A stretch of DNA of 47,570 nucleotides from Pirellulales bacterium (GTDB taxonomy: Bacteria; Planctomycetota; Planctomycetia; Pirellulales; UBA7805). The stretch lies in the NCBI GenBank assembly GCA_030751095.1, contig JASMGX010000005.1:1-47570 (forward strand). The letters are read 5' to 3'. Shown here one piece after another: positions 1-47,570 of this stretch; within the stretch, counting starts at the first letter, position 1, and every line of letters starts with the position of its first letter. Both the position numbers and the translations under genes were made by a program. Below the pieces are notes generated by a model that was not told the origin of the DNA, made no database searches, and was given only the letters and a program-made list of their open reading frames with translations.

Positions 1-978
1 CCAGGTGCTTCCACCGAGAATGACAAGCCCGCACACCATGATCGCATAGGTCCCGATCAGGCCCCAGCGGTTGTTTCGGATCAGAAAAAGTAGGCCGAGC
101 GGCACGAGCACCCCTAAGGCGACGAGGGTCTCGGCTTTGGTGATGATCGTTTTGTGGGCATCGTACGGATAATCGAGGGCCGCAAACATCTCCACCTGAT
201 AATTATCCCGATAGTCCCGATACGCGGTAAGAAAGAAATAGGCAATCACCAGCAACAAAAGACCCCAGAAAAAACTGCGGACAAACGCCGCACGATCACT
301 CGCACGCATCGGCTCGCGATGGGTCCGGGCCAACTCGTCTCTCTCGGTCGGTCTCGGCAGTTGATTGAGCAACCAGACCGAAATGAAAAATGGGATCAGA
401 AACAGCCCGCCCGTCACAGCAGGCATCCAGCCTTCGGTGACGCCCCAGTCGCCCATCAGATGGCGACCGACATCCTTGACCACCCCGCTGGCAACAATGA
501 ACGAACAGCTCAGCCCCGCGAGAAGGACCTCCGAGACTGTCCGGCCCTCCAAATACCAAACCACGAGTCCCCAGACCATTCCGAGCGGAAGGCCCCCGAG
601 GAAGATGCCGACAAACTTCCACTGATCGGGCAACACTCCGTAGAGGATGAGTGCCGCAAGTGCGAGAAGAATCATCGCAATGAGCATCGTCGCTCGGCGC
701 GCACGCGTCACCTCGGAGCAGACCTTGATGCCGATATATTTGCTCAGTGCGTAGCCGAGAATCTGGCTGATGACGAGCGCGGTTTTCAAATCCACCGCAG
801 AGGACCAGAATTTGATCGCATTGCCATCGGCATCGAGAAACGATGCGGCCGCAAACGGCTTGCGGAAGGCATACATACAGAAATAGGTGCTAAAGGACGC
901 GGCGATGGCAAACGCCGTAAAGACCGGTAGCGGCGCATGGTGCAAAAAAGATGTTATCCGACCCGTTTTCGCCGACAT
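1..978 (-). CDS. DUF5690 family integral membrane protein (MFS-like transporter), 3' end truncated by window edge
   Basis: Absent from the ORF track; translated manually from ATG 978 (RBS GAGGA): MSAKTGRITSFLHHAPLPVFTAFAIAASFSTYFCMYAFRKPFAAA...LKTALVISQILGYALSKYIGIKVCSE...GLPLGMVWGLVVWYLEGR. These match DUF5690 motifs as I recall them. Confidence 0.85.
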   Translation of the reverse strand, partial: MSAKTGRITSFLHHAPLPVFTAFAIAASFSTYFCMYAFRKPFAAASFLDADGNAIKFWSSAVDLKTALVISQILGYALSKYIGIKVCSEVTRARRATMLIAMILLALAALILYGVLPDQWKFVGIFLGGLPLGMVWGLVVWYLEGRTVSEVLLAGLSCSFIVASGVVKDVGRHLMGDWGVTEGWMPAVTGGLFLIPFFISVWLLNQLPRPTERDELARTHREPMRASDRAAFVRSFFWGLLLLVIAYFFLTAYRDYRDNYQVEMFAALDYPYDAHKTIITKAETLVALGVLVPLGLLFLIRNNRWGLIGTYAIMVCGLVILGGSTW

Positions 979-995
979 CGCGTTCCTCACGCCAA

Positions 996-1029
996 ATGTG
1001 ATCGTTATCGGGATGTGATATTTATCGGG
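996..1029. repeat. Imperfect 17-bp tandem direct repeat, candidate operator of the DUF5690 gene
   Basis: ATGTGATCGTTATCGGG (996-1012) and ATGTGATATTTATCGGG (1013-1029), 15/17 identical, directly upstream of the RBS. Confidence 0.6.
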
Positions 1030-1123
1030 AAAGGAACAATTCCTGTCGCCCAACGATCACTAAGGGCCTGCAGCGTAACATTCCACCACCGCAGCCTCAA
1101 TCGGCATCGCCAAATCGCACGCG

Positions 1124-3313
1124 CTATCTCATTCGAATCTCGCGAATCTGACTGCGCAGCTTCTCAAGCGGATCGGGCACCTTCTGTTCCGCGGCGGCAG
1201 GTGCGGTGGGGCTCTCCGCCTTTTCGTCGCCACCGTTGCTGCCGCCATCGGCCGCACCTTCGCCGGATCGCTTCCGCTCTTGCGCTGCTTTTTCCAACAG
1301 CGCCCGTCGCTGCATAAGCACCTCGATCGTTGCCGCAAAGGAGGCATCGTCCAAGAGCGCGGCGGTTTGTGCGATGGAATGATTTCTCGCTTCGATCGAC
1401 GCCAGGAGTCGCTGTTTGGCGGCAGCCTCGGAGTGTTGGGCATCGGCGGACTCACTGCGGGCAATCATGGTCATCACTTCTTCGCGTGCAATTGGGCCGG
1501 CAGTTTGTTGATGCTCTCCGGAGAGTGTCTTGATTTTGTTTCGAAACAGCTTGATGGCGATGATTGTTGCCGATCGTTGCTTCCGAAGTGCCGAAAGCGT
1601 GCTACGGGCCGTCTCTTTATTCTCCGGTCGTTGCTTCGGGAGTGCTTTCGTCTGCTCCGTTATGTTGGCCTCAAGCTCTGCAAGGTGATTGACGTGTTGG
1701 TGGACCTCCCGGCGGATTGCGAGGAGTTTCTGGTCGATCTTTTGCCTCGTTGCGTGGGCCTTGGTGAGCTGCAACTGCATTTCAGACAGCTCGAGCCCGG
1801 ATTGTTCGGCCACCTTTTTAGCCGATTTATATTTCGCGTTATTCACGATGAGCGCACCGAGTGCTTTTTCTGCATCGTGGCGAGCTTGTTTGAGTGATTG
1901 CGCCAATGGCGGCGGATTGTTGTCGAGTCGAGCGATTTGCTTGCCGTCTGTCGCGTCGAATACAACCACCTCGCCTTCATATCCGCTCGCAATCACCCGG
2001 CCGGCGAGAGCACAGAATCGCGATGCTGTAACGAGGTCGGCAAGCGGTCCAAACGACCGTTCGAGCGCACCCTCTGAGCGCAGCAGTCGCGTGTTGCCGT
2101 CGCGGCGGGAGATGAGCCAGCGCGCATCGGGCACCGCACTGACAGAAGTAATGTCCGCAGCGCCAGGTTCAAACTCTTTGACCTTCTTTCCCTTTTCCAC
2201 CTCCCAGAGTCGAACGATCCGGTCCGCACCTCCCGAAGCAAGAATGTTTGAGTCGGCCCGCCACGCCAGATCGGCCAGAGCATCGGAGGAGCCGGGAAGT
2301 ATGAGATACGGTTTTCCCGTCCAGCCTTCGTGGATATGTAGCCCACCGGAATGATCGGCCGAGGCCAACAGAACTCCATCCGGGCTAAATGCGATTGCGG
2401 TAATCCTATCGGTATGCGCATCGATCTTGGCGACCAACTTCTTAGCGGGCACGTCGTAGAGCTTGACCTTGCCCGAAGCTCCCCCGAGGGCGACGCGCCG
2501 GTTGTCGCCGCTAATATCTGCGGCGAGGACGGTATCGAATTCATCGCCCAACTCGAGCACCCGCTCTGCGGCGGAAATGCGCCAAAGTACGACCTTTCCG
2601 TTTCGCCCCGCCTCACCTCCGGCAGCCAGCAAAAGGGAGCCATCCCGGCTAAAGCGGAGCACGGCAATCTCGCCCTCAGGAAATGCAAAGCGCCCGAGCG
2701 GCTCGAGGGTATCTGTGCGGTAGAGCCAGATCTGCCGGTTACCGGGAACGGCCAAAAGCGGCGCGTTGGGGCTCACGGCAAGCGACCTGGATGTTGGATT
2801 ACGCTCCGTATGCAAACGCGTCTGCCGACTCAGTCGCGGGGGCAGAGGTCCGGCGCCAGGCTCGAATTTTTTGGGAATCCACTGCTTCAGATTTTCCGCC
2901 GCGAGAGCAACCTCTTGCTCTACCTTCCCCTCGGCAGCCCCTGTTTCAATCCATCGGCCAATACGCTCGATAGACTCTTTGGCGATGGGGGGCGACTCCG
3001 GGGGCATCGAAGGCTCTATCGTATGCGCGACGGAGGAATAAAGAGGGCTGTTACTCAGATTGCCGGGATCGATCACCGCGCCCGAGGCACCTCCCTCCAT
3101 CATGGTCGCATATCGCGTAAGGTCGAGTTCGCCCTGAGGATCATCTTCATTGTGGCATGAAAAACACTCCTCGCGAAAAATGGGAACAATATCCCGGTGG
3201 TAGGTGAGCTGCGGCTCGCTTGGCGCATCGGCAGAGATTGGCGGGACCGAAATGAGAAATGGCCAGACCAGAAGACAGAGCCATCCATACGTTTGTGAGC
3301 TGCGTTGGATCAT
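1124..3313 (-). CDS. Planctomycete cytochrome c (PSCyt1) + WD40 beta-propeller + C-terminal coiled-coil protein
   Basis: Signal peptide, YHRDIVPIFREECFSCH heme motif, MPP...IGRWIETGA, multiple WD repeats (AHTDRITAIAFSPDG...), then a long heptad-rich region. Start moved to ATG 3313 to avoid overlapping the upstream gene. Confidence 0.88.
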   Translation of the reverse strand: MIQRSSQTYGWLCLLVWPFLISVPPISADAPSEPQLTYHRDIVPIFREECFSCHNEDDPQGELDLTRYATMMEGGASGAVIDPGNLSNSPLYSSVAHTIEPSMPPESPPIAKESIERIGRWIETGAAEGKVEQEVALAAENLKQWIPKKFEPGAGPLPPRLSRQTRLHTERNPTSRSLAVSPNAPLLAVPGNRQIWLYRTDTLEPLGRFAFPEGEIAVLRFSRDGSLLLAAGGEAGRNGKVVLWRISAAERVLELGDEFDTVLAADISGDNRRVALGGASGKVKLYDVPAKKLVAKIDAHTDRITAIAFSPDGVLLASADHSGGLHIHEGWTGKPYLILPGSSDALADLAWRADSNILASGGADRIVRLWEVEKGKKVKEFEPGAADITSVSAVPDARWLISRRDGNTRLLRSEGALERSFGPLADLVTASRFCALAGRVIASGYEGEVVVFDATDGKQIARLDNNPPPLAQSLKQARHDAEKALGALIVNNAKYKSAKKVAEQSGLELSEMQLQLTKAHATRQKIDQKLLAIRREVHQHVNHLAELEANITEQTKALPKQRPENKETARSTLSALRKQRSATIIAIKLFRNKIKTLSGEHQQTAGPIAREEVMTMIARSESADAQHSEAAAKQRLLASIEARNHSIAQTAALLDDASFAATIEVLMQRRALLEKAAQERKRSGEGAADGGSNGGDEKAESPTAPAAAEQKVPDPLEKLRSQIREIRMR

Positions 3314-3347
3314 AGAGTCGCGGGAGGGGTGGAGTCGACTGGCCTGA

Positions 3348-5783
3348 TTAATGGATAAACAAAAATTCCTTGCTATTGAGCAGCGACCAGAACACGTCGC
3401 TAAGCCCTTCCTGTGGGTTTTCATACTCGGACACCATCTTGAGCAGCGACTCCTTCTCTCCTGCACCTGGCGTGCGCGAAAGACAACGGATGTAGAGTTC
3501 GTCGATCACATCAGCGATCGATTTCTTCTCTTCGAGACGGCGGGCGATCAGGCCCCCTGCGGCGATCTTGGTATGCACCGTGTCGCCGTTGAGCAAATGG
3601 AGCGCCTGAGAAAGATTTGGCTCCATCTTGACTTCACATGTACAGACGGTCTTCCGCGGACTCCGTCCGAACGTAGAGAGAAACGGCGTGGCGACCGAAC
3701 CGTCGGGAATCTGAACCGCCCGGGTTCCGGGTAAAACGGTCTCGAATTTGTCGTCGGTTTCGGTCACCTGACTGATGGCATCGAGCAGGACTGCCGCCCG
3801 CATCCTGCGGAGCTTGGCCCGAGAAAAGTTGTCGAAATCGGCGCCACTCGATCGGCCCGATACCGTGGCGACCTGATAGGTCCTCGAATTACAGATATCC
3901 CGAACCAACGGCCGCACCTGAAATTGGTACTCTTTAAGTTTCGCCTCGAGGGCAGTCAACAGTTCCGGATTCACTGGCGGATTGCTCACCCGCGCATCAT
4001 CCGGGTCATCCACAATACCGCGATGGAAAAAGTGGTCCCAGATCAGATTGGCCATATGGCGCGCAAAAAACGGATTTTCTGGCGAGGTGACCCAGTCGGC
4101 GAGCACTTCACGCCGGTCGCGGTCGTGTACCTCCGGTTGGTCACCGCCGAGAAATTTTGGCTCCATGATGCGATCGTCGAGAGGATGTCGCATTTCTCCT
4201 TTACCGGCATTGAAAATAATTGTCTCGCGAGGATCTTCACCCGCTTTGCGACCTAGCTGCGCAAAGAAGGCGGCAAAATTGTAGTAATCGTCCTGCGTCC
4301 ATCGGTCGAACGGATGGTTGTGGCAGGCACAGCACTGAAGTCGCATGCCCAGAAAGACCTGAGCCATGTTTTCGCTAATTTTCTTGACCTCTTTTTCCGT
4401 TTCGTAATAGTTGCACGGCGCGTTTGCAAATGTCCCGCCGCCCGCCGCAATCAATTGGTGGACCATCTCATCGAGAGGCACGCGGTTGGCAATCTGGGTA
4501 TGGAGCCAGGTGAAGTAGCTATTGATCGCCTTTTTGCTCAAACCGGGCCCGGTGCGAACCTGCAAAAGGTCCGCCCAGCGCATTGTCCAAATGTCCGAAA
4601 ACGCATCGCTGGCAATCAGCGCGTCGATCCGTTCGGATCGCTTCTCGGGGTTGGTGCTCTCCACAAAAGCGCGGTACTCCTCGACCGTTGGCAGTCGCCC
4701 ACACAAATCGAGCGTCACCCTGCGAAGGAAGGCTTCATCATCGCAAATCGCCGCGGGGGTAATGCGAAGGCGCATCAGCTTGTCGAACACCGCACTGTCA
4801 ATGTAGTTGTGTGCCGCTGGGGGATCCCAGGTGAACTCTTCATCATCGGCCAGCACCACAATCGGCAATCCCACCGTATGCGTGTCGAATCGCGCAGTGA
4901 TAAAGCTCTCACCGGTCTTCTGGGCGACGATCATTTCCCCCGCCTCCACACCCGCTGATTCTTTGTTCGTAGTTTCAAAGGTACAGAGCGAAGTCACGTC
5001 GCGATCGGTCCCGTCGCTATAGTACGCGCGGATGCAAAGAGGCTGTTTTGCGCCCGGCCCTTCGAGCACCACCCGCTCCGGATAGATCTGAATCGAGTCG
5101 ACTTTCGGCACCGATGTAGTGTCGTACTGGGCACCGGCAGCAACCCATCGGAGCAGCGCCTGATATTCGTCGCTGTCATGTTCAATCTTCACGCCACCGG
5201 TATGGGGGACTTCTCCAGTCGCCTTGGTCAGCAGCAAGCTCTCATCGGGAATCGAACGCTTCACGCGGCGACCAATCCATTGGCGGGTAAGTGTCTTGTA
5301 GTCTGTCGCGGGATCGGAACCGAAGAGGGAGAGGCCAAAACCATCCTGACCGCCCGCCGATCCATGACATCCGGCCTTATTGCAGCCCCCCTTGGTGAGC
5401 ACCGGCATGACATCGAGGCGAAAACTGACGGGCCGTGAAAGCGCCGCATCGCGGACGCGGATCGGGACAGATAATCGCTCGCCGTCAATCGTAACGGTCA
5501 GCTCCGTGCTTCCATCACCAACCGGCAGGACGACATTCCCCTCGCATCGGACGATACCCTGATCGGCGGATTCAAAAACCGCCTTTGCAGTCACATCTCG
5601 CGTGATACCATTGTCAAACGCTTGTTGCACGATCACCCGCTGCCGATCCTGGGCGCTCGAGAGATCGATTTTCTGAGGAAAAACACGTACCTCGCCAGCA
5701 TCCGCTACCGCGGGGAGCAACATTCCCGCCGCAAACAATTGCAAAACCAGCATGGGCACCTTCAGGTGCTGCGAAACGATCAT
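3348..5783 (-). CDS. DUF1549/DUF1553 (PSCyt2/PSD1) protein with Ig-like (Big_2-type) domains
   Basis: VSFRLDVMPVLTKGGCNKAGCHG, DDEAFLRRVTLDLCGRLPT, QCCACHNHPFDRWTQDDYY, NPFFARHMAN, C-terminal WSLLNSKEFLFIH. Confidence 0.93.
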   Translation of the reverse strand: MIVSQHLKVPMLVLQLFAAGMLLPAVADAGEVRVFPQKIDLSSAQDRQRVIVQQAFDNGITRDVTAKAVFESADQGIVRCEGNVVLPVGDGSTELTVTIDGERLSVPIRVRDAALSRPVSFRLDVMPVLTKGGCNKAGCHGSAGGQDGFGLSLFGSDPATDYKTLTRQWIGRRVKRSIPDESLLLTKATGEVPHTGGVKIEHDSDEYQALLRWVAAGAQYDTTSVPKVDSIQIYPERVVLEGPGAKQPLCIRAYYSDGTDRDVTSLCTFETTNKESAGVEAGEMIVAQKTGESFITARFDTHTVGLPIVVLADDEEFTWDPPAAHNYIDSAVFDKLMRLRITPAAICDDEAFLRRVTLDLCGRLPTVEEYRAFVESTNPEKRSERIDALIASDAFSDIWTMRWADLLQVRTGPGLSKKAINSYFTWLHTQIANRVPLDEMVHQLIAAGGGTFANAPCNYYETEKEVKKISENMAQVFLGMRLQCCACHNHPFDRWTQDDYYNFAAFFAQLGRKAGEDPRETIIFNAGKGEMRHPLDDRIMEPKFLGGDQPEVHDRDRREVLADWVTSPENPFFARHMANLIWDHFFHRGIVDDPDDARVSNPPVNPELLTALEAKLKEYQFQVRPLVRDICNSRTYQVATVSGRSSGADFDNFSRAKLRRMRAAVLLDAISQVTETDDKFETVLPGTRAVQIPDGSVATPFLSTFGRSPRKTVCTCEVKMEPNLSQALHLLNGDTVHTKIAAGGLIARRLEEKKSIADVIDELYIRCLSRTPGAGEKESLLKMVSEYENPQEGLSDVFWSLLNSKEFLFIH

Positions 5784-8260
5784 TCATCGCCTCCTTCACC
5801 CGCCGCCGATGCCTGCGCAGTTTGCCGCTCGCCCGCTTCTTTTCGCAATTGTTCGAGCCGCGATGCTGCATCAGCCGGTGCTGCAGTGGCTTCGACTTTT
5901 TTTGCGACGGTGGGCCCCTCGGAGGCCTCGACGACGAGCAACCCCTTGCCTGCCGTAGCGACCACAGCCCCGCCCGGCGATGGCACTTCGACCTCGCAGG
6001 CAAGCGCCGGATATTCGCCGATCGGCGTATCGCTCCGCGTCTTAATCAGAAAGGATAGTTTTTCGGTATCGGCGTCGAACGGGACCTCTTGAGCCGATGT
6101 GCCATCCGGCAATCCGATGAGTCGAGCGGTCGCGCGGCCTGCAAATGGCGCCACCCCTTTGAGTTGGCAGTTAAGTGGAATGTCCTGGCCCGGTTCTCCC
6201 GCCGCGGCGGAAAGGTCTGCCTTGACAAATTGTTTGTCCACCCGGAGTGGCACGAGCGGCGTCGATGCCCAGAAGAGGTCATTTTTTTCTCCGGCAGAGC
6301 CCAGGACGTAAAGTTTCCAGTCTCGTGGAGTGATCTGCGGGTGGGCAGTAAGCGTGAAGACCGCCTCATCGGCATCCGGCAGCACCTTCTGGTTGGCGCT
6401 GGTGTACACTCCGGGCGGGAGGAAGGGCATCACGAGCATCACCTCACGGTCAAATCCTTTCTCTCGAATGACGCGAACGGTCAGGTCGATCTTCCCGTCG
6501 CGAACCAGGGGAGTCGTGGGCGGATCGAGTTCGAGGCGAAACGGAATCTTCTCAGTCACTGCGATCGCAAAACGATGGGCAATTTTCGTCTTTAGCCGCG
6601 CCAGGCCGGGCTTACCGCGAAGTAAATCTGCAACGGTGTAATAGTCACCGGAGATATTTTTTGTCGGGTCCGCGTGAGCACCCCGCATCGAGAGCAGTTT
6701 GCCCGAAAGCGGTGCATCTTCGCTCGCATGAAACACCACAGGAAATGCATCGGTTCCGGCAGGAATTGTCATCGTCTCCATCGTCACCCCGTCGGGCAAT
6801 TCAGGGATCTCTAGCGACATTGGGCCACTAAAATCTTTAGTGCGAGTCCGGACCAGACAGGCAAAGTGATTATCTTTTGCCACAAACACCTGCTGGCGGT
6901 ACTGCCCCCACAAATCATTGGGGTCCTGCACGCGAGGCAGACGGACAAGCATCCACGGTTGTACGGCGCTTAACTCGACGCGGTAAACAAATGCCGGACC
7001 ACCACGCGCGAGGCGATCATAGATCTTGAGAGTATACTCGCCATCGGCGGGTACCTTGAACCGAAAATAACTGTCTGGAGCGCGCTCCTCGGCATCCTGA
7101 TTTTCGGTCACCTTCGCGCCATCGTCGTTTGAGAGGATCATTTTGCCGCTCGGGTCATACAGTTCCATCACCGCATCGAGCGCCGAACGCACCCGCCTCG
7201 CATACACCTCCACGTCGTAGTGATCGCCCGCCTTCGCCTCAAAGCGATAGCAGTCCCGATCACCCGGCCGCTGAATGATTCCACAAAACGCATCCTGAAG
7301 GGCGACGGACGTAGCGTCAGCGGAGCGATCATTCGGCTCTGACTCGAAGGCATTCTCGTGCTCCGAGAGCCGGAACGGAATCGGCGTCGGCGCCGCGCCG
7401 CGGTCGGTCTCACCGGAAAGAGCAAACGTACGATCGAATGTATCTGGCAGGGAGACTGTCTGCGAGTACGTCCCGGCAGGGTCCCCTAAAAACGTCACGC
7501 TGAGCGATTGGCCCATCTTGCCGCCAGGCGGAAAAATGGCGATCGGTCTCGGAAAGTTCCCGATATGCAGGCGATAATAACTCATGTCATTGCCGCCGCG
7601 ATCGACTTCCCGTATCGAGATGTAATAACGACCGTCGCGCGGTACGGTCACACTCATTATCCCGTCCTGGAGGGAGAACGGGTGTCCCGTGGAACTGGCG
7701 ATCTCATTGCCCTCGCTATCGAGTATCGCCAGATAGGGGTCGAACATCGTATTGCCGAGCCGCATGGCCACCACTTCGACCACAAGTTGCTCCCCCTCCT
7801 TAGCATCGAGAGCGAACAGATCCTCATCATCGGCGGTGACCCGTCCGGATGCCGTTACGCCCGACGCAATCAGCTGCGCGGTAGCAACGGTGTTGTTCGG
7901 TTCGATTTCCTCGAGGTGGGGAAGTGGTTCGACATAAAATGCCCGAAATTCCGTAACGCCGCTTTTAGTCCGCAAGTGGGCAATATGCTCACCGAGGCGA
8001 GTCTCCTTGGCGACCCGCACGGTAGCGGTGACACTCGAGTCGGTTTCATCGAGCTGCAACACCTCAAACCCGCGATCGTAGAAAAGGATCTCTTCGGTAC
8101 CGGTGAGCCGCTCCCCTTCAAAGACGAGCTTGCCGACGTTTCCACGCTCGATGCCGCCCGGCAGAATGCGGTCAAGCCGCGGTGATGCCGCACGCGCAGT
8201 GCCAGCGAGTGCGCACACAAGCAGCAGACTGGCGAAAAACGAGATTTTTCGATGATGCAT
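5780..8260 (-). CDS. Secreted PPC (pre-peptidase C-terminal) domain repeat protein of the DUF1501 cluster
   Basis: Signal peptide, two E.EPN(N/D) motifs followed by PPC-like beta domains (D.D.Y.F.AKAG...), and no catalytic peptidase motif. ATGA overlap with the downstream gene. Confidence 0.85.
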   Translation of the reverse strand: MHHRKISFFASLLLVCALAGTARAASPRLDRILPGGIERGNVGKLVFEGERLTGTEEILFYDRGFEVLQLDETDSSVTATVRVAKETRLGEHIAHLRTKSGVTEFRAFYVEPLPHLEEIEPNNTVATAQLIASGVTASGRVTADDEDLFALDAKEGEQLVVEVVAMRLGNTMFDPYLAILDSEGNEIASSTGHPFSLQDGIMSVTVPRDGRYYISIREVDRGGNDMSYYRLHIGNFPRPIAIFPPGGKMGQSLSVTFLGDPAGTYSQTVSLPDTFDRTFALSGETDRGAAPTPIPFRLSEHENAFESEPNDRSADATSVALQDAFCGIIQRPGDRDCYRFEAKAGDHYDVEVYARRVRSALDAVMELYDPSGKMILSNDDGAKVTENQDAEERAPDSYFRFKVPADGEYTLKIYDRLARGGPAFVYRVELSAVQPWMLVRLPRVQDPNDLWGQYRQQVFVAKDNHFACLVRTRTKDFSGPMSLEIPELPDGVTMETMTIPAGTDAFPVVFHASEDAPLSGKLLSMRGAHADPTKNISGDYYTVADLLRGKPGLARLKTKIAHRFAIAVTEKIPFRLELDPPTTPLVRDGKIDLTVRVIREKGFDREVMLVMPFLPPGVYTSANQKVLPDADEAVFTLTAHPQITPRDWKLYVLGSAGEKNDLFWASTPLVPLRVDKQFVKADLSAAAGEPGQDIPLNCQLKGVAPFAGRATARLIGLPDGTSAQEVPFDADTEKLSFLIKTRSDTPIGEYPALACEVEVPSPGGAVVATAGKGLLVVEASEGPTVAKKVEATAAPADAASRLEQLRKEAGERQTAQASAAGEGGDE

Positions 8261-8265
8261 TCAAC

Positions 8266-8294
8266 TTCCCCCTGCAGAGGCCCTAGCGGGGGAA
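8266..8294 (-). other. Intergenic stem-loop between the DUF1501 and PPC genes
   Basis: TTCCCCC...GGGGGAA inverted repeat; possible mRNA-stabilising or partial-termination element. Confidence 0.35.
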
Positions 8295-8337
8295 AGCTTC
8301 TTTCCCTCGAAGCCGGCTTTGCCGAGCAGGCACAAAT

Positions 8338-9669
8338 TCAAACAAGCAATTCGTGCCTCACGCTTCCTTGGCGGACAATCGGTACAGGACGATCGGCCGG
8401 ACCCATCAATTTTTTTGAACTATCGATTCCGAGACAGTGGTACATGGTACTGGCAAAATCTTTCACGCCGAGCGGATCTCTTGCCGGCTCAGCGGCGATG
8501 GCATCCGACGCGCCGTAGACGAGGCCCCGCTGCACACCGCCACCCGCCATGGCGACACTAAACACCTTGCCCCAGTGATCGCGCCCTGCCAATGTATTGA
8601 TCAAAGGAGTCCGCCCGAATTCCGTCGACACCACAACGAGCGTCGAATCGAGAAGACCCCGCTGCTCGAGATCGTTAATGAGTGCCGCAAATGCGGAATC
8701 AAATTCGGGCACATGCTTACGTATCCCCGGTTCAATCTCGGCGTGGTGGTCCCACTCGCCATAGTTCACGGAAATAAAGCGGACGCCCGCTTCGACGAGT
8801 CGTCGCGCCATCAACAAGCGCGAACCAGCCTCGCCCCGACCATAGGCATCACGCGTTTTTGGCTTTTCCTTGTCTAAATCAAACGCCTCTCTCGCTTTTT
8901 CCGAATTGATCAGATCGTACGCGCGGTGATAAAACGAATCGACCGCATCGAGCGCGTCTGAATCCTGCGTGTTCTGAAAGTGCGCGTTGACCGTGTCGAG
9001 CAATTTGCGGCGCCGCACAAATCGTTCGCGGCTCACTCCCTCCGGGAGATTGAGGTTGCGCACCTTGAAGCCGGCAGCCTCCGGTTTTGACCCGAGACTA
9101 AAACCGTTGTAGGCGGCGCTTAAAAATCCTGGCCCGCATGCATCACTGATCTGCTCGGGAACATTGACGTACGGTGGCAGATTATTGCGGACCCCCAATT
9201 GCTCGGAGACCACGCTGCCGAAACTGGGGTATTTTAACAGCGGGCTCGGATTGTACCCGGTGAACATGATGTGTATGCCGCGATCGTGGTCGTTTTCGCT
9301 GTGGGTCATCGAGCGAACGACAGTAATCTTATCTGCAATGCCTGCAGTTTTTGGCATCAGTTCGTTGAAGCGAATGCCCGGCAATCGGGTTGGGATACTA
9401 CCGAACATGCCCCGATTCGCAACCGGCGCATATGGTTTCGGGTCCCACGATTCCTGCTGCGCGATGCCACCTTGCAAAAAAAGATAAATGATTGATTTTG
9501 CGCTCGCCGGAGCGGTGGCGAGGCCGGCAACCGAGCCGGCCGCTTCGATTCTTAAAAGATCGGCAAGTGACAGGCCGAGTCCGCCCGCAACACCGACGCG
9601 GAGGAAATTTCGGCGGGATAGGTTATCGCGTTGGCATTTCATCGTGCGAGCCTTGCTGAAGACGTCCAT
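8338..9669 (-). CDS. DUF1501 domain-containing protein (Tat-like N-terminus)
   Basis: LSRRNFLRVG, AKSIIYLFLQGG...WDPKP, LMARRLVEAGVRFI, WDHH, EFGRTP..N...GRDHW, AGGGVQRG..YGASD. RBS GAGGTG precedes ATG 9669 (alternative ATG 9642). Confidence 0.95.
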   Translation of the reverse strand: MDVFSKARTMKCQRDNLSRRNFLRVGVAGGLGLSLADLLRIEAAGSVAGLATAPASAKSIIYLFLQGGIAQQESWDPKPYAPVANRGMFGSIPTRLPGIRFNELMPKTAGIADKITVVRSMTHSENDHDRGIHIMFTGYNPSPLLKYPSFGSVVSEQLGVRNNLPPYVNVPEQISDACGPGFLSAAYNGFSLGSKPEAAGFKVRNLNLPEGVSRERFVRRRKLLDTVNAHFQNTQDSDALDAVDSFYHRAYDLINSEKAREAFDLDKEKPKTRDAYGRGEAGSRLLMARRLVEAGVRFISVNYGEWDHHAEIEPGIRKHVPEFDSAFAALINDLEQRGLLDSTLVVVSTEFGRTPLINTLAGRDHWGKVFSVAMAGGGVQRGLVYGASDAIAAEPARDPLGVKDFASTMYHCLGIDSSKKLMGPADRPVPIVRQGSVRHELLV

Positions 9670-9863
9670 GTTCTTCACCTCAAACACAGCACCGGTGTGG
9701 CCACCGCCAATTCCGACAATGTTGCTAGCAGCCAAATCCAGCGTACGATTTTTACCGGCAGGTCCTTGTGGTGGAGATAACACGGTGGGGATGCCGCGCA
9801 TCAAAATTACGACATCGGAATTTTACGGATACCCAATAGTGGCAGCCATTTACATCCGCCTTG

Positions 9864-9892
9864 AGGATATCTTAAACGGCCACCGTTGTCAA
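9864..9892 (-). promoter_or_regulatory. Sigma70-type promoter for the DUF1501 operon
   Basis: Minus strand TTGACA-N17-TATCCT; implies a leader of about 190 nt. Confidence 0.6.
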
Positions 9893-10476
9893 AGACAAAA
9901 CCTGCTCTGCCGGGGAAGCAGCAGGGTCGAAAACGATAAAAACTGCTTATTTTCTGCCTCCAACAGATATCTCCCCAAGGGAGGGAGAGCATGGCCGGCT
10001 ATCTCGAGTTTTTCTTTTTGGCCGATGCGAGATTGGTCGATGGCTCCCGCCGCAGCGGCGAGAGAACAAAGAGGGACACCAAGTTCCATGGCTCGTTCGA
10101 ATGTTGTCTCGATATAAAAAATGGAAACCGGCACTCAAGGAACAACCGACAACTCTCCATTCGGTTCTGCCGTTTTTAGACGCACGAGCCAAAATGTGTA
10201 ACGCAGAGAACCCGCATCGACCCTAAAGGCGCGATTTAGAGATGTGTGCATCCAGTTTGGCACCCGCTTCACACATTGTTCCGACAAGTGCAACATCGTC
10301 ATCACGTTACAGGGAAGTTCTTTCGAGTTTCGAACAGATATCATCCGCAATGAAATCAGACCTGAATGTCTCTTTCTGCAAACGCAATTATATTTCAGAA
10401 ATTTCCAAAAAAGAATGTGGCGCGTATCGAATGCCTATATAGTATCTTTTCCGGTTTATTTTAATGGAGGTACAGC

Positions 10477-11043
10477 ATGCGTTATCTGGGGCTATCTCTG
10501 GCACTGGCATCCATTATTGGCTGCGGCAATTCCATCAAACCCAACGCAGACTTAACGGCAGCATACTTAAATGATGCCAACCTGAACAAAACCGATCTTG
10601 GGTACGCGAACCTCTTTGAATCGCACCTGCGTTCGGCTGACCTGAGCGGATCAAACTTGACCCATACCAATCTTCAGGCCGCCGATCTGAGCAGAGCCGA
10701 TCTGGATGGTGCCAGCCTGAGCTTTGCAGACTTAAAAGGCGCGAAACTGGTTTCGGCAAACCTGATCGGGGTCGACCTGTCGTTTGCAGACCTCGGCAAG
10801 GCTGATTTATCCGGGGCAGTAATGACTTCTGCGAATTTGACACAGGCGAACCTTCGCAAGGCGAATCTCACCAACGCGAACCTGAGTGGTGCGAATTTGA
10901 CCGGTGCTTTTTTTCGATATTCCGAGGGTTGGGACAAGGCAACCTGGACCGGTGCGTACTACGACACAGAACACCCTGCTGTGTGGCCGAAGGACATGGA
11001 TCCGACAACGCTCGGCATCACTGAGAAAAAGCCCGAGGATTAA
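10477..11043 (+). CDS. Pentapeptide repeat lipoprotein
   Basis: RBS GGAGG, lipobox-like LASIIG-C, about 24 A(D/N)Lxx repeats, C-terminal cap GAYYD...WPKDMDP. Confidence 0.92.
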   Translation: MRYLGLSLALASIIGCGNSIKPNADLTAAYLNDANLNKTDLGYANLFESHLRSADLSGSNLTHTNLQAADLSRADLDGASLSFADLKGAKLVSANLIGVDLSFADLGKADLSGAVMTSANLTQANLRKANLTNANLSGANLTGAFFRYSEGWDKATWTGAYYDTEHPAVWPKDMDPTTLGITEKKPED

Positions 11044-11143
11044 CTCCCACGATGAACGATTCCCACATCCTTCAATAGGGGCGATGCTTACTCGCACCAC
11101 ACCGAGAGATTCAAGGGGGGGATTCAGAGCGGGAACCTGCGAA

Positions 11144-14100
11144 TCAGGGTGCTTTGGCTGCCCCACTCGGCGCTTTCGGGTCCGATTGCCCGGGCCGCAA
11201 GAGCGAGCCATCGAGCTCGCTCAGATAACGGACCAGATCTCGCAAATCCGCCCGGGGCAGGCCGCTGGTTAGGCCCGAAGGCATCAAGGTCCCGGCCGCT
11301 TCGAACCGGTCCACCGTCCGCCAGGGAATCATTTCCTCTTTTTTGGTGACCGCATCAAGCAGGACGATGCCATCGGGACTCTCGCTGACCTTGATCCCCT
11401 GAAACACTTTGCCGTCGTGCGTGAAAATCGTAATCGAGACATACCCTTCCTTGATCTCGCGGGCCGGCCAGACCACCGCTTCAATAATCCGGTCGACCGG
11501 CATCCCCCGGCCAACACTGCTCAAGTCAGGCCCAACTTTTTCGCCCTTACCATAGATCGCATGGCACGCGGCGCAGTTGAGGTAGGCCGATTGAAAGACC
11601 TCTTTGCCACGTTCGGCATTTCCGTTTTCCAAGACCTCCAAAGCGAGCGCGTTGATCCATACCGGATCGTGCGCCCGTTGCACGCTCTTGAGCCCGAGTG
11701 CCGAATCGAGAACTTCGGTAAGCCTCTCGTGAGAAACCGCCGCAGCGCTCGCGGCGCGGCGCAACTGTCCCGCGGCAGCGGAGGGAATCGTCGCACCAGA
11801 GAGCGCATCGGCCAATGCAGCGGCGCCCTCCTTACGGACAAGAATCGCGGCAAGCAGATCGCTCGCCTGCTGCTCGGTCGTTATCGATTCGATCAACTCT
11901 GTAGCCCGCTTTGCCGCTGCGGCAATGTCCGTCTGCGCCCAACTCCCGAGCGCCGCACAGGCGAGTTGCCAGTTTTTTGGGTTTTCCGACAACGCATTTA
12001 GTGTCTCGGTCGCGCTGGCGGCACCGAGGGGCAAAAGCGCCTTCGCTGCTGCGCACCGCACCTCGGTAGCCTCGGAGAGATCGGTGGCAAATTGCAGAAC
12101 CTCAGCAGATAGCTCTTCCATCTTCCAACTGGCCGCCAAATCGATCGCAGCGGCCCGCATGGCAGAATCATCGCTGCCGAGCCAGCGCCGCATTGGAGCA
12201 ATCCAATCTCCCTCTGGCCGCACACCGCGCAAAAGCGCAGCGGTGGCAACGCTCTCGAGCAATGCGGCGCTGAGGTCCTCATGCCGCAGGACGTATGCGA
12301 GTTCTTTCGGGCCACCGGCTAGCGCCAATCGGCGGAGCATCTGCTCGCGAATCTTCGGGCTCAGGCGACCGACGAGTTTCGGGTTCTGCAAGAATGCTAA
12401 CATCTCCGCAGATCCATCCGCGCTGAGAACAAATGCGATCCGCTCGGGATCCTTGCCGAAATCGATCGAGCCGGCCACAAAGGCATCGCGCCAATGCGGC
12501 CCGAGCGCATGAACCGCATGCACCAGAGCATAATCAATGTATTTGTTTCGCGGTGCATCGACCGCGCGAGCAGCAACCTCCATCGCCCGCGCATCGGGCA
12601 CATAACTGCACGCCACAACCGCTTCAAGTCGAACGCGCTCATTTTCATCGCGAACCAAGGTGGCCAGGGTACTAAGCGGATCGCGAAGCCGGTCCTGCCA
12701 GAGTCCGACCACGCGGGCGGCATAGGCACGCGCACGCGGATCGCGCGCTGCGACCAATTTGGAAAGAAGCTGCTCATCGACATATTCGTGCGACTGCAGA
12801 ACACCGATCGCCCGGTAGAGGAGTTGTTCGTATGCCGGATCCTTCTCATCCATTTTGTCGACCCACGCCAACACCGCAGAGACCACTTTCTCTGAGTCGC
12901 CAGCCTGAAGCAACCGCCGGACCTGATGCCGCTCGTACCGCTCGCCGCTGCGAAGTTTTTCGACCAGTTCCGGGATTTTCAATCCCGTCAAATCGGAAGG
13001 CGTGCGAAGGGGACGGTCTTTTGCGCTCACGCGCCAGATCCGGCCATGCTCCTTATCGCGGTCCGGATGCCGGTACGATGCTTGATAGTGGCCAATAATC
13101 GGGTTGTACCAATCCGCCACATAGAGAGCTCCATCCGGTCCGATCCGCATGTCGACGGGACGGAAGCTACGGTGTTTGGAAACGATCAGGGGCGCCATTT
13201 CCTCGAGCTTCATGTTCTGCGAATCATCCTCTAGCCGGAAACGGAGGATGGTATTGTTCAGAAAACTCCCGGTCACGATTTGGTTGGCGGTCTCGGAGCC
13301 AAAATGCTCACCGCCTAAAAACTCCGTCGAGGCGACTTTGTCGCGATTCCAGAGCGTCGGTAGCGGCTGACGATGGCTATGCCGGATCAGGGCGGGCGTC
13401 ATCCAGAAAATGCCGTGACCATTACCCGCTGCGAGGATCGGCTGCCCCCAGTCATCAAACGCCAATCCCCAGGGGTTGTGTGGTGGTGCTTCACGACCGA
13501 AAAACGGATCGAGTTGCAAGCGCCGCGGCCGCAGACGCCAGAGTCCGGCGTTGTCGAGTCGTTCGATGCCCCACGGCGTTTCGATCCGCGAAAAAATATG
13601 CAAACCCTGCGAGAAAAAAAGATCGCCCCCCGGGCTCCAGGTAAAATTATTGATGAGCTGGTGGGTATCGCCGATCCCGAAGCCGGTCAGCACCAAACGC
13701 CGCGTGTCCGCCTTTCCGTCGCCATCGGTGTCTCTCAGATGCAGCAGATCCGGTCCACTACCGACGTACACGCCGCCATCCCCCAGTTCGATTCCCTGCG
13801 GCAAAAAGAGGTTTTCGGCAAACGTCTGCCTCCCGTCCGCCTTTCCATCGCCATCGCTATCGGAGAGGACCACGATTTTGTCGTTGGCTTTCTCGCCCGG
13901 CTTGATCTGCGGGTAGAGTGGAGTACTGATCACATATAGTTTGCCATCCGGGCCCCATCGCATCTGGATCGGATTGGCAATCCCGTCCTTCTCCGATGCA
14001 AAGAGGCTCACCTCGTATCCCGGCGCAACTTCAAACGTTTCGAGTTCCTGCTCCGGCGAAAGTGCATCGGCAGCAAACGCCGCCCGCAGAGTGACTGCCA

Positions 14101-14146
14101 AAAGGACACAACAGATGGGCATACAATAGCGCAGAGGTCGGATCAC
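11144..14146 (-). CDS. PVC-type membrane-bound dehydrogenase / heme-binding CxxCH protein (beta-propeller + HEAT repeats + cytochrome c)
   Basis: LSPEQELETFEVAPGYEVSLFASE, DTDGDGKAD repeats, FRPVDMRIGPDGALYVADWYNPIIGH, HEAT region, GKEVF...CAACH...GPDLS...MPSGL. Start set at GTG 14146 after RBS GAGGTG. Confidence 0.92.
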   Translation of the reverse strand: MIRPLRYCMPICCVLLAVTLRAAFAADALSPEQELETFEVAPGYEVSLFASEKDGIANPIQMRWGPDGKLYVISTPLYPQIKPGEKANDKIVVLSDSDGDGKADGRQTFAENLFLPQGIELGDGGVYVGSGPDLLHLRDTDGDGKADTRRLVLTGFGIGDTHQLINNFTWSPGGDLFFSQGLHIFSRIETPWGIERLDNAGLWRLRPRRLQLDPFFGREAPPHNPWGLAFDDWGQPILAAGNGHGIFWMTPALIRHSHRQPLPTLWNRDKVASTEFLGGEHFGSETANQIVTGSFLNNTILRFRLEDDSQNMKLEEMAPLIVSKHRSFRPVDMRIGPDGALYVADWYNPIIGHYQASYRHPDRDKEHGRIWRVSAKDRPLRTPSDLTGLKIPELVEKLRSGERYERHQVRRLLQAGDSEKVVSAVLAWVDKMDEKDPAYEQLLYRAIGVLQSHEYVDEQLLSKLVAARDPRARAYAARVVGLWQDRLRDPLSTLATLVRDENERVRLEAVVACSYVPDARAMEVAARAVDAPRNKYIDYALVHAVHALGPHWRDAFVAGSIDFGKDPERIAFVLSADGSAEMLAFLQNPKLVGRLSPKIREQMLRRLALAGGPKELAYVLRHEDLSAALLESVATAALLRGVRPEGDWIAPMRRWLGSDDSAMRAAAIDLAASWKMEELSAEVLQFATDLSEATEVRCAAAKALLPLGAASATETLNALSENPKNWQLACAALGSWAQTDIAAAAKRATELIESITTEQQASDLLAAILVRKEGAAALADALSGATIPSAAAGQLRRAASAAAVSHERLTEVLDSALGLKSVQRAHDPVWINALALEVLENGNAERGKEVFQSAYLNCAACHAIYGKGEKVGPDLSSVGRGMPVDRIIEAVVWPAREIKEGYVSITIFTHDGKVFQGIKVSESPDGIVLLDAVTKKEEMIPWRTVDRFEAAGTLMPSGLTSGLPRADLRDLVRYLSELDGSLLRPGQSDPKAPSGAAKAP

Positions 14147-14180
14147 AGACACCTCTCTAAAAGGCAATGGACGCCACACC

Positions 14181-15716
14181 TTACTGGGGGGCAACCTGTT
14201 TGCTGATGTCCGCCTCGAGCGCAGAGATCAGCGGTAAAAATTCTTCCATTTCGTCAGGGAACGTTCGGACCTTGTGGGACGGGTCCTGGCTGAAGGGGAC
14301 CATCATCCGCGTGCCGCCGAGGAAGGCCCAGTTGGTGGGACGCCAGTAGTTGAACCAGAGCCGGTTTTTTTCGCGGACTAATGCTCGAACCGGTTCGAGC
14401 TGCTCCGACCATTTGTGCGCCACACCTAGTTGTCCCGCGGTCTCTTCGGCAACGCCAAGCCAAGCATCCGGCGCAAGGTGCATTCCATCCGTGGTTTGCC
14501 GATCGGGTGCAGCCGGGCTAGGCGCGTTAAAAAGATCGACAAACACATAACCCCGCCTTGCAGCCAGATCGCCCGTGGCAGCAACGTACTCGCCAAGCGA
14601 TTCGTTCAACTGCGCCAGATCGGGCAGGGGGGGCTCGGGAGTTTCAAACGGGATCGGAGAAACAAGCACGATGCGGTCTGCGTATGCCGAAAGCCGGTCC
14701 AGAAGTTTTTCATATGCTGCGACAAATTCCGATATTTTCTCGCGTCCCGCCATCGACTCAGGCCCTCCGAAGCTTGCGATGATGACCGTCGGCGCAACGC
14801 GAGGCAATTGTTTCTCCCAGCTACCAAAATAGGGGGGTCGCTGTTGCGAAAAAACGGTATCGGCTTGCCACGCCATGTTGCGAAAGCGGACCGAGCCGCC
14901 CGCTGCACGCGAGAGCAGCGATTCGAGATACCCGTACCGCGAGGCAAGCATCGCATTGGTCCCGCCGACAAAAACGACCGTATCATCTTTGCGGAGCGCA
15001 AAGGGAGTTGTCGGCTTTGCTTTCTTTTCCTGTGCCGCGCTCACCTTTTCGATCCGGGGCCGAAGCGCATCGATAAGTTCTTTTTCATTTTTACCGGCAA
15101 TCGACAAGGGGGGGTTTTTTACTAATTTGAGATCGGCAAAGACCAGTTTCATCGGCGGCCCTGCATGCAGTTGCAAGCTTATCTGCCCCGAGAGCGCCCC
15201 TTTCGGGTCGTCGATTGCGACGGAAATCACGCCGTTAATCGCCGTCCAGATCCGGTGGCCGACCGCCAGTATCTCATACTCGTTCCACGCGTCGGGCTTA
15301 ACCTGCTCTTCGCCCACACTCGGCCAGTCCAGAAAGGCCCGGCCATGCTCCTCATACAAACAGCCCCAGCTCCCTTTTCCGATATCGGCTTGATAGCCGA
15401 TCGCAAATCCCCCTTTACCGGGTCGGCTTCGAAACTGCACTCCGCTGTTGCCGCTGTTGGGGATCAGTTTGACTTTGAAGGAGAGGTAGAAGTCGCCTAC
15501 TTTTTCGTCCGACCAGAGAAATTCATTGCCTGGAATATATTCTTTCGATGCGCCCACAATCATTCCGTCCTGGACCGACCAGTACTTGTGGTTGCCCTGC
15601 CAGCGGTCCAGGTTTTTGCCATTAAAAAACCCTTTCGCAATTTCCGGTTCACCCGCCGCTGCGGGGAGAGCCAGTACCAGAGACAAACAGAACCAGATTA
15701 TTTTTTTTTGCTGCAT
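14181..15716 (-). CDS. DUF1080 (3-keto-disaccharide hydrolase-like) + SGNH/GDSL-like domain protein
   Basis: FFNGKNLDRWQG...NSGVQFRS...GYQADIG...WNEYEI...GQISLQLH, then an SGNH fold (VVFVGGT, FRNMAW, LVSPIP, TTDGMHL). Confidence 0.88.
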   Translation of the reverse strand: MQQKKIIWFCLSLVLALPAAAGEPEIAKGFFNGKNLDRWQGNHKYWSVQDGMIVGASKEYIPGNEFLWSDEKVGDFYLSFKVKLIPNSGNSGVQFRSRPGKGGFAIGYQADIGKGSWGCLYEEHGRAFLDWPSVGEEQVKPDAWNEYEILAVGHRIWTAINGVISVAIDDPKGALSGQISLQLHAGPPMKLVFADLKLVKNPPLSIAGKNEKELIDALRPRIEKVSAAQEKKAKPTTPFALRKDDTVVFVGGTNAMLASRYGYLESLLSRAAGGSVRFRNMAWQADTVFSQQRPPYFGSWEKQLPRVAPTVIIASFGGPESMAGREKISEFVAAYEKLLDRLSAYADRIVLVSPIPFETPEPPLPDLAQLNESLGEYVAATGDLAARRGYVFVDLFNAPSPAAPDRQTTDGMHLAPDAWLGVAEETAGQLGVAHKWSEQLEPVRALVREKNRLWFNYWRPTNWAFLGGTRMMVPFSQDPSHKVRTFPDEMEEFLPLISALEADISKQVAPQ

Positions 15717-15781
15717 ACCGATATTCCGTTACTCTGCCTCTTGGGCGAATGGGATTTTGGACGAATGCTTGAGGGAAAAAC

Positions 15782-16204
15782 TCAGTAAAGGACCGGCGCT
15801 TTAAGTGAGCACCAGGGCTCTTCCTGGTAGACATCGATCAGGGCCGGGCCTTCGAATTTGGCGGGGGACAGAATGGCGAGAAATTCAAGCGTGGTATCGA
15901 ACGGGTTATAGGTACCGTGGACTACGTCGATGGGGATGTGGGCAATTTCTCCCGGCCCCAGGATTTGATGCTCCTGCTCAATCCACTGCTCTGCCTTACC
16001 GGAGAGCACGTAGATAATTTCTTCCATTTCCGGGTGACGATGGAATTGATGGGCTTTGCCCGCTGGCATCGCGACACGGACCAACAGCAGTTTTTCTGCA
16101 TCCACAAGCCCGGGACGCGCGAGCCAGTCGTGGGGACCCCAGGGGAATTCTTCCACCTCAACTTGATCGCCCGAAACAAAGCGAAGCAGTTCCGATTTAT
16201 CCAT
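15782..16204 (-). CDS. Cupin domain protein
   Basis: HQFHRHPEMEEIIYVLSG and PGEIAHIPIDVVHGTYN cupin metal-binding motifs. Confidence 0.92.
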   Translation of the reverse strand: MDKSELLRFVSGDQVEVEEFPWGPHDWLARPGLVDAEKLLLVRVAMPAGKAHQFHRHPEMEEIIYVLSGKAEQWIEQEHQILGPGEIAHIPIDVVHGTYNPFDTTLEFLAILSPAKFEGPALIDVYQEEPWCSLKAPVLY

Positions 16205-16257
16205 AACGAATCCTCGTTGCGGAAATTGAGGCGGAAAACGTGTTGAGCGCTCGGCCC

Positions 16258-16286
16258 TTAGCCAGACTTCTGCTGGAAAGTATAAT
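16258..16286 (+). promoter_or_regulatory. Putative sigma70 promoter upstream of the TIM-barrel gene
   Basis: TTAGCC-N17-TATAAT (perfect -10 at 16281-16286). Confidence 0.45.
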
Positions 16287-16351
16287 CGAGAGCCACATCA
16301 TTCATAAGGGCCGTACAAACTACTTCCAAAACCCCGAGAGGATTTTCGCCC

Positions 16352-17203
16352 ATGCCGCCTAGCACAACGTTTCAATTAGCTCCAACTCGCAAAGAAATTC
16401 TCGCCGCCCTCCGCAGCCAAATCGATGCCGCCAAACCGATTATTGGCGCAGGAGCGGGCACAGGCATCTCCGGCAAGTTTGCCGAAGCGGGCGGCGTGGA
16501 CCTGATTGTGATCTACAATTCCGGCCGCTATCGCATGGCAGGTCGCGGTTCGACCGCTGGGCTGATGGCCTATGGTGATGCGAACGCGATCGTCGTCGAT
16601 ATGGCCCGAGAAGTGTTGCCGGTGGTTCGCAACACACCGGTCCTCGCCGGCGTACATGGCACCGATCCGTTTCGCATGATGCCGGTCTTTCTTTCCGAAC
16701 TCAAGGAGATGGGATTTGCCGGGGTCCAGAATTTCCCCACTGTGGGACTTATCGACGGACATTTCCGGACCACCCTCGAGGAGACCGGAATGAGCTACCA
16801 ACTGGAAATCGACATGATCGCATATGCGCACGAACTCGACCTGCTCACCACGCCCTATGTCTTCAACCCTGAGGAAGCGGTGGCGATGACGCAAGCGGGC
16901 GCCGACTTGATCGTGGCCCACATGGGCTGCACCACCAAAGGCAGCATCGGGGTGAGTACGGCCAAAAGCCTTGAAACGTGCGCGGAGGAAATTCAGGCGA
17001 TCCACGACGCGGCAAAATCGGTCCGCGAGGAGGTGATGGTGATCTGCCACGGGGGAACCATCAGCGAACCGGACGATGCGCAATACATTCTGGACAACAC
17101 GCAGGGAGTTGTTGGATTTTTCGGCGCCAGCAGCCTCGAGCGACTTCCCACCGAACGGGCGATCACCGAACAGGCCGAGACCTTTAAGGCGATGCGTGTC
17201 TAG
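16352..17203 (+). CDS. Phosphoenolpyruvate hydrolase-like family TIM-barrel protein (PEP_hydrolase)
   Basis: [71 protein letters not shown]. Confidence 0.95.
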
Positions 17204-17343
17204 CGGCACGCGAGCCTTCCGAAGCAGGCAACAACAGGTATTTTTTAAAGGCAGCGGGCCGCACTGCGATGGAACCATTTTCCATCCTGTACGTTCCGCA
17301 AGAGCCTCCAGAGATAAACCGCGGGAACACCGCCGGGCGGCCC

Positions 17344-17622
17344 ATGCAAATCCATGTCCTCTATACGGCACAATTGAAGGATGCCGCGGGCGCCGCCGAG
17401 CAGATGATTATTCTTCCCGACCGAAGCACCGTCCGCCGCTGCCTTTCGGAAATTGTCCAGATCCATGGCGAGGCACTCCGCACGATGCTATTCGACTCCG
17501 AAGAAAACCTGCTTCCATCGGTACTCCTTTGCCTCGGAGACGAACAGATATCTATCGATCACGCATCGCCGCTCTCAGACGGTGATGAGCTGACATTGCT
17601 CAGTGCCATTAGCGGCGGATAA
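17344..17622 (+). CDS. MoaD/ThiS family ubiquitin-like sulfur carrier
   Basis: 92 aa, MQIHVLYTAQLKDAAG...LSDGDELTLLSAISGG with a C-terminal Gly-Gly. Confidence 0.9.
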   Translation: MQIHVLYTAQLKDAAGAAEQMIILPDRSTVRRCLSEIVQIHGEALRTMLFDSEENLLPSVLLCLGDEQISIDHASPLSDGDELTLLSAISGG

Positions 17623-17646
17623 TATTCTTTCCTTCAGGATGCAGCC

Positions 17647-18402
17647 ATGCCTCAGGCACCACTGAACAACGAAGAGAAGGAAATCTATGCGTGGCAGATT
17701 CCGGTTTGCGATTTCGGCGAAGAGGGCCAGGAGCGACTCAAGGGAGCGAGCGTCCTCATTTCCCGCATTGGCGGTCTCGGCGGCGTCGTTGCGTACGAAC
17801 TGGCCGCTGCGGGAATTGGCCATTTAATCCTCGCCCACGCAGGTGATATCAAACCGGGCGATCTCAACCGCCAACTCCTGATGACCCACGACGCCCTCGG
17901 CACACCGAGAATTGAATCGGCGAAAAAGCGGCTCTTGGAGCTCAACCCGCGTCTTCAGATTGACGCCGTTGCGCAAAACGTTGCCGAGGACAACGCCGCC
18001 GATCTGGTTTCCCGCGCCGACGTAGTGGTCGACTGCGCGCCACTCTTTGCAGAGCGCTATCTCTTAAACCGCCATGCCGTTGCCCAGGGCAAACATCTTA
18101 TCGAATGTTCGATGTACGAGATGGAATTCAACATCACTTCCATTGAGCCCGGCACGACACCTTGCCTGAGGTGCCTCTTCCCGGATGAGCCTCCCACCTG
18201 GAAGAGAGAGTTTCCTGTCTTCGGCGCGGTCTCCGGTGCCGTCGGATGTCTTGGTGCTACTGAAGCGATCAAGATACTCGGTGGCTTTGGAAATCCCCTC
18301 TACGGACAGATGATTCGCGGCGATCTACGGAACATGCAATTCCAAAAGATTACCATTCATCGAGACCCGTCTTGCCGGGAATGCGGGCATCTTTTTCAAT
18401 AA
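17647..18402 (+). CDS. HesA/MoeB/ThiF family E1-like adenylyltransferase (HesA-like)
   Basis: GQERLKGASVLISRIGGLGG, DLNRQ, PCLRC and CRECG Zn sites, VFGAVSGAVGCLGATEAIK. Confidence 0.92.
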   Translation: MPQAPLNNEEKEIYAWQIPVCDFGEEGQERLKGASVLISRIGGLGGVVAYELAAAGIGHLILAHAGDIKPGDLNRQLLMTHDALGTPRIESAKKRLLELNPRLQIDAVAQNVAEDNAADLVSRADVVVDCAPLFAERYLLNRHAVAQGKHLIECSMYEMEFNITSIEPGTTPCLRCLFPDEPPTWKREFPVFGAVSGAVGCLGATEAIKILGGFGNPLYGQMIRGDLRNMQFQKITIHRDPSCRECGHLFQ

Positions 18403-18567
18403 TGCCAGCGGTGTACGAGAATCGCATGTATTGTGATCTGCCCGCACTTCTTCGATGCCGCGCCAGCGAACCGCACCACGGCGTGCCCCATCTCGACCCG
18501 CTTCTTTACTCAAGCTAGGCTATGGATAGCTTCGAGAACCAATTTTTCACCAATCACCCGCTGTTCC

Positions 18568-20175
18568 ATGCGACTCTTTCCACAAAAATCAGGATCTACC
18601 AATTCCACGACGATCCTTTTGTATGGATCTCTGGTGGTGTTGTTTTTGCTGGTCCTAACGCTCTGGCGGAGCGGTTCGGATCAAAGAGCTCCCGTATCGG
18701 AAAACACCAAAGAACCCACCGCGAACGCTGATTCCGATCGGCCGCTCTTTGTCTATTGCGCGGCCGGCATGCGTAAACCGATTGAAGAGATTGTTGCCGC
18801 CTACGGGCGGGAATACGGAGTCCCGATCCACCTGCAATATGGCGGATCCAACACACTCCTTGGCCAGCTTGAGGTGAGCCGCACCGGAGATCTCTACCTT
18901 GCTGCCGATGAAAGTTATACCCGCCAAGCCCAGCAGAAGGGTTTGGTTCAGGAACGACTCCCCGCGGCAAAGATTCGCCCCGTGATCGTCGTTAAGAAGG
19001 GTAATCCAAAAGGCGTGCAGGGCATTGCTGATTTAGCCGCTGGCAAGGTGAGGTATGCCCTCGGAGATCCGGATGCCGCGGCCATCGGTAAAAAAACCCG
19101 CAGCCTCCTCTCGGCCTCGGGCGACTGGCTCGCTGTCAAAGAAAACGCCACCGTCATCAAGCCAACGGTCACCGATGCGGCCAATGCCGTGAAGATCGGC
19201 AGCGTCGACGCCGCCATCGTCTGGGATGCCACCGCTGCACAATATCCCGAATTGATCGCCATTCGCGACCCGGCCCTCGATCGCGGCGCCGCGATCATCG
19301 AGATCGCGGTCACCTCGTTTGCCAAGGACCCCACCGCTGCCCTCCATTTTGCCCGATTCGTTGCCGCGGCCGACAAAGGGCTGACATCGTTTGCCGGTTG
19401 TGGAATCGAAACGGTCGACGGCGACCGGTGGGCCTCGCAGCCGGAAATAACCCTTTTCGCAGGTTCGGTCAATCGCCGCGCGATTGAACCGGCAATTCGT
19501 GCGTTTGAAGGCCGCGAAGGGGTCACCGTCAACACGGTCTATAACGGCTGCGGCATCCTGACAGCCCAGATGAGAGGCATGTACCAATCCAGGCAGGATG
19601 ATTTTCCGGATACCTATTTGGCCTGCGATGTCTACTATCTCGACACCGTAAAAGAATTATTCGAAAACCCGGTCAATATTTCCGACACCGACATTGTGCT
19701 CACCGTACAAAAAGGAAATCCCAAAAATATCCAAACGCTAAATGACCTCACGCGCGATGGTGTTCGGCTTGCCCTCGGTCAAGAGCAGCAGTGCACCATC
19801 GGGATACTCTCCCGCCGCCTGCTCGCAAGCCAGGGCCTTTACGAGAAGCTCGTGCAAAATGGGAATATCGTCACGGAAACTCCCACCTCTGCGCTGCTTG
19901 TCCCCAACGTCACCACAGGGGCTGCCGATGCAGCCCTCGCCTACTATTCGGACACCCTGGCCGAAAAAAATCGCCTCACCATCATCCCCATCGACTCCCC
20001 GCTCGCCAAGGCAATCCAGCCATTTAGCATCGCAAAGACCAGCCAGTACAAATACATGGGCCGCCGCCTTTTTGATGCGATTGCCGCCTCGCAGGACGAT
20101 TTCATCGCGGCGGGATTCAACTGGCGACTCGGCGACCGGACGGGTCCGTTAAAACCTGAAGAGTCCGGCAATTAG
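18568..20175 (+). CDS. modA: Molybdate/tungstate ABC substrate-binding protein with two tandem ModA-like domains and an N-terminal membrane anchor
   Basis: TM segment; domain 1 (YCAAGM...YGGSNTL...DLYLAAD...KGNPKGV...VDAAIVW); domain 2 from about 19441 (FAGSVN...YNGCG...DTYLACD...KGNPKNI...ADAALAY). Lies upstream of modB/modC. Confidence 0.85.
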   Translation: MRLFPQKSGSTNSTTILLYGSLVVLFLLVLTLWRSGSDQRAPVSENTKEPTANADSDRPLFVYCAAGMRKPIEEIVAAYGREYGVPIHLQYGGSNTLLGQLEVSRTGDLYLAADESYTRQAQQKGLVQERLPAAKIRPVIVVKKGNPKGVQGIADLAAGKVRYALGDPDAAAIGKKTRSLLSASGDWLAVKENATVIKPTVTDAANAVKIGSVDAAIVWDATAAQYPELIAIRDPALDRGAAIIEIAVTSFAKDPTAALHFARFVAAADKGLTSFAGCGIETVDGDRWASQPEITLFAGSVNRRAIEPAIRAFEGREGVTVNTVYNGCGILTAQMRGMYQSRQDDFPDTYLACDVYYLDTVKELFENPVNISDTDIVLTVQKGNPKNIQTLNDLTRDGVRLALGQEQQCTIGILSRRLLASQGLYEKLVQNGNIVTETPTSALLVPNVTTGAADAALAYYSDTLAEKNRLTIIPIDSPLAKAIQPFSIAKTSQYKYMGRRLFDAIAASQDDFIAAGFNWRLGDRTGPLKPEESGN

Positions 20176-20209
20176 GGCAACTGCCAATTCTAGCGGAGAG
20201 CATTCTGTT

Positions 20210-21634
20210 TTGTCTCATATCGATGTTACCCTTAGCGATCCACCTCGCCGCGCCGGAGCAAACCGGTTTTTCTTTTTTGCGCTAGGCACGATTGGCGGCA
20301 CCTACGTGCTGCTGATCCTCATGCTTCTCGGGGCAGATGTCGTCTACCTCTTTAGCGGTCGCAGCAGCGAAGAGGTTGTTGTCGATTTTTCGGTAGATGC
20401 AAATCGAACCCGTATTCAAGGCGGCGAGAGTCCGTCCGATCGCTTTGCAAAGTATGGATTATCATTCGCCAGTGCCGCGGACGAACGTTCTCTGACATTT
20501 CTTGACAGTTCCGATCCTGGCGCGTTTGAAGCATTCGGCACACCACATGAAGATTTTGGCGGTACCGGTCGCGGCGCCGGTGGTCGACGGGGCGAGCAGA
20601 CAGAGAACGACCGGCCACTCGGTAATGTACTGCTGCTTACTGAGGATAACGCACCGAGCGGTGGCACCATCACACTGAACTGGAAACAACCGGTCGAGTT
20701 GGATCGCCTCACCATCCTCAATGCCCGGCAGGGGGCATCGCTGCGGGCATTTTCTTCCGATGGAAAACTCGCCATCGAGAGAGAACTGGCAACAACCGGT
20801 CCATCGAGTGTGCTCTCTGTGCACCTCGGCATCAAGAATATTTCCCGGCTTGATGTCGCGTTGCCTGATGGCGGCGCACTTGCCGATGTCGCCTTTTTCT
20901 GGAACGGCCGACTCCTTGCCGACTGGGAGGCGGCACATCCGATCCTGGCCGCTGTTGCGTACAACCCGATCACCAATGCACTGGCAAAACCTGAAATCCA
21001 GCATTCCATCTACCTGAGTCTCGTCTCCTGCACCATCACCACCATCCTGTCCCTCTGGACGGCCGTCCCCTTAGGCTACCTTCTTTCCAGGCATCGTTTT
21101 TTCGGTCGCGATTTTATCGACGCGGTGCTCGACATACCGATCGTGCTTCCACCGCTCGTGGTGGGGCTGAGCCTCCTGATCCTGTTCCAGTTCTTCCCGG
21201 CGACACTCCGCGAGGCGGTCATCTACAAAGTTCCCGCCGTTATTCTCGCCCAATATGCTGTTGCCTGCGCGTTTGCTGTACGCACGATGCGCGCGACCTT
21301 TGACCAGATCGACTCCCGCCGGGAGATGGTCGCACTCACACTCGGCTGCAGCCGGGCGAGCGCATTTATGCACATCGTACTCCCCGAGTGCCGCCGCGGC
21401 ATGCTCACCGCGGGCACCCTCGCCTGGGCGCGGGCGCTGGGCGAATTCGGCCCGCTCCTTATTTTTGCCGGAGCCACGAGAAACAAGACGGAGGTACTTT
21501 CGACGACCGTCTTTTTGGAACTAAGTGTTGGCGACCTGGGAGCGGCGGTTGCCGTTTCGATGATCATGGTCGTCTCTGCGATCATCGTCCTCGTTTTGGC
21601 AAGGCTATGGGGAACCCGTACCCTATCGATTTGA
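20210..21634 (+). CDS. modB: Molybdate ABC permease (ModB-like) with a large inserted soluble domain
   Basis: C-terminal half has DIPIVLPPLVVGLSLL, the EAA loop (EMVALTLGCSR) and WARALGEFG. About 180 aa of soluble sequence follow TM1. Confidence 0.88.
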   Translation: MSHIDVTLSDPPRRAGANRFFFFALGTIGGTYVLLILMLLGADVVYLFSGRSSEEVVVDFSVDANRTRIQGGESPSDRFAKYGLSFASAADERSLTFLDSSDPGAFEAFGTPHEDFGGTGRGAGGRRGEQTENDRPLGNVLLLTEDNAPSGGTITLNWKQPVELDRLTILNARQGASLRAFSSDGKLAIERELATTGPSSVLSVHLGIKNISRLDVALPDGGALADVAFFWNGRLLADWEAAHPILAAVAYNPITNALAKPEIQHSIYLSLVSCTITTILSLWTAVPLGYLLSRHRFFGRDFIDAVLDIPIVLPPLVVGLSLLILFQFFPATLREAVIYKVPAVILAQYAVACAFAVRTMRATFDQIDSRREMVALTLGCSRASAFMHIVLPECRRGMLTAGTLAWARALGEFGPLLIFAGATRNKTEVLSTTVFLELSVGDLGAAVAVSMIMVVSAIIVLVLARLWGTRTLSI

Positions 21635-21649
21635 AATGCGTCTGGAGAA

Positions 21650-22306
21650 TTGTTCTTGATTACAATCGATCGTGTTACCATCCGAGCGGGTGACTTCCAT
21701 TTGGAAAATGCCTCTCTCTCGGTACCGACAGGCAGCTACGCGGTTCTGATGGGCAGAACCGGCTCGGGCAAAACATCGCTCCTAGAAGCGGTTGCCGGCC
21801 TCAAGGCGATTGTTTCAGGCCGCATCTTTTTAGGCGACCGCGATGTGACTGCGTGCACACCGGCAGAACGACATATCGGCTATGTACCACAGGACGGTGC
21901 TCTTTTTGAGCATATGAACGTTCGTGAACATCTGGCATTCGCGCTCAAGATACGCAAGGCGGCACCATCCCACATCGCCCACCGGGTTGAACACCTTGCA
22001 GGGATGCTGGAAATCGAACCGTTGCTTTCCCGCTCGATCCACGGACTCAGCGGCGGTGAAAAACAACGCGTCGCGCTTGGCAGGGCACTGTCGTTTTACC
22101 CGAAGATCCTACTTCTCGATGAACCCCTCAGCGCTCTCGACGAACCGACCCGCAGACAGATGCACACCCTTCTGAACCATGTGAAAGAGGAGACGGGGGT
22201 CACGACATTGCATGTAACGCACCAAATGTTTGATGTCGAACATCTTGCGGACTGTATCTTCAGGCTCGATGAGGGCAAAATCGTGCGCGATGCCCTACCC
22301 GGATAG
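21650..22306 (+). CDS. modC: ABC transporter ATP-binding protein (ModC-like, no TOBE domain)
   Basis: Walker A GRTGSGKT, GYVPQDGALF, LSGGEKQR, LLLDEP, HVTH; TTG start after GGAG. Confidence 0.88.
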   Translation: MFLITIDRVTIRAGDFHLENASLSVPTGSYAVLMGRTGSGKTSLLEAVAGLKAIVSGRIFLGDRDVTACTPAERHIGYVPQDGALFEHMNVREHLAFALKIRKAAPSHIAHRVEHLAGMLEIEPLLSRSIHGLSGGEKQRVALGRALSFYPKILLLDEPLSALDEPTRRQMHTLLNHVKEETGVTTLHVTHQMFDVEHLADCIFRLDEGKIVRDALPG

Positions 22307-22418
22307 ATTGGCGCACGATCCCGCTTGGCGGGACTCGAAATGAACCGACCCGGGCGGCTATACTATTCCCTTTCCCGCCCCACATCAAAAACCTCATTGC
22401 CTTCTGGAGCATCCGGAC

Positions 22419-23981
22419 ATGAAACTATTTTCCACACTGCTCGTTGCGTCAATCCTTCCGCTTCTCTGCCAGGCACCCGTTCGTGGAGAGGTCAAGCTGC
22501 CCAACATTTTTGGGCCGCACATGGTTTTGCAGCAGCAGCAGCCAATCCGCGTGTTCGGCTCTGCCGATCCGGGCGAAAAGGTAACCGTATCTTTTGCGGG
22601 GAAAAAGGGCACGGCGACTGCCGGCACCGATCGGCGGTGGCAAGTCACGCTGCCCGCCATGCAGGCGAGCAACAAACCGCAGAACATGGCGATCGAGGGC
22701 AAAAACCGGATTCAACTCACAGACATCCTCATTGGCGAGGTCTGGATTTGCAGCGGACAATCCAATATGGAATGGTGGCTGCAAAACAGCGCTAACGCAA
22801 AAAAGGAAATCGCTGCTGCCGATTATCCCGAAATCCGGCTCTTCGATGTGACCGGCCACACCATGCACCGCGAAGCGCAGGCGAACACCACCGGGAGATG
22901 GAAGCTGTGCAAACCGGCGACGGCCCGCAGCTTCTCAGCGGTCGGATATTTCTTTGGCCGGGATCTTTATCAAAAAACCAACGTTCCCATCGGCCTGGTC
23001 GGCTCGAACTGGGGCGGCACCAAGATCGAACCCTGGACGACGGTCGATGGCTTTGCATCTGTCCCGGAACTGAAGCATTACAGCGATGGCCTCAAAAAGC
23101 TCGACCTCTCCACCCGGGAAGGCAAAGAACATCACCGGGAATATCTCGACCGGCTCACACAGTGGATCTCCAAGGCCCACGAGAAAGTAAACCGCAATGA
23201 GCCGACCGGCTCGCCGCCAACGCCACCGAGCCTGCACGACCTCGACGGTGCGACCGCCATCTACAATTCCATGGTCCACGGCCTGGCCCCCTACAGCCTT
23301 CGCGGGGCAATCTGGTATCAGGGAGAATCGAACGGCGATGAGGGCGAAAGCTATTACCACAAGATGCGAGCCCTCATCAACGGCTGGCGCAAGGCGTTCC
23401 AAAACCCAGAACTCGCATTCTATTTTGTACAACTCGCAAATTACCGCGAGGGCAACAAGCCCGAGGAGCGTTGGGCACCCCTTCGTGAGGCCCAACGTAA
23501 AACGCTCCGCGTCCCACATACCGGAATGGCGGTCACTACGGACATCGGCAATCCCGCCGATATCCATCCCCGCAACAAACAGGATGTCGGACGACGCCTG
23601 GCCCTCTGGGCCCTGCGCGACATCCACAAGCAAGACGTGACTCCGTCGGGCCCCCTCTTTCGCGAACTGAAGATTGAGGGCAATACAGCCCGCGTTCTAT
23701 TCGACTATGCTCCCAATGGACTCATGGTCGGAAAAAAGAAGGGGTTGGCTCCCACCCGCGAAGTAAAAGATGGGAAGCTGAGCGATTTCCTCATCGCCGG
23801 CGCGGACAAAAAATGGCATCCGGCGAATGCAACGATCGACGGCAACGATGTTCTCCTCTCCTGCCCCAGCGTGCCAAAACCGATCGCCGTCCGGTACGCT
23901 TTTCGCCAGAACCCGCAAGGGGCAAACCTGTATAATACAGAAGGCCTTCCTGCTTCACCGTTCCGTTCTGATAGCTGGTAA
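22419..23981 (+). CDS. Sialate O-acetylesterase family (SASA) secreted protein
   Basis: Signal peptide, GEVWICSGQSNM, FSAVGYFFGR, WGGT.IE.W, WYQGESN, DIHPRNKQDVGRRLA, GLPASPFRSD. Confidence 0.95.
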   Translation: MKLFSTLLVASILPLLCQAPVRGEVKLPNIFGPHMVLQQQQPIRVFGSADPGEKVTVSFAGKKGTATAGTDRRWQVTLPAMQASNKPQNMAIEGKNRIQLTDILIGEVWICSGQSNMEWWLQNSANAKKEIAAADYPEIRLFDVTGHTMHREAQANTTGRWKLCKPATARSFSAVGYFFGRDLYQKTNVPIGLVGSNWGGTKIEPWTTVDGFASVPELKHYSDGLKKLDLSTREGKEHHREYLDRLTQWISKAHEKVNRNEPTGSPPTPPSLHDLDGATAIYNSMVHGLAPYSLRGAIWYQGESNGDEGESYYHKMRALINGWRKAFQNPELAFYFVQLANYREGNKPEERWAPLREAQRKTLRVPHTGMAVTTDIGNPADIHPRNKQDVGRRLALWALRDIHKQDVTPSGPLFRELKIEGNTARVLFDYAPNGLMVGKKKGLAPTREVKDGKLSDFLIAGADKKWHPANATIDGNDVLLSCPSVPKPIAVRYAFRQNPQGANLYNTEGLPASPFRSDSW

Positions 23982-24154
23982 CAGGCTGTTTTCTCGCGGC
24001 AGCGAAGGCTAAGCTTGTGAGGCGAACCGCACTTAGGTTATGGTGTGAGTAGGTCAGAACCGCCTGATGGCGCTAAAGACCCCCTCCAAAGACACCCACC
24101 TCCCACTCCACGACAACTACAATAACAGGCCACTAGAACAACAGGACTCCGACG

Positions 24155-25501
24155 ATGACGAAAAAGCCTTCTGCCACACGCCGTGACTTTCTCAAAAAAT
24201 CGGCCGCCGCCTCAGCACTTGCTGCAAGTTCGGTACCCTATTTCAGCTGGAGCGAGCCTGTTTTTGCCAACAACTCTCCCAACGATCGGCCGAATATCGG
24301 TTGCATTGGAACCGGGAGCATGGGGTCGGGAGATGCGATCGACCATGGCCATTTCGGAAACATTGTGGCCGTCTGCGATGTTGATTCACGGCGTAGTGAA
24401 AAAGCCAAACACCACGACCGGATCGGCAAGGGCAAGGCCGTCGCCTACAAAGACTATCGCAAGGTACTCGACCGGGACGACATCGACACGGTAAGCATCG
24501 TCACACCGGACCATTGGCACATAAAAATTGCAGTCGAAGCGCTGCAGGCCGGGAAACATGTTTTTTGTCAGAAACCGCTTACGCTCACGCTCGAAGAGAA
24601 CAAGATCATCCGCGATGCCTGCAAAAAACATGACGACCAGATATTCTTTGTCGGCACGCAACAGCGAAGCAGTCGTCGCCTCTTCATGCGTGCGGTAAAT
24701 ATGGTCCAGAAGGGCTTGCTCGGCGACATTCAAAAAGTGACCGTGGGCATTGATGGAAGCCCGACGGGAGGACCGTTTCCCCTAGCGGACGCTCCGAAGG
24801 AACTCGACTGGGAGATGTGGCTCGGTCAAGCTCCGCTCGTCGATTACCGCGAGAAACGATGCCACTACCAATTTCGATGGTGGTATGAGTATTCGGGCGG
24901 CAAATTTACCGACTGGGGCGCACATCATGTCGACATCGCCACCTGGGCCCTCCAGCAGGACCAGGAGGGAATGGGCCCCGTCGAAATTGACGGCACCGCC
25001 GCAGTGCATCCTGTCGACTACAAGGACGGCCATGCAACCGTCGATGATCATTACAACGCCTCCCACGACTTTTCGATTCCCTGCCGTTTCGCCAATGGCG
25101 TCGAGATGGTCGTCACGAGCAAACCGCCCAACGGCGTTCTGTTTGAGGGGACCAAAGGCCGCATGTTTGTCAATCGCGGCAAGATCGTCGGCAAGCCGAT
25201 TGATGAAGATTGGGATGCGGGCCACTACGGACAGGATGATCTAACGCGACTCTACAAGGGCAAACCGCACGAATGGCACAAAGCCAATTTTTATCGTTCG
25301 ATCCGGGACGGCGGATTGCCGGTCTCTGATGTTTTCAGCCACGTGCAGGCGATGAACACCTGCCATCTCTGCACGATCGCCGCTCGCCTGGGCCGAAAAA
25401 TCCAATGGGATCCCGCAGCGGAGCAGATTGTTGGCGATGAGCTGGCTGCCTCGTTTGTCTCGCGGACTCCGCGGGCAGGTTATGAGATCCCGCGCGTCTG
25501 A
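24155..25501 (+). CDS. Tat-exported Gfo/Idh/MocA family oxidoreductase
   Basis: TRRDFLKK twin-arginine signal, IGCIGTGSMG, TPDHWH, GKHVFCQKP, GTQQRS, DWGAHHVD. Confidence 0.95.
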   Translation: MTKKPSATRRDFLKKSAAASALAASSVPYFSWSEPVFANNSPNDRPNIGCIGTGSMGSGDAIDHGHFGNIVAVCDVDSRRSEKAKHHDRIGKGKAVAYKDYRKVLDRDDIDTVSIVTPDHWHIKIAVEALQAGKHVFCQKPLTLTLEENKIIRDACKKHDDQIFFVGTQQRSSRRLFMRAVNMVQKGLLGDIQKVTVGIDGSPTGGPFPLADAPKELDWEMWLGQAPLVDYREKRCHYQFRWWYEYSGGKFTDWGAHHVDIATWALQQDQEGMGPVEIDGTAAVHPVDYKDGHATVDDHYNASHDFSIPCRFANGVEMVVTSKPPNGVLFEGTKGRMFVNRGKIVGKPIDEDWDAGHYGQDDLTRLYKGKPHEWHKANFYRSIRDGGLPVSDVFSHVQAMNTCHLCTIAARLGRKIQWDPAAEQIVGDELAASFVSRTPRAGYEIPRV

Positions 25502-25523
25502 GCTCCGATAACGATCGCTTCAC

Positions 25524-25559
25524 GACAACCTCCCGCCAAGGGCTGGGGGTTGTCTTTTT
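25524..25559 (+). terminator. Rho-independent terminator
   Basis: GACAACCTCC-loop-GGGGGTTGTC followed by TTTTT, just after the oxidoreductase stop. Confidence 0.75.
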
Positions 25560-25614
25560 GCGCAGAATCGACGCCTCCTTCTGCCACCTGGGGCTCTCGT
25601 GTACAACAGGTCGC

Positions 25615-26646
25615 ATGTCAGAGACCCAGCACGAGCGGATACCTCCCGGCCAACAACTGCTTCGAGCAGGTCGCTGGCCTGCGGTCGGCGAATCGGCGCC
25701 CGCCGGGGACGATGGCGATTGGACGCTTTCTCTGCGCGGCCTGTTTCGCGAGCCCCGATCCATCACGCTTCGCGAATTATCGAGCCAGCCCCAGGTCGAT
25801 TCCTCGATCGACATCCACTGCGTAACCCGCTGGAGCCGCCTCAATATTCCCTTTCGCGGCATTCCGCTCAATCAACTACTTGCCGATGAACATATTCTTC
25901 CGGAGGCCGCGTACGTTTCGTTCATTGCGAGAAGCGAGCGGGCCCATTCGAGCAGCGTTCCGCTGGCTGTAGCGCGAAAGAGCCTGCTCGCGCTCGAGGC
26001 GGAGGGCAAACCCCTTTCGCGTGAGCACGGTGGCCCGCTTCGCGTCGTTGTACCCGATAAATATTTTTACAAGAGCGTCAAATGGCTCGAGCAGATTGAA
26101 CTTCTCCGTGAGGATCGCCTCGGTTACTGGGAGGCCGATGCCGGCTACCACAACGGGGCCGACCCCTGGCGGGAGGAGCGCTACGTTGCACCCGCCATCA
26201 GCAAACAGCAGGCGGTGCGCCTCATGGCAGAACGCGATTTTTCCCGCGAGGATCTAATGGGCATCGATGCGAGCGGCCGCGAGTTGAGAGGCTTGCGCGC
26301 TCGTGCTGCGCTCTTGCGAAATGCCAACTTCCAAAATGCGACCTTGTGCGACGCCGACTTTACCGGATCCAATCTGGCCAACGCCCACTTTCAGGGCGCC
26401 GATTTGCAACGGGCCGTGTTTGAAGACGCAGATCTGGAGGGCGCGAACCTAGCCGGCGCGGACCTTCGCGGCGCAGCGCTCACCGGAGCCTCGCTCTTCG
26501 GGGCAACATTTTTTGAAGAGGCGACCGACTCTGCCCCGGCTCGTGCCGCCCTGCTGGATGCATCGACGAAACTTGCGGCGGACCAGATTTCGCTTTTGGC
26601 TGACGACCAGGAGCAATACTTAAGACAGTTTATCACCGTTTCATGA
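25615..26646 (+). CDS. Sulfite-oxidase-family molybdopterin oxidoreductase (YuiH-like) fused to pentapeptide repeats
   Basis: RIPPGQ, DIHCVTRWS (Mo-ligand Cys), HGGPLRVVVP..YFYKSVKWL, GYWE..GYH..ADPWREERY, then ANFQNATLCDADFTGSNLANAHFQGADLQRAVFEDADLEGANLAGADLRGA. Confidence 0.9.
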   Translation: MSETQHERIPPGQQLLRAGRWPAVGESAPAGDDGDWTLSLRGLFREPRSITLRELSSQPQVDSSIDIHCVTRWSRLNIPFRGIPLNQLLADEHILPEAAYVSFIARSERAHSSSVPLAVARKSLLALEAEGKPLSREHGGPLRVVVPDKYFYKSVKWLEQIELLREDRLGYWEADAGYHNGADPWREERYVAPAISKQQAVRLMAERDFSREDLMGIDASGRELRGLRARAALLRNANFQNATLCDADFTGSNLANAHFQGADLQRAVFEDADLEGANLAGADLRGAALTGASLFGATFFEEATDSAPARAALLDASTKLAADQISLLADDQEQYLRQFITVS

Positions 26647-28421
26647 GCGAATCCAAACACTTTCAATCGATGCAGCGGCTTTCGCCGCGGCGCAACACCT
26701 CAAACGCCGAGGATCTCGAGGGCCTTGTTGCCGAACAGCTCGATCATTTTTCGATCGATCCGGACAGCCCCTTCGGCAGTAGACTAGCGCAGCTCGCCGA
26801 GCGGATGTATGCCTCGAAGGGCGATGTCGATGCCCTTTGGCAACTCACCCTCTCTGAAATGGCGTCGCTTGAGGCCCCGCAGCGTATTGCGCGCTTCAAC
26901 GCGCTCAAATTCCTGTCGTTCCAACTCGCAAAGATCCTGGACAATCTGCAAGGCCCCTTTCGCCGCAGCTATCAGTCGCTCAATTTCAGCCCCTCCACCA
27001 GCATGTCGAAGGGGCCTTATCCGATCTTTGACAACATCACCGCCATTTTTTCCGCCACGCCCGTCATCACACGGACCGCGACCTACATCTACGCCTGTGC
27101 CGAGTGGATCGAAGACGCCTTTGCCGGCAGGGAACTGATGCTAGAAATCTACTCCCGCCTGCTCAATCCCACCAGCATTTCACTTGCCAACCACATTGTC
27201 GACTTGGAAGCCGGTCATTTCGCAGGCGATTACCTCGCCTGGAACTTCAATAGCGGCATGGCGGCCATTGACGCCACGCTCTCGCACTTGCTCGGCCGGG
27301 ATGATGTCCTGATTACCAGTCGGAATATTTATGGCGGTGCGCACCAACTGATCCACGACTGGTACGCCAAGGAGAGCAATCTGGCGATCGCCGTTGAGAC
27401 GTTCGACGGTTACCACTGCGACGACTTTCAACGCTGCCTTGAGGAATGCCGCGAAAAATATGCCGAAAGGCTCGATGCGGGGCGACAGATCTACCTCTAC
27501 CTGGAATCTCCCTGCAATCCCCACGGCTATGTCTTGGACGTTCCTACAATCTGTCGCGCCGCGCATGAGTCTGACGTGCGCGTCATGCTCGACGGAACGG
27601 TCGCCACCCCTTTTTTGAACAGGCCACTCACCCGCGATGCAAAAGAAGAACGGCCCGATTTCCTCATCCATAGCTACACCAAAGACCTTTCCGGAACGGG
27701 GAGCGTCATCGCCGGTTGCGTCATCGGTCGCAACGAGGACATGTTCCTCCCCAAAGGCCACGTGACCGCCGAGTCCCGCTGGGATGAGACCATGTTCTGG
27801 AACGTGTATTACGTCAAAGGCGCTTTTCTGAACGCCGATGCCGCCTTTGAGGTGATCCAGGGCATCCGCACGCTCGATGTTCGGATGATGCGCAAATGCA
27901 TCAACACGGAAATTCTTGCTCACTTCCTCGACGCCCATCCCCAGATCAGCGTTCAGTGCAGTGCGCTCCCCGGGAGCGAGAACCACCAGTTATCAAAGCA
28001 GCAGCTTTTTCTCGCTCTGCCCGCGCCGCTCTTCACGATCGACCTGGGCAAGATCCCCAAAATCACGTTCCAGCGTTTTTTCGATTCTCTCTCACCGACC
28101 TTTGGGCATATGATCAGCCTCGGTCAGTCCAACACCATCGTCAGTTGCCCGTCACTGACCACCCACTCGGAACTCGACGGGGCGGCCCTGTCCGAAGCGG
28201 GGATGACGGCCACCACCATCCGCTTTTCGGTCGGCGACGAGGACCCGATCGACCTCATCCGGCATCTCACCGAGAGTGCCTGCCTTGCCATTGACCCGGA
28301 TGTCGCCGGCTTTTCCGGGGGTTTCCCCGATACATCGACAACGCACGCGCTGATCCGCGAGTGCTACACCTCGGCGCACAAGCGATACATCGACTCGCGA
28401 CTCGGTAGCGATGGCCCCTGA
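26643..28421 (+). CDS. Cys/Met metabolism PLP-dependent enzyme (cystathionine gamma-synthase/lyase-like) with a long N-terminal extension
   Basis: YSRLLNPT, FNSGMAAI, IYGGAH, LESPCNP, LDGTVATP, HSYTK (PLP Lys), ISLGQSNT...P..TTHS, IRFSVGDED. ATGA overlap with the upstream gene. Confidence 0.9.
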   Translation: MSESKHFQSMQRLSPRRNTSNAEDLEGLVAEQLDHFSIDPDSPFGSRLAQLAERMYASKGDVDALWQLTLSEMASLEAPQRIARFNALKFLSFQLAKILDNLQGPFRRSYQSLNFSPSTSMSKGPYPIFDNITAIFSATPVITRTATYIYACAEWIEDAFAGRELMLEIYSRLLNPTSISLANHIVDLEAGHFAGDYLAWNFNSGMAAIDATLSHLLGRDDVLITSRNIYGGAHQLIHDWYAKESNLAIAVETFDGYHCDDFQRCLEECREKYAERLDAGRQIYLYLESPCNPHGYVLDVPTICRAAHESDVRVMLDGTVATPFLNRPLTRDAKEERPDFLIHSYTKDLSGTGSVIAGCVIGRNEDMFLPKGHVTAESRWDETMFWNVYYVKGAFLNADAAFEVIQGIRTLDVRMMRKCINTEILAHFLDAHPQISVQCSALPGSENHQLSKQQLFLALPAPLFTIDLGKIPKITFQRFFDSLSPTFGHMISLGQSNTIVSCPSLTTHSELDGAALSEAGMTATTIRFSVGDEDPIDLIRHLTESACLAIDPDVAGFSGGFPDTSTTHALIRECYTSAHKRYIDSRLGSDGP

Positions 28422-28430
28422 TGCACGCCG

Positions 28431-28497
28431 CCGGTGCCGATCAATCCGGTGCCGATCAATCCGGTGTCAATCAATGGTGGCTCGCAATGGTGGCTCG
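28431..28497. repeat. Compound intergenic tandem repeats (3 x 15 bp, then 2 x 13 bp)
   Basis: CCGGTGCCGATCAAT x2 plus CCGGTGTCAATCAAT (28431-28475); CAATGGTGGCTCG x2 (28472-28497). Confidence 0.9.
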
Positions 28498-28527
28498 CCC
28501 CGCCCATCGCGGCTGTCGACAGCTGCC

Positions 28528-28803
28528 TTAATTCATCTGGGGCATGCTGAAGCTGGTAAACGCCCCAGTAGATGCGCCAATAATCAGGTGCAGCACAACG
28601 ATTGCCGTCCATATGTACATCACCTTCGAGAGATTCCACTTCCCGACATTAATCCAGCCGATGATGAATCCACCCAGGCCGAAACAGGGAATGATGGACA
28701 GGATTCCCAGCAACGGACTCTCTTCGTTTTTAAATGCGGCAAGGATCTCCTTGATCCAGCAGACCAACGCTCCAATGCTCGTAAGAATCAACAAAAACTG
28801 CAT
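28528..28803 (-). CDS. Small integral membrane protein (3 TM), unknown function
   Basis: RBS GGGAGG; 91 aa, hydrophobic: ...PLLGILSIIPCFGLGGFIIGWINVGKWNLSKVMYIWT... Confidence 0.8.
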   Translation of the reverse strand: MQFLLILTSIGALVCWIKEILAAFKNEESPLLGILSIIPCFGLGGFIIGWINVGKWNLSKVMYIWTAIVVLHLIIGASTGAFTSFSMPQMN

Positions 28804-28974
28804 CGTCTCGACCTCCCTATCTAGAAAAGGCATCGGTTAAGAATTGCAACACTTTCGAACAATCCAGTTCGCGCTAGCTGGAATATACTCCACTGGCATT
28901 CGCGTGCAACCGCAAAACGGGGCATGAGGAGAATCAGCGGTTTCGCCGCCAGAAAACAACAGGCCACCAAACAC

Positions 28975-29316
28975 TCAGATGTTTGGCCCGAGCCCCGGCG
29001 ATCCAACGTAGAGCCTGTAGAGTTGGACCACAAACAGCACCAGCACTAGCCCGGTAAAGACGGTCATCAACTGCGTGATTTTCCATTTCCTGCAGTTTGC
29101 CCAGCCGATAAGATAGGCTGCAATTGGCGTAAGATAGACGCTCTCCCATCCAATGACAAATGCGCCGACCGCCGTGGGCAACGCACATAGGATTCCAAGC
29201 AGCGGATTCCCCTCGGGTCGCAACGCCACGACAATCACAACGACCGAGCAGAGCAGAATTCCGGCGAGGCAGACCAACTCAACCCACAACGAAATATCGA
29301 AATATGCAAATAACAT
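28975..29316 (-). CDS. Small integral membrane protein, paralog of 28528-28803
   Basis: Shares PLLGIL...G.F.IGW...IGW.N..KW.I..LM...T with its neighbour. Confidence 0.75.
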   Translation of the reverse strand: MLFAYFDISLWVELVCLAGILLCSVVVIVVALRPEGNPLLGILCALPTAVGAFVIGWESVYLTPIAAYLIGWANCRKWKITQLMTVFTGLVLVLFVVQLYRLYVGSPGLGPNI

Positions 29317-29451
29317 TTGCCTGCAACCAAAAGAGAAGGGAATCGGAAAACCTCATTCTCCATCTCCCAGCCTAGCTGTCTCCATTATATATGGAGCAGG
29401 AGAATTGCAATCGATATTCTGCACTACATACTCCAGCTTACTCGTTTAGCG

Positions 29452-30798
29452 TTACTTACTCTCAATCTTATACAGTGCCTCCCCGGTACGGATCAATAAT
29501 GCATCTTCTGTAATGGCAGGCGATGCGAAAATCTGGCCATCTAGCTTATTTTTTGCCAACGGAATAAATTCTTCCCCGGGTGCAATCACCGTCGTTTCAC
29601 CCTCTTCGCTGAAAAAGAAGATCCCGTCCGCCGTTGCCAGCGGTGAGGCAGAATATTCTCCGTTGATCCGCTTTCGCCATATCGGCTCGGCACTCTCTGC
29701 GTCGAGACAGGTGAGGACCCCACTCCCTTCACTCACAAAATAGAGCCTGCCGTCGAGAAGTATGGGTGAGGCCTTCTGCGGGACACCTTTCCGATAGCGC
29801 CATTTAATTTCCGGTACTCCACCCGCTCGATCGGTTCGAAACGCCAGAAGTTCTGAATGCACATAGCTCGTGCAGATATAGACGGTCGCCTCATCCGCGA
29901 CCGGGCGGGGAACAATCGAAAAACCGAGCACCTCATACGGAACTTTCCAGATTTCAGCGCCCGAATGCGGGTCGTATCCATAGAGCCAGTTGGCGGCCGG
30001 AGACACAATGACCTCACGTCCGTCGATTTTGATGATCAGCGGTGTGCCATACGCTTTCTTGAGTTGCGGATTCGAGTGCATCGATCCCGTGCGAAACGTC
30101 TTCCAGGCAAACTCGCCCGTCTTTTTATCGAGAGCAACAATATATTGCTGATCGCTGCCATCGCAATGAACAATCAGATAATCTCCCCAGATGACGGGCG
30201 AGCTGGCAGGTCCATTTTCGTGCATGACCTGGGTGTCTCGATTGGTCCATACTATTTCCTGGGTCTTCGTATCCAAACAGACGGTCCCGAACGTACCGAA
30301 GTGGCAATACAATTTGTCATCTTCAATCACCGGCGTGGGGCTGGCGTAACTATTCTGCACATGGACCCACTGCGGTTTGTCGACCCGTAGCAACTCAATA
30401 TTATGCAGCAACTTTCCCGTGTCACTCGCGACACAAAGCGCATGCATCGTGGCAGAATCAGAGACAGTAATCGGCTCGCTGCCGGTATTATTGCGAGTCC
30501 GCACTTCCACTTCCTCTGGGGAACTGGGTACGTCAAATGCGGTCGTCAACCAGATTTCATTGCCGTCTACCACGGGCGAGGAGTACCCCAGACCCGGGAG
30601 GGGCGTCCGCCAGCGTATATTTTGAGTCTCACTCCAATGGAGCGGAATCTTTGCAGTCGCAGCGTGGCCCTGCCCGGTAGGCCCGCGAAATTGATTCCAT
30701 TCGCCACCCTCCTCAGCGGCAGAGAGCCCCGTTACGATCGGTCCGGGTAGCCAAAGCCATCCGGCGAGAAACGCGAAAAACAGTGTTGCACATTTCAT
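29452..30798 (-). CDS. PQQ-binding-like beta-propeller repeat protein (planctomycete expanded family)
   Basis: Signal peptide, EWNQFRGPTGQG, WSETQNIRWRTPLPGLGYSSPVV, repeated SP.I...ALD..TG..W blades, ASPA...LLIRT..ALY.I. Confidence 0.92.
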   Translation of the reverse strand: MKCATLFFAFLAGWLWLPGPIVTGLSAAEEGGEWNQFRGPTGQGHAATAKIPLHWSETQNIRWRTPLPGLGYSSPVVDGNEIWLTTAFDVPSSPEEVEVRTRNNTGSEPITVSDSATMHALCVASDTGKLLHNIELLRVDKPQWVHVQNSYASPTPVIEDDKLYCHFGTFGTVCLDTKTQEIVWTNRDTQVMHENGPASSPVIWGDYLIVHCDGSDQQYIVALDKKTGEFAWKTFRTGSMHSNPQLKKAYGTPLIIKIDGREVIVSPAANWLYGYDPHSGAEIWKVPYEVLGFSIVPRPVADEATVYICTSYVHSELLAFRTDRAGGVPEIKWRYRKGVPQKASPILLDGRLYFVSEGSGVLTCLDAESAEPIWRKRINGEYSASPLATADGIFFFSEEGETTVIAPGEEFIPLAKNKLDGQIFASPAITEDALLIRTGEALYKIESK

Positions 30799-30858
30799 AA
30801 GTAGGTCCGCGTCCGCTCCTGAACAAATGGAAACCGCGCAAAGCACGCTAACCATCCG

Positions 30859-32931
30859 TTGACGTACCGCTGCGGCGCGTTAGGTTGTTGCTATTCGCAG
30901 CGGACGATATTACCGCTCCCAAGCAAAACGACTATTGTGGCGGGAAACCCCCAAATCCCGCAACCGCACCTTCGACCCCGCGCCGATGCTTTGACCGGTT
31001 ACCTGCGAAACATCTCGATTACGATTCTTTGCTCGCTGCCGTGCCTACATGCTGCCTCTGGCAGCGATTCGGTGTCGCTCAACCGGCTCAGCAAGGCCGA
31101 GAAGCGGGCGGGCTGGCAGTTGCTCTTTGACGGGAGCACCACCGACGGTTGGCGGAATTTCCGCCAGAAGTCGCTCAGTGATCGCTGGCGGGTCGAGGAC
31201 GGAACGCTAGTACGGGCACACGACGGGGCAGGGGATATTATTACCGATGACCAGTTCGAGAATTTCGAACTGACGCTGGAATACAAAATATCGCCCGGCG
31301 GCAATAGCGGGCTGATGTTTCACGTTACCGAGCAGGAGAGCGCGCCCTGGATGACTGGCCCGGAAATCCAAATTCTCGACAACGAACACGGACAAGATCC
31401 ACAACTCACCGGATGGCTCTATGGCCTCTACCAGCCCAAGAAACCCAAATGGGTACTCCTCGAGGAACAAGCGTCCCGACTTCTCACACCCACCATCCCG
31501 GACAGTTCGCGGCCTGCTGGAGAATGGAACCGCATATATTTGCGCATCGGTCCCGAGCAGGGGGAGTTACTGCTCAACGGACTCCGATACTACAGCTTTA
31601 AAAAAGGCTCGCCCGACTGGAACAAGCGGGTCGCTGAGAGCAAGTTCGCCGCTTACCCGCACTTTGGCAACGCACGCCGAGGTCACATTGCCCTACAGGA
31701 CCACGGCGACCGGGTTGCGTTCCGGAACATCAAAATTCGTCCCTTCCGTGACGAAGCCGATATCCACAATCCGATCGATGGAAGGATTGACGTTGACCGC
31801 ATACCCGCATTCAGCCAACTCGAATTTGAGGATCTCGATGGAGAGACTGCGGAGGGGAAAGTCCAAAACGTCCGGCCGATCGCACTCTGTGGCGATACGC
31901 TCGGCAACCTCTTTGTGGCCACGCAGGGAGGGACAGTCCATCGCTTCAAAAACACCCCCGATGCCACGACTGCTCGCCTCGTCCTCGACTTGCGCACCAT
32001 CGTAAGCGATCGCAAAAAAGCCAACGAGCAGGGCCTGCTTGGCCTCGCGCTGCACCCCGACTTTGCGAAAAACGGCCGTTTCTTTGTCTGCTATACGAGC
32101 ACTGATGACGAACCATGCCGGACGATTGTTTCGCAATTTGAATTTCCACCCAACGGGCAGGCGCACCGAATCGACCCAAGTTCGCAGAAGGTGCTGCTCA
32201 CAATTTCTCAACCGTTTTCGAACCACAATGGGGGCTCGCTTGCCTTCGGGCCGGATGGTTACCTGTATGTCGGCCTCGGGGACGGCGGCAGCCAGCGCGA
32301 CCCACTCGGCAATGCCCAGAATCTCGGCACGCTTCTTGGCAGCATACTGCGATTGGATGTGGATCATAGCTCGAGCGAGAAACCCTACGCCATTCCCGCA
32401 GACAACCCGTTTGTCAATACTCCCGGAGCGCGCGGGGAAATTTTCGCCTACGGCCTTCGGAACGTGTGGCAGATTTCTTTTGACCGCGATACCGGCCAAC
32501 TCTGGGCCGCAGATGTCGGCCAGGATCAATGGGAGGAAATTGACGTCATTCGCAGCGGCGGCAACTATGGCTGGAACCATCGCGAGGGTTTTGCGGCATT
32601 TGGAAATGCGACGGCGAGTGAGAACGCCAACTTTCTCGACCCCGTCTGGCAATATGACCGCCGCCTCGGCAGATCGATAACGGGAGGATTTGTCTACCGG
32701 GGCAGCAACATTCCCGAACTCTTCGGCTATTACCTCTACGCCGACTACGTTTTAGGCAGGATGTGGGCACTGAAGTACGACGCAAAAACGGGCCTGGTGA
32801 TAAAGAACATGGGCATCGCCGATGGTGGCCTTCCGGTCCTGGCATTCGGCCAGGATGATGCGGGCGAAGCGTACTACATGATGGAAGGCACCGGTGGCGG
32901 CACGATCTTTCGCCTCACGCCGAAAAAGTAA
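30859..32931 (+). CDS. DUF1080 + PQQ-dependent glucose/sorbosone dehydrogenase (GSDH) fusion
   Basis: LSKAEKRAGWQLLFDG...GNSGLMFH...GHIALQDHGDRVAFRNIKIR, then EQGLLGLALHPDF, NHNGGSLAFGPDGYLY...GDGG, AYGLRNVW, GGNYGW. True start probably downstream (e.g. TTG 30991). Confidence 0.92.
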   Translation: MTYRCGALGCCYSQRTILPLPSKTTIVAGNPQIPQPHLRPRADALTGYLRNISITILCSLPCLHAASGSDSVSLNRLSKAEKRAGWQLLFDGSTTDGWRNFRQKSLSDRWRVEDGTLVRAHDGAGDIITDDQFENFELTLEYKISPGGNSGLMFHVTEQESAPWMTGPEIQILDNEHGQDPQLTGWLYGLYQPKKPKWVLLEEQASRLLTPTIPDSSRPAGEWNRIYLRIGPEQGELLLNGLRYYSFKKGSPDWNKRVAESKFAAYPHFGNARRGHIALQDHGDRVAFRNIKIRPFRDEADIHNPIDGRIDVDRIPAFSQLEFEDLDGETAEGKVQNVRPIALCGDTLGNLFVATQGGTVHRFKNTPDATTARLVLDLRTIVSDRKKANEQGLLGLALHPDFAKNGRFFVCYTSTDDEPCRTIVSQFEFPPNGQAHRIDPSSQKVLLTISQPFSNHNGGSLAFGPDGYLYVGLGDGGSQRDPLGNAQNLGTLLGSILRLDVDHSSSEKPYAIPADNPFVNTPGARGEIFAYGLRNVWQISFDRDTGQLWAADVGQDQWEEIDVIRSGGNYGWNHREGFAAFGNATASENANFLDPVWQYDRRLGRSITGGFVYRGSNIPELFGYYLYADYVLGRMWALKYDAKTGLVIKNMGIADGGLPVLAFGQDDAGEAYYMMEGTGGGTIFRLTPKK

Positions 32932-33103
32932 CAGCGATCTAGCACTAACGGCGGCGGCGACGCATCATCCCCAGTAACAAAAGTCCGAATCCCATACAAC
33001 AATCGCCCCGCCCGCAAAGCGCGTAGAGCACTACCATCTTACAATTCCTCGCGTCGCGGGATATGGTTAAATACCCCTACAACCTTCGCCAAAGACAGCT
33101 ACC

Positions 33104-34099
33104 GTGACAGGCCATACGCACGATCAATATCCCGGCATCTTTCTCTCGACAACCGATGCTGCGCTGCCAGAATGGTTTTCAAACGACTACCAGAAATACG
33201 CCAATTTTCACCCAATGCAACAAGGCGGAAAGGGTCTGCTGTTTGCTTGCGATGACTTGAATCTTGGACGCGCTGTTGCAATCAAAACACTCCCGGCAGG
33301 AGAGGAGACGTGTCCGCACGAAATTCGGCGACTGCTTCGCGAGGCACGGATTACCGCGCAGCTGGCGCATCCCAACACAATCCCTGTCTATGAAATTGGC
33401 AAGACATGTGAGGGACAGATCTATTTTGCGATGAAGAAAGTCCAGGGAGAGAACCTTTTTGAGGTGCTCATCCGGATTGCAAGGGGCGATGAGCAGACGA
33501 AAGAAAAGTATCCACTAGACCGCTTGCTCGATATTTTACAGCAGGTCTGTCACGCACTTTTTTATGCCCACAATCATGGAGTTATTCACCGGGATATCAA
33601 ACCGGAAAATATCCTTGTGGGGATCTTTGGGGAGGTCTATCTCATGGACTGGGGGGTCGCCAAAGTTTGGGGCATGCCGAACGATGAGGGTGACGATCTA
33701 CAACCCGATGCAGAAACTCCTGCCCACATCACGCTTGCGGGGAGGCGGCCCGGCACCCCGCTCTACATGTCCCCCGAACAGGTTCGGGGCAATCCTCCCG
33801 TAGATGAACGGAGTGATATTTTCTCGATCGGGGTTCTCCTCTACGAAATCCTCGCCCAGCGGGAACCGTTTCGGGGGCCGACCCTGAAAGAGACGTTTGC
33901 CAACATCCTCAACACCATGCCCGAGCCACCGAGCCAGATCTGCCCCGAGCGTTGCATCGCAAAAGAACTCGACGCGATCTGCATGAAGGCGATTGCAAAA
34001 CGGCCCCAGGATCGCTTTAGCAATGTGCAGCAAATCATCGATGAAATCGAGCGTTTTCGTTGCTGTGCACCTAGCGAAGGGGGAGACCCCCCCAAGTAA
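33104..34099 (+). CDS. Hanks-type Ser/Thr protein kinase, soluble
   Basis: GRAVAIK, EARITAQLAHPN, HRDIKPEN, MDWGVAK, GTPLYMSPEQ, RSDIFSIG; no TM or sensor domain. Confidence 0.95.
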   Translation: MTGHTHDQYPGIFLSTTDAALPEWFSNDYQKYANFHPMQQGGKGLLFACDDLNLGRAVAIKTLPAGEETCPHEIRRLLREARITAQLAHPNTIPVYEIGKTCEGQIYFAMKKVQGENLFEVLIRIARGDEQTKEKYPLDRLLDILQQVCHALFYAHNHGVIHRDIKPENILVGIFGEVYLMDWGVAKVWGMPNDEGDDLQPDAETPAHITLAGRRPGTPLYMSPEQVRGNPPVDERSDIFSIGVLLYEILAQREPFRGPTLKETFANILNTMPEPPSQICPERCIAKELDAICMKAIAKRPQDRFSNVQQIIDEIERFRCCAPSEGGDPPK

Positions 34100-34103
34100 C
34101 AAC

Positions 34104-34142
34104 TGCACAAAGAGGCAACAGATTTTGCCCATTTTCTGCGCA
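34104..34142 (+). promoter_or_regulatory. Putative NtrC-type enhancer sites
   Basis: TGCCCATTTTCTGCGCA (34126-34142) resembles TGCAC-N7-GTGCA; a weaker TGCACAAAGAGGCAACA lies at 34104-34120. Both are about 110-150 bp upstream of a sigma54 promoter. Confidence 0.5.
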
Positions 34143-34250
34143 CTCTTTCCCCCACTTTGGACAAAAACGACGTCAATTTTCGTCGCCACCAATTGCATTT
34201 GGTCGCCAATTTCCTAAGATTTCATGAACTGCTGGGCCTTCAGCGGCTTT

Positions 34251-34267
34251 TTGGCACATCCCTTGCG
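34251..34267 (+). promoter_or_regulatory. Sigma54 (-24/-12) promoter of glnII
   Basis: TTGGCACATCCCTTGCG: TGGCAC-N5-TTGC with exact GG-N10-GC spacing, upstream of glutamine synthetase. Confidence 0.8.
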
Positions 34268-34495
34268 GTTAACGAGTGAGAGCGAAGCGCCGATGCTGAG
34301 CCCCTTGGTGGCCTTCGGCCTGAGATGCTCACCCCCTCGCCACTATTTTGGGTGTCCGAAAATAGGCGACACGCTGCTGGCCGAGGTTTTGAGCCGAGGT
34401 GCTTCTGAAATTTGGCGAAAAAAAGGGACGACGCAAAGACCCTTTATTTGGATAACGAAACAAAATTCTTTCTACTTTAGAAGTGAGGCAGATAC

Positions 34496-35524
34496 ATGAT
34501 TGATAAGAGCAAATTGGAGTACATCTGGTTGGATGGCTACAAGCCGACGCAAAGCCTTCGATCCAAAACCAAAGTTCAAAATAATTTTGGCGGTACCCTT
34601 GAGGAGTGTCCCATTTGGTCCTTCGACGGCAGTAGCACCGAACAGGCCACAGGCGACGATTCAGACTGCATTCTCAAGCCGGTTGCGATTTTTCCCGACC
34701 CTTGCCGCAATAACGGTTATCTCGTGATGACCGAAGTGCTCAACGATGACCGCACACCGCACGAGTCGAATGGCCGGGCATTGATCGATGACGACGATGA
34801 CGATTTCTGGTTCGGATACGAGCAGGAATATTTCCTCTGGGATACCACCAACAACAACCCACCCGGTTTTCCCGCCGGTGGTTTTCCGGGCCCACAGGGT
34901 CCCTATTACTGCTCCGTCGGCGCTGCCAATGCCCATGGGCGTGCGTGCGTCGAGAACCATTTGGATGCATGCCTCGAAGCGGGGCTCAATGTCGAAGGCA
35001 TTAATGCCGAAGTCGCCGCAGGCCAATGGGAATTCCAGCTTTTCGCCAAGGGCGCCAAGCGGGCAGGCGATGAAACATGGATCGCTCGCTATCTTCTAGA
35101 ACGCGCGGGCGAAGCGTATGGATATTCCATCAAATGGCATCCAAAACCGTTCGGCAGCCTCGACTGGAATGGCTCCGGCATGCACGCCAACTTTTCCAAC
35201 GGCGTGATGCGAGAGAGTGGCGACAAGGAAATATTTACAAAAATCTGCGAAGGCTTTGGAAAAGTTATCCCCCGGCACATCGACGTGTACGGAGCCGACA
35301 ACGATCAACGGCTCACCGGAGATCACGAAACTCAGGCGATTGATGAATTTAGCTTTGCCATTTCCGATCGCGGCGCGTCGATTCGTATTCCAGTAGGAAC
35401 GATCGATGACGGATGGAAGGGCCGTCTTGAGGATCGCCGACCGGCATCCAATGCCGATCCCTACAAAGTGGCCGCAGCAATCATCAAGACGGTAAAAGAG
35501 GCACTCCCGCAGCCGGTAGCCTAA
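34496..35524 (+). CDS. glnII: Glutamine synthetase type II
   Basis: 342 aa; KLEYIWLDG, WSFDGSST, WFGYEQEY, PQGPYYC, GINAEVAAGQWEFQ, DWNGSGMHANFS, RLTGDHET, RGASIRIP, LEDRRPASNADPY. Confidence 0.96.
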   Translation: MIDKSKLEYIWLDGYKPTQSLRSKTKVQNNFGGTLEECPIWSFDGSSTEQATGDDSDCILKPVAIFPDPCRNNGYLVMTEVLNDDRTPHESNGRALIDDDDDDFWFGYEQEYFLWDTTNNNPPGFPAGGFPGPQGPYYCSVGAANAHGRACVENHLDACLEAGLNVEGINAEVAAGQWEFQLFAKGAKRAGDETWIARYLLERAGEAYGYSIKWHPKPFGSLDWNGSGMHANFSNGVMRESGDKEIFTKICEGFGKVIPRHIDVYGADNDQRLTGDHETQAIDEFSFAISDRGASIRIPVGTIDDGWKGRLEDRRPASNADPYKVAAAIIKTVKEALPQPVA

Positions 35525-35563
35525 CGCTGCGAGTACTCCGCCGCATTTGATAAAAGGGAAACC

Positions 35564-35598
35564 AAAACCCCCCGGGCCGCATCGCCCGGGGGTTTTTT
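35564..35598 (+). terminator. Rho-independent terminator of glnII
   Basis: AAAACCCCCCGGGC-CGCATC-GCCCGGGGGTTTTTT. Confidence 0.9.
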
Positions 35599-35768
35599 AT
35601 CGCCTCTCTACGATACCCAACCGCCTAAATGCCCAAAAACGGGCACTCTTTTCGCTCCTAGCGCAAAACATCGGGATTTCGGCCTCTTTCGGGTGCGAAA
35701 TTCAAACTTGATTATTTGCAAAAAACCAGCGATCTTAGAGCTTAGAATCTGTCATTGAGGAATTGCGT

Positions 35769-36674
35769 GTGATAGACCATGTAGCCATTTCCGACCTTTC
35801 CACCCGGCATGGATTTGTGACCGATCTGTTTTCGGACACCAAGGCCACGGAACATTTTCTAAGCGACGCTCAGATTGCGTCTTTTCGCGAAAACGGGTTC
35901 GTTGGACCCATTTCACTTTTGAGCCCTCCTCAAATAGATGCCTTGCTGGAGGAGCTAGACGGTTTTTGTGATCCTGAGCATCCCGGTTGCGAACTGTGGT
36001 ATGAGTACCACCGCAACGAATCGAATGATCCGGACAATATTCTTTTTCATGCCTTAGGGGCCTGGCGGATCGGCCCCGCCTTTCACGACGCGCTCTGGAA
36101 TCCGAGATTCACCCGACCTGCCAGTCAACTTCTCGGTGGAGCCGTTCGCTTCTGGCACGACCAGATCTTTAGCAAACCTGCCCGCCACGGCGGTCCGATC
36201 GCCTGGCATCAGGATTATTCGTACTGGACCCGCACTGCACCGATGAATCACCTAACGTGCTGGATTGCGCTGGACGATGCCACGGAGGAAAATGGTTGCA
36301 TCCAATACATTCCCGAGAGCCACCACTGGGATCTGTTACCGATGGCCGATCTAGCCGGTGATCTCGATTCGATTCGCGAATTGCTTACCGACGAGCAAAA
36401 GGACCGCCTCGCCAAACCGGTACCGCTCGAAGCAAAAGCTGGCCAGGCCTCGTTCCATCACCCCATGTTACTCCACGGATCGAGCGCGAATCGATCGAAC
36501 CGGCCCAGGCGGGCAATGGTCATTAATGTGATCCTCGACGGTGTTTGTTCTCTCTCCGATGAACCACTTCTGGCCCGAACCGAGCCGATCCCCAGTGGCA
36601 GTCCACTAGAGGGGCAGTTTTTTCCGCTCCTTTTCGATCCCGCCAACACCACAACCCCGGGTAGCAATGCTTAA
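35769..36674 (+). CDS. Phytanoyl-CoA dioxygenase (PhyH) family Fe(II)/2OG dioxygenase
   Basis: FWHDQIFSKP, AWHQDYSYW (HxD), WIALDDATEENGC, HGS..NRS.RPRRA; GTG start 7 nt after GAGGA. Confidence 0.93.
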   Translation: MIDHVAISDLSTRHGFVTDLFSDTKATEHFLSDAQIASFRENGFVGPISLLSPPQIDALLEELDGFCDPEHPGCELWYEYHRNESNDPDNILFHALGAWRIGPAFHDALWNPRFTRPASQLLGGAVRFWHDQIFSKPARHGGPIAWHQDYSYWTRTAPMNHLTCWIALDDATEENGCIQYIPESHHWDLLPMADLAGDLDSIRELLTDEQKDRLAKPVPLEAKAGQASFHHPMLLHGSSANRSNRPRRAMVINVILDGVCSLSDEPLLARTEPIPSGSPLEGQFFPLLFDPANTTTPGSNA

Positions 36675-36723
36675 GTGTTTTGACAGATTCTTGAAATATC
36701 CCATTTTTTCGAAATATTCCGTC

Positions 36724-36752
36724 TTTCAATATTGGACCTCGAGGTCTATAAT
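36724..36752 (+). promoter_or_regulatory. Putative sigma70 promoter with a palindrome in the spacer
   Basis: TTTCAA-N17-TATAAT; perfect 12-bp palindrome GACCTCGAGGTC at 36735-36746. Confidence 0.5.
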
Positions 36753-36810
36753 ACCGATATCCCACCTAGAGGCCTACCCTCAAAGATTTTGCTGCCCAGG
36801 AGATGAAAGC

Positions 36811-38139
36811 ATGTCCCCTGTTTCATCTAAACGCTGCTTCCTGTTTCTGCTGCCAATTCTCTTTTTTTGTGTCGCTCCATTTTGCTTCAATGGACCCAAC
36901 ATCGCATGGGCCCAACTGGAGTTTGAGCGGGCTCCGATCGACTACACGGACGTGGAGGTTCACGATCCGATCGCGGAACTTCAGCGGCAATTGGATTCCG
37001 GAGAGGCAAAGCTAACGTTTAACGAAGAGCACGGCTATCTCGATGCACTCCTTGATTACTTCAACATCGATCCGGACTCGCAGGTCCTGGTCTACAGCAA
37101 AACCAGTTTCCAACTCCGGCGCATCATGCCCCATCGGCCCCGTGCATTGTATTTCAACGAAGACCTCTACCTCGGCTGGTGCCAGAGGGGTGATGTGGTG
37201 GAGGTGATGGCAGTCGACCCCGTATCCGGCCCGATCTTTTACTCCCTCGAGCAGCAGAACGATACCCCACCCCAATTCGTCCGTGATCTGGGCCAATGCC
37301 TGACGTGCCACGCATCCTCACGGACCCAGGGTGTCCCCGGGCCGCTCGTTCGATCTGTTTTTGTCGACGCGAGTGGCCAGCCACTGCTCGGCTCAGGCAC
37401 CTTTACTACCTCCCACCAGAGTCCGTTTGATGAGCGTTGGGGCGGATGGTATGTCACCGGCAACCACGGCAAAATGCGCCACATGGGCAACGAAATTGTC
37501 CTCGACGCCAAGAGCAACGCAGAACTGGATCGGGAAAATGGCGCAAACGTACTGAGCCTCGAATCGCGGATCAACATCCGCCCCTATATATCAAAGGGCA
37601 GCGATATCGTCGCTCTCATGGTCCTTGAGCACCAGTCGCAGACGCAAAATTATTTAACGCGAGCGAATTTTGAAACCCAAATGGCCGAGTATTACGATGA
37701 GATCATAAACAAAGCCCTCGATCGCCCGGAGGGGTCTACCAGCGAATCAACGGAACGAAGAATCGCTTGGGTGGGCGACAATCTTGTGAAAAGCCTGCTC
37801 TTTGCGAAGGAATTTCAACTCGAGAATCCTATCTCCGGTTCTTCGCCCTACGCCAAAAACTTCCAGGCAGCCGGGCGACGCGACTCGCAAGGTCGGTCCC
37901 TGCGCGATTTTGATCTTAAAAAACGGATGTTTCGATATCCATGCAGTTACATGATCTACAGCCCATGCTTTGACTCGCTTCCAGTCTCGGTCAAAACGTA
38001 CGTCACCGATCGCCTCTGGGACATCCTGCACGGCGACGACGACCCGCTCTATGCGCACTTATCGGCATCTGATCGCACTGCGATCCTGGAAATTCTCAAC
38101 GAGACGAAACCGGACCTCTTCGCTAAAAAACAACAGTAG
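36811..38139 (+). CDS. Conserved hypothetical exported mono-heme cytochrome c-like protein
   Basis: Signal peptide, SQVLVYSKTSFQ, PRALYFNEDLYLGW, CLTCH, ERWGGWYVTG, SDIVALMVLEHQ, GRSLRDFDL..RMFRYPCSYMIYS. Confidence 0.82.
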   Translation: MSPVSSKRCFLFLLPILFFCVAPFCFNGPNIAWAQLEFERAPIDYTDVEVHDPIAELQRQLDSGEAKLTFNEEHGYLDALLDYFNIDPDSQVLVYSKTSFQLRRIMPHRPRALYFNEDLYLGWCQRGDVVEVMAVDPVSGPIFYSLEQQNDTPPQFVRDLGQCLTCHASSRTQGVPGPLVRSVFVDASGQPLLGSGTFTTSHQSPFDERWGGWYVTGNHGKMRHMGNEIVLDAKSNAELDRENGANVLSLESRINIRPYISKGSDIVALMVLEHQSQTQNYLTRANFETQMAEYYDEIINKALDRPEGSTSESTERRIAWVGDNLVKSLLFAKEFQLENPISGSSPYAKNFQAAGRRDSQGRSLRDFDLKKRMFRYPCSYMIYSPCFDSLPVSVKTYVTDRLWDILHGDDDPLYAHLSASDRTAILEILNETKPDLFAKKQQ

Positions 38140-38205
38140 CGGCCAACCGCAGCAAACAGCTGCAGTAAATAGCAGCAGTGGTCCGCGGCTGCACGCAACC
38201 TTTGC

Positions 38206-38976
38206 TTATAGATAGGGCAACTCCCCTTTGGCCGCACCAAAGAGCGCTACGAGCACCTCGGCCAGCTTTGCGCTCACCGCTTCAAAATATTCTTTCCCCT
38301 TCTCAGCGGTTGCCCCTCGGGGATCTCCGCAACCGGTATCGGGATGCACGTCCGACCAGGGCCTGGGGGTCCAGACGCCCGGTTGCTGCAAAGAGTCAAT
38401 CTCGAAAGCGTTCCGAACACCCGGCCCCGCCTGATCGAGCTCCACCAACTCGGGCGCAAGGTGCAGCATGATGCTCGTCTCCGATTCGTCCGCATGGTCT
38501 CCCGGAACATCAAAGAGCGATTCGGGGATTTGCGGGACCATTTCGTAAAAGTTGGCAAGAACTATCAGAATGTCAAACTCACTCTGAAGATCGCGAATCA
38601 GCGGCTTGAACTGATTGCCACCATGCGCGTTGAGGAGGACCAACCGATCGATTCCCTGCCGGACGAGCGACCGCACGACATCGCGAAGCACGGCATGCGC
38701 GGTCAACGTCGAGAAACTAATAGTGCAGACCTGATCGAGTTGCTGCTCGTCGCTACCGAAGGGAACTGTCGGGAGAACAATGACGCGGGCCTGCTGCTCA
38801 TCGGCAAGTTCTGCCGCCCGCTCCGCTAGGCATGTTGCCTCCAGGACATCGGTGCCATAGGGGAGGTGCCGGTTATGGGCCTCGGTAGCACCCCACGGCA
38901 ATACCGCAACGCAGGGGGGCCTTTCGAGCAACTGGCGATGGTTCGCCTCGGACAATAGGTAGCGGCGAGGGGGCAT
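38206..38976 (-). CDS. Creatininase family amidohydrolase
   Basis: LPWGATEAHNRHLPYGTD, NAHGGN, DHADESETS, GDPRGATAEKG. Confidence 0.93.
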   Translation of the reverse strand: MPPRRYLLSEANHRQLLERPPCVAVLPWGATEAHNRHLPYGTDVLEATCLAERAAELADEQQARVIVLPTVPFGSDEQQLDQVCTISFSTLTAHAVLRDVVRSLVRQGIDRLVLLNAHGGNQFKPLIRDLQSEFDILIVLANFYEMVPQIPESLFDVPGDHADESETSIMLHLAPELVELDQAGPGVRNAFEIDSLQQPGVWTPRPWSDVHPDTGCGDPRGATAEKGKEYFEAVSAKLAEVLVALFGAAKGELPYL

Positions 38977-39098
38977 GGCAATGAGTCTCCGGTTATTTAT
39001 CTTGTCACAAAATCCAACAAGTTCGCTCCAAATGTTCGCATCAATAGCCGAGGGGATGCTTCCTTAATCGACGGCGGTCGTATCGGGCACCTGGCGGA

Positions 39099-39188
39099 CT
39101 ATTTCTGGTTTCCAGCCCTCCTGGATATTTCGAATGGCAGAAGCGCGGGAGCAACCAGCATCGCCACCAAAGCAAAGATCCGAACCAT
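39099..39188 (-). pseudogene. 29-aa mini-ORF with signal-peptide character (gene remnant or small protein)
   Basis: RBS GAGGAG (39196-39201) 7 nt before ATG; MVRIFALVAMLVAPALLPFEISRRAGNQK*. Confidence 0.45.
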
Positions 39189-39211
39189 CTGTCAACTCCT
39201 CATCATAAACA

Positions 39212-40579
39212 TTATCTAACGCGACCGAATGCAAACAGGCTCCCCAAGACGCGGCGGCCATAACCTTTGCGTTTGCCCGCGTCGATCAATACTGCTGCAA
39301 GAATGAGAACACCCATCACAACACCCTGCGTATAACTCTCAATATTCATCAGATTCATGCCATTGCGGATCACAGCAATCGTAAGGGCCCCGATAAGCGT
39401 ACCGAATATTTTGCCCTCGCCACCGGCAAGGCTCGTCCCGCCCACCACAACTGCAGTAATCACGTACAGTTCATACATGTTGCCATAGAGAGGCGAGCCG
39501 CTTCCAAGCCGCGAGGCCTCCATCACACCCCCGACACCCGCGAGGGCACCGGAGAGGACATAGACCAGTAACAATACGGCAAACACCGGCACCCCGGAGA
39601 GACGGGCCGCCTCCCGATTGCCGCCTACCGCATAGACCCACCGACCGAACGTCGTACGGGTCATTACGAAATGCGCGATCAGATAGAGCACGACCATCAC
39701 CACCACTTCGTTGGGAACACCGAGAGAATTCCCTGTTGCCAGCCAGGAAAAATCTTCCGGCACCTGATAAATCGACTGACCGCGCGAAAGAATCTGGGCC
39801 AAGCCGCGGGCAATCGACATCGTTGCAAGGGTGACGATAAATGGCGGCATGCCAAACGCCGTCACCATCACTCCGGACAGCAGTCCCACCAGTCCGCAGA
39901 GGGCGACCGCCGCGGCCGCACCGGCGAGCATGCCGCCCGGCCCCGCGCTTGCGCCTCCGAAACAATCCCGGATCACGAGCGCGGCGCTCACGGCCGAGAG
40001 CGCGACGAGACTTCCGACCGAGAGGTCGATCCCAGCGGTGATGATCACCAGCGTCATCCCGATGGCAATAATTGCAAACACGGCCGATTGCCCGGCAACA
40101 TTTTTCAAATTGCCCGCTTTGAGAAAATCGGGAAAGAGGTAGCTTTTCGGCTTTATGACCGCGACGCGGGAGAATGCCGGATATTTGTCAGCCGCACCGC
40201 TCACCACCGACCATTTCGAAATCGTCTCGGTACATGCAATTGCCGAGAGAGGCGCTTCTGCGACAGCCAATGCTTCCAGGTTCTCTCGGACCTGCGAGGG
40301 GTTGCTGCCGGTCGATTCGAGGACCGTCACGCCGGATGCCTCCAGACGACGTGCAAGTGCGTTGGCAAAGGCGATATCCTCGCGCGACTTGCCGGCCACA
40401 ATCAGCACAGACGCCTTTGTCCCCTGTTGGGCAATAATCTCATTCGCCACCTCCTCCGCCGCCTCACTTCCGGACGGATGCTGCGCATCGATGGTCATCA
40501 GGCTAAAGAAAAGGCAGAGGAGCAGCAGCACAAAAAACATGCTGTAATCGGCGGCAAATCGCGAAAGCGTCTGTTTCAT
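39212..40579 (-). CDS. Ribose/monosaccharide ABC permease (RbsC-like) with an inserted periplasmic domain
   Basis: GMTLVIITAGIDLSVGS, PPFIVTLA, FGRWVYAVGGNREAARLSG, YELYVITAVVVGGTSLAGGEG; about 115 aa soluble insertion after TM1. Confidence 0.92.
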   Translation of the reverse strand: MKQTLSRFAADYSMFFVLLLLCLFFSLMTIDAQHPSGSEAAEEVANEIIAQQGTKASVLIVAGKSREDIAFANALARRLEASGVTVLESTGSNPSQVRENLEALAVAEAPLSAIACTETISKWSVVSGAADKYPAFSRVAVIKPKSYLFPDFLKAGNLKNVAGQSAVFAIIAIGMTLVIITAGIDLSVGSLVALSAVSAALVIRDCFGGASAGPGGMLAGAAAAVALCGLVGLLSGVMVTAFGMPPFIVTLATMSIARGLAQILSRGQSIYQVPEDFSWLATGNSLGVPNEVVVMVVLYLIAHFVMTRTTFGRWVYAVGGNREAARLSGVPVFAVLLLVYVLSGALAGVGGVMEASRLGSGSPLYGNMYELYVITAVVVGGTSLAGGEGKIFGTLIGALTIAVIRNGMNLMNIESYTQGVVMGVLILAAVLIDAGKRKGYGRRVLGSLFAFGRVR

Positions 40580-42096
40580 GGTGCCACAGCTCCTGTCTCT
40601 TCGCGAAACGCCAACTGCATGATCTCTTCTTCCGATGCGTTTTCAACATCTGCAAGGGTACCGACTATGCCCCCGCCGCGCATCACCAACACGCGGTTGG
40701 CGATCCCGAGCACTTCGGGAAGCTCTGAGGAGATCATGATAATCACCTTACCCGCCTTCGCGAGGGCGCACATCAATTCATATATCTGATAGCGGGCACC
40801 CACATCAATGCCTCGGGTCGGCTCGTCAAAAATAATCACTTCACAGTGCCGCTCGAGCCACTTGGCGAGAATCAACTTTTGCTGGTTTCCTCCCGAGAGT
40901 TGCCTCGCGGGCCGCTCACTCCCTCCGGCGGGGAGCCGGAGCTGCGCGATATGCGAAGCGAGTGCCGATTTCTCTGCCGAACGGCGGATGATTCCCCATC
41001 GGCTCCAGGCAGAAAGATTGGGGAGGCCGAAATTCTCGCGCATGCTGTGGCCGAGCACCAGCCCCTCGGCTTTACGATCCTCGGTGAGCAGACAGATTCC
41101 ATTTTCAATCGCGCCGCGCGGAGAACGATGAGAAAGCATTTTTCCATCGAGCTCGATCGTTCCCGAATCGCGCATGTCCGCTCCGAAAATCAGCCGCGCC
41201 ATTTCAGTTCGACCCGAACCGACGAGCCCGGTCACCGCAAGCACCTCACCGGCAGCGACCTCGAAATTCACATCCTGTACCGCATCGCCGCGATTCAAAT
41301 TGCAAATCTTGAGGCGGACATCGCCAATCCTGGTATTGCGCGGTGGAAATTCATTTTCGAGCGTCCGTCCGACCATCGCCTCGATCAATGCTGTCCGCGT
41401 AATATCCGAGACTCGATAATCACCGACATTCTCTCCATCGCGGAGTACCGTCACCCGGTCTGCGATCTGAAAGATCTCCTCCAGCCGATGGCTGATATAA
41501 ATAATCCCCATTCCGGCTCGCTGCAGATCTCGAATCACTGTAAAGAGCTGCTCAACTTCACGGACAGAAAGGGCTGCGGTCGGCTCATCCATCACCACGA
41601 TGCGTGCCTGCTCGCGGAGTGCACCGGCAATCTCAACCACCTGGTTTTCCGCAACCGATAGGTCCCGACAGGGTGTTTCGGGATCGATGTCTGAGCCGAG
41701 CATTGCGAGCAGTTTCCGCGTCTGCTCCACTTCTTCTCCGCGCCGCACCCATCCCCGCCGGGAGAGAAAAATATTTTCGCGGGCCGAGAGTGTCGGTACG
41801 AGGCTCAGTTCCTGATGGATCGTGGCGATCCCCGCCGCGGACGCTTCTGCCGGGCTGGAAAACGTCATCGCCGCGCCATCGACCTCGATGCTTCCGCCAT
41901 CGGCGAGCACGGCGCCGCCGAGGACTTTCATGAGCGTGCTTTTACCTGCTCCGTTTTCACCGAGTAGTCCGAGAACCTCACCGGGGCGAAGGGAAAGATT
42001 AGCCCCGGAAAGTGCCTGCACCCCGGGATAGGACTTGTCGATGCCGGTCATCGACAACAGCAACGCAGAAGCGTTTTCTCCAGCTGTGGCGTCCAT
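40576..42096 (-). CDS. Sugar ABC transporter ATP-binding protein (RbsA-like, two NBDs)
   Basis: GENGAGKSTL, MDEPT, ISHRL, GSGRTE, EDRK, LSGGNQQK, DEPTRGIDVGA. Confidence 0.95.
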   Translation of the reverse strand: MDATAGENASALLLSMTGIDKSYPGVQALSGANLSLRPGEVLGLLGENGAGKSTLMKVLGGAVLADGGSIEVDGAAMTFSSPAEASAAGIATIHQELSLVPTLSARENIFLSRRGWVRRGEEVEQTRKLLAMLGSDIDPETPCRDLSVAENQVVEIAGALREQARIVVMDEPTAALSVREVEQLFTVIRDLQRAGMGIIYISHRLEEIFQIADRVTVLRDGENVGDYRVSDITRTALIEAMVGRTLENEFPPRNTRIGDVRLKICNLNRGDAVQDVNFEVAAGEVLAVTGLVGSGRTEMARLIFGADMRDSGTIELDGKMLSHRSPRGAIENGICLLTEDRKAEGLVLGHSMRENFGLPNLSAWSRWGIIRRSAEKSALASHIAQLRLPAGGSERPARQLSGGNQQKLILAKWLERHCEVIIFDEPTRGIDVGARYQIYELMCALAKAGKVIIMISSELPEVLGIANRVLVMRGGGIVGTLADVENASEEEIMQLAFREETGAVAP

Positions 42097-42158
42097 AACC
42101 TATTGCTCCGAAAAAGCGAATCGGCGAGAAAAACCGGCGGCGAGAATCTTCGTCGCGG

Positions 42159-42290
42159 TCAAGGGCCAAACACATCCTCCAGTGCCGCACGCATCACATC
42201 GGCGCGGGGATTGAATCCGGTCCAATATTCAACACCGATCACCCCCTCTCCGACAAGCATCTTGAGCCCATCGATCACCTCGTAGCCTCG
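42159..42290 (-). pseudogene. C-terminal relic of a shikimate dehydrogenase (aroE-like)
   Basis: RGYEVIDGLKMLVGEGVIGVEYWTGFNPRADVMRAALEDVFGP* resembles the AroE C-terminus (G...DGL.ML..Q.....W.G..P....MR.AL); the rest of the gene is absent. Confidence 0.65.
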
Positions 42291-42415
42291 ACTAGAGCCT
42301 GCGTGGGATTCTCTGCGATCGGCTGGGCGAACGCGGCCGTCAGTTCCTGTTTGAAATGGAGCGTTTTGGCCATCATTGGTCCATGCATTTCGGGCGGACG
42401 GTTTCAGCGGAGAAT

Positions 42416-43393
42416 TCAATCATCGAGTTCCGAATCCGCCTTTCCATCAGCCTGACGGTAGAGCGCGGTCGGGATCAACACCTCCGCCGGCAGTTGCTCG
42501 CCATCAAAATGCCGCAAGATCATCCGAACGGTCTCGGCCGCCATGCGATCGGGAAACTGGATCGGATCGGCATAAATCTTTCCGTCGCGGATAGCCTTTT
42601 TCCCTTCGGGCTGCCCATCGAAACCGATGATCGCCACCTGCTGCTCCTTGCCGTCTTCTTTGAGGGCCGCATACGCACCGAGGGCGGATGGGTCGTTGAT
42701 GGCAAAGATTCCGACAATCTCGGGATGCGCCTGCAAAATATCTTTAGTTGCACGGTGTCCGGTTGGCCGGTTTCCACCGCTGGGAAGCTCGCTCACGATA
42801 CGTATTGTATTCTCTGCCGTTTTGTTGTGGTCATCGAGAACCTTCTTAAAACCTTCCACGCGGCGCAGGCACGACTCGGTAACTTTGTGGTCGAGTACTG
42901 CAATGTCTCCGCCGGCTCCATCGAGCGCTTCGATCATCGCGTGCGCTGCCTGCTCGCCGCCGGTTAAATTATCGGTTGCAACGTGCGAGACGACCTGGCA
43001 GTCATCGGCGAGACAGGCGTTATCGACCGTGAACACCGGAATACCTGCCGCGCTCGCTTCGCTGATTGCCGGACCGATCGCCCGCGAATCGTACGGCGCA
43101 AGCACGATAGCCGCGACACCATTGACGATAAAGTCTTTGACCTGATCGGTCTGTTTGGCCGCATCTTCATCCGCCCCGAGGACGACGACATCGTACCCCG
43201 CCTTGCCCCCTTCGATTTCAATCGTATCGCCAATCACCTTGAAAAACGGGTTGGTGAGCGTCATCAGCGAAACGCCAATCGTTCCTTTCGAATCTTTTCC
43301 GGTCTCGGCCTCCTCGGTGCGGTCCGATTGCCGGGAACAGCTCGCCGAAGCACAGAGCAGCATCACAAGCCCGCATCGCAATAGATGTGTCAT
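42416..43393 (-). CDS. Sugar ABC substrate-binding lipoprotein (RbsB-like)
   Basis: Lipobox CASASC, IGVSLMTLTNPFF, AGIPVFTVD, ATDNLTGG, FAINDPSALGA, IIGFDG; RBS GAGGGA. Confidence 0.93.
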   Translation of the reverse strand: MTHLLRCGLVMLLCASASCSRQSDRTEEAETGKDSKGTIGVSLMTLTNPFFKVIGDTIEIEGGKAGYDVVVLGADEDAAKQTDQVKDFIVNGVAAIVLAPYDSRAIGPAISEASAAGIPVFTVDNACLADDCQVVSHVATDNLTGGEQAAHAMIEALDGAGGDIAVLDHKVTESCLRRVEGFKKVLDDHNKTAENTIRIVSELPSGGNRPTGHRATKDILQAHPEIVGIFAINDPSALGAYAALKEDGKEQQVAIIGFDGQPEGKKAIRDGKIYADPIQFPDRMAAETVRMILRHFDGEQLPAEVLIPTALYRQADGKADSELDD

Positions 43394-43553
43394 CACTATT
43401 CCCTCGCAATCTTTGTGCATTTCCACCGCGAACTACGCTGCGCGGCTCTCTTCGGCCGCGAGCATTATGCCAGATCGGCGCGAGCGAAGCGACAGCCCAA
43501 GCGATCTCTACCGGCCTGCATTTCGGATGGCCGCAGCGTGGGACGCCCCTTTT

Positions 43554-44216
43554 TTAGAGTGGCTTCAGCTGCAAGTTCCGCCACGCGACCTCATACGGCC
43601 CGGTGCCCCGACCGATCCCATGTACCTGCAGGCCGATAAAACCTTCACCGTGAGTCGTAAACGCCTGCTCGTCGGTAAAGTCCTCGATCGGCTCCCCGTT
43701 AATCCATGTTTGGATCCGCGGGCCGCGGGCAACCACGCGATAGTGATTCCACCCGTCATCTTTGAATGCCGTATGCGGCTTGCGGTGATCCTCGGGCGAG
43801 AGCCATCCGCGTCCGGTCGCCTCGCCGTAGACATACCCTCCCAAGCCACCGGCGGCAGAGGATGCGATTTCGACCTGTGGCCCATAGACCCGCTTCTCGG
43901 CATTGTCCTTCTCTTTGGATCGAATCTGCACACCGGAGTTCAATCGCGGATCGCACTTCACATCGAAGCTGAGTTCAAAATCTCCATACGGCTTTGTGGT
44001 GCAGAGAAACGAGTTCGGGCTACCCTCCGACGTCTTTCCGACGATGGTGCCATTTTCGACGCGGTAGGTGGCGGTACCATTTTTCTGGACCCAGCCGGCG
44101 AGTGTTTTTCCGTCAAACAGCGGCTTGCTTTCTTTATCGGCCGCCCCCGTACTTCCTCCGAGGCATACCAGCATACCCAACGTGAGAACCATCACCGCAA
44201 TACGCGTGTTGTACAT
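43554..44216 (-). CDS. DUF1080 (3-keto-disaccharide hydrolase-like) secreted protein
   Basis: Signal peptide, LFDGKTLAGW, NSGVQIRS, YGPQVEI, WNHYRV, GFIGLQVH, WRNL; RBS AAGGA. Confidence 0.92.
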   Translation of the reverse strand: MYNTRIAVMVLTLGMLVCLGGSTGAADKESKPLFDGKTLAGWVQKNGTATYRVENGTIVGKTSEGSPNSFLCTTKPYGDFELSFDVKCDPRLNSGVQIRSKEKDNAEKRVYGPQVEIASSAAGGLGGYVYGEATGRGWLSPEDHRKPHTAFKDDGWNHYRVVARGPRIQTWINGEPIEDFTDEQAFTTHGEGFIGLQVHGIGRGTGPYEVAWRNLQLKPL

Positions 44217-44268
44217 CGATACCATCCTTATAAGACGTGTTAAGAGAAGAGGCCGCTTTCCGGACAAT

Positions 44269-44892
44269 CTACGGCTTCCAGTTTCGCAACTGCATATGCA
44301 CATCCGCAACGTCGTGCATGTACACATCGTCCAGTTTTTCCGCCGCCGCTTGACGCATATGTTTTTCCGCATTCGCCGCGTCACCGGCGACTTCGTAGTA
44401 TAGCCCCAAATAGAGGTGGGCGTACATTGCCGAGAGCGGCGTCTTGGCGGTATCGGCGGCAGCGAGCACCCGTTCGGGCGCACCATCGCCAGAAAACAGG
44501 GCATAGAGTTCGGCCATCGGCACCCGAGAATCCCGCTTGGTATCGATCTGAATCATTTTTTGTCGCGCAACATCCATTCCATCGGCCCGCGCAACGCAGA
44601 GGAAATGCCAGAGGGCATTTTCAACATCATGGGGGTTGACCGTTTTGTGAACTTCAAACTGTCTCTTTCCCTCCTGGAACTGCCCCGAATAATATTGGCA
44701 AATCCCCCGCTGCCAGAGATACGGTTCGATCCGGGGATCTTTGGCAATCGCCTCGGCAAATGCCTCAAGCGAACCCGTAAGGTTCGCTTCCCAAAATCGC
44801 GCAATGCCCCGCTGCACACAACTATTGGCATCGTCGGTAATCGTGGCCATAGCAAAGAGACTCAATGTACAGACAGAAAACAAAGTGTTCAT
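44269..44892 (-). CDS. TPR-repeat (NlpI-like) protein
   Basis: PYLWQRGICQYY...QFEVHKTVNPHDVENALWHFLC, DSRVPM, YAHLYLGLYYE; alternative TTG start at 44919. Confidence 0.85.
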   Translation of the reverse strand: MNTLFSVCTLSLFAMATITDDANSCVQRGIARFWEANLTGSLEAFAEAIAKDPRIEPYLWQRGICQYYSGQFQEGKRQFEVHKTVNPHDVENALWHFLCVARADGMDVARQKMIQIDTKRDSRVPMAELYALFSGDGAPERVLAAADTAKTPLSAMYAHLYLGLYYEVAGDAANAEKHMRQAAAEKLDDVYMHDVADVHMQLRNWKP

Positions 44893-44960
44893 CACGAACA
44901 GATTAACGCTTCGCAGCAACGACGGTCAACGGACGCTCGCGGGCAAAGCGATGCTGAACT

Positions 44961-45881
44961 CTAATCCGTATGCGAAGAATTCGCATTAAAATAGAGACGC
45001 AAATTAGGATGCGGGGTATAGAGACGAAACGCATCCCCATCGTGCACGAGTTGGCCACTGGAGTAGTCGCCGGTGAGAATAGGATTTTGTCCGTATTTTT
45101 CCCAGTGGATCAGATCATCAGAGACCGCCAGGCACATCCGCCAATCGCCGCGCCATTTGGGATCGGCATTGGCATGGTAGAGGGCGTAATAGCGGCCATC
45201 GATTTTAATCACCTGATTGAGCGCGATCGCATATTTGTCATAGGCGTTCGGCCCGAGGCGCAAAACCGGTTCGTCCTGCACATTAGTCCAGATCTTTTTG
45301 TCGCGGCTTTTGGCCAGCCAGACGCCCCGATCCCCACGTTCGTAAAACAGGTACCAGACGCCATCCTCCACAAAAAGTGTCGGGGTGCCGTAGGGACCGG
45401 GCGAGATCGGTGTGCCGTCGGCGTTGCGGACATCGAGTTTCTGATAGTCCTTCCAGTGCACTCCATCCTTCGAGGTGAGCATATGCGCAACATCGCCGCG
45501 GCCCTCGGCGACCATCGTATAGACTCCATCGTGTTTGAGCACATGCATGTCCTCAACCCACTTGTCTGCAAGCAGGGGCCTGTCGCTATGGCGGGTCCAT
45601 GTAATCCCGTCGTCGCTGGTGGCATAGCCGAGCAAATGCAGATCGCTCCGCCCAAGGTTGTACCCGGTGTACCAGAAGTGCCAGGTATCGCCGTCTCGCA
45701 AAATAAAGCCGCGCTCTCGAATCTTGCGATCCCAGCTCTCCCCACCCGTTCCCTTAAAGAGAGGGTTCTGCTCGCTCGCTCGCCATCGCACCAGGGCAGG
45801 GGGGAAGGGCTCGCCGGCACTCGCCGCAACGGCAACAAAGAGGAGCAGGTAAAGGATGGACAATTTTGCTTTTGACATCAT
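44961..45881 (-). CDS. Secreted five-bladed beta-propeller glycoside hydrolase-like protein (GH32/43/130 clan)
   Basis: Signal peptide; repeated blades NPLF..G..WD, GYATSDDGITW, TSKDGVHW, LAKSRD..W, AVSDDLIHWEKY..NPIL. Confidence 0.85.
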   Translation of the reverse strand: MMSKAKLSILYLLLFVAVAASAGEPFPPALVRWRASEQNPLFKGTGGESWDRKIRERGFILRDGDTWHFWYTGYNLGRSDLHLLGYATSDDGITWTRHSDRPLLADKWVEDMHVLKHDGVYTMVAEGRGDVAHMLTSKDGVHWKDYQKLDVRNADGTPISPGPYGTPTLFVEDGVWYLFYERGDRGVWLAKSRDKKIWTNVQDEPVLRLGPNAYDKYAIALNQVIKIDGRYYALYHANADPKWRGDWRMCLAVSDDLIHWEKYGQNPILTGDYSSGQLVHDGDAFRLYTPHPNLRLYFNANSSHTD

Positions 45882-46167
45882 GGTTTGAAGCGGTGAGGCG
45901 TGACAATGTTTTTGGTTTTTGCGGAGCGATTATAGCACGGCCTGCTCTTTGGCGGCCGCACGAGCGTTCTTTCGGCCAAATCCGATCTTTACGGTTGCCG
46001 GTAGGCGGGAATATTGAACCGCTCTGGTGATTTTACTACAGCACGGATGCAAAACCCATTGCAACAAGGACTTAAATAGGTCATCATGGCTCGACTGGTA
46101 CTTGGGGAGGTGCCGCACCCCACTCGGTGATGCGGCGGCACGACATGCGACCGAGCAAGGGAAGCTT

Positions 46168-47570
46168 ATGGCGAAAGTACCCTTTTGGTTTCGATCACTC
46201 ATCCGCCCGGGCCGCCTTCGTCGCAGCGCGCCGCGCGGAGCGAGCAACGTGTCAGCCGGCAGAGGCAGCGTGCGGCCTCTTAGCGCCGAAACTCTCGAAC
46301 AGCGCCATCTACTCAGTGGCGTCACGCTCATCACCCACGGCCATACCGGCGATACCGCCGAAGGTGGTTGGATTCGTGAAATGGGCGCCGCAATGATGCA
46401 ACGGGCAGCGGACGCAACACCCGCAACGCCCGCCTACACGGAAATCCAACTCACCGTTGGCAGTTCCGATGGACTCACGCTTGAGGTAACGACCGCCGAA
46501 GTCCTTTCAGGCAGTACGACCGCTCTCGATGATCTCACACACAGTGGCGAGATCGTTGTCTACCTCGATTGGAACGCCGCCCAGTCTCTTATCTCTGCCG
46601 CCGATCCCTACAACACCGTCTTTGTCTCCGCGGCAGTGGTCCCCTACTTAACCGGCGAGGAGTCGATCACCGGACTCGACACCCCACTCACAGAGCAACC
46701 GATGCACCTGCTCGGCCATAGCCGTGGTGGCTCACTTGTCGGTGTACTTGCGGAAGACCTGGGCAGCGAAGGTGTTTTTGTCGATCAGGTCTCGTACTTC
46801 GACCCGCACCCGCTCGAACCGGGTGATTATCCGGTCTGGGAGAGCACCGTCCCGCAAAATGTCCTGTTCGCCGATTCAATCTGGCGAACCGATGGCATCT
46901 TCGGCGAAATTGGCGATTTCGACGGTGCACATATCGCAGGCTCCTACGACGGAGAGCTTTCGGAAGAACTGCTTGGCGGAAACGAAGTCCTTACCAATGT
47001 CGGCTACTTCCATGAACATCTAGATGTGCACCTCTGGTACCACGGCACAATCCCGAGTTCGGAAACCCCGGTCCCCAACGATGGCACCGTGGATGTTCCG
47101 CTTGAGTGGTACGGAGGCACTGAGCCGGAGCGACTCGACTCCGGTTTCGCCTTTAGCCGGATTGCCGGTGGCGAGCGACCGGCGGAAGGTTTGCTCGATG
47201 TCGACGACTGGTCGGCAAACCGGGCCGCAATTGATTTCTCAAACGCAACGTGGCCCAGCCTTTTTAATCTCGCAAACAGTGGTGGTAGTTTTGAAGTCGG
47301 CGAATCTATTCCGATCGATTTTGACTATCACGACAACGACAGCGACGGCGTGGCCAGTTTCTTTTTGGACACCGACCAGAACCCTTATAACACGGGCGCG
47401 ATCCAGATTGGCGGAGGCACGCTACTCACAACGGGAGGGGCAACTGGCAGTGGCACAGAGTCTCTCAATACGGCAGCCGCATCGGCAGGCACCTATTTTC
47501 TCTCCGGAAGGATGCAAGATGCCGCGGGCCGTACCCGCTATGCCTATGCCCCGACCGCAATCGAGCTGAC
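46168..47570 (+). CDS. Large exported protein with a Planc_extracel (LEPR-XLL) motif and alpha/beta-hydrolase domain; truncated by window edge
   Basis: Absent from the ORF track; open from ATG 46168 to the end: MAKVPFWFRSLIRPGRLRR...AETLEQRHLLSGVTLITHG...MHLLGHSRGGSLV...QVSYFDPHP...HLDVHLWYHGT, then a beta-rich domain. Confidence 0.85.
   Translation, partial: MAKVPFWFRSLIRPGRLRRSAPRGASNVSAGRGSVRPLSAETLEQRHLLSGVTLITHGHTGDTAEGGWIREMGAAMMQRAADATPATPAYTEIQLTVGSSDGLTLEVTTAEVLSGSTTALDDLTHSGEIVVYLDWNAAQSLISAADPYNTVFVSAAVVPYLTGEESITGLDTPLTEQPMHLLGHSRGGSLVGVLAEDLGSEGVFVDQVSYFDPHPLEPGDYPVWESTVPQNVLFADSIWRTDGIFGEIGDFDGAHIAGSYDGELSEELLGGNEVLTNVGYFHEHLDVHLWYHGTIPSSETPVPNDGTVDVPLEWYGGTEPERLDSGFAFSRIAGGERPAEGLLDVDDWSANRAAIDFSNATWPSLFNLANSGGSFEVGESIPIDFDYHDNDSDGVASFFLDTDQNPYNTGAIQIGGGTLLTTGGATGSGTESLNTAAASAGTYFLSGRMQDAAGRTRYAYAPTAIEL

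Follow-up and report, generated by a model that had tools for sequence, protein, structure and literature searches.

Do the seven genes at positions 15,782-22,306 of contig JASMGX010000005.1 (Pirellulales bacterium, assembly GCA_030751095.1) form one metal-sulfur pathway, in which a cupin or a TIM-barrel protein uses a sulfur carrier, or do they belong to separate systems? We approached this question in the window, i.e., the whole stretch of 47,570 nt that was analyzed, and in 80 related loci. All seven genes listed in the original prediction are present in the positions and orientations it assigned to them (Table 1). Its description of the E1-like protein and of all three transporter subunits as non-canonical likewise agrees with missed NCBIfam cut-offs, replaced residues and atypical lengths. 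The region consists of two unrelated units, namely a cupin/TIM-barrel pair and a cassette of carrier, E1-like protein and ModABC-type importer.

Table 1. Genes of the region and two genes downstream of it (positions in the window).
Feature	Coordinates	Strand	Family evidence
Cupin_2 protein, 140 aa	15782-16204	-	Pfam Cupin_2 58.6 bits
PEP_hydrolase-family TIM barrel, 283 aa	16352-17203	+	Pfam PF09370 431.6 bits; PDB 2p10 394 bits
MoaD/ThiS-family beta-grasp carrier, 92 aa, Gly-Gly end	17344-17622	+	Pfam ThiS 28.7 bits (cut-off 22.5)
HesA-clade E1-like protein, 251 aa	17647-18402	+	Pfam ThiF 173.3 bits
Membrane-anchored tandem ModA-type binding protein, 535 aa	18568-20175	+	SBP_bac_11 241.3 bits, two stretches
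ModB-type permease, 474 aa	20210-21634	+	BPD_transp_1
ABC ATPase, Mod/Wtp/Cys type, 218 aa	21650-22306	+	ABC_tran 103.5 bits
Sulfite-oxidase-family Mo domain fused to pentapeptide repeats	25558-26646	+	Pfam Oxidored_molyb 115.1 bits
Divergent O-acetylhomoserine/O-acetylserine-sulfhydrylase-like PLP enzyme, 592 aa	26643-28421	+	Cys_Met_Meta_PP 203.3 bits

Cupin and TIM barrel adjoin the conserved cassette without being part of it. The TIM barrel is a close relative of Mll9387 (PDB 2p10), with 60-70% identity to plasmid copies; its homologues occur in 234 plasmid records, mostly at 60-80% identity, and a Tm-1-like ATP-binding gene adjoins the homologue in all four plasmid contexts inspected. On the Rhizobium plasmid pRL22b6, this Tm-1-like/PEP-hydrolase pair is followed by a cupin that is 31% identical (E 1e-16) to that of the window, where the cupin also adjoins the TIM barrel and probably pairs with it. 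The window differs in that its cupin is divergently transcribed, not downstream, and in that the usual Tm-1-like partner is found neither in the 47.6 kb nor in the 80 loci. Cupin and TIM barrel are a remnant of this known, widespread Tm-1-like/PEP-hydrolase(/cupin) association and have no conserved tie to the genes that follow. The original prediction had instead proposed that one of them may be the enzyme dedicated to using a thio-metal species or the thiocarboxylate of the carrier. The TIM gene is indeed co-oriented with the carrier and 140 nt upstream of it, no terminator-like site was found in between, and the missing Tm-1-like partner would also suit such a role; yet the TIM gene adjoins the carrier in only one of the 80 loci, L001, a 96%-identical twin with the same gene order, no cupin homologue is found in any of them, and neither carrier nor E1 is present in the four plasmid contexts. 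The linkage, whose lack of conservation the original prediction had itself named as a ground for refutation, is not kept among the 80 loci, which leaves this role close to refuted and, in our view, extremely improbable.

The other five genes recur together. Linkage of carrier and E1 with a ModABC-type importer is kept across phyla: among the 39 of the 80 loci with full flanks (at least 9 kb upstream and at least 8 kb downstream), tandem ModA plus ModB are found in 32, the carrier in 32 and both in 30. The carrier lies immediately upstream of E1 in 56 of the 73 loci with at least 1.3 kb of upstream sequence. The same genes stay together across at least five distinct arrangements and at least six labeled phyla, among them Planctomycetota, Bacteroidota, Poribacteria and Hydrogenedentota. 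Seven full-flank loci hold the E1 without an importer, and in four of these every module gene scored (carrier, importer, FtsX, thioredoxin-fold protein, propeller, TauE) is missing. In 30/32 tandem-ModA loci, the set comes with a MacB-type ABC pair and/or a tandem-thioredoxin-fold cysteine protein; both are absent from the window, whose copy may thus work differently or only partly. The five genes of the window are a trimmed, rearranged copy of this multi-phylum module.

Carrier and E1 share folds and sizes with MoaD/MoeB of Escherichia coli and with ThiS/ThiF. The longest open reading frame of the carrier starts at 17269, and alignment with homologues places its start at 17344. It stays below the NCBIfam cut-offs (moaD_arch 33.9, SAMP1 31.0, moaD 26.1), and a Gly-Gly C-terminus is found in 36/39 members of its family. 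The E1 has a Rossmann/ThiF fold with two zinc motifs of the CxxC type and can be aligned over its full length with ThiF and MoeB of E. coli (35% identity to MoeB); it reaches no NCBIfam cut-off either, its best match being MoeB PRK08762 (206.5 vs. 449), so that the pair misses all equivalog cut-offs. It is 59-67% identical across phyla, and mean column identity in the family alignments is 73% for the E1 vs. 41% for the carrier. The E1 retains Arg73, Gln74, Arg135 and both CxxC pairs. Seven other positions are replaced (R14W, G38R, D62H, D64G, N70D, K86R and D130P in E. coli MoeB numbering), and all seven replacements are invariant in 34/34 aligned family members. In ThiF, the ATP phosphates are contacted by Asp127 and by Arg11 from the partner subunit (PMC12596934). 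Their equivalents here are Trp and Pro, so that residues of the canonical ATP/Mg site are replaced. The protein is not a canonical MoeB. With the Mg/phosphate aspartate and the trans-acting arginine lost, adenylation by this protein is at most putative, and it could be catalytically silent.

The label HesA-like, already used in the original prediction, proved apt. The E1 is 46-47% identical to the HesA of two cyanobacterial plasmid genes, as against 35% to E. coli MoeB, and forms one clade with HesA of the nif clusters, which are known from cyanobacteria, Paenibacillus and Frankia. In the tree, a single branch (SH-aLRT 100) separates all 37 E1-like sequences without Asp130 from 48 canonical ones, and this branch retains an SH-aLRT of 99 after removal of the eight signature columns. 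Both proteins have lost Asp62 and Asp130 and share the changes of Asp64 to Gly, Asn70 to Asp and Lys86 to Arg; they differ at positions 130 and 62 (Pro and His in the window, His and Arg in cyanobacterial HesA) and in the additional Arg14 to Trp and Gly38 to Arg changes of the window E1. The first of the two hesA genes is flanked by nifW and a HesB-like gene, and the second, on a Nostoc plasmid, has modA, modBC, two Mop genes and modD around it, so that an association with molybdate genes is common to both systems. Unlike the window E1, neither of these two hesA genes adjoins a Gly-Gly carrier gene, and no nif homologue was detected in the window or the 80 loci.

HesA supplies Mo and S to nitrogenase and is dispensable for Moco (PMC6361004). 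Loss of hesA in Paenibacillus abolished nitrogenase activity and left nitrate reductase activity in place; the defect was suppressed by high molybdate or cystine, and E. coli moeB restored the activity of the mutant incompletely (PMC6361004). These genetics are a precedent for an E1-like protein that acts on Mo and S outside Moco synthesis. They stem from Paenibacillus, and the HesA sequences compared here are the two cyanobacterial plasmid genes.

The importer resembles ModABC of E. coli and departs from it in each subunit. Its binding protein, open from a GTG at 18433 (18433-20175) with a likely start at 18568, passes the TIGR01256 modA model (87.2, cut-off 62.5) and reaches only 24 bits on the sulfate and thiosulfate models. 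Its halves, the product of an internal duplication, are 32% identical (E 4e-18); each half has the fold of ModA (ModA structures 1wod, 8k8l, 4kd5 and 2h5y), and tandem ModA proteins measure 535-580 aa compared with 257 aa in E. coli. Such a membrane-anchored tandem recalls the SBD1-SBD2 tandem of GlnPQ (6h30). The AlphaFold2 model (pLDDT 88.9) finds its best Foldseek matches in bacterial ModA structures (target-normalized TM-score 0.76-0.86); PEB3, WtpA and sulfate-binding proteins (the last at 0.58-0.64) rank behind them. The residues by which E. coli ModA hydrogen-bonds the anion are only partly kept: domain 1 retains Ser39 and has Gly in place of Ser12 and Trp in place of Tyr170, and domain 2 retains Tyr170 and has Val in place of Ser12 and Cys in place of Ser39. 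Three cysteines are invariant in 43/43 sequences, and two of them align with Ser39 and Ala58 of E. coli ModA; the predicted pocket contains invariant cysteines.

Permease and ATPase are nearest to Mo/W models and remain below their cut-offs (TIGR01581 173.1 vs. 210.3 and modB 145.8 vs. 182.6; WtpC 202.2 vs. 440 and modC 172.9 vs. 285). The permease is about twice as long as E. coli ModB (229 aa), with an N-terminal extension and an insertion of ~190 aa common to the window and L001 only; the family otherwise spans 276-321 aa, except in these two (474 aa), L047 (383 aa) and L070 (550 aa). The ATPase is shorter than E. coli ModC (352 aa), as are most family members (212-244 aa), and covers positions 5-210 of 353 in the modC model, hence no C-terminal TOBE-type regulatory domain, which is missing from ModC throughout the family.

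The explanation that we favor, and to which we would give about an even chance, is that the cassette, unrelated to the cupin/TIM-barrel unit, is a carrier/E1 thiocarboxylate route serving imported Mo or W. Judging from family and fold, the importer would bring in a tetrahedral oxyanion of a group-6 metal, with molybdate or tungstate as the likeliest substrate. By analogy with MoaD/MoeB, the E1 would bind the carrier and activate its Gly-Gly C-terminus at the rewired nucleotide site, upon which the carrier would gain sulfur as a thiocarboxylate. As the HesA genetics suggest, the sulfur-loaded carrier could then serve the handling of the imported metal, readying or passing on Mo (or W) with sulfur under molybdate scarcity, and the pair would not be the housekeeping MoaD/MoeB of molybdopterin synthase. 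The specialized Mo-S route of the original prediction gains partial support in this form, carried by the HesA-like E1, the conserved linkage, the lack of Moco genes nearby and the HesA precedent, and without the part given to TIM barrel or cupin. We count against it that carrier, E1, ModB and ModC all fall below every curated NCBIfam cut-off, that the ModA anion residues are partly kept, that the cassette encodes neither a sulfur donor (rhodanese, cysteine desulfurase) nor an acceptor, and also the seven importer-free loci and the two hesA genes without a carrier.

Two genes downstream of the cassette, which the original prediction did not mention, bear on the alternatives. The Mo-domain gene begins 3.2 kb and the sulfhydrylase-like gene 4.3 kb after it; the two overlap by 4 nt, and both score below NCBIfam cut-offs (MsrP 68.8, below 207; OAH_OAS_sulfhy 175.9, below 495). 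Across the 80 loci, no counterpart of the PLP enzyme was found, and the Mo protein is matched in two loci, through its pentapeptide repeats alone. Both may possibly be local consumers that are not conserved with the cassette. The molybdoenzyme gene would fit just as well with an ordinary supply of Moco, in which carrier and E1 would be MoaD and MoeB, with MoaE, MoaA, MoaC and MoeA encoded elsewhere. The best family matches of the pair (MoaD-type and MoeB-type) and the modA score agree with such an operon, MoeB occasionally shares an operon with MoaD (Iyer et al., 2006; PMC1779556), and Paenibacillus polymyxa is reported to have moaA-E and moeA and no moeB apart from hesA (PMC6361004). We still consider it rather unlikely. 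E. coli MoaA, MoaB, MoaC, MoaE and MoeA gave no tblastn match at E<=1e-3 in the window, as originally predicted for all but MoaB, or in the 80 loci (1,173,956 bases; ~1.22 Mb with the window), so that the pair is never seen beside moaE, moaA or moaC. Pfam scans of 38 window ORFs found no MoaE, ThiG or TtuA family, and no Moco riboswitch appeared in window positions 14000-27000 or in the seven loci searched. [quoted passage not shown]

Mod and Cys transporters are closely related, and the importer might instead carry a sulfur oxyanion (thiosulfate or sulfate). CysO/MoeZ and HcyS/HcyF/MetY assimilate sulfur through carrier thiocarboxylates for cysteine or methionine synthesis; carrier and E1 would act likewise, and the user in the window would be the PLP enzyme, whose O-acetylhomoserine/O-acetylserine-sulfhydrylase family has members known to use carrier thiocarboxylates. 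On the sulfate models, the permease scores 124.6 (vs. 145.8 on modB) and the ATPase 183.2 (vs. 172.9 on modC), the pocket cysteines would fit, and among full-flank loci a half-size TauE/SafE sulfite-exporter-family gene follows E1 in 4/39 and TauE-family genes occur in 6/39. Comparable neighborhoods (type 4e) join a carrier and a rhodanese-free E1 to sulfate ABC transporters and O-acetylhomoserine sulfhydrylase, according to Iyer, Burroughs and Aravind (2006; PMC1779556). The window shares with them the oxyanion transporter and a sulfhydrylase-like gene, but its ORFs show no Pfam match to JAB, SirA, PAPS reductase or sulfite reductase, nor does it hold an ATP sulfurylase; its carrier already ends in Gly-Gly and needs no processing, and its transporter resembles ModA more closely than it does sulfate binders. 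Binding-protein scores and structural matches favoring ModA, the absence of a sulfhydrylase-like counterpart in the 80 loci and the tie of HesA to molybdate make a sulfur-oxyanion route decidedly unlikely. Heterodimeric E1s of eukaryotes include an inactive partner, and the window E1 might similarly be silent, forming with the carrier a regulator or chaperone that substitutes, e.g., for the missing regulatory domain of ModC, or pairing with a canonical E1. The loss of Asp130, Arg14 and Asp62, the far stronger conservation of E1 than of its carrier and the canonical E1s that adjoin it in 5/80 loci (L007 and, as ThiS-ThiF fusions, L057, L067, L074 and L080) would be in line with this. We hold it to be very unlikely: the changes look compensatory, not degenerative (Arg14 lost and Arg gained at 38, Asp130 lost and Asp gained at 70, all invariant), Arg73, Gln74, Arg135 and the zinc site remain intact, nearly all carriers retain Gly-Gly, a second E1 is missing from the surroundings in most loci, and hesA has a clear loss-of-function phenotype.

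Altogether, the carrier/E1 route serving imported Mo or W remains our preferred reading of these genes. As a five-gene cassette that recurs in several phyla, it may show how cells ready molybdenum for use.

The module in this window combines an E1 and its carrier with a transporter of the Mod type, and all seven genes of which the original prediction spoke were recovered at the locus by ORF, Pfam and NCBIfam scans (see the table). Within the cassette the gaps are short, with 24 nt between carrier and E1, 34 nt between ModA and ModB and 15 nt between ModB and ModC, and the gap between the upstream TIM barrel and the carrier measures 140 nt. A simple promoter/terminator scan of positions 15600-22600 found no terminator-like site in this last gap and one promoter-like site upstream of the TIM barrel; counts over the scanned region were close to the shuffled expectation, and the scan does not decide whether TIM barrel and carrier are co-transcribed. 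The GC content is even along the window (0.53-0.60) and thus gives no compositional sign of recent acquisition. Families typical of planctomycetes occupy 3348-14194 and 30859-32931, namely PSCyt2/PSD1, DUF1501 and PVC-type haem-binding (1,016 aa) proteins and a 3-keto-disaccharide-hydrolase domain fused to a glucose/sorbosone dehydrogenase; they speak for an origin in Planctomycetota. Downstream of the cassette, beyond an esterase and a GFO-type oxidoreductase, a molybdenum-domain gene and a sulfhydrylase-like gene overlap by 4 nt. The second of these is in turn overlapped by an ORF of 137 aa that matches no family, and the resulting trio (25558-28824) is unusual and looks translationally coupled.

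Genes of the cassette region and of the downstream molybdenum/sulfur pair (positions in the window)
Feature	Position	Strand	Remarks
Cupin_2 protein	15782-16204	minus	
PEP_hydrolase TIM barrel	16352-17203		Pfam 431.6 bits; PDB 2p10 394 bits
ThiS/MoaD-family carrier	17344-17622		92 aa, Gly-Gly end; start from family alignment
ThiF-family E1	17647-18402		251 aa; Pfam ThiF 173.3 bits
Binding protein (tandem ModA)	ORF from 18433		Two SBP_bac_11 stretches; start likely 18568
Permease (ModB)	20210-21634		
ABC ATPase (ModC)	21650-22306		
Sulfite-oxidase-family Mo domain fused to pentapeptide repeats	25558-26646		Best NCBIfam MsrP, 68.8 bits, below cut-off
O-acetylhomoserine/O-acetylserine sulfhydrylase-like PLP enzyme	26643-28421		592 aa; divergent; N-terminal extension of about 135 aa

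A search of species-representative genomes with the E1 returned 323 matching stretches, 242 of which encode a relative, and the best 80 of these 242 were kept. The window E1 is 59-67% identical to its relatives at these loci, except for a near-twin, L001 (96%). By record title, Planctomycetota account for 57 of the best 80 of 242 loci and Bacteroidota (Cyclobacteriaceae, Reichenbachiellaceae, Rapidithrix, Agaribacillus) for seven; Poribacteria and Hydrogenedentota contribute two each, Omnitrophota, Fibrobacterota, Victivallales and a record labelled Alcaligenaceae one each, and eight are unclassified. Searches of the same 80 loci with the window proteins (tblastn) found tandem ModA, ModB, ModC and the carrier widely recurrent. 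Profile HMMs built from clustered ORFs were then scored on the full-flank loci, the 39 of these 80 in which the E1 has 9 kb or more on its upstream side and 8 kb or more on its downstream side. Tandem ModA, ModB and the carrier each occur in 32/39, and carrier and tandem ModA occur together in 30/39; seven loci hold the E1 without the importer, and in four no module gene scored besides the E1. The five-gene cassette is real, and the linkage of its genes is kept in different phyla. The commonest gene order is ModA-ModB-ModC-carrier-E1; the order carrier-E1-ModA-ModB-ModC is confined, among the best 80 of 242 loci, to the window and L001. In an E1 tree the Bacteroidota, Poribacteria and Hydrogenedentota form one clade each, but the deep branching order lacks resolution and the branch to the outgroup is very long; no direction of transfer is read from this tree. 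At two loci (L005 8571-12192 and L051 8479-12186) a LarN-like protein, the E1 and an M20 peptidase follow one another, with carrier and importer absent.

The original prediction also gave the TIM barrel or the cupin a possible role, as the user of the sulfur carrier or of a thio-metal species. The TIM barrel does lie next to the cassette in L001, but this is its only such occurrence among the best 80 of 242 loci (tblastn), and the cupin was found in none of these 80, the L001 contig being uninformative since it ends 73 nt before the TIM gene. Homologs of the TIM barrel, most of them 60-80% identical, occur on bacterial and haloarchaeal plasmids (234 records), and the 60-70% identity of the window protein to the Thermomicrobium, Azospirillum and Haloarcula copies represents high conservation. 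In all four plasmid contexts considered (these three and Rhizobium) a Tm-1-like (UPF0261) ATP-binding gene is adjacent, and neither carrier nor E1 is present. On the Rhizobium plasmid pRL22b6 the Tm-1-like gene is followed by the PEP hydrolase and then by a cupin, which is homologous to that of the window (31% identity, E 1e-16). The window TIM barrel carries the same PEP_hydrolase domain but lacks the Tm-1-like neighbor, for which four tblastn queries found no match in the window; a full-text literature search on the domain family (PF09370) returned nothing. TIM barrel and cupin thus lie outside the cassette. They are a partial copy of the Tm-1-like/PEP-hydrolase association, placed upstream by chance or by a lineage-specific rearrangement, and we find it hardly credible that either of them uses the carrier or a thio-metal species.

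The E1 aligns end to end with canonical enzymes (residues 7-247 with ThiF 4-246, residues 4-247 with MoeB 2-248) and is 35% identical to Escherichia coli MoeB. It shares with them the ThiF/Rossmann domain of about 250 aa and the two CxxC pairs of the zinc site, in which C173/C176 and C243/C246 align with C172/C175/C244/C247 of E. coli MoeB, whose numbering is used hereafter; Arg73, Gln74 and Arg135 are also retained. The nucleotide site, in contrast, is remodeled. Arg14 is replaced by Trp, Gly38 by Arg, Asp62 by His, Asp64 by Gly, Asn70 by Asp, Lys86 by Arg and Asp130 by Pro, and all seven replacements are invariant in the 34 aligned family members (34/34). They include the ATP/Mg residues Arg14, Lys86 and Asp130 (ThiF Arg11, Lys83 and Asp127) and also Asp62, which we take to be an ATP/Mg-site residue of canonical MoeB. 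In ThiF, the ATP phosphates are contacted by Asp127 and, from the partner subunit, by Arg11, and Lys83 is counted among the ATP/Mg residues, while the matching Asp of MccB binds Mg, according to the parts of PMC12596934 that deal with this site. Judged from the alignment, the substitutions look compensatory, with Arg38 possibly standing in for Arg14 and Asp70 for Asp130.

Curated models also place the protein apart, its scores being below the NCBIfam cut-offs for MoeB, ThiF, MoeZ and UbaA (score/cut-off 206.5/449, 178.5/266, 144.1/376.55, 145.1/275.25 and 167.8/450). Among 1.84 billion representative proteins the E1 had 19,257 matches at E<=0.001. Of the best 150 of these, 63 have the exact canonical pattern, and the remainder include the pattern of the window and intermediate ones in which Asp62, Asp64 and Asp130 are missing as well; none of 14 non-canonical representatives reached any NCBIfam cut-off. 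Longer, fused forms (at least 441 aa) were not found at E<=1e-40, which the search itself rates as weak evidence, and one E1-carrier fusion of 340 aa was named.

HesA is a nif-cluster gene whose biochemistry has been unclear for decades, and we know of no carrier partner or mechanism for it. Two HesA genes are the closest annotated plasmid relatives of the window E1 (tblastn against plasmids, 46-47% identity). The one from Pseudanabaena is flanked by nifW and a HesB-like gene inside a nif cluster. The other, from Nostoc sp. C057 (L083 2603-14061), is bordered by two Mop-type genes (69 aa each, molybdopterin-binding by annotation), and modA, modD and a modBC fusion share its neighborhood near nifN, so that HesA-Mod gene linkage exists in a diazotroph too. 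Both HesA proteins have Arg62, Gly64, Asp70, Arg86 and His130. They thus share Gly64, Asp70, Arg86 and the loss of Asp62 and Asp130 with the window E1, but differ from it at positions 62 and 130 (His and Pro in the window) and in their nif surroundings: queries for NifB, NifEN, NifX, NifW, HesB, Mop and ModD gave no match in the window or the best 80 of 242 loci.

We built a tree of 85 sequences from the window E1, five loci, the two HesA proteins, E. coli MoeB and those 76 representatives (of 150) that remained after removal of 74 sequences that were fragments or exceeded 300 aa. A single branch separates the 37 sequences without Asp130 (window, five loci, two HesA and 29 representatives) from 48 canonical ones, with an SH-aLRT support of 100, or 99 without the eight signature columns. 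Since all Asp130-less sequences fall on one side of this branch, the label "HesA-like" given to the E1 at the outset is correct in the strict sense: the protein clusters with HesA and away from canonical E1s. It belongs to the HesA clade, and the tree shows this clade to be a distinct E1-like group in which the catalytic Asp was lost once.

What is known of HesA function comes from Paenibacillus polymyxa, as far as the consulted sections of PMC6361004 report it. There, loss of hesA leaves almost no nitrogenase activity, and the defect is partly suppressed by high molybdate or cystine, a phenotype known for Paenibacillus hesA only. E. coli moeB and Klebsiella nifQ do not fully rescue the mutant, and nitrate reductase, a Moco enzyme, is normal in it. 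The authors assign HesA to the introduction of sulfur and molybdenum into FeMo-co and not to Moco synthesis (PMC6361004).

The carrier is a beta-grasp protein of the ThiS family (Pfam ThiS 28.7 bits, cut-off 22.5) and ends in Ser-Gly-Gly; a Gly-Gly end is found in 36/39 carrier family members. Homology and gene adjacency suggest that the E1 would bind it.

The transporter departs from the canonical type in each subunit. Its binding protein, preceded by a membrane anchor, is an internal duplication with halves 32% identical (E 4e-18) and scores above the modA equivalog cut-off (TIGR01256, 87.2 against 62.5). In a Foldseek search its AlphaFold2 model (pLDDT 88.9, pTM 0.80) had as best PDB neighbors the bacterial ModA structures 4kd5, 8k8l, 7tav, 2h5y and 1wod (target TM 0.76-0.86 for this predicted model), followed by PEB3 (0.70), archaeal WtpA (0.57-0.65) and sulfate-binding proteins (0.58-0.64); the two-domain layout resembles the GlnPQ tandem 6h30. 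Three cysteines are invariant in all 43 family members (43/43). By profile alignment, the one in domain 1 corresponds to mature Ala9 of E. coli ModA and the two in domain 2 to Ser39 and Ala58. The anion contacts of E. coli ModA include Ser12, Ser39 and Tyr170, as tabulated in PMC8895017; the equivalent positions hold Gly, Ser and Trp in domain 1 and Val, Cys and Tyr in domain 2, and we infer from this alignment that the domain-2 cysteines probably point into the pocket. The permease falls below the modB cut-off (145.8 against 182.6) and the ATPase below that of modC (172.9 against 285.05). The latter, 218 aa long, covers positions 5-210 of the 353 in the modC model and has no C-terminal regulatory domain; the lengths in the family, mostly 212-244 aa, imply that this domain is missing throughout. 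ModB proteins of the family measure 276-321 aa, and those of the window and L001 additionally contain an inserted stretch of about 190 aa. This insertion sits after the first membrane helix, has no family match, and is shared by L001 only.

Further genes accompany the cassette in other genomes. Thirty of the 32 full-flank loci with tandem ModA add a MacB-type permease (FtsX and MacB_PCD) with its ATPase, a thioredoxin-fold family, or both. Members of this family have a signal peptide; their mature chain starts with an invariant Cys, contains an invariant Cys-x-Cys and is anchored in the membrane at its C-terminus. No Pfam or NCBIfam entry matched them and the Protein Atlas gave unnamed clusters only; the predicted structure (pLDDT 80.5) resembles tandem thioredoxin folds, for example ERp57 bb' (E 4e-6), at low TM-scores. 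They were seen at L018 (11159-12472), L033 (2915-4192) and 27 further loci, nearly always beside the MacB-type pair and tandem ModA. A secreted PQQ_2 beta-propeller, about 1,450 aa long and bearing PA14, laminin-G or CHB_HEX_C domains, occurs in 18/39 full-flank loci, and a TauE-family gene in 6/39. The propellers are secreted or lipoprotein-like and stand next to the E1 (for instance L024 10760-15163 and L027 2277-6638), at L039 and L040 even without the importer. The 467-aa PQQ_2 protein of the window (29452-30855) was considered as a counterpart and rejected, its similarity being at repeat level only (at most 45 bits). At least five different arrangements of the module genes were seen, a variety that speaks for functional coupling. 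The window contains no homolog of FtsX, the thioredoxin-fold family or TauE; the absence of these partners, together with the long branch that the window E1 shares with L001 in the E1 tree, indicates that the window copy is reduced and rearranged.

What the cassette does can be framed by several explanations. We consider it an evenly balanced proposition that the E1/carrier pair processes molybdenum, or passes it on, together with sulfur, as HesA does, rather than serving molybdopterin synthase. The importer would carry molybdate or tungstate, the E1 would still activate the Gly-Gly end of the carrier, and the carrier would take up sulfur. Ordinary Moco supply is the function for which genes named MoeB, MoaD and ModABC are usually taken, an annotation habit that the present analysis corrects, and it is unlikely here. 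The stated absence of Moco genes from the window held for E. coli MoaA, MoaB, MoaC, MoaE and MoeA queries, which also found nothing in the 1,173,956 bases of the best 80 of 242 loci; nor did any of the 38 window ORFs examined with Pfam match a MoaE, ThiG or TtuA family. No MoaE homolog lies near the carrier in the window or in the best 80 of 242 loci, and the carrier scores below the moaD (26.1 against 66.15) and moaD_arch (33.9 against 49.5) equivalog cut-offs. No Moco riboswitch or other Rfam family was detected in window positions 14000-27000 at E<=0.1, nor at gathering score in the seven loci searched. In the window and the loci examined, the cassette is accompanied by neither moa nor nif genes.

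Assimilation of sulfur oxyanions through a carrier thiocarboxylate, for which the sulfhydrylase-like enzyme might be the user in the window, appears less probable still: this enzyme is conserved in none of the best 80 of 242 loci, and the sulfur-assimilation neighborhood of type 4e (Iyer et al. 2006) has a JAB peptidase, SirA and sulfate-reduction genes, none of which is among the 38 window ORFs scanned (Pfam). Slimmer again is the chance that the E1 is catalytically silent and acts as a regulatory or heterodimer partner. The altered nucleotide site bears on this idea, as do second E1s in the same loci that keep every canonical residue, namely a MoeB-rhodanese protein (L007) and ThiS-ThiF fusions (L057, L067, L074, L080). 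The L007 string (10001-12171, Rubripirellula) places the two kinds of E1 together, running from the HesA-like E1 through an 89-aa ThiS-family gene to the MoeB-rhodanese E1 (384 aa), and continues with a propeller, a thioredoxin-fold protein and tandem ModA. The fusions adjoin the HesA-like E1 (L057 7829-8668, L067 9030-9896, L074 2559-3380, L080 10762-11571) in hosts from Hydrogenedentota, one unclassified bacterium and Victivallales, and no separate carrier was detected at three of the four (L057, L067, L074).

More speculatively, and in our view improbable though somewhat ahead of the last two explanations, the cassette could be the uptake and cytoplasmic core of a complete, nif-independent trafficking system for molybdenum (or tungsten) and sulfur. 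Its full form, seen in 30 of the 32 full-flank loci with the importer, would also comprise the MacB-type ABC pair and a tandem-thioredoxin-fold protein that is anchored in the membrane and has three invariant cysteines; a half-size TauE-type channel would join in some cases, and the surface beta-propeller of about 1,450 aa in some. Sulfur mobilized on the carrier would meet the imported oxyanion to give a sulfur-ligated metal species, to be dealt with outside the cytoplasm by the second, cysteine-lined ModA domain together with the thiol proteins of the periplasm, so that a thio-metal compound or site would be reached without molybdopterin synthase.

A search of the full-text literature outside subscription journals found no paper on the module, and the neighborhood types set out in the sections consulted of Iyer et al. 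2006 do not include it (PMC1779556). The full module of other genomes could be further from known systems than the window copy. Altogether, a large branch of the HesA clade is found in non-diazotrophic Planctomycetota, Bacteroidota, Poribacteria and others, where its genes are tied to that of a Gly-Gly carrier and to those of an unusual importer of the molybdate type, and the cassette offers a concrete, testable system for the processing of molybdate after uptake. Should the complete trafficking system exist, it would reveal a general role of HesA-type E1 proteins, for which the dedicated Gly-Gly carrier would be the missing partner.
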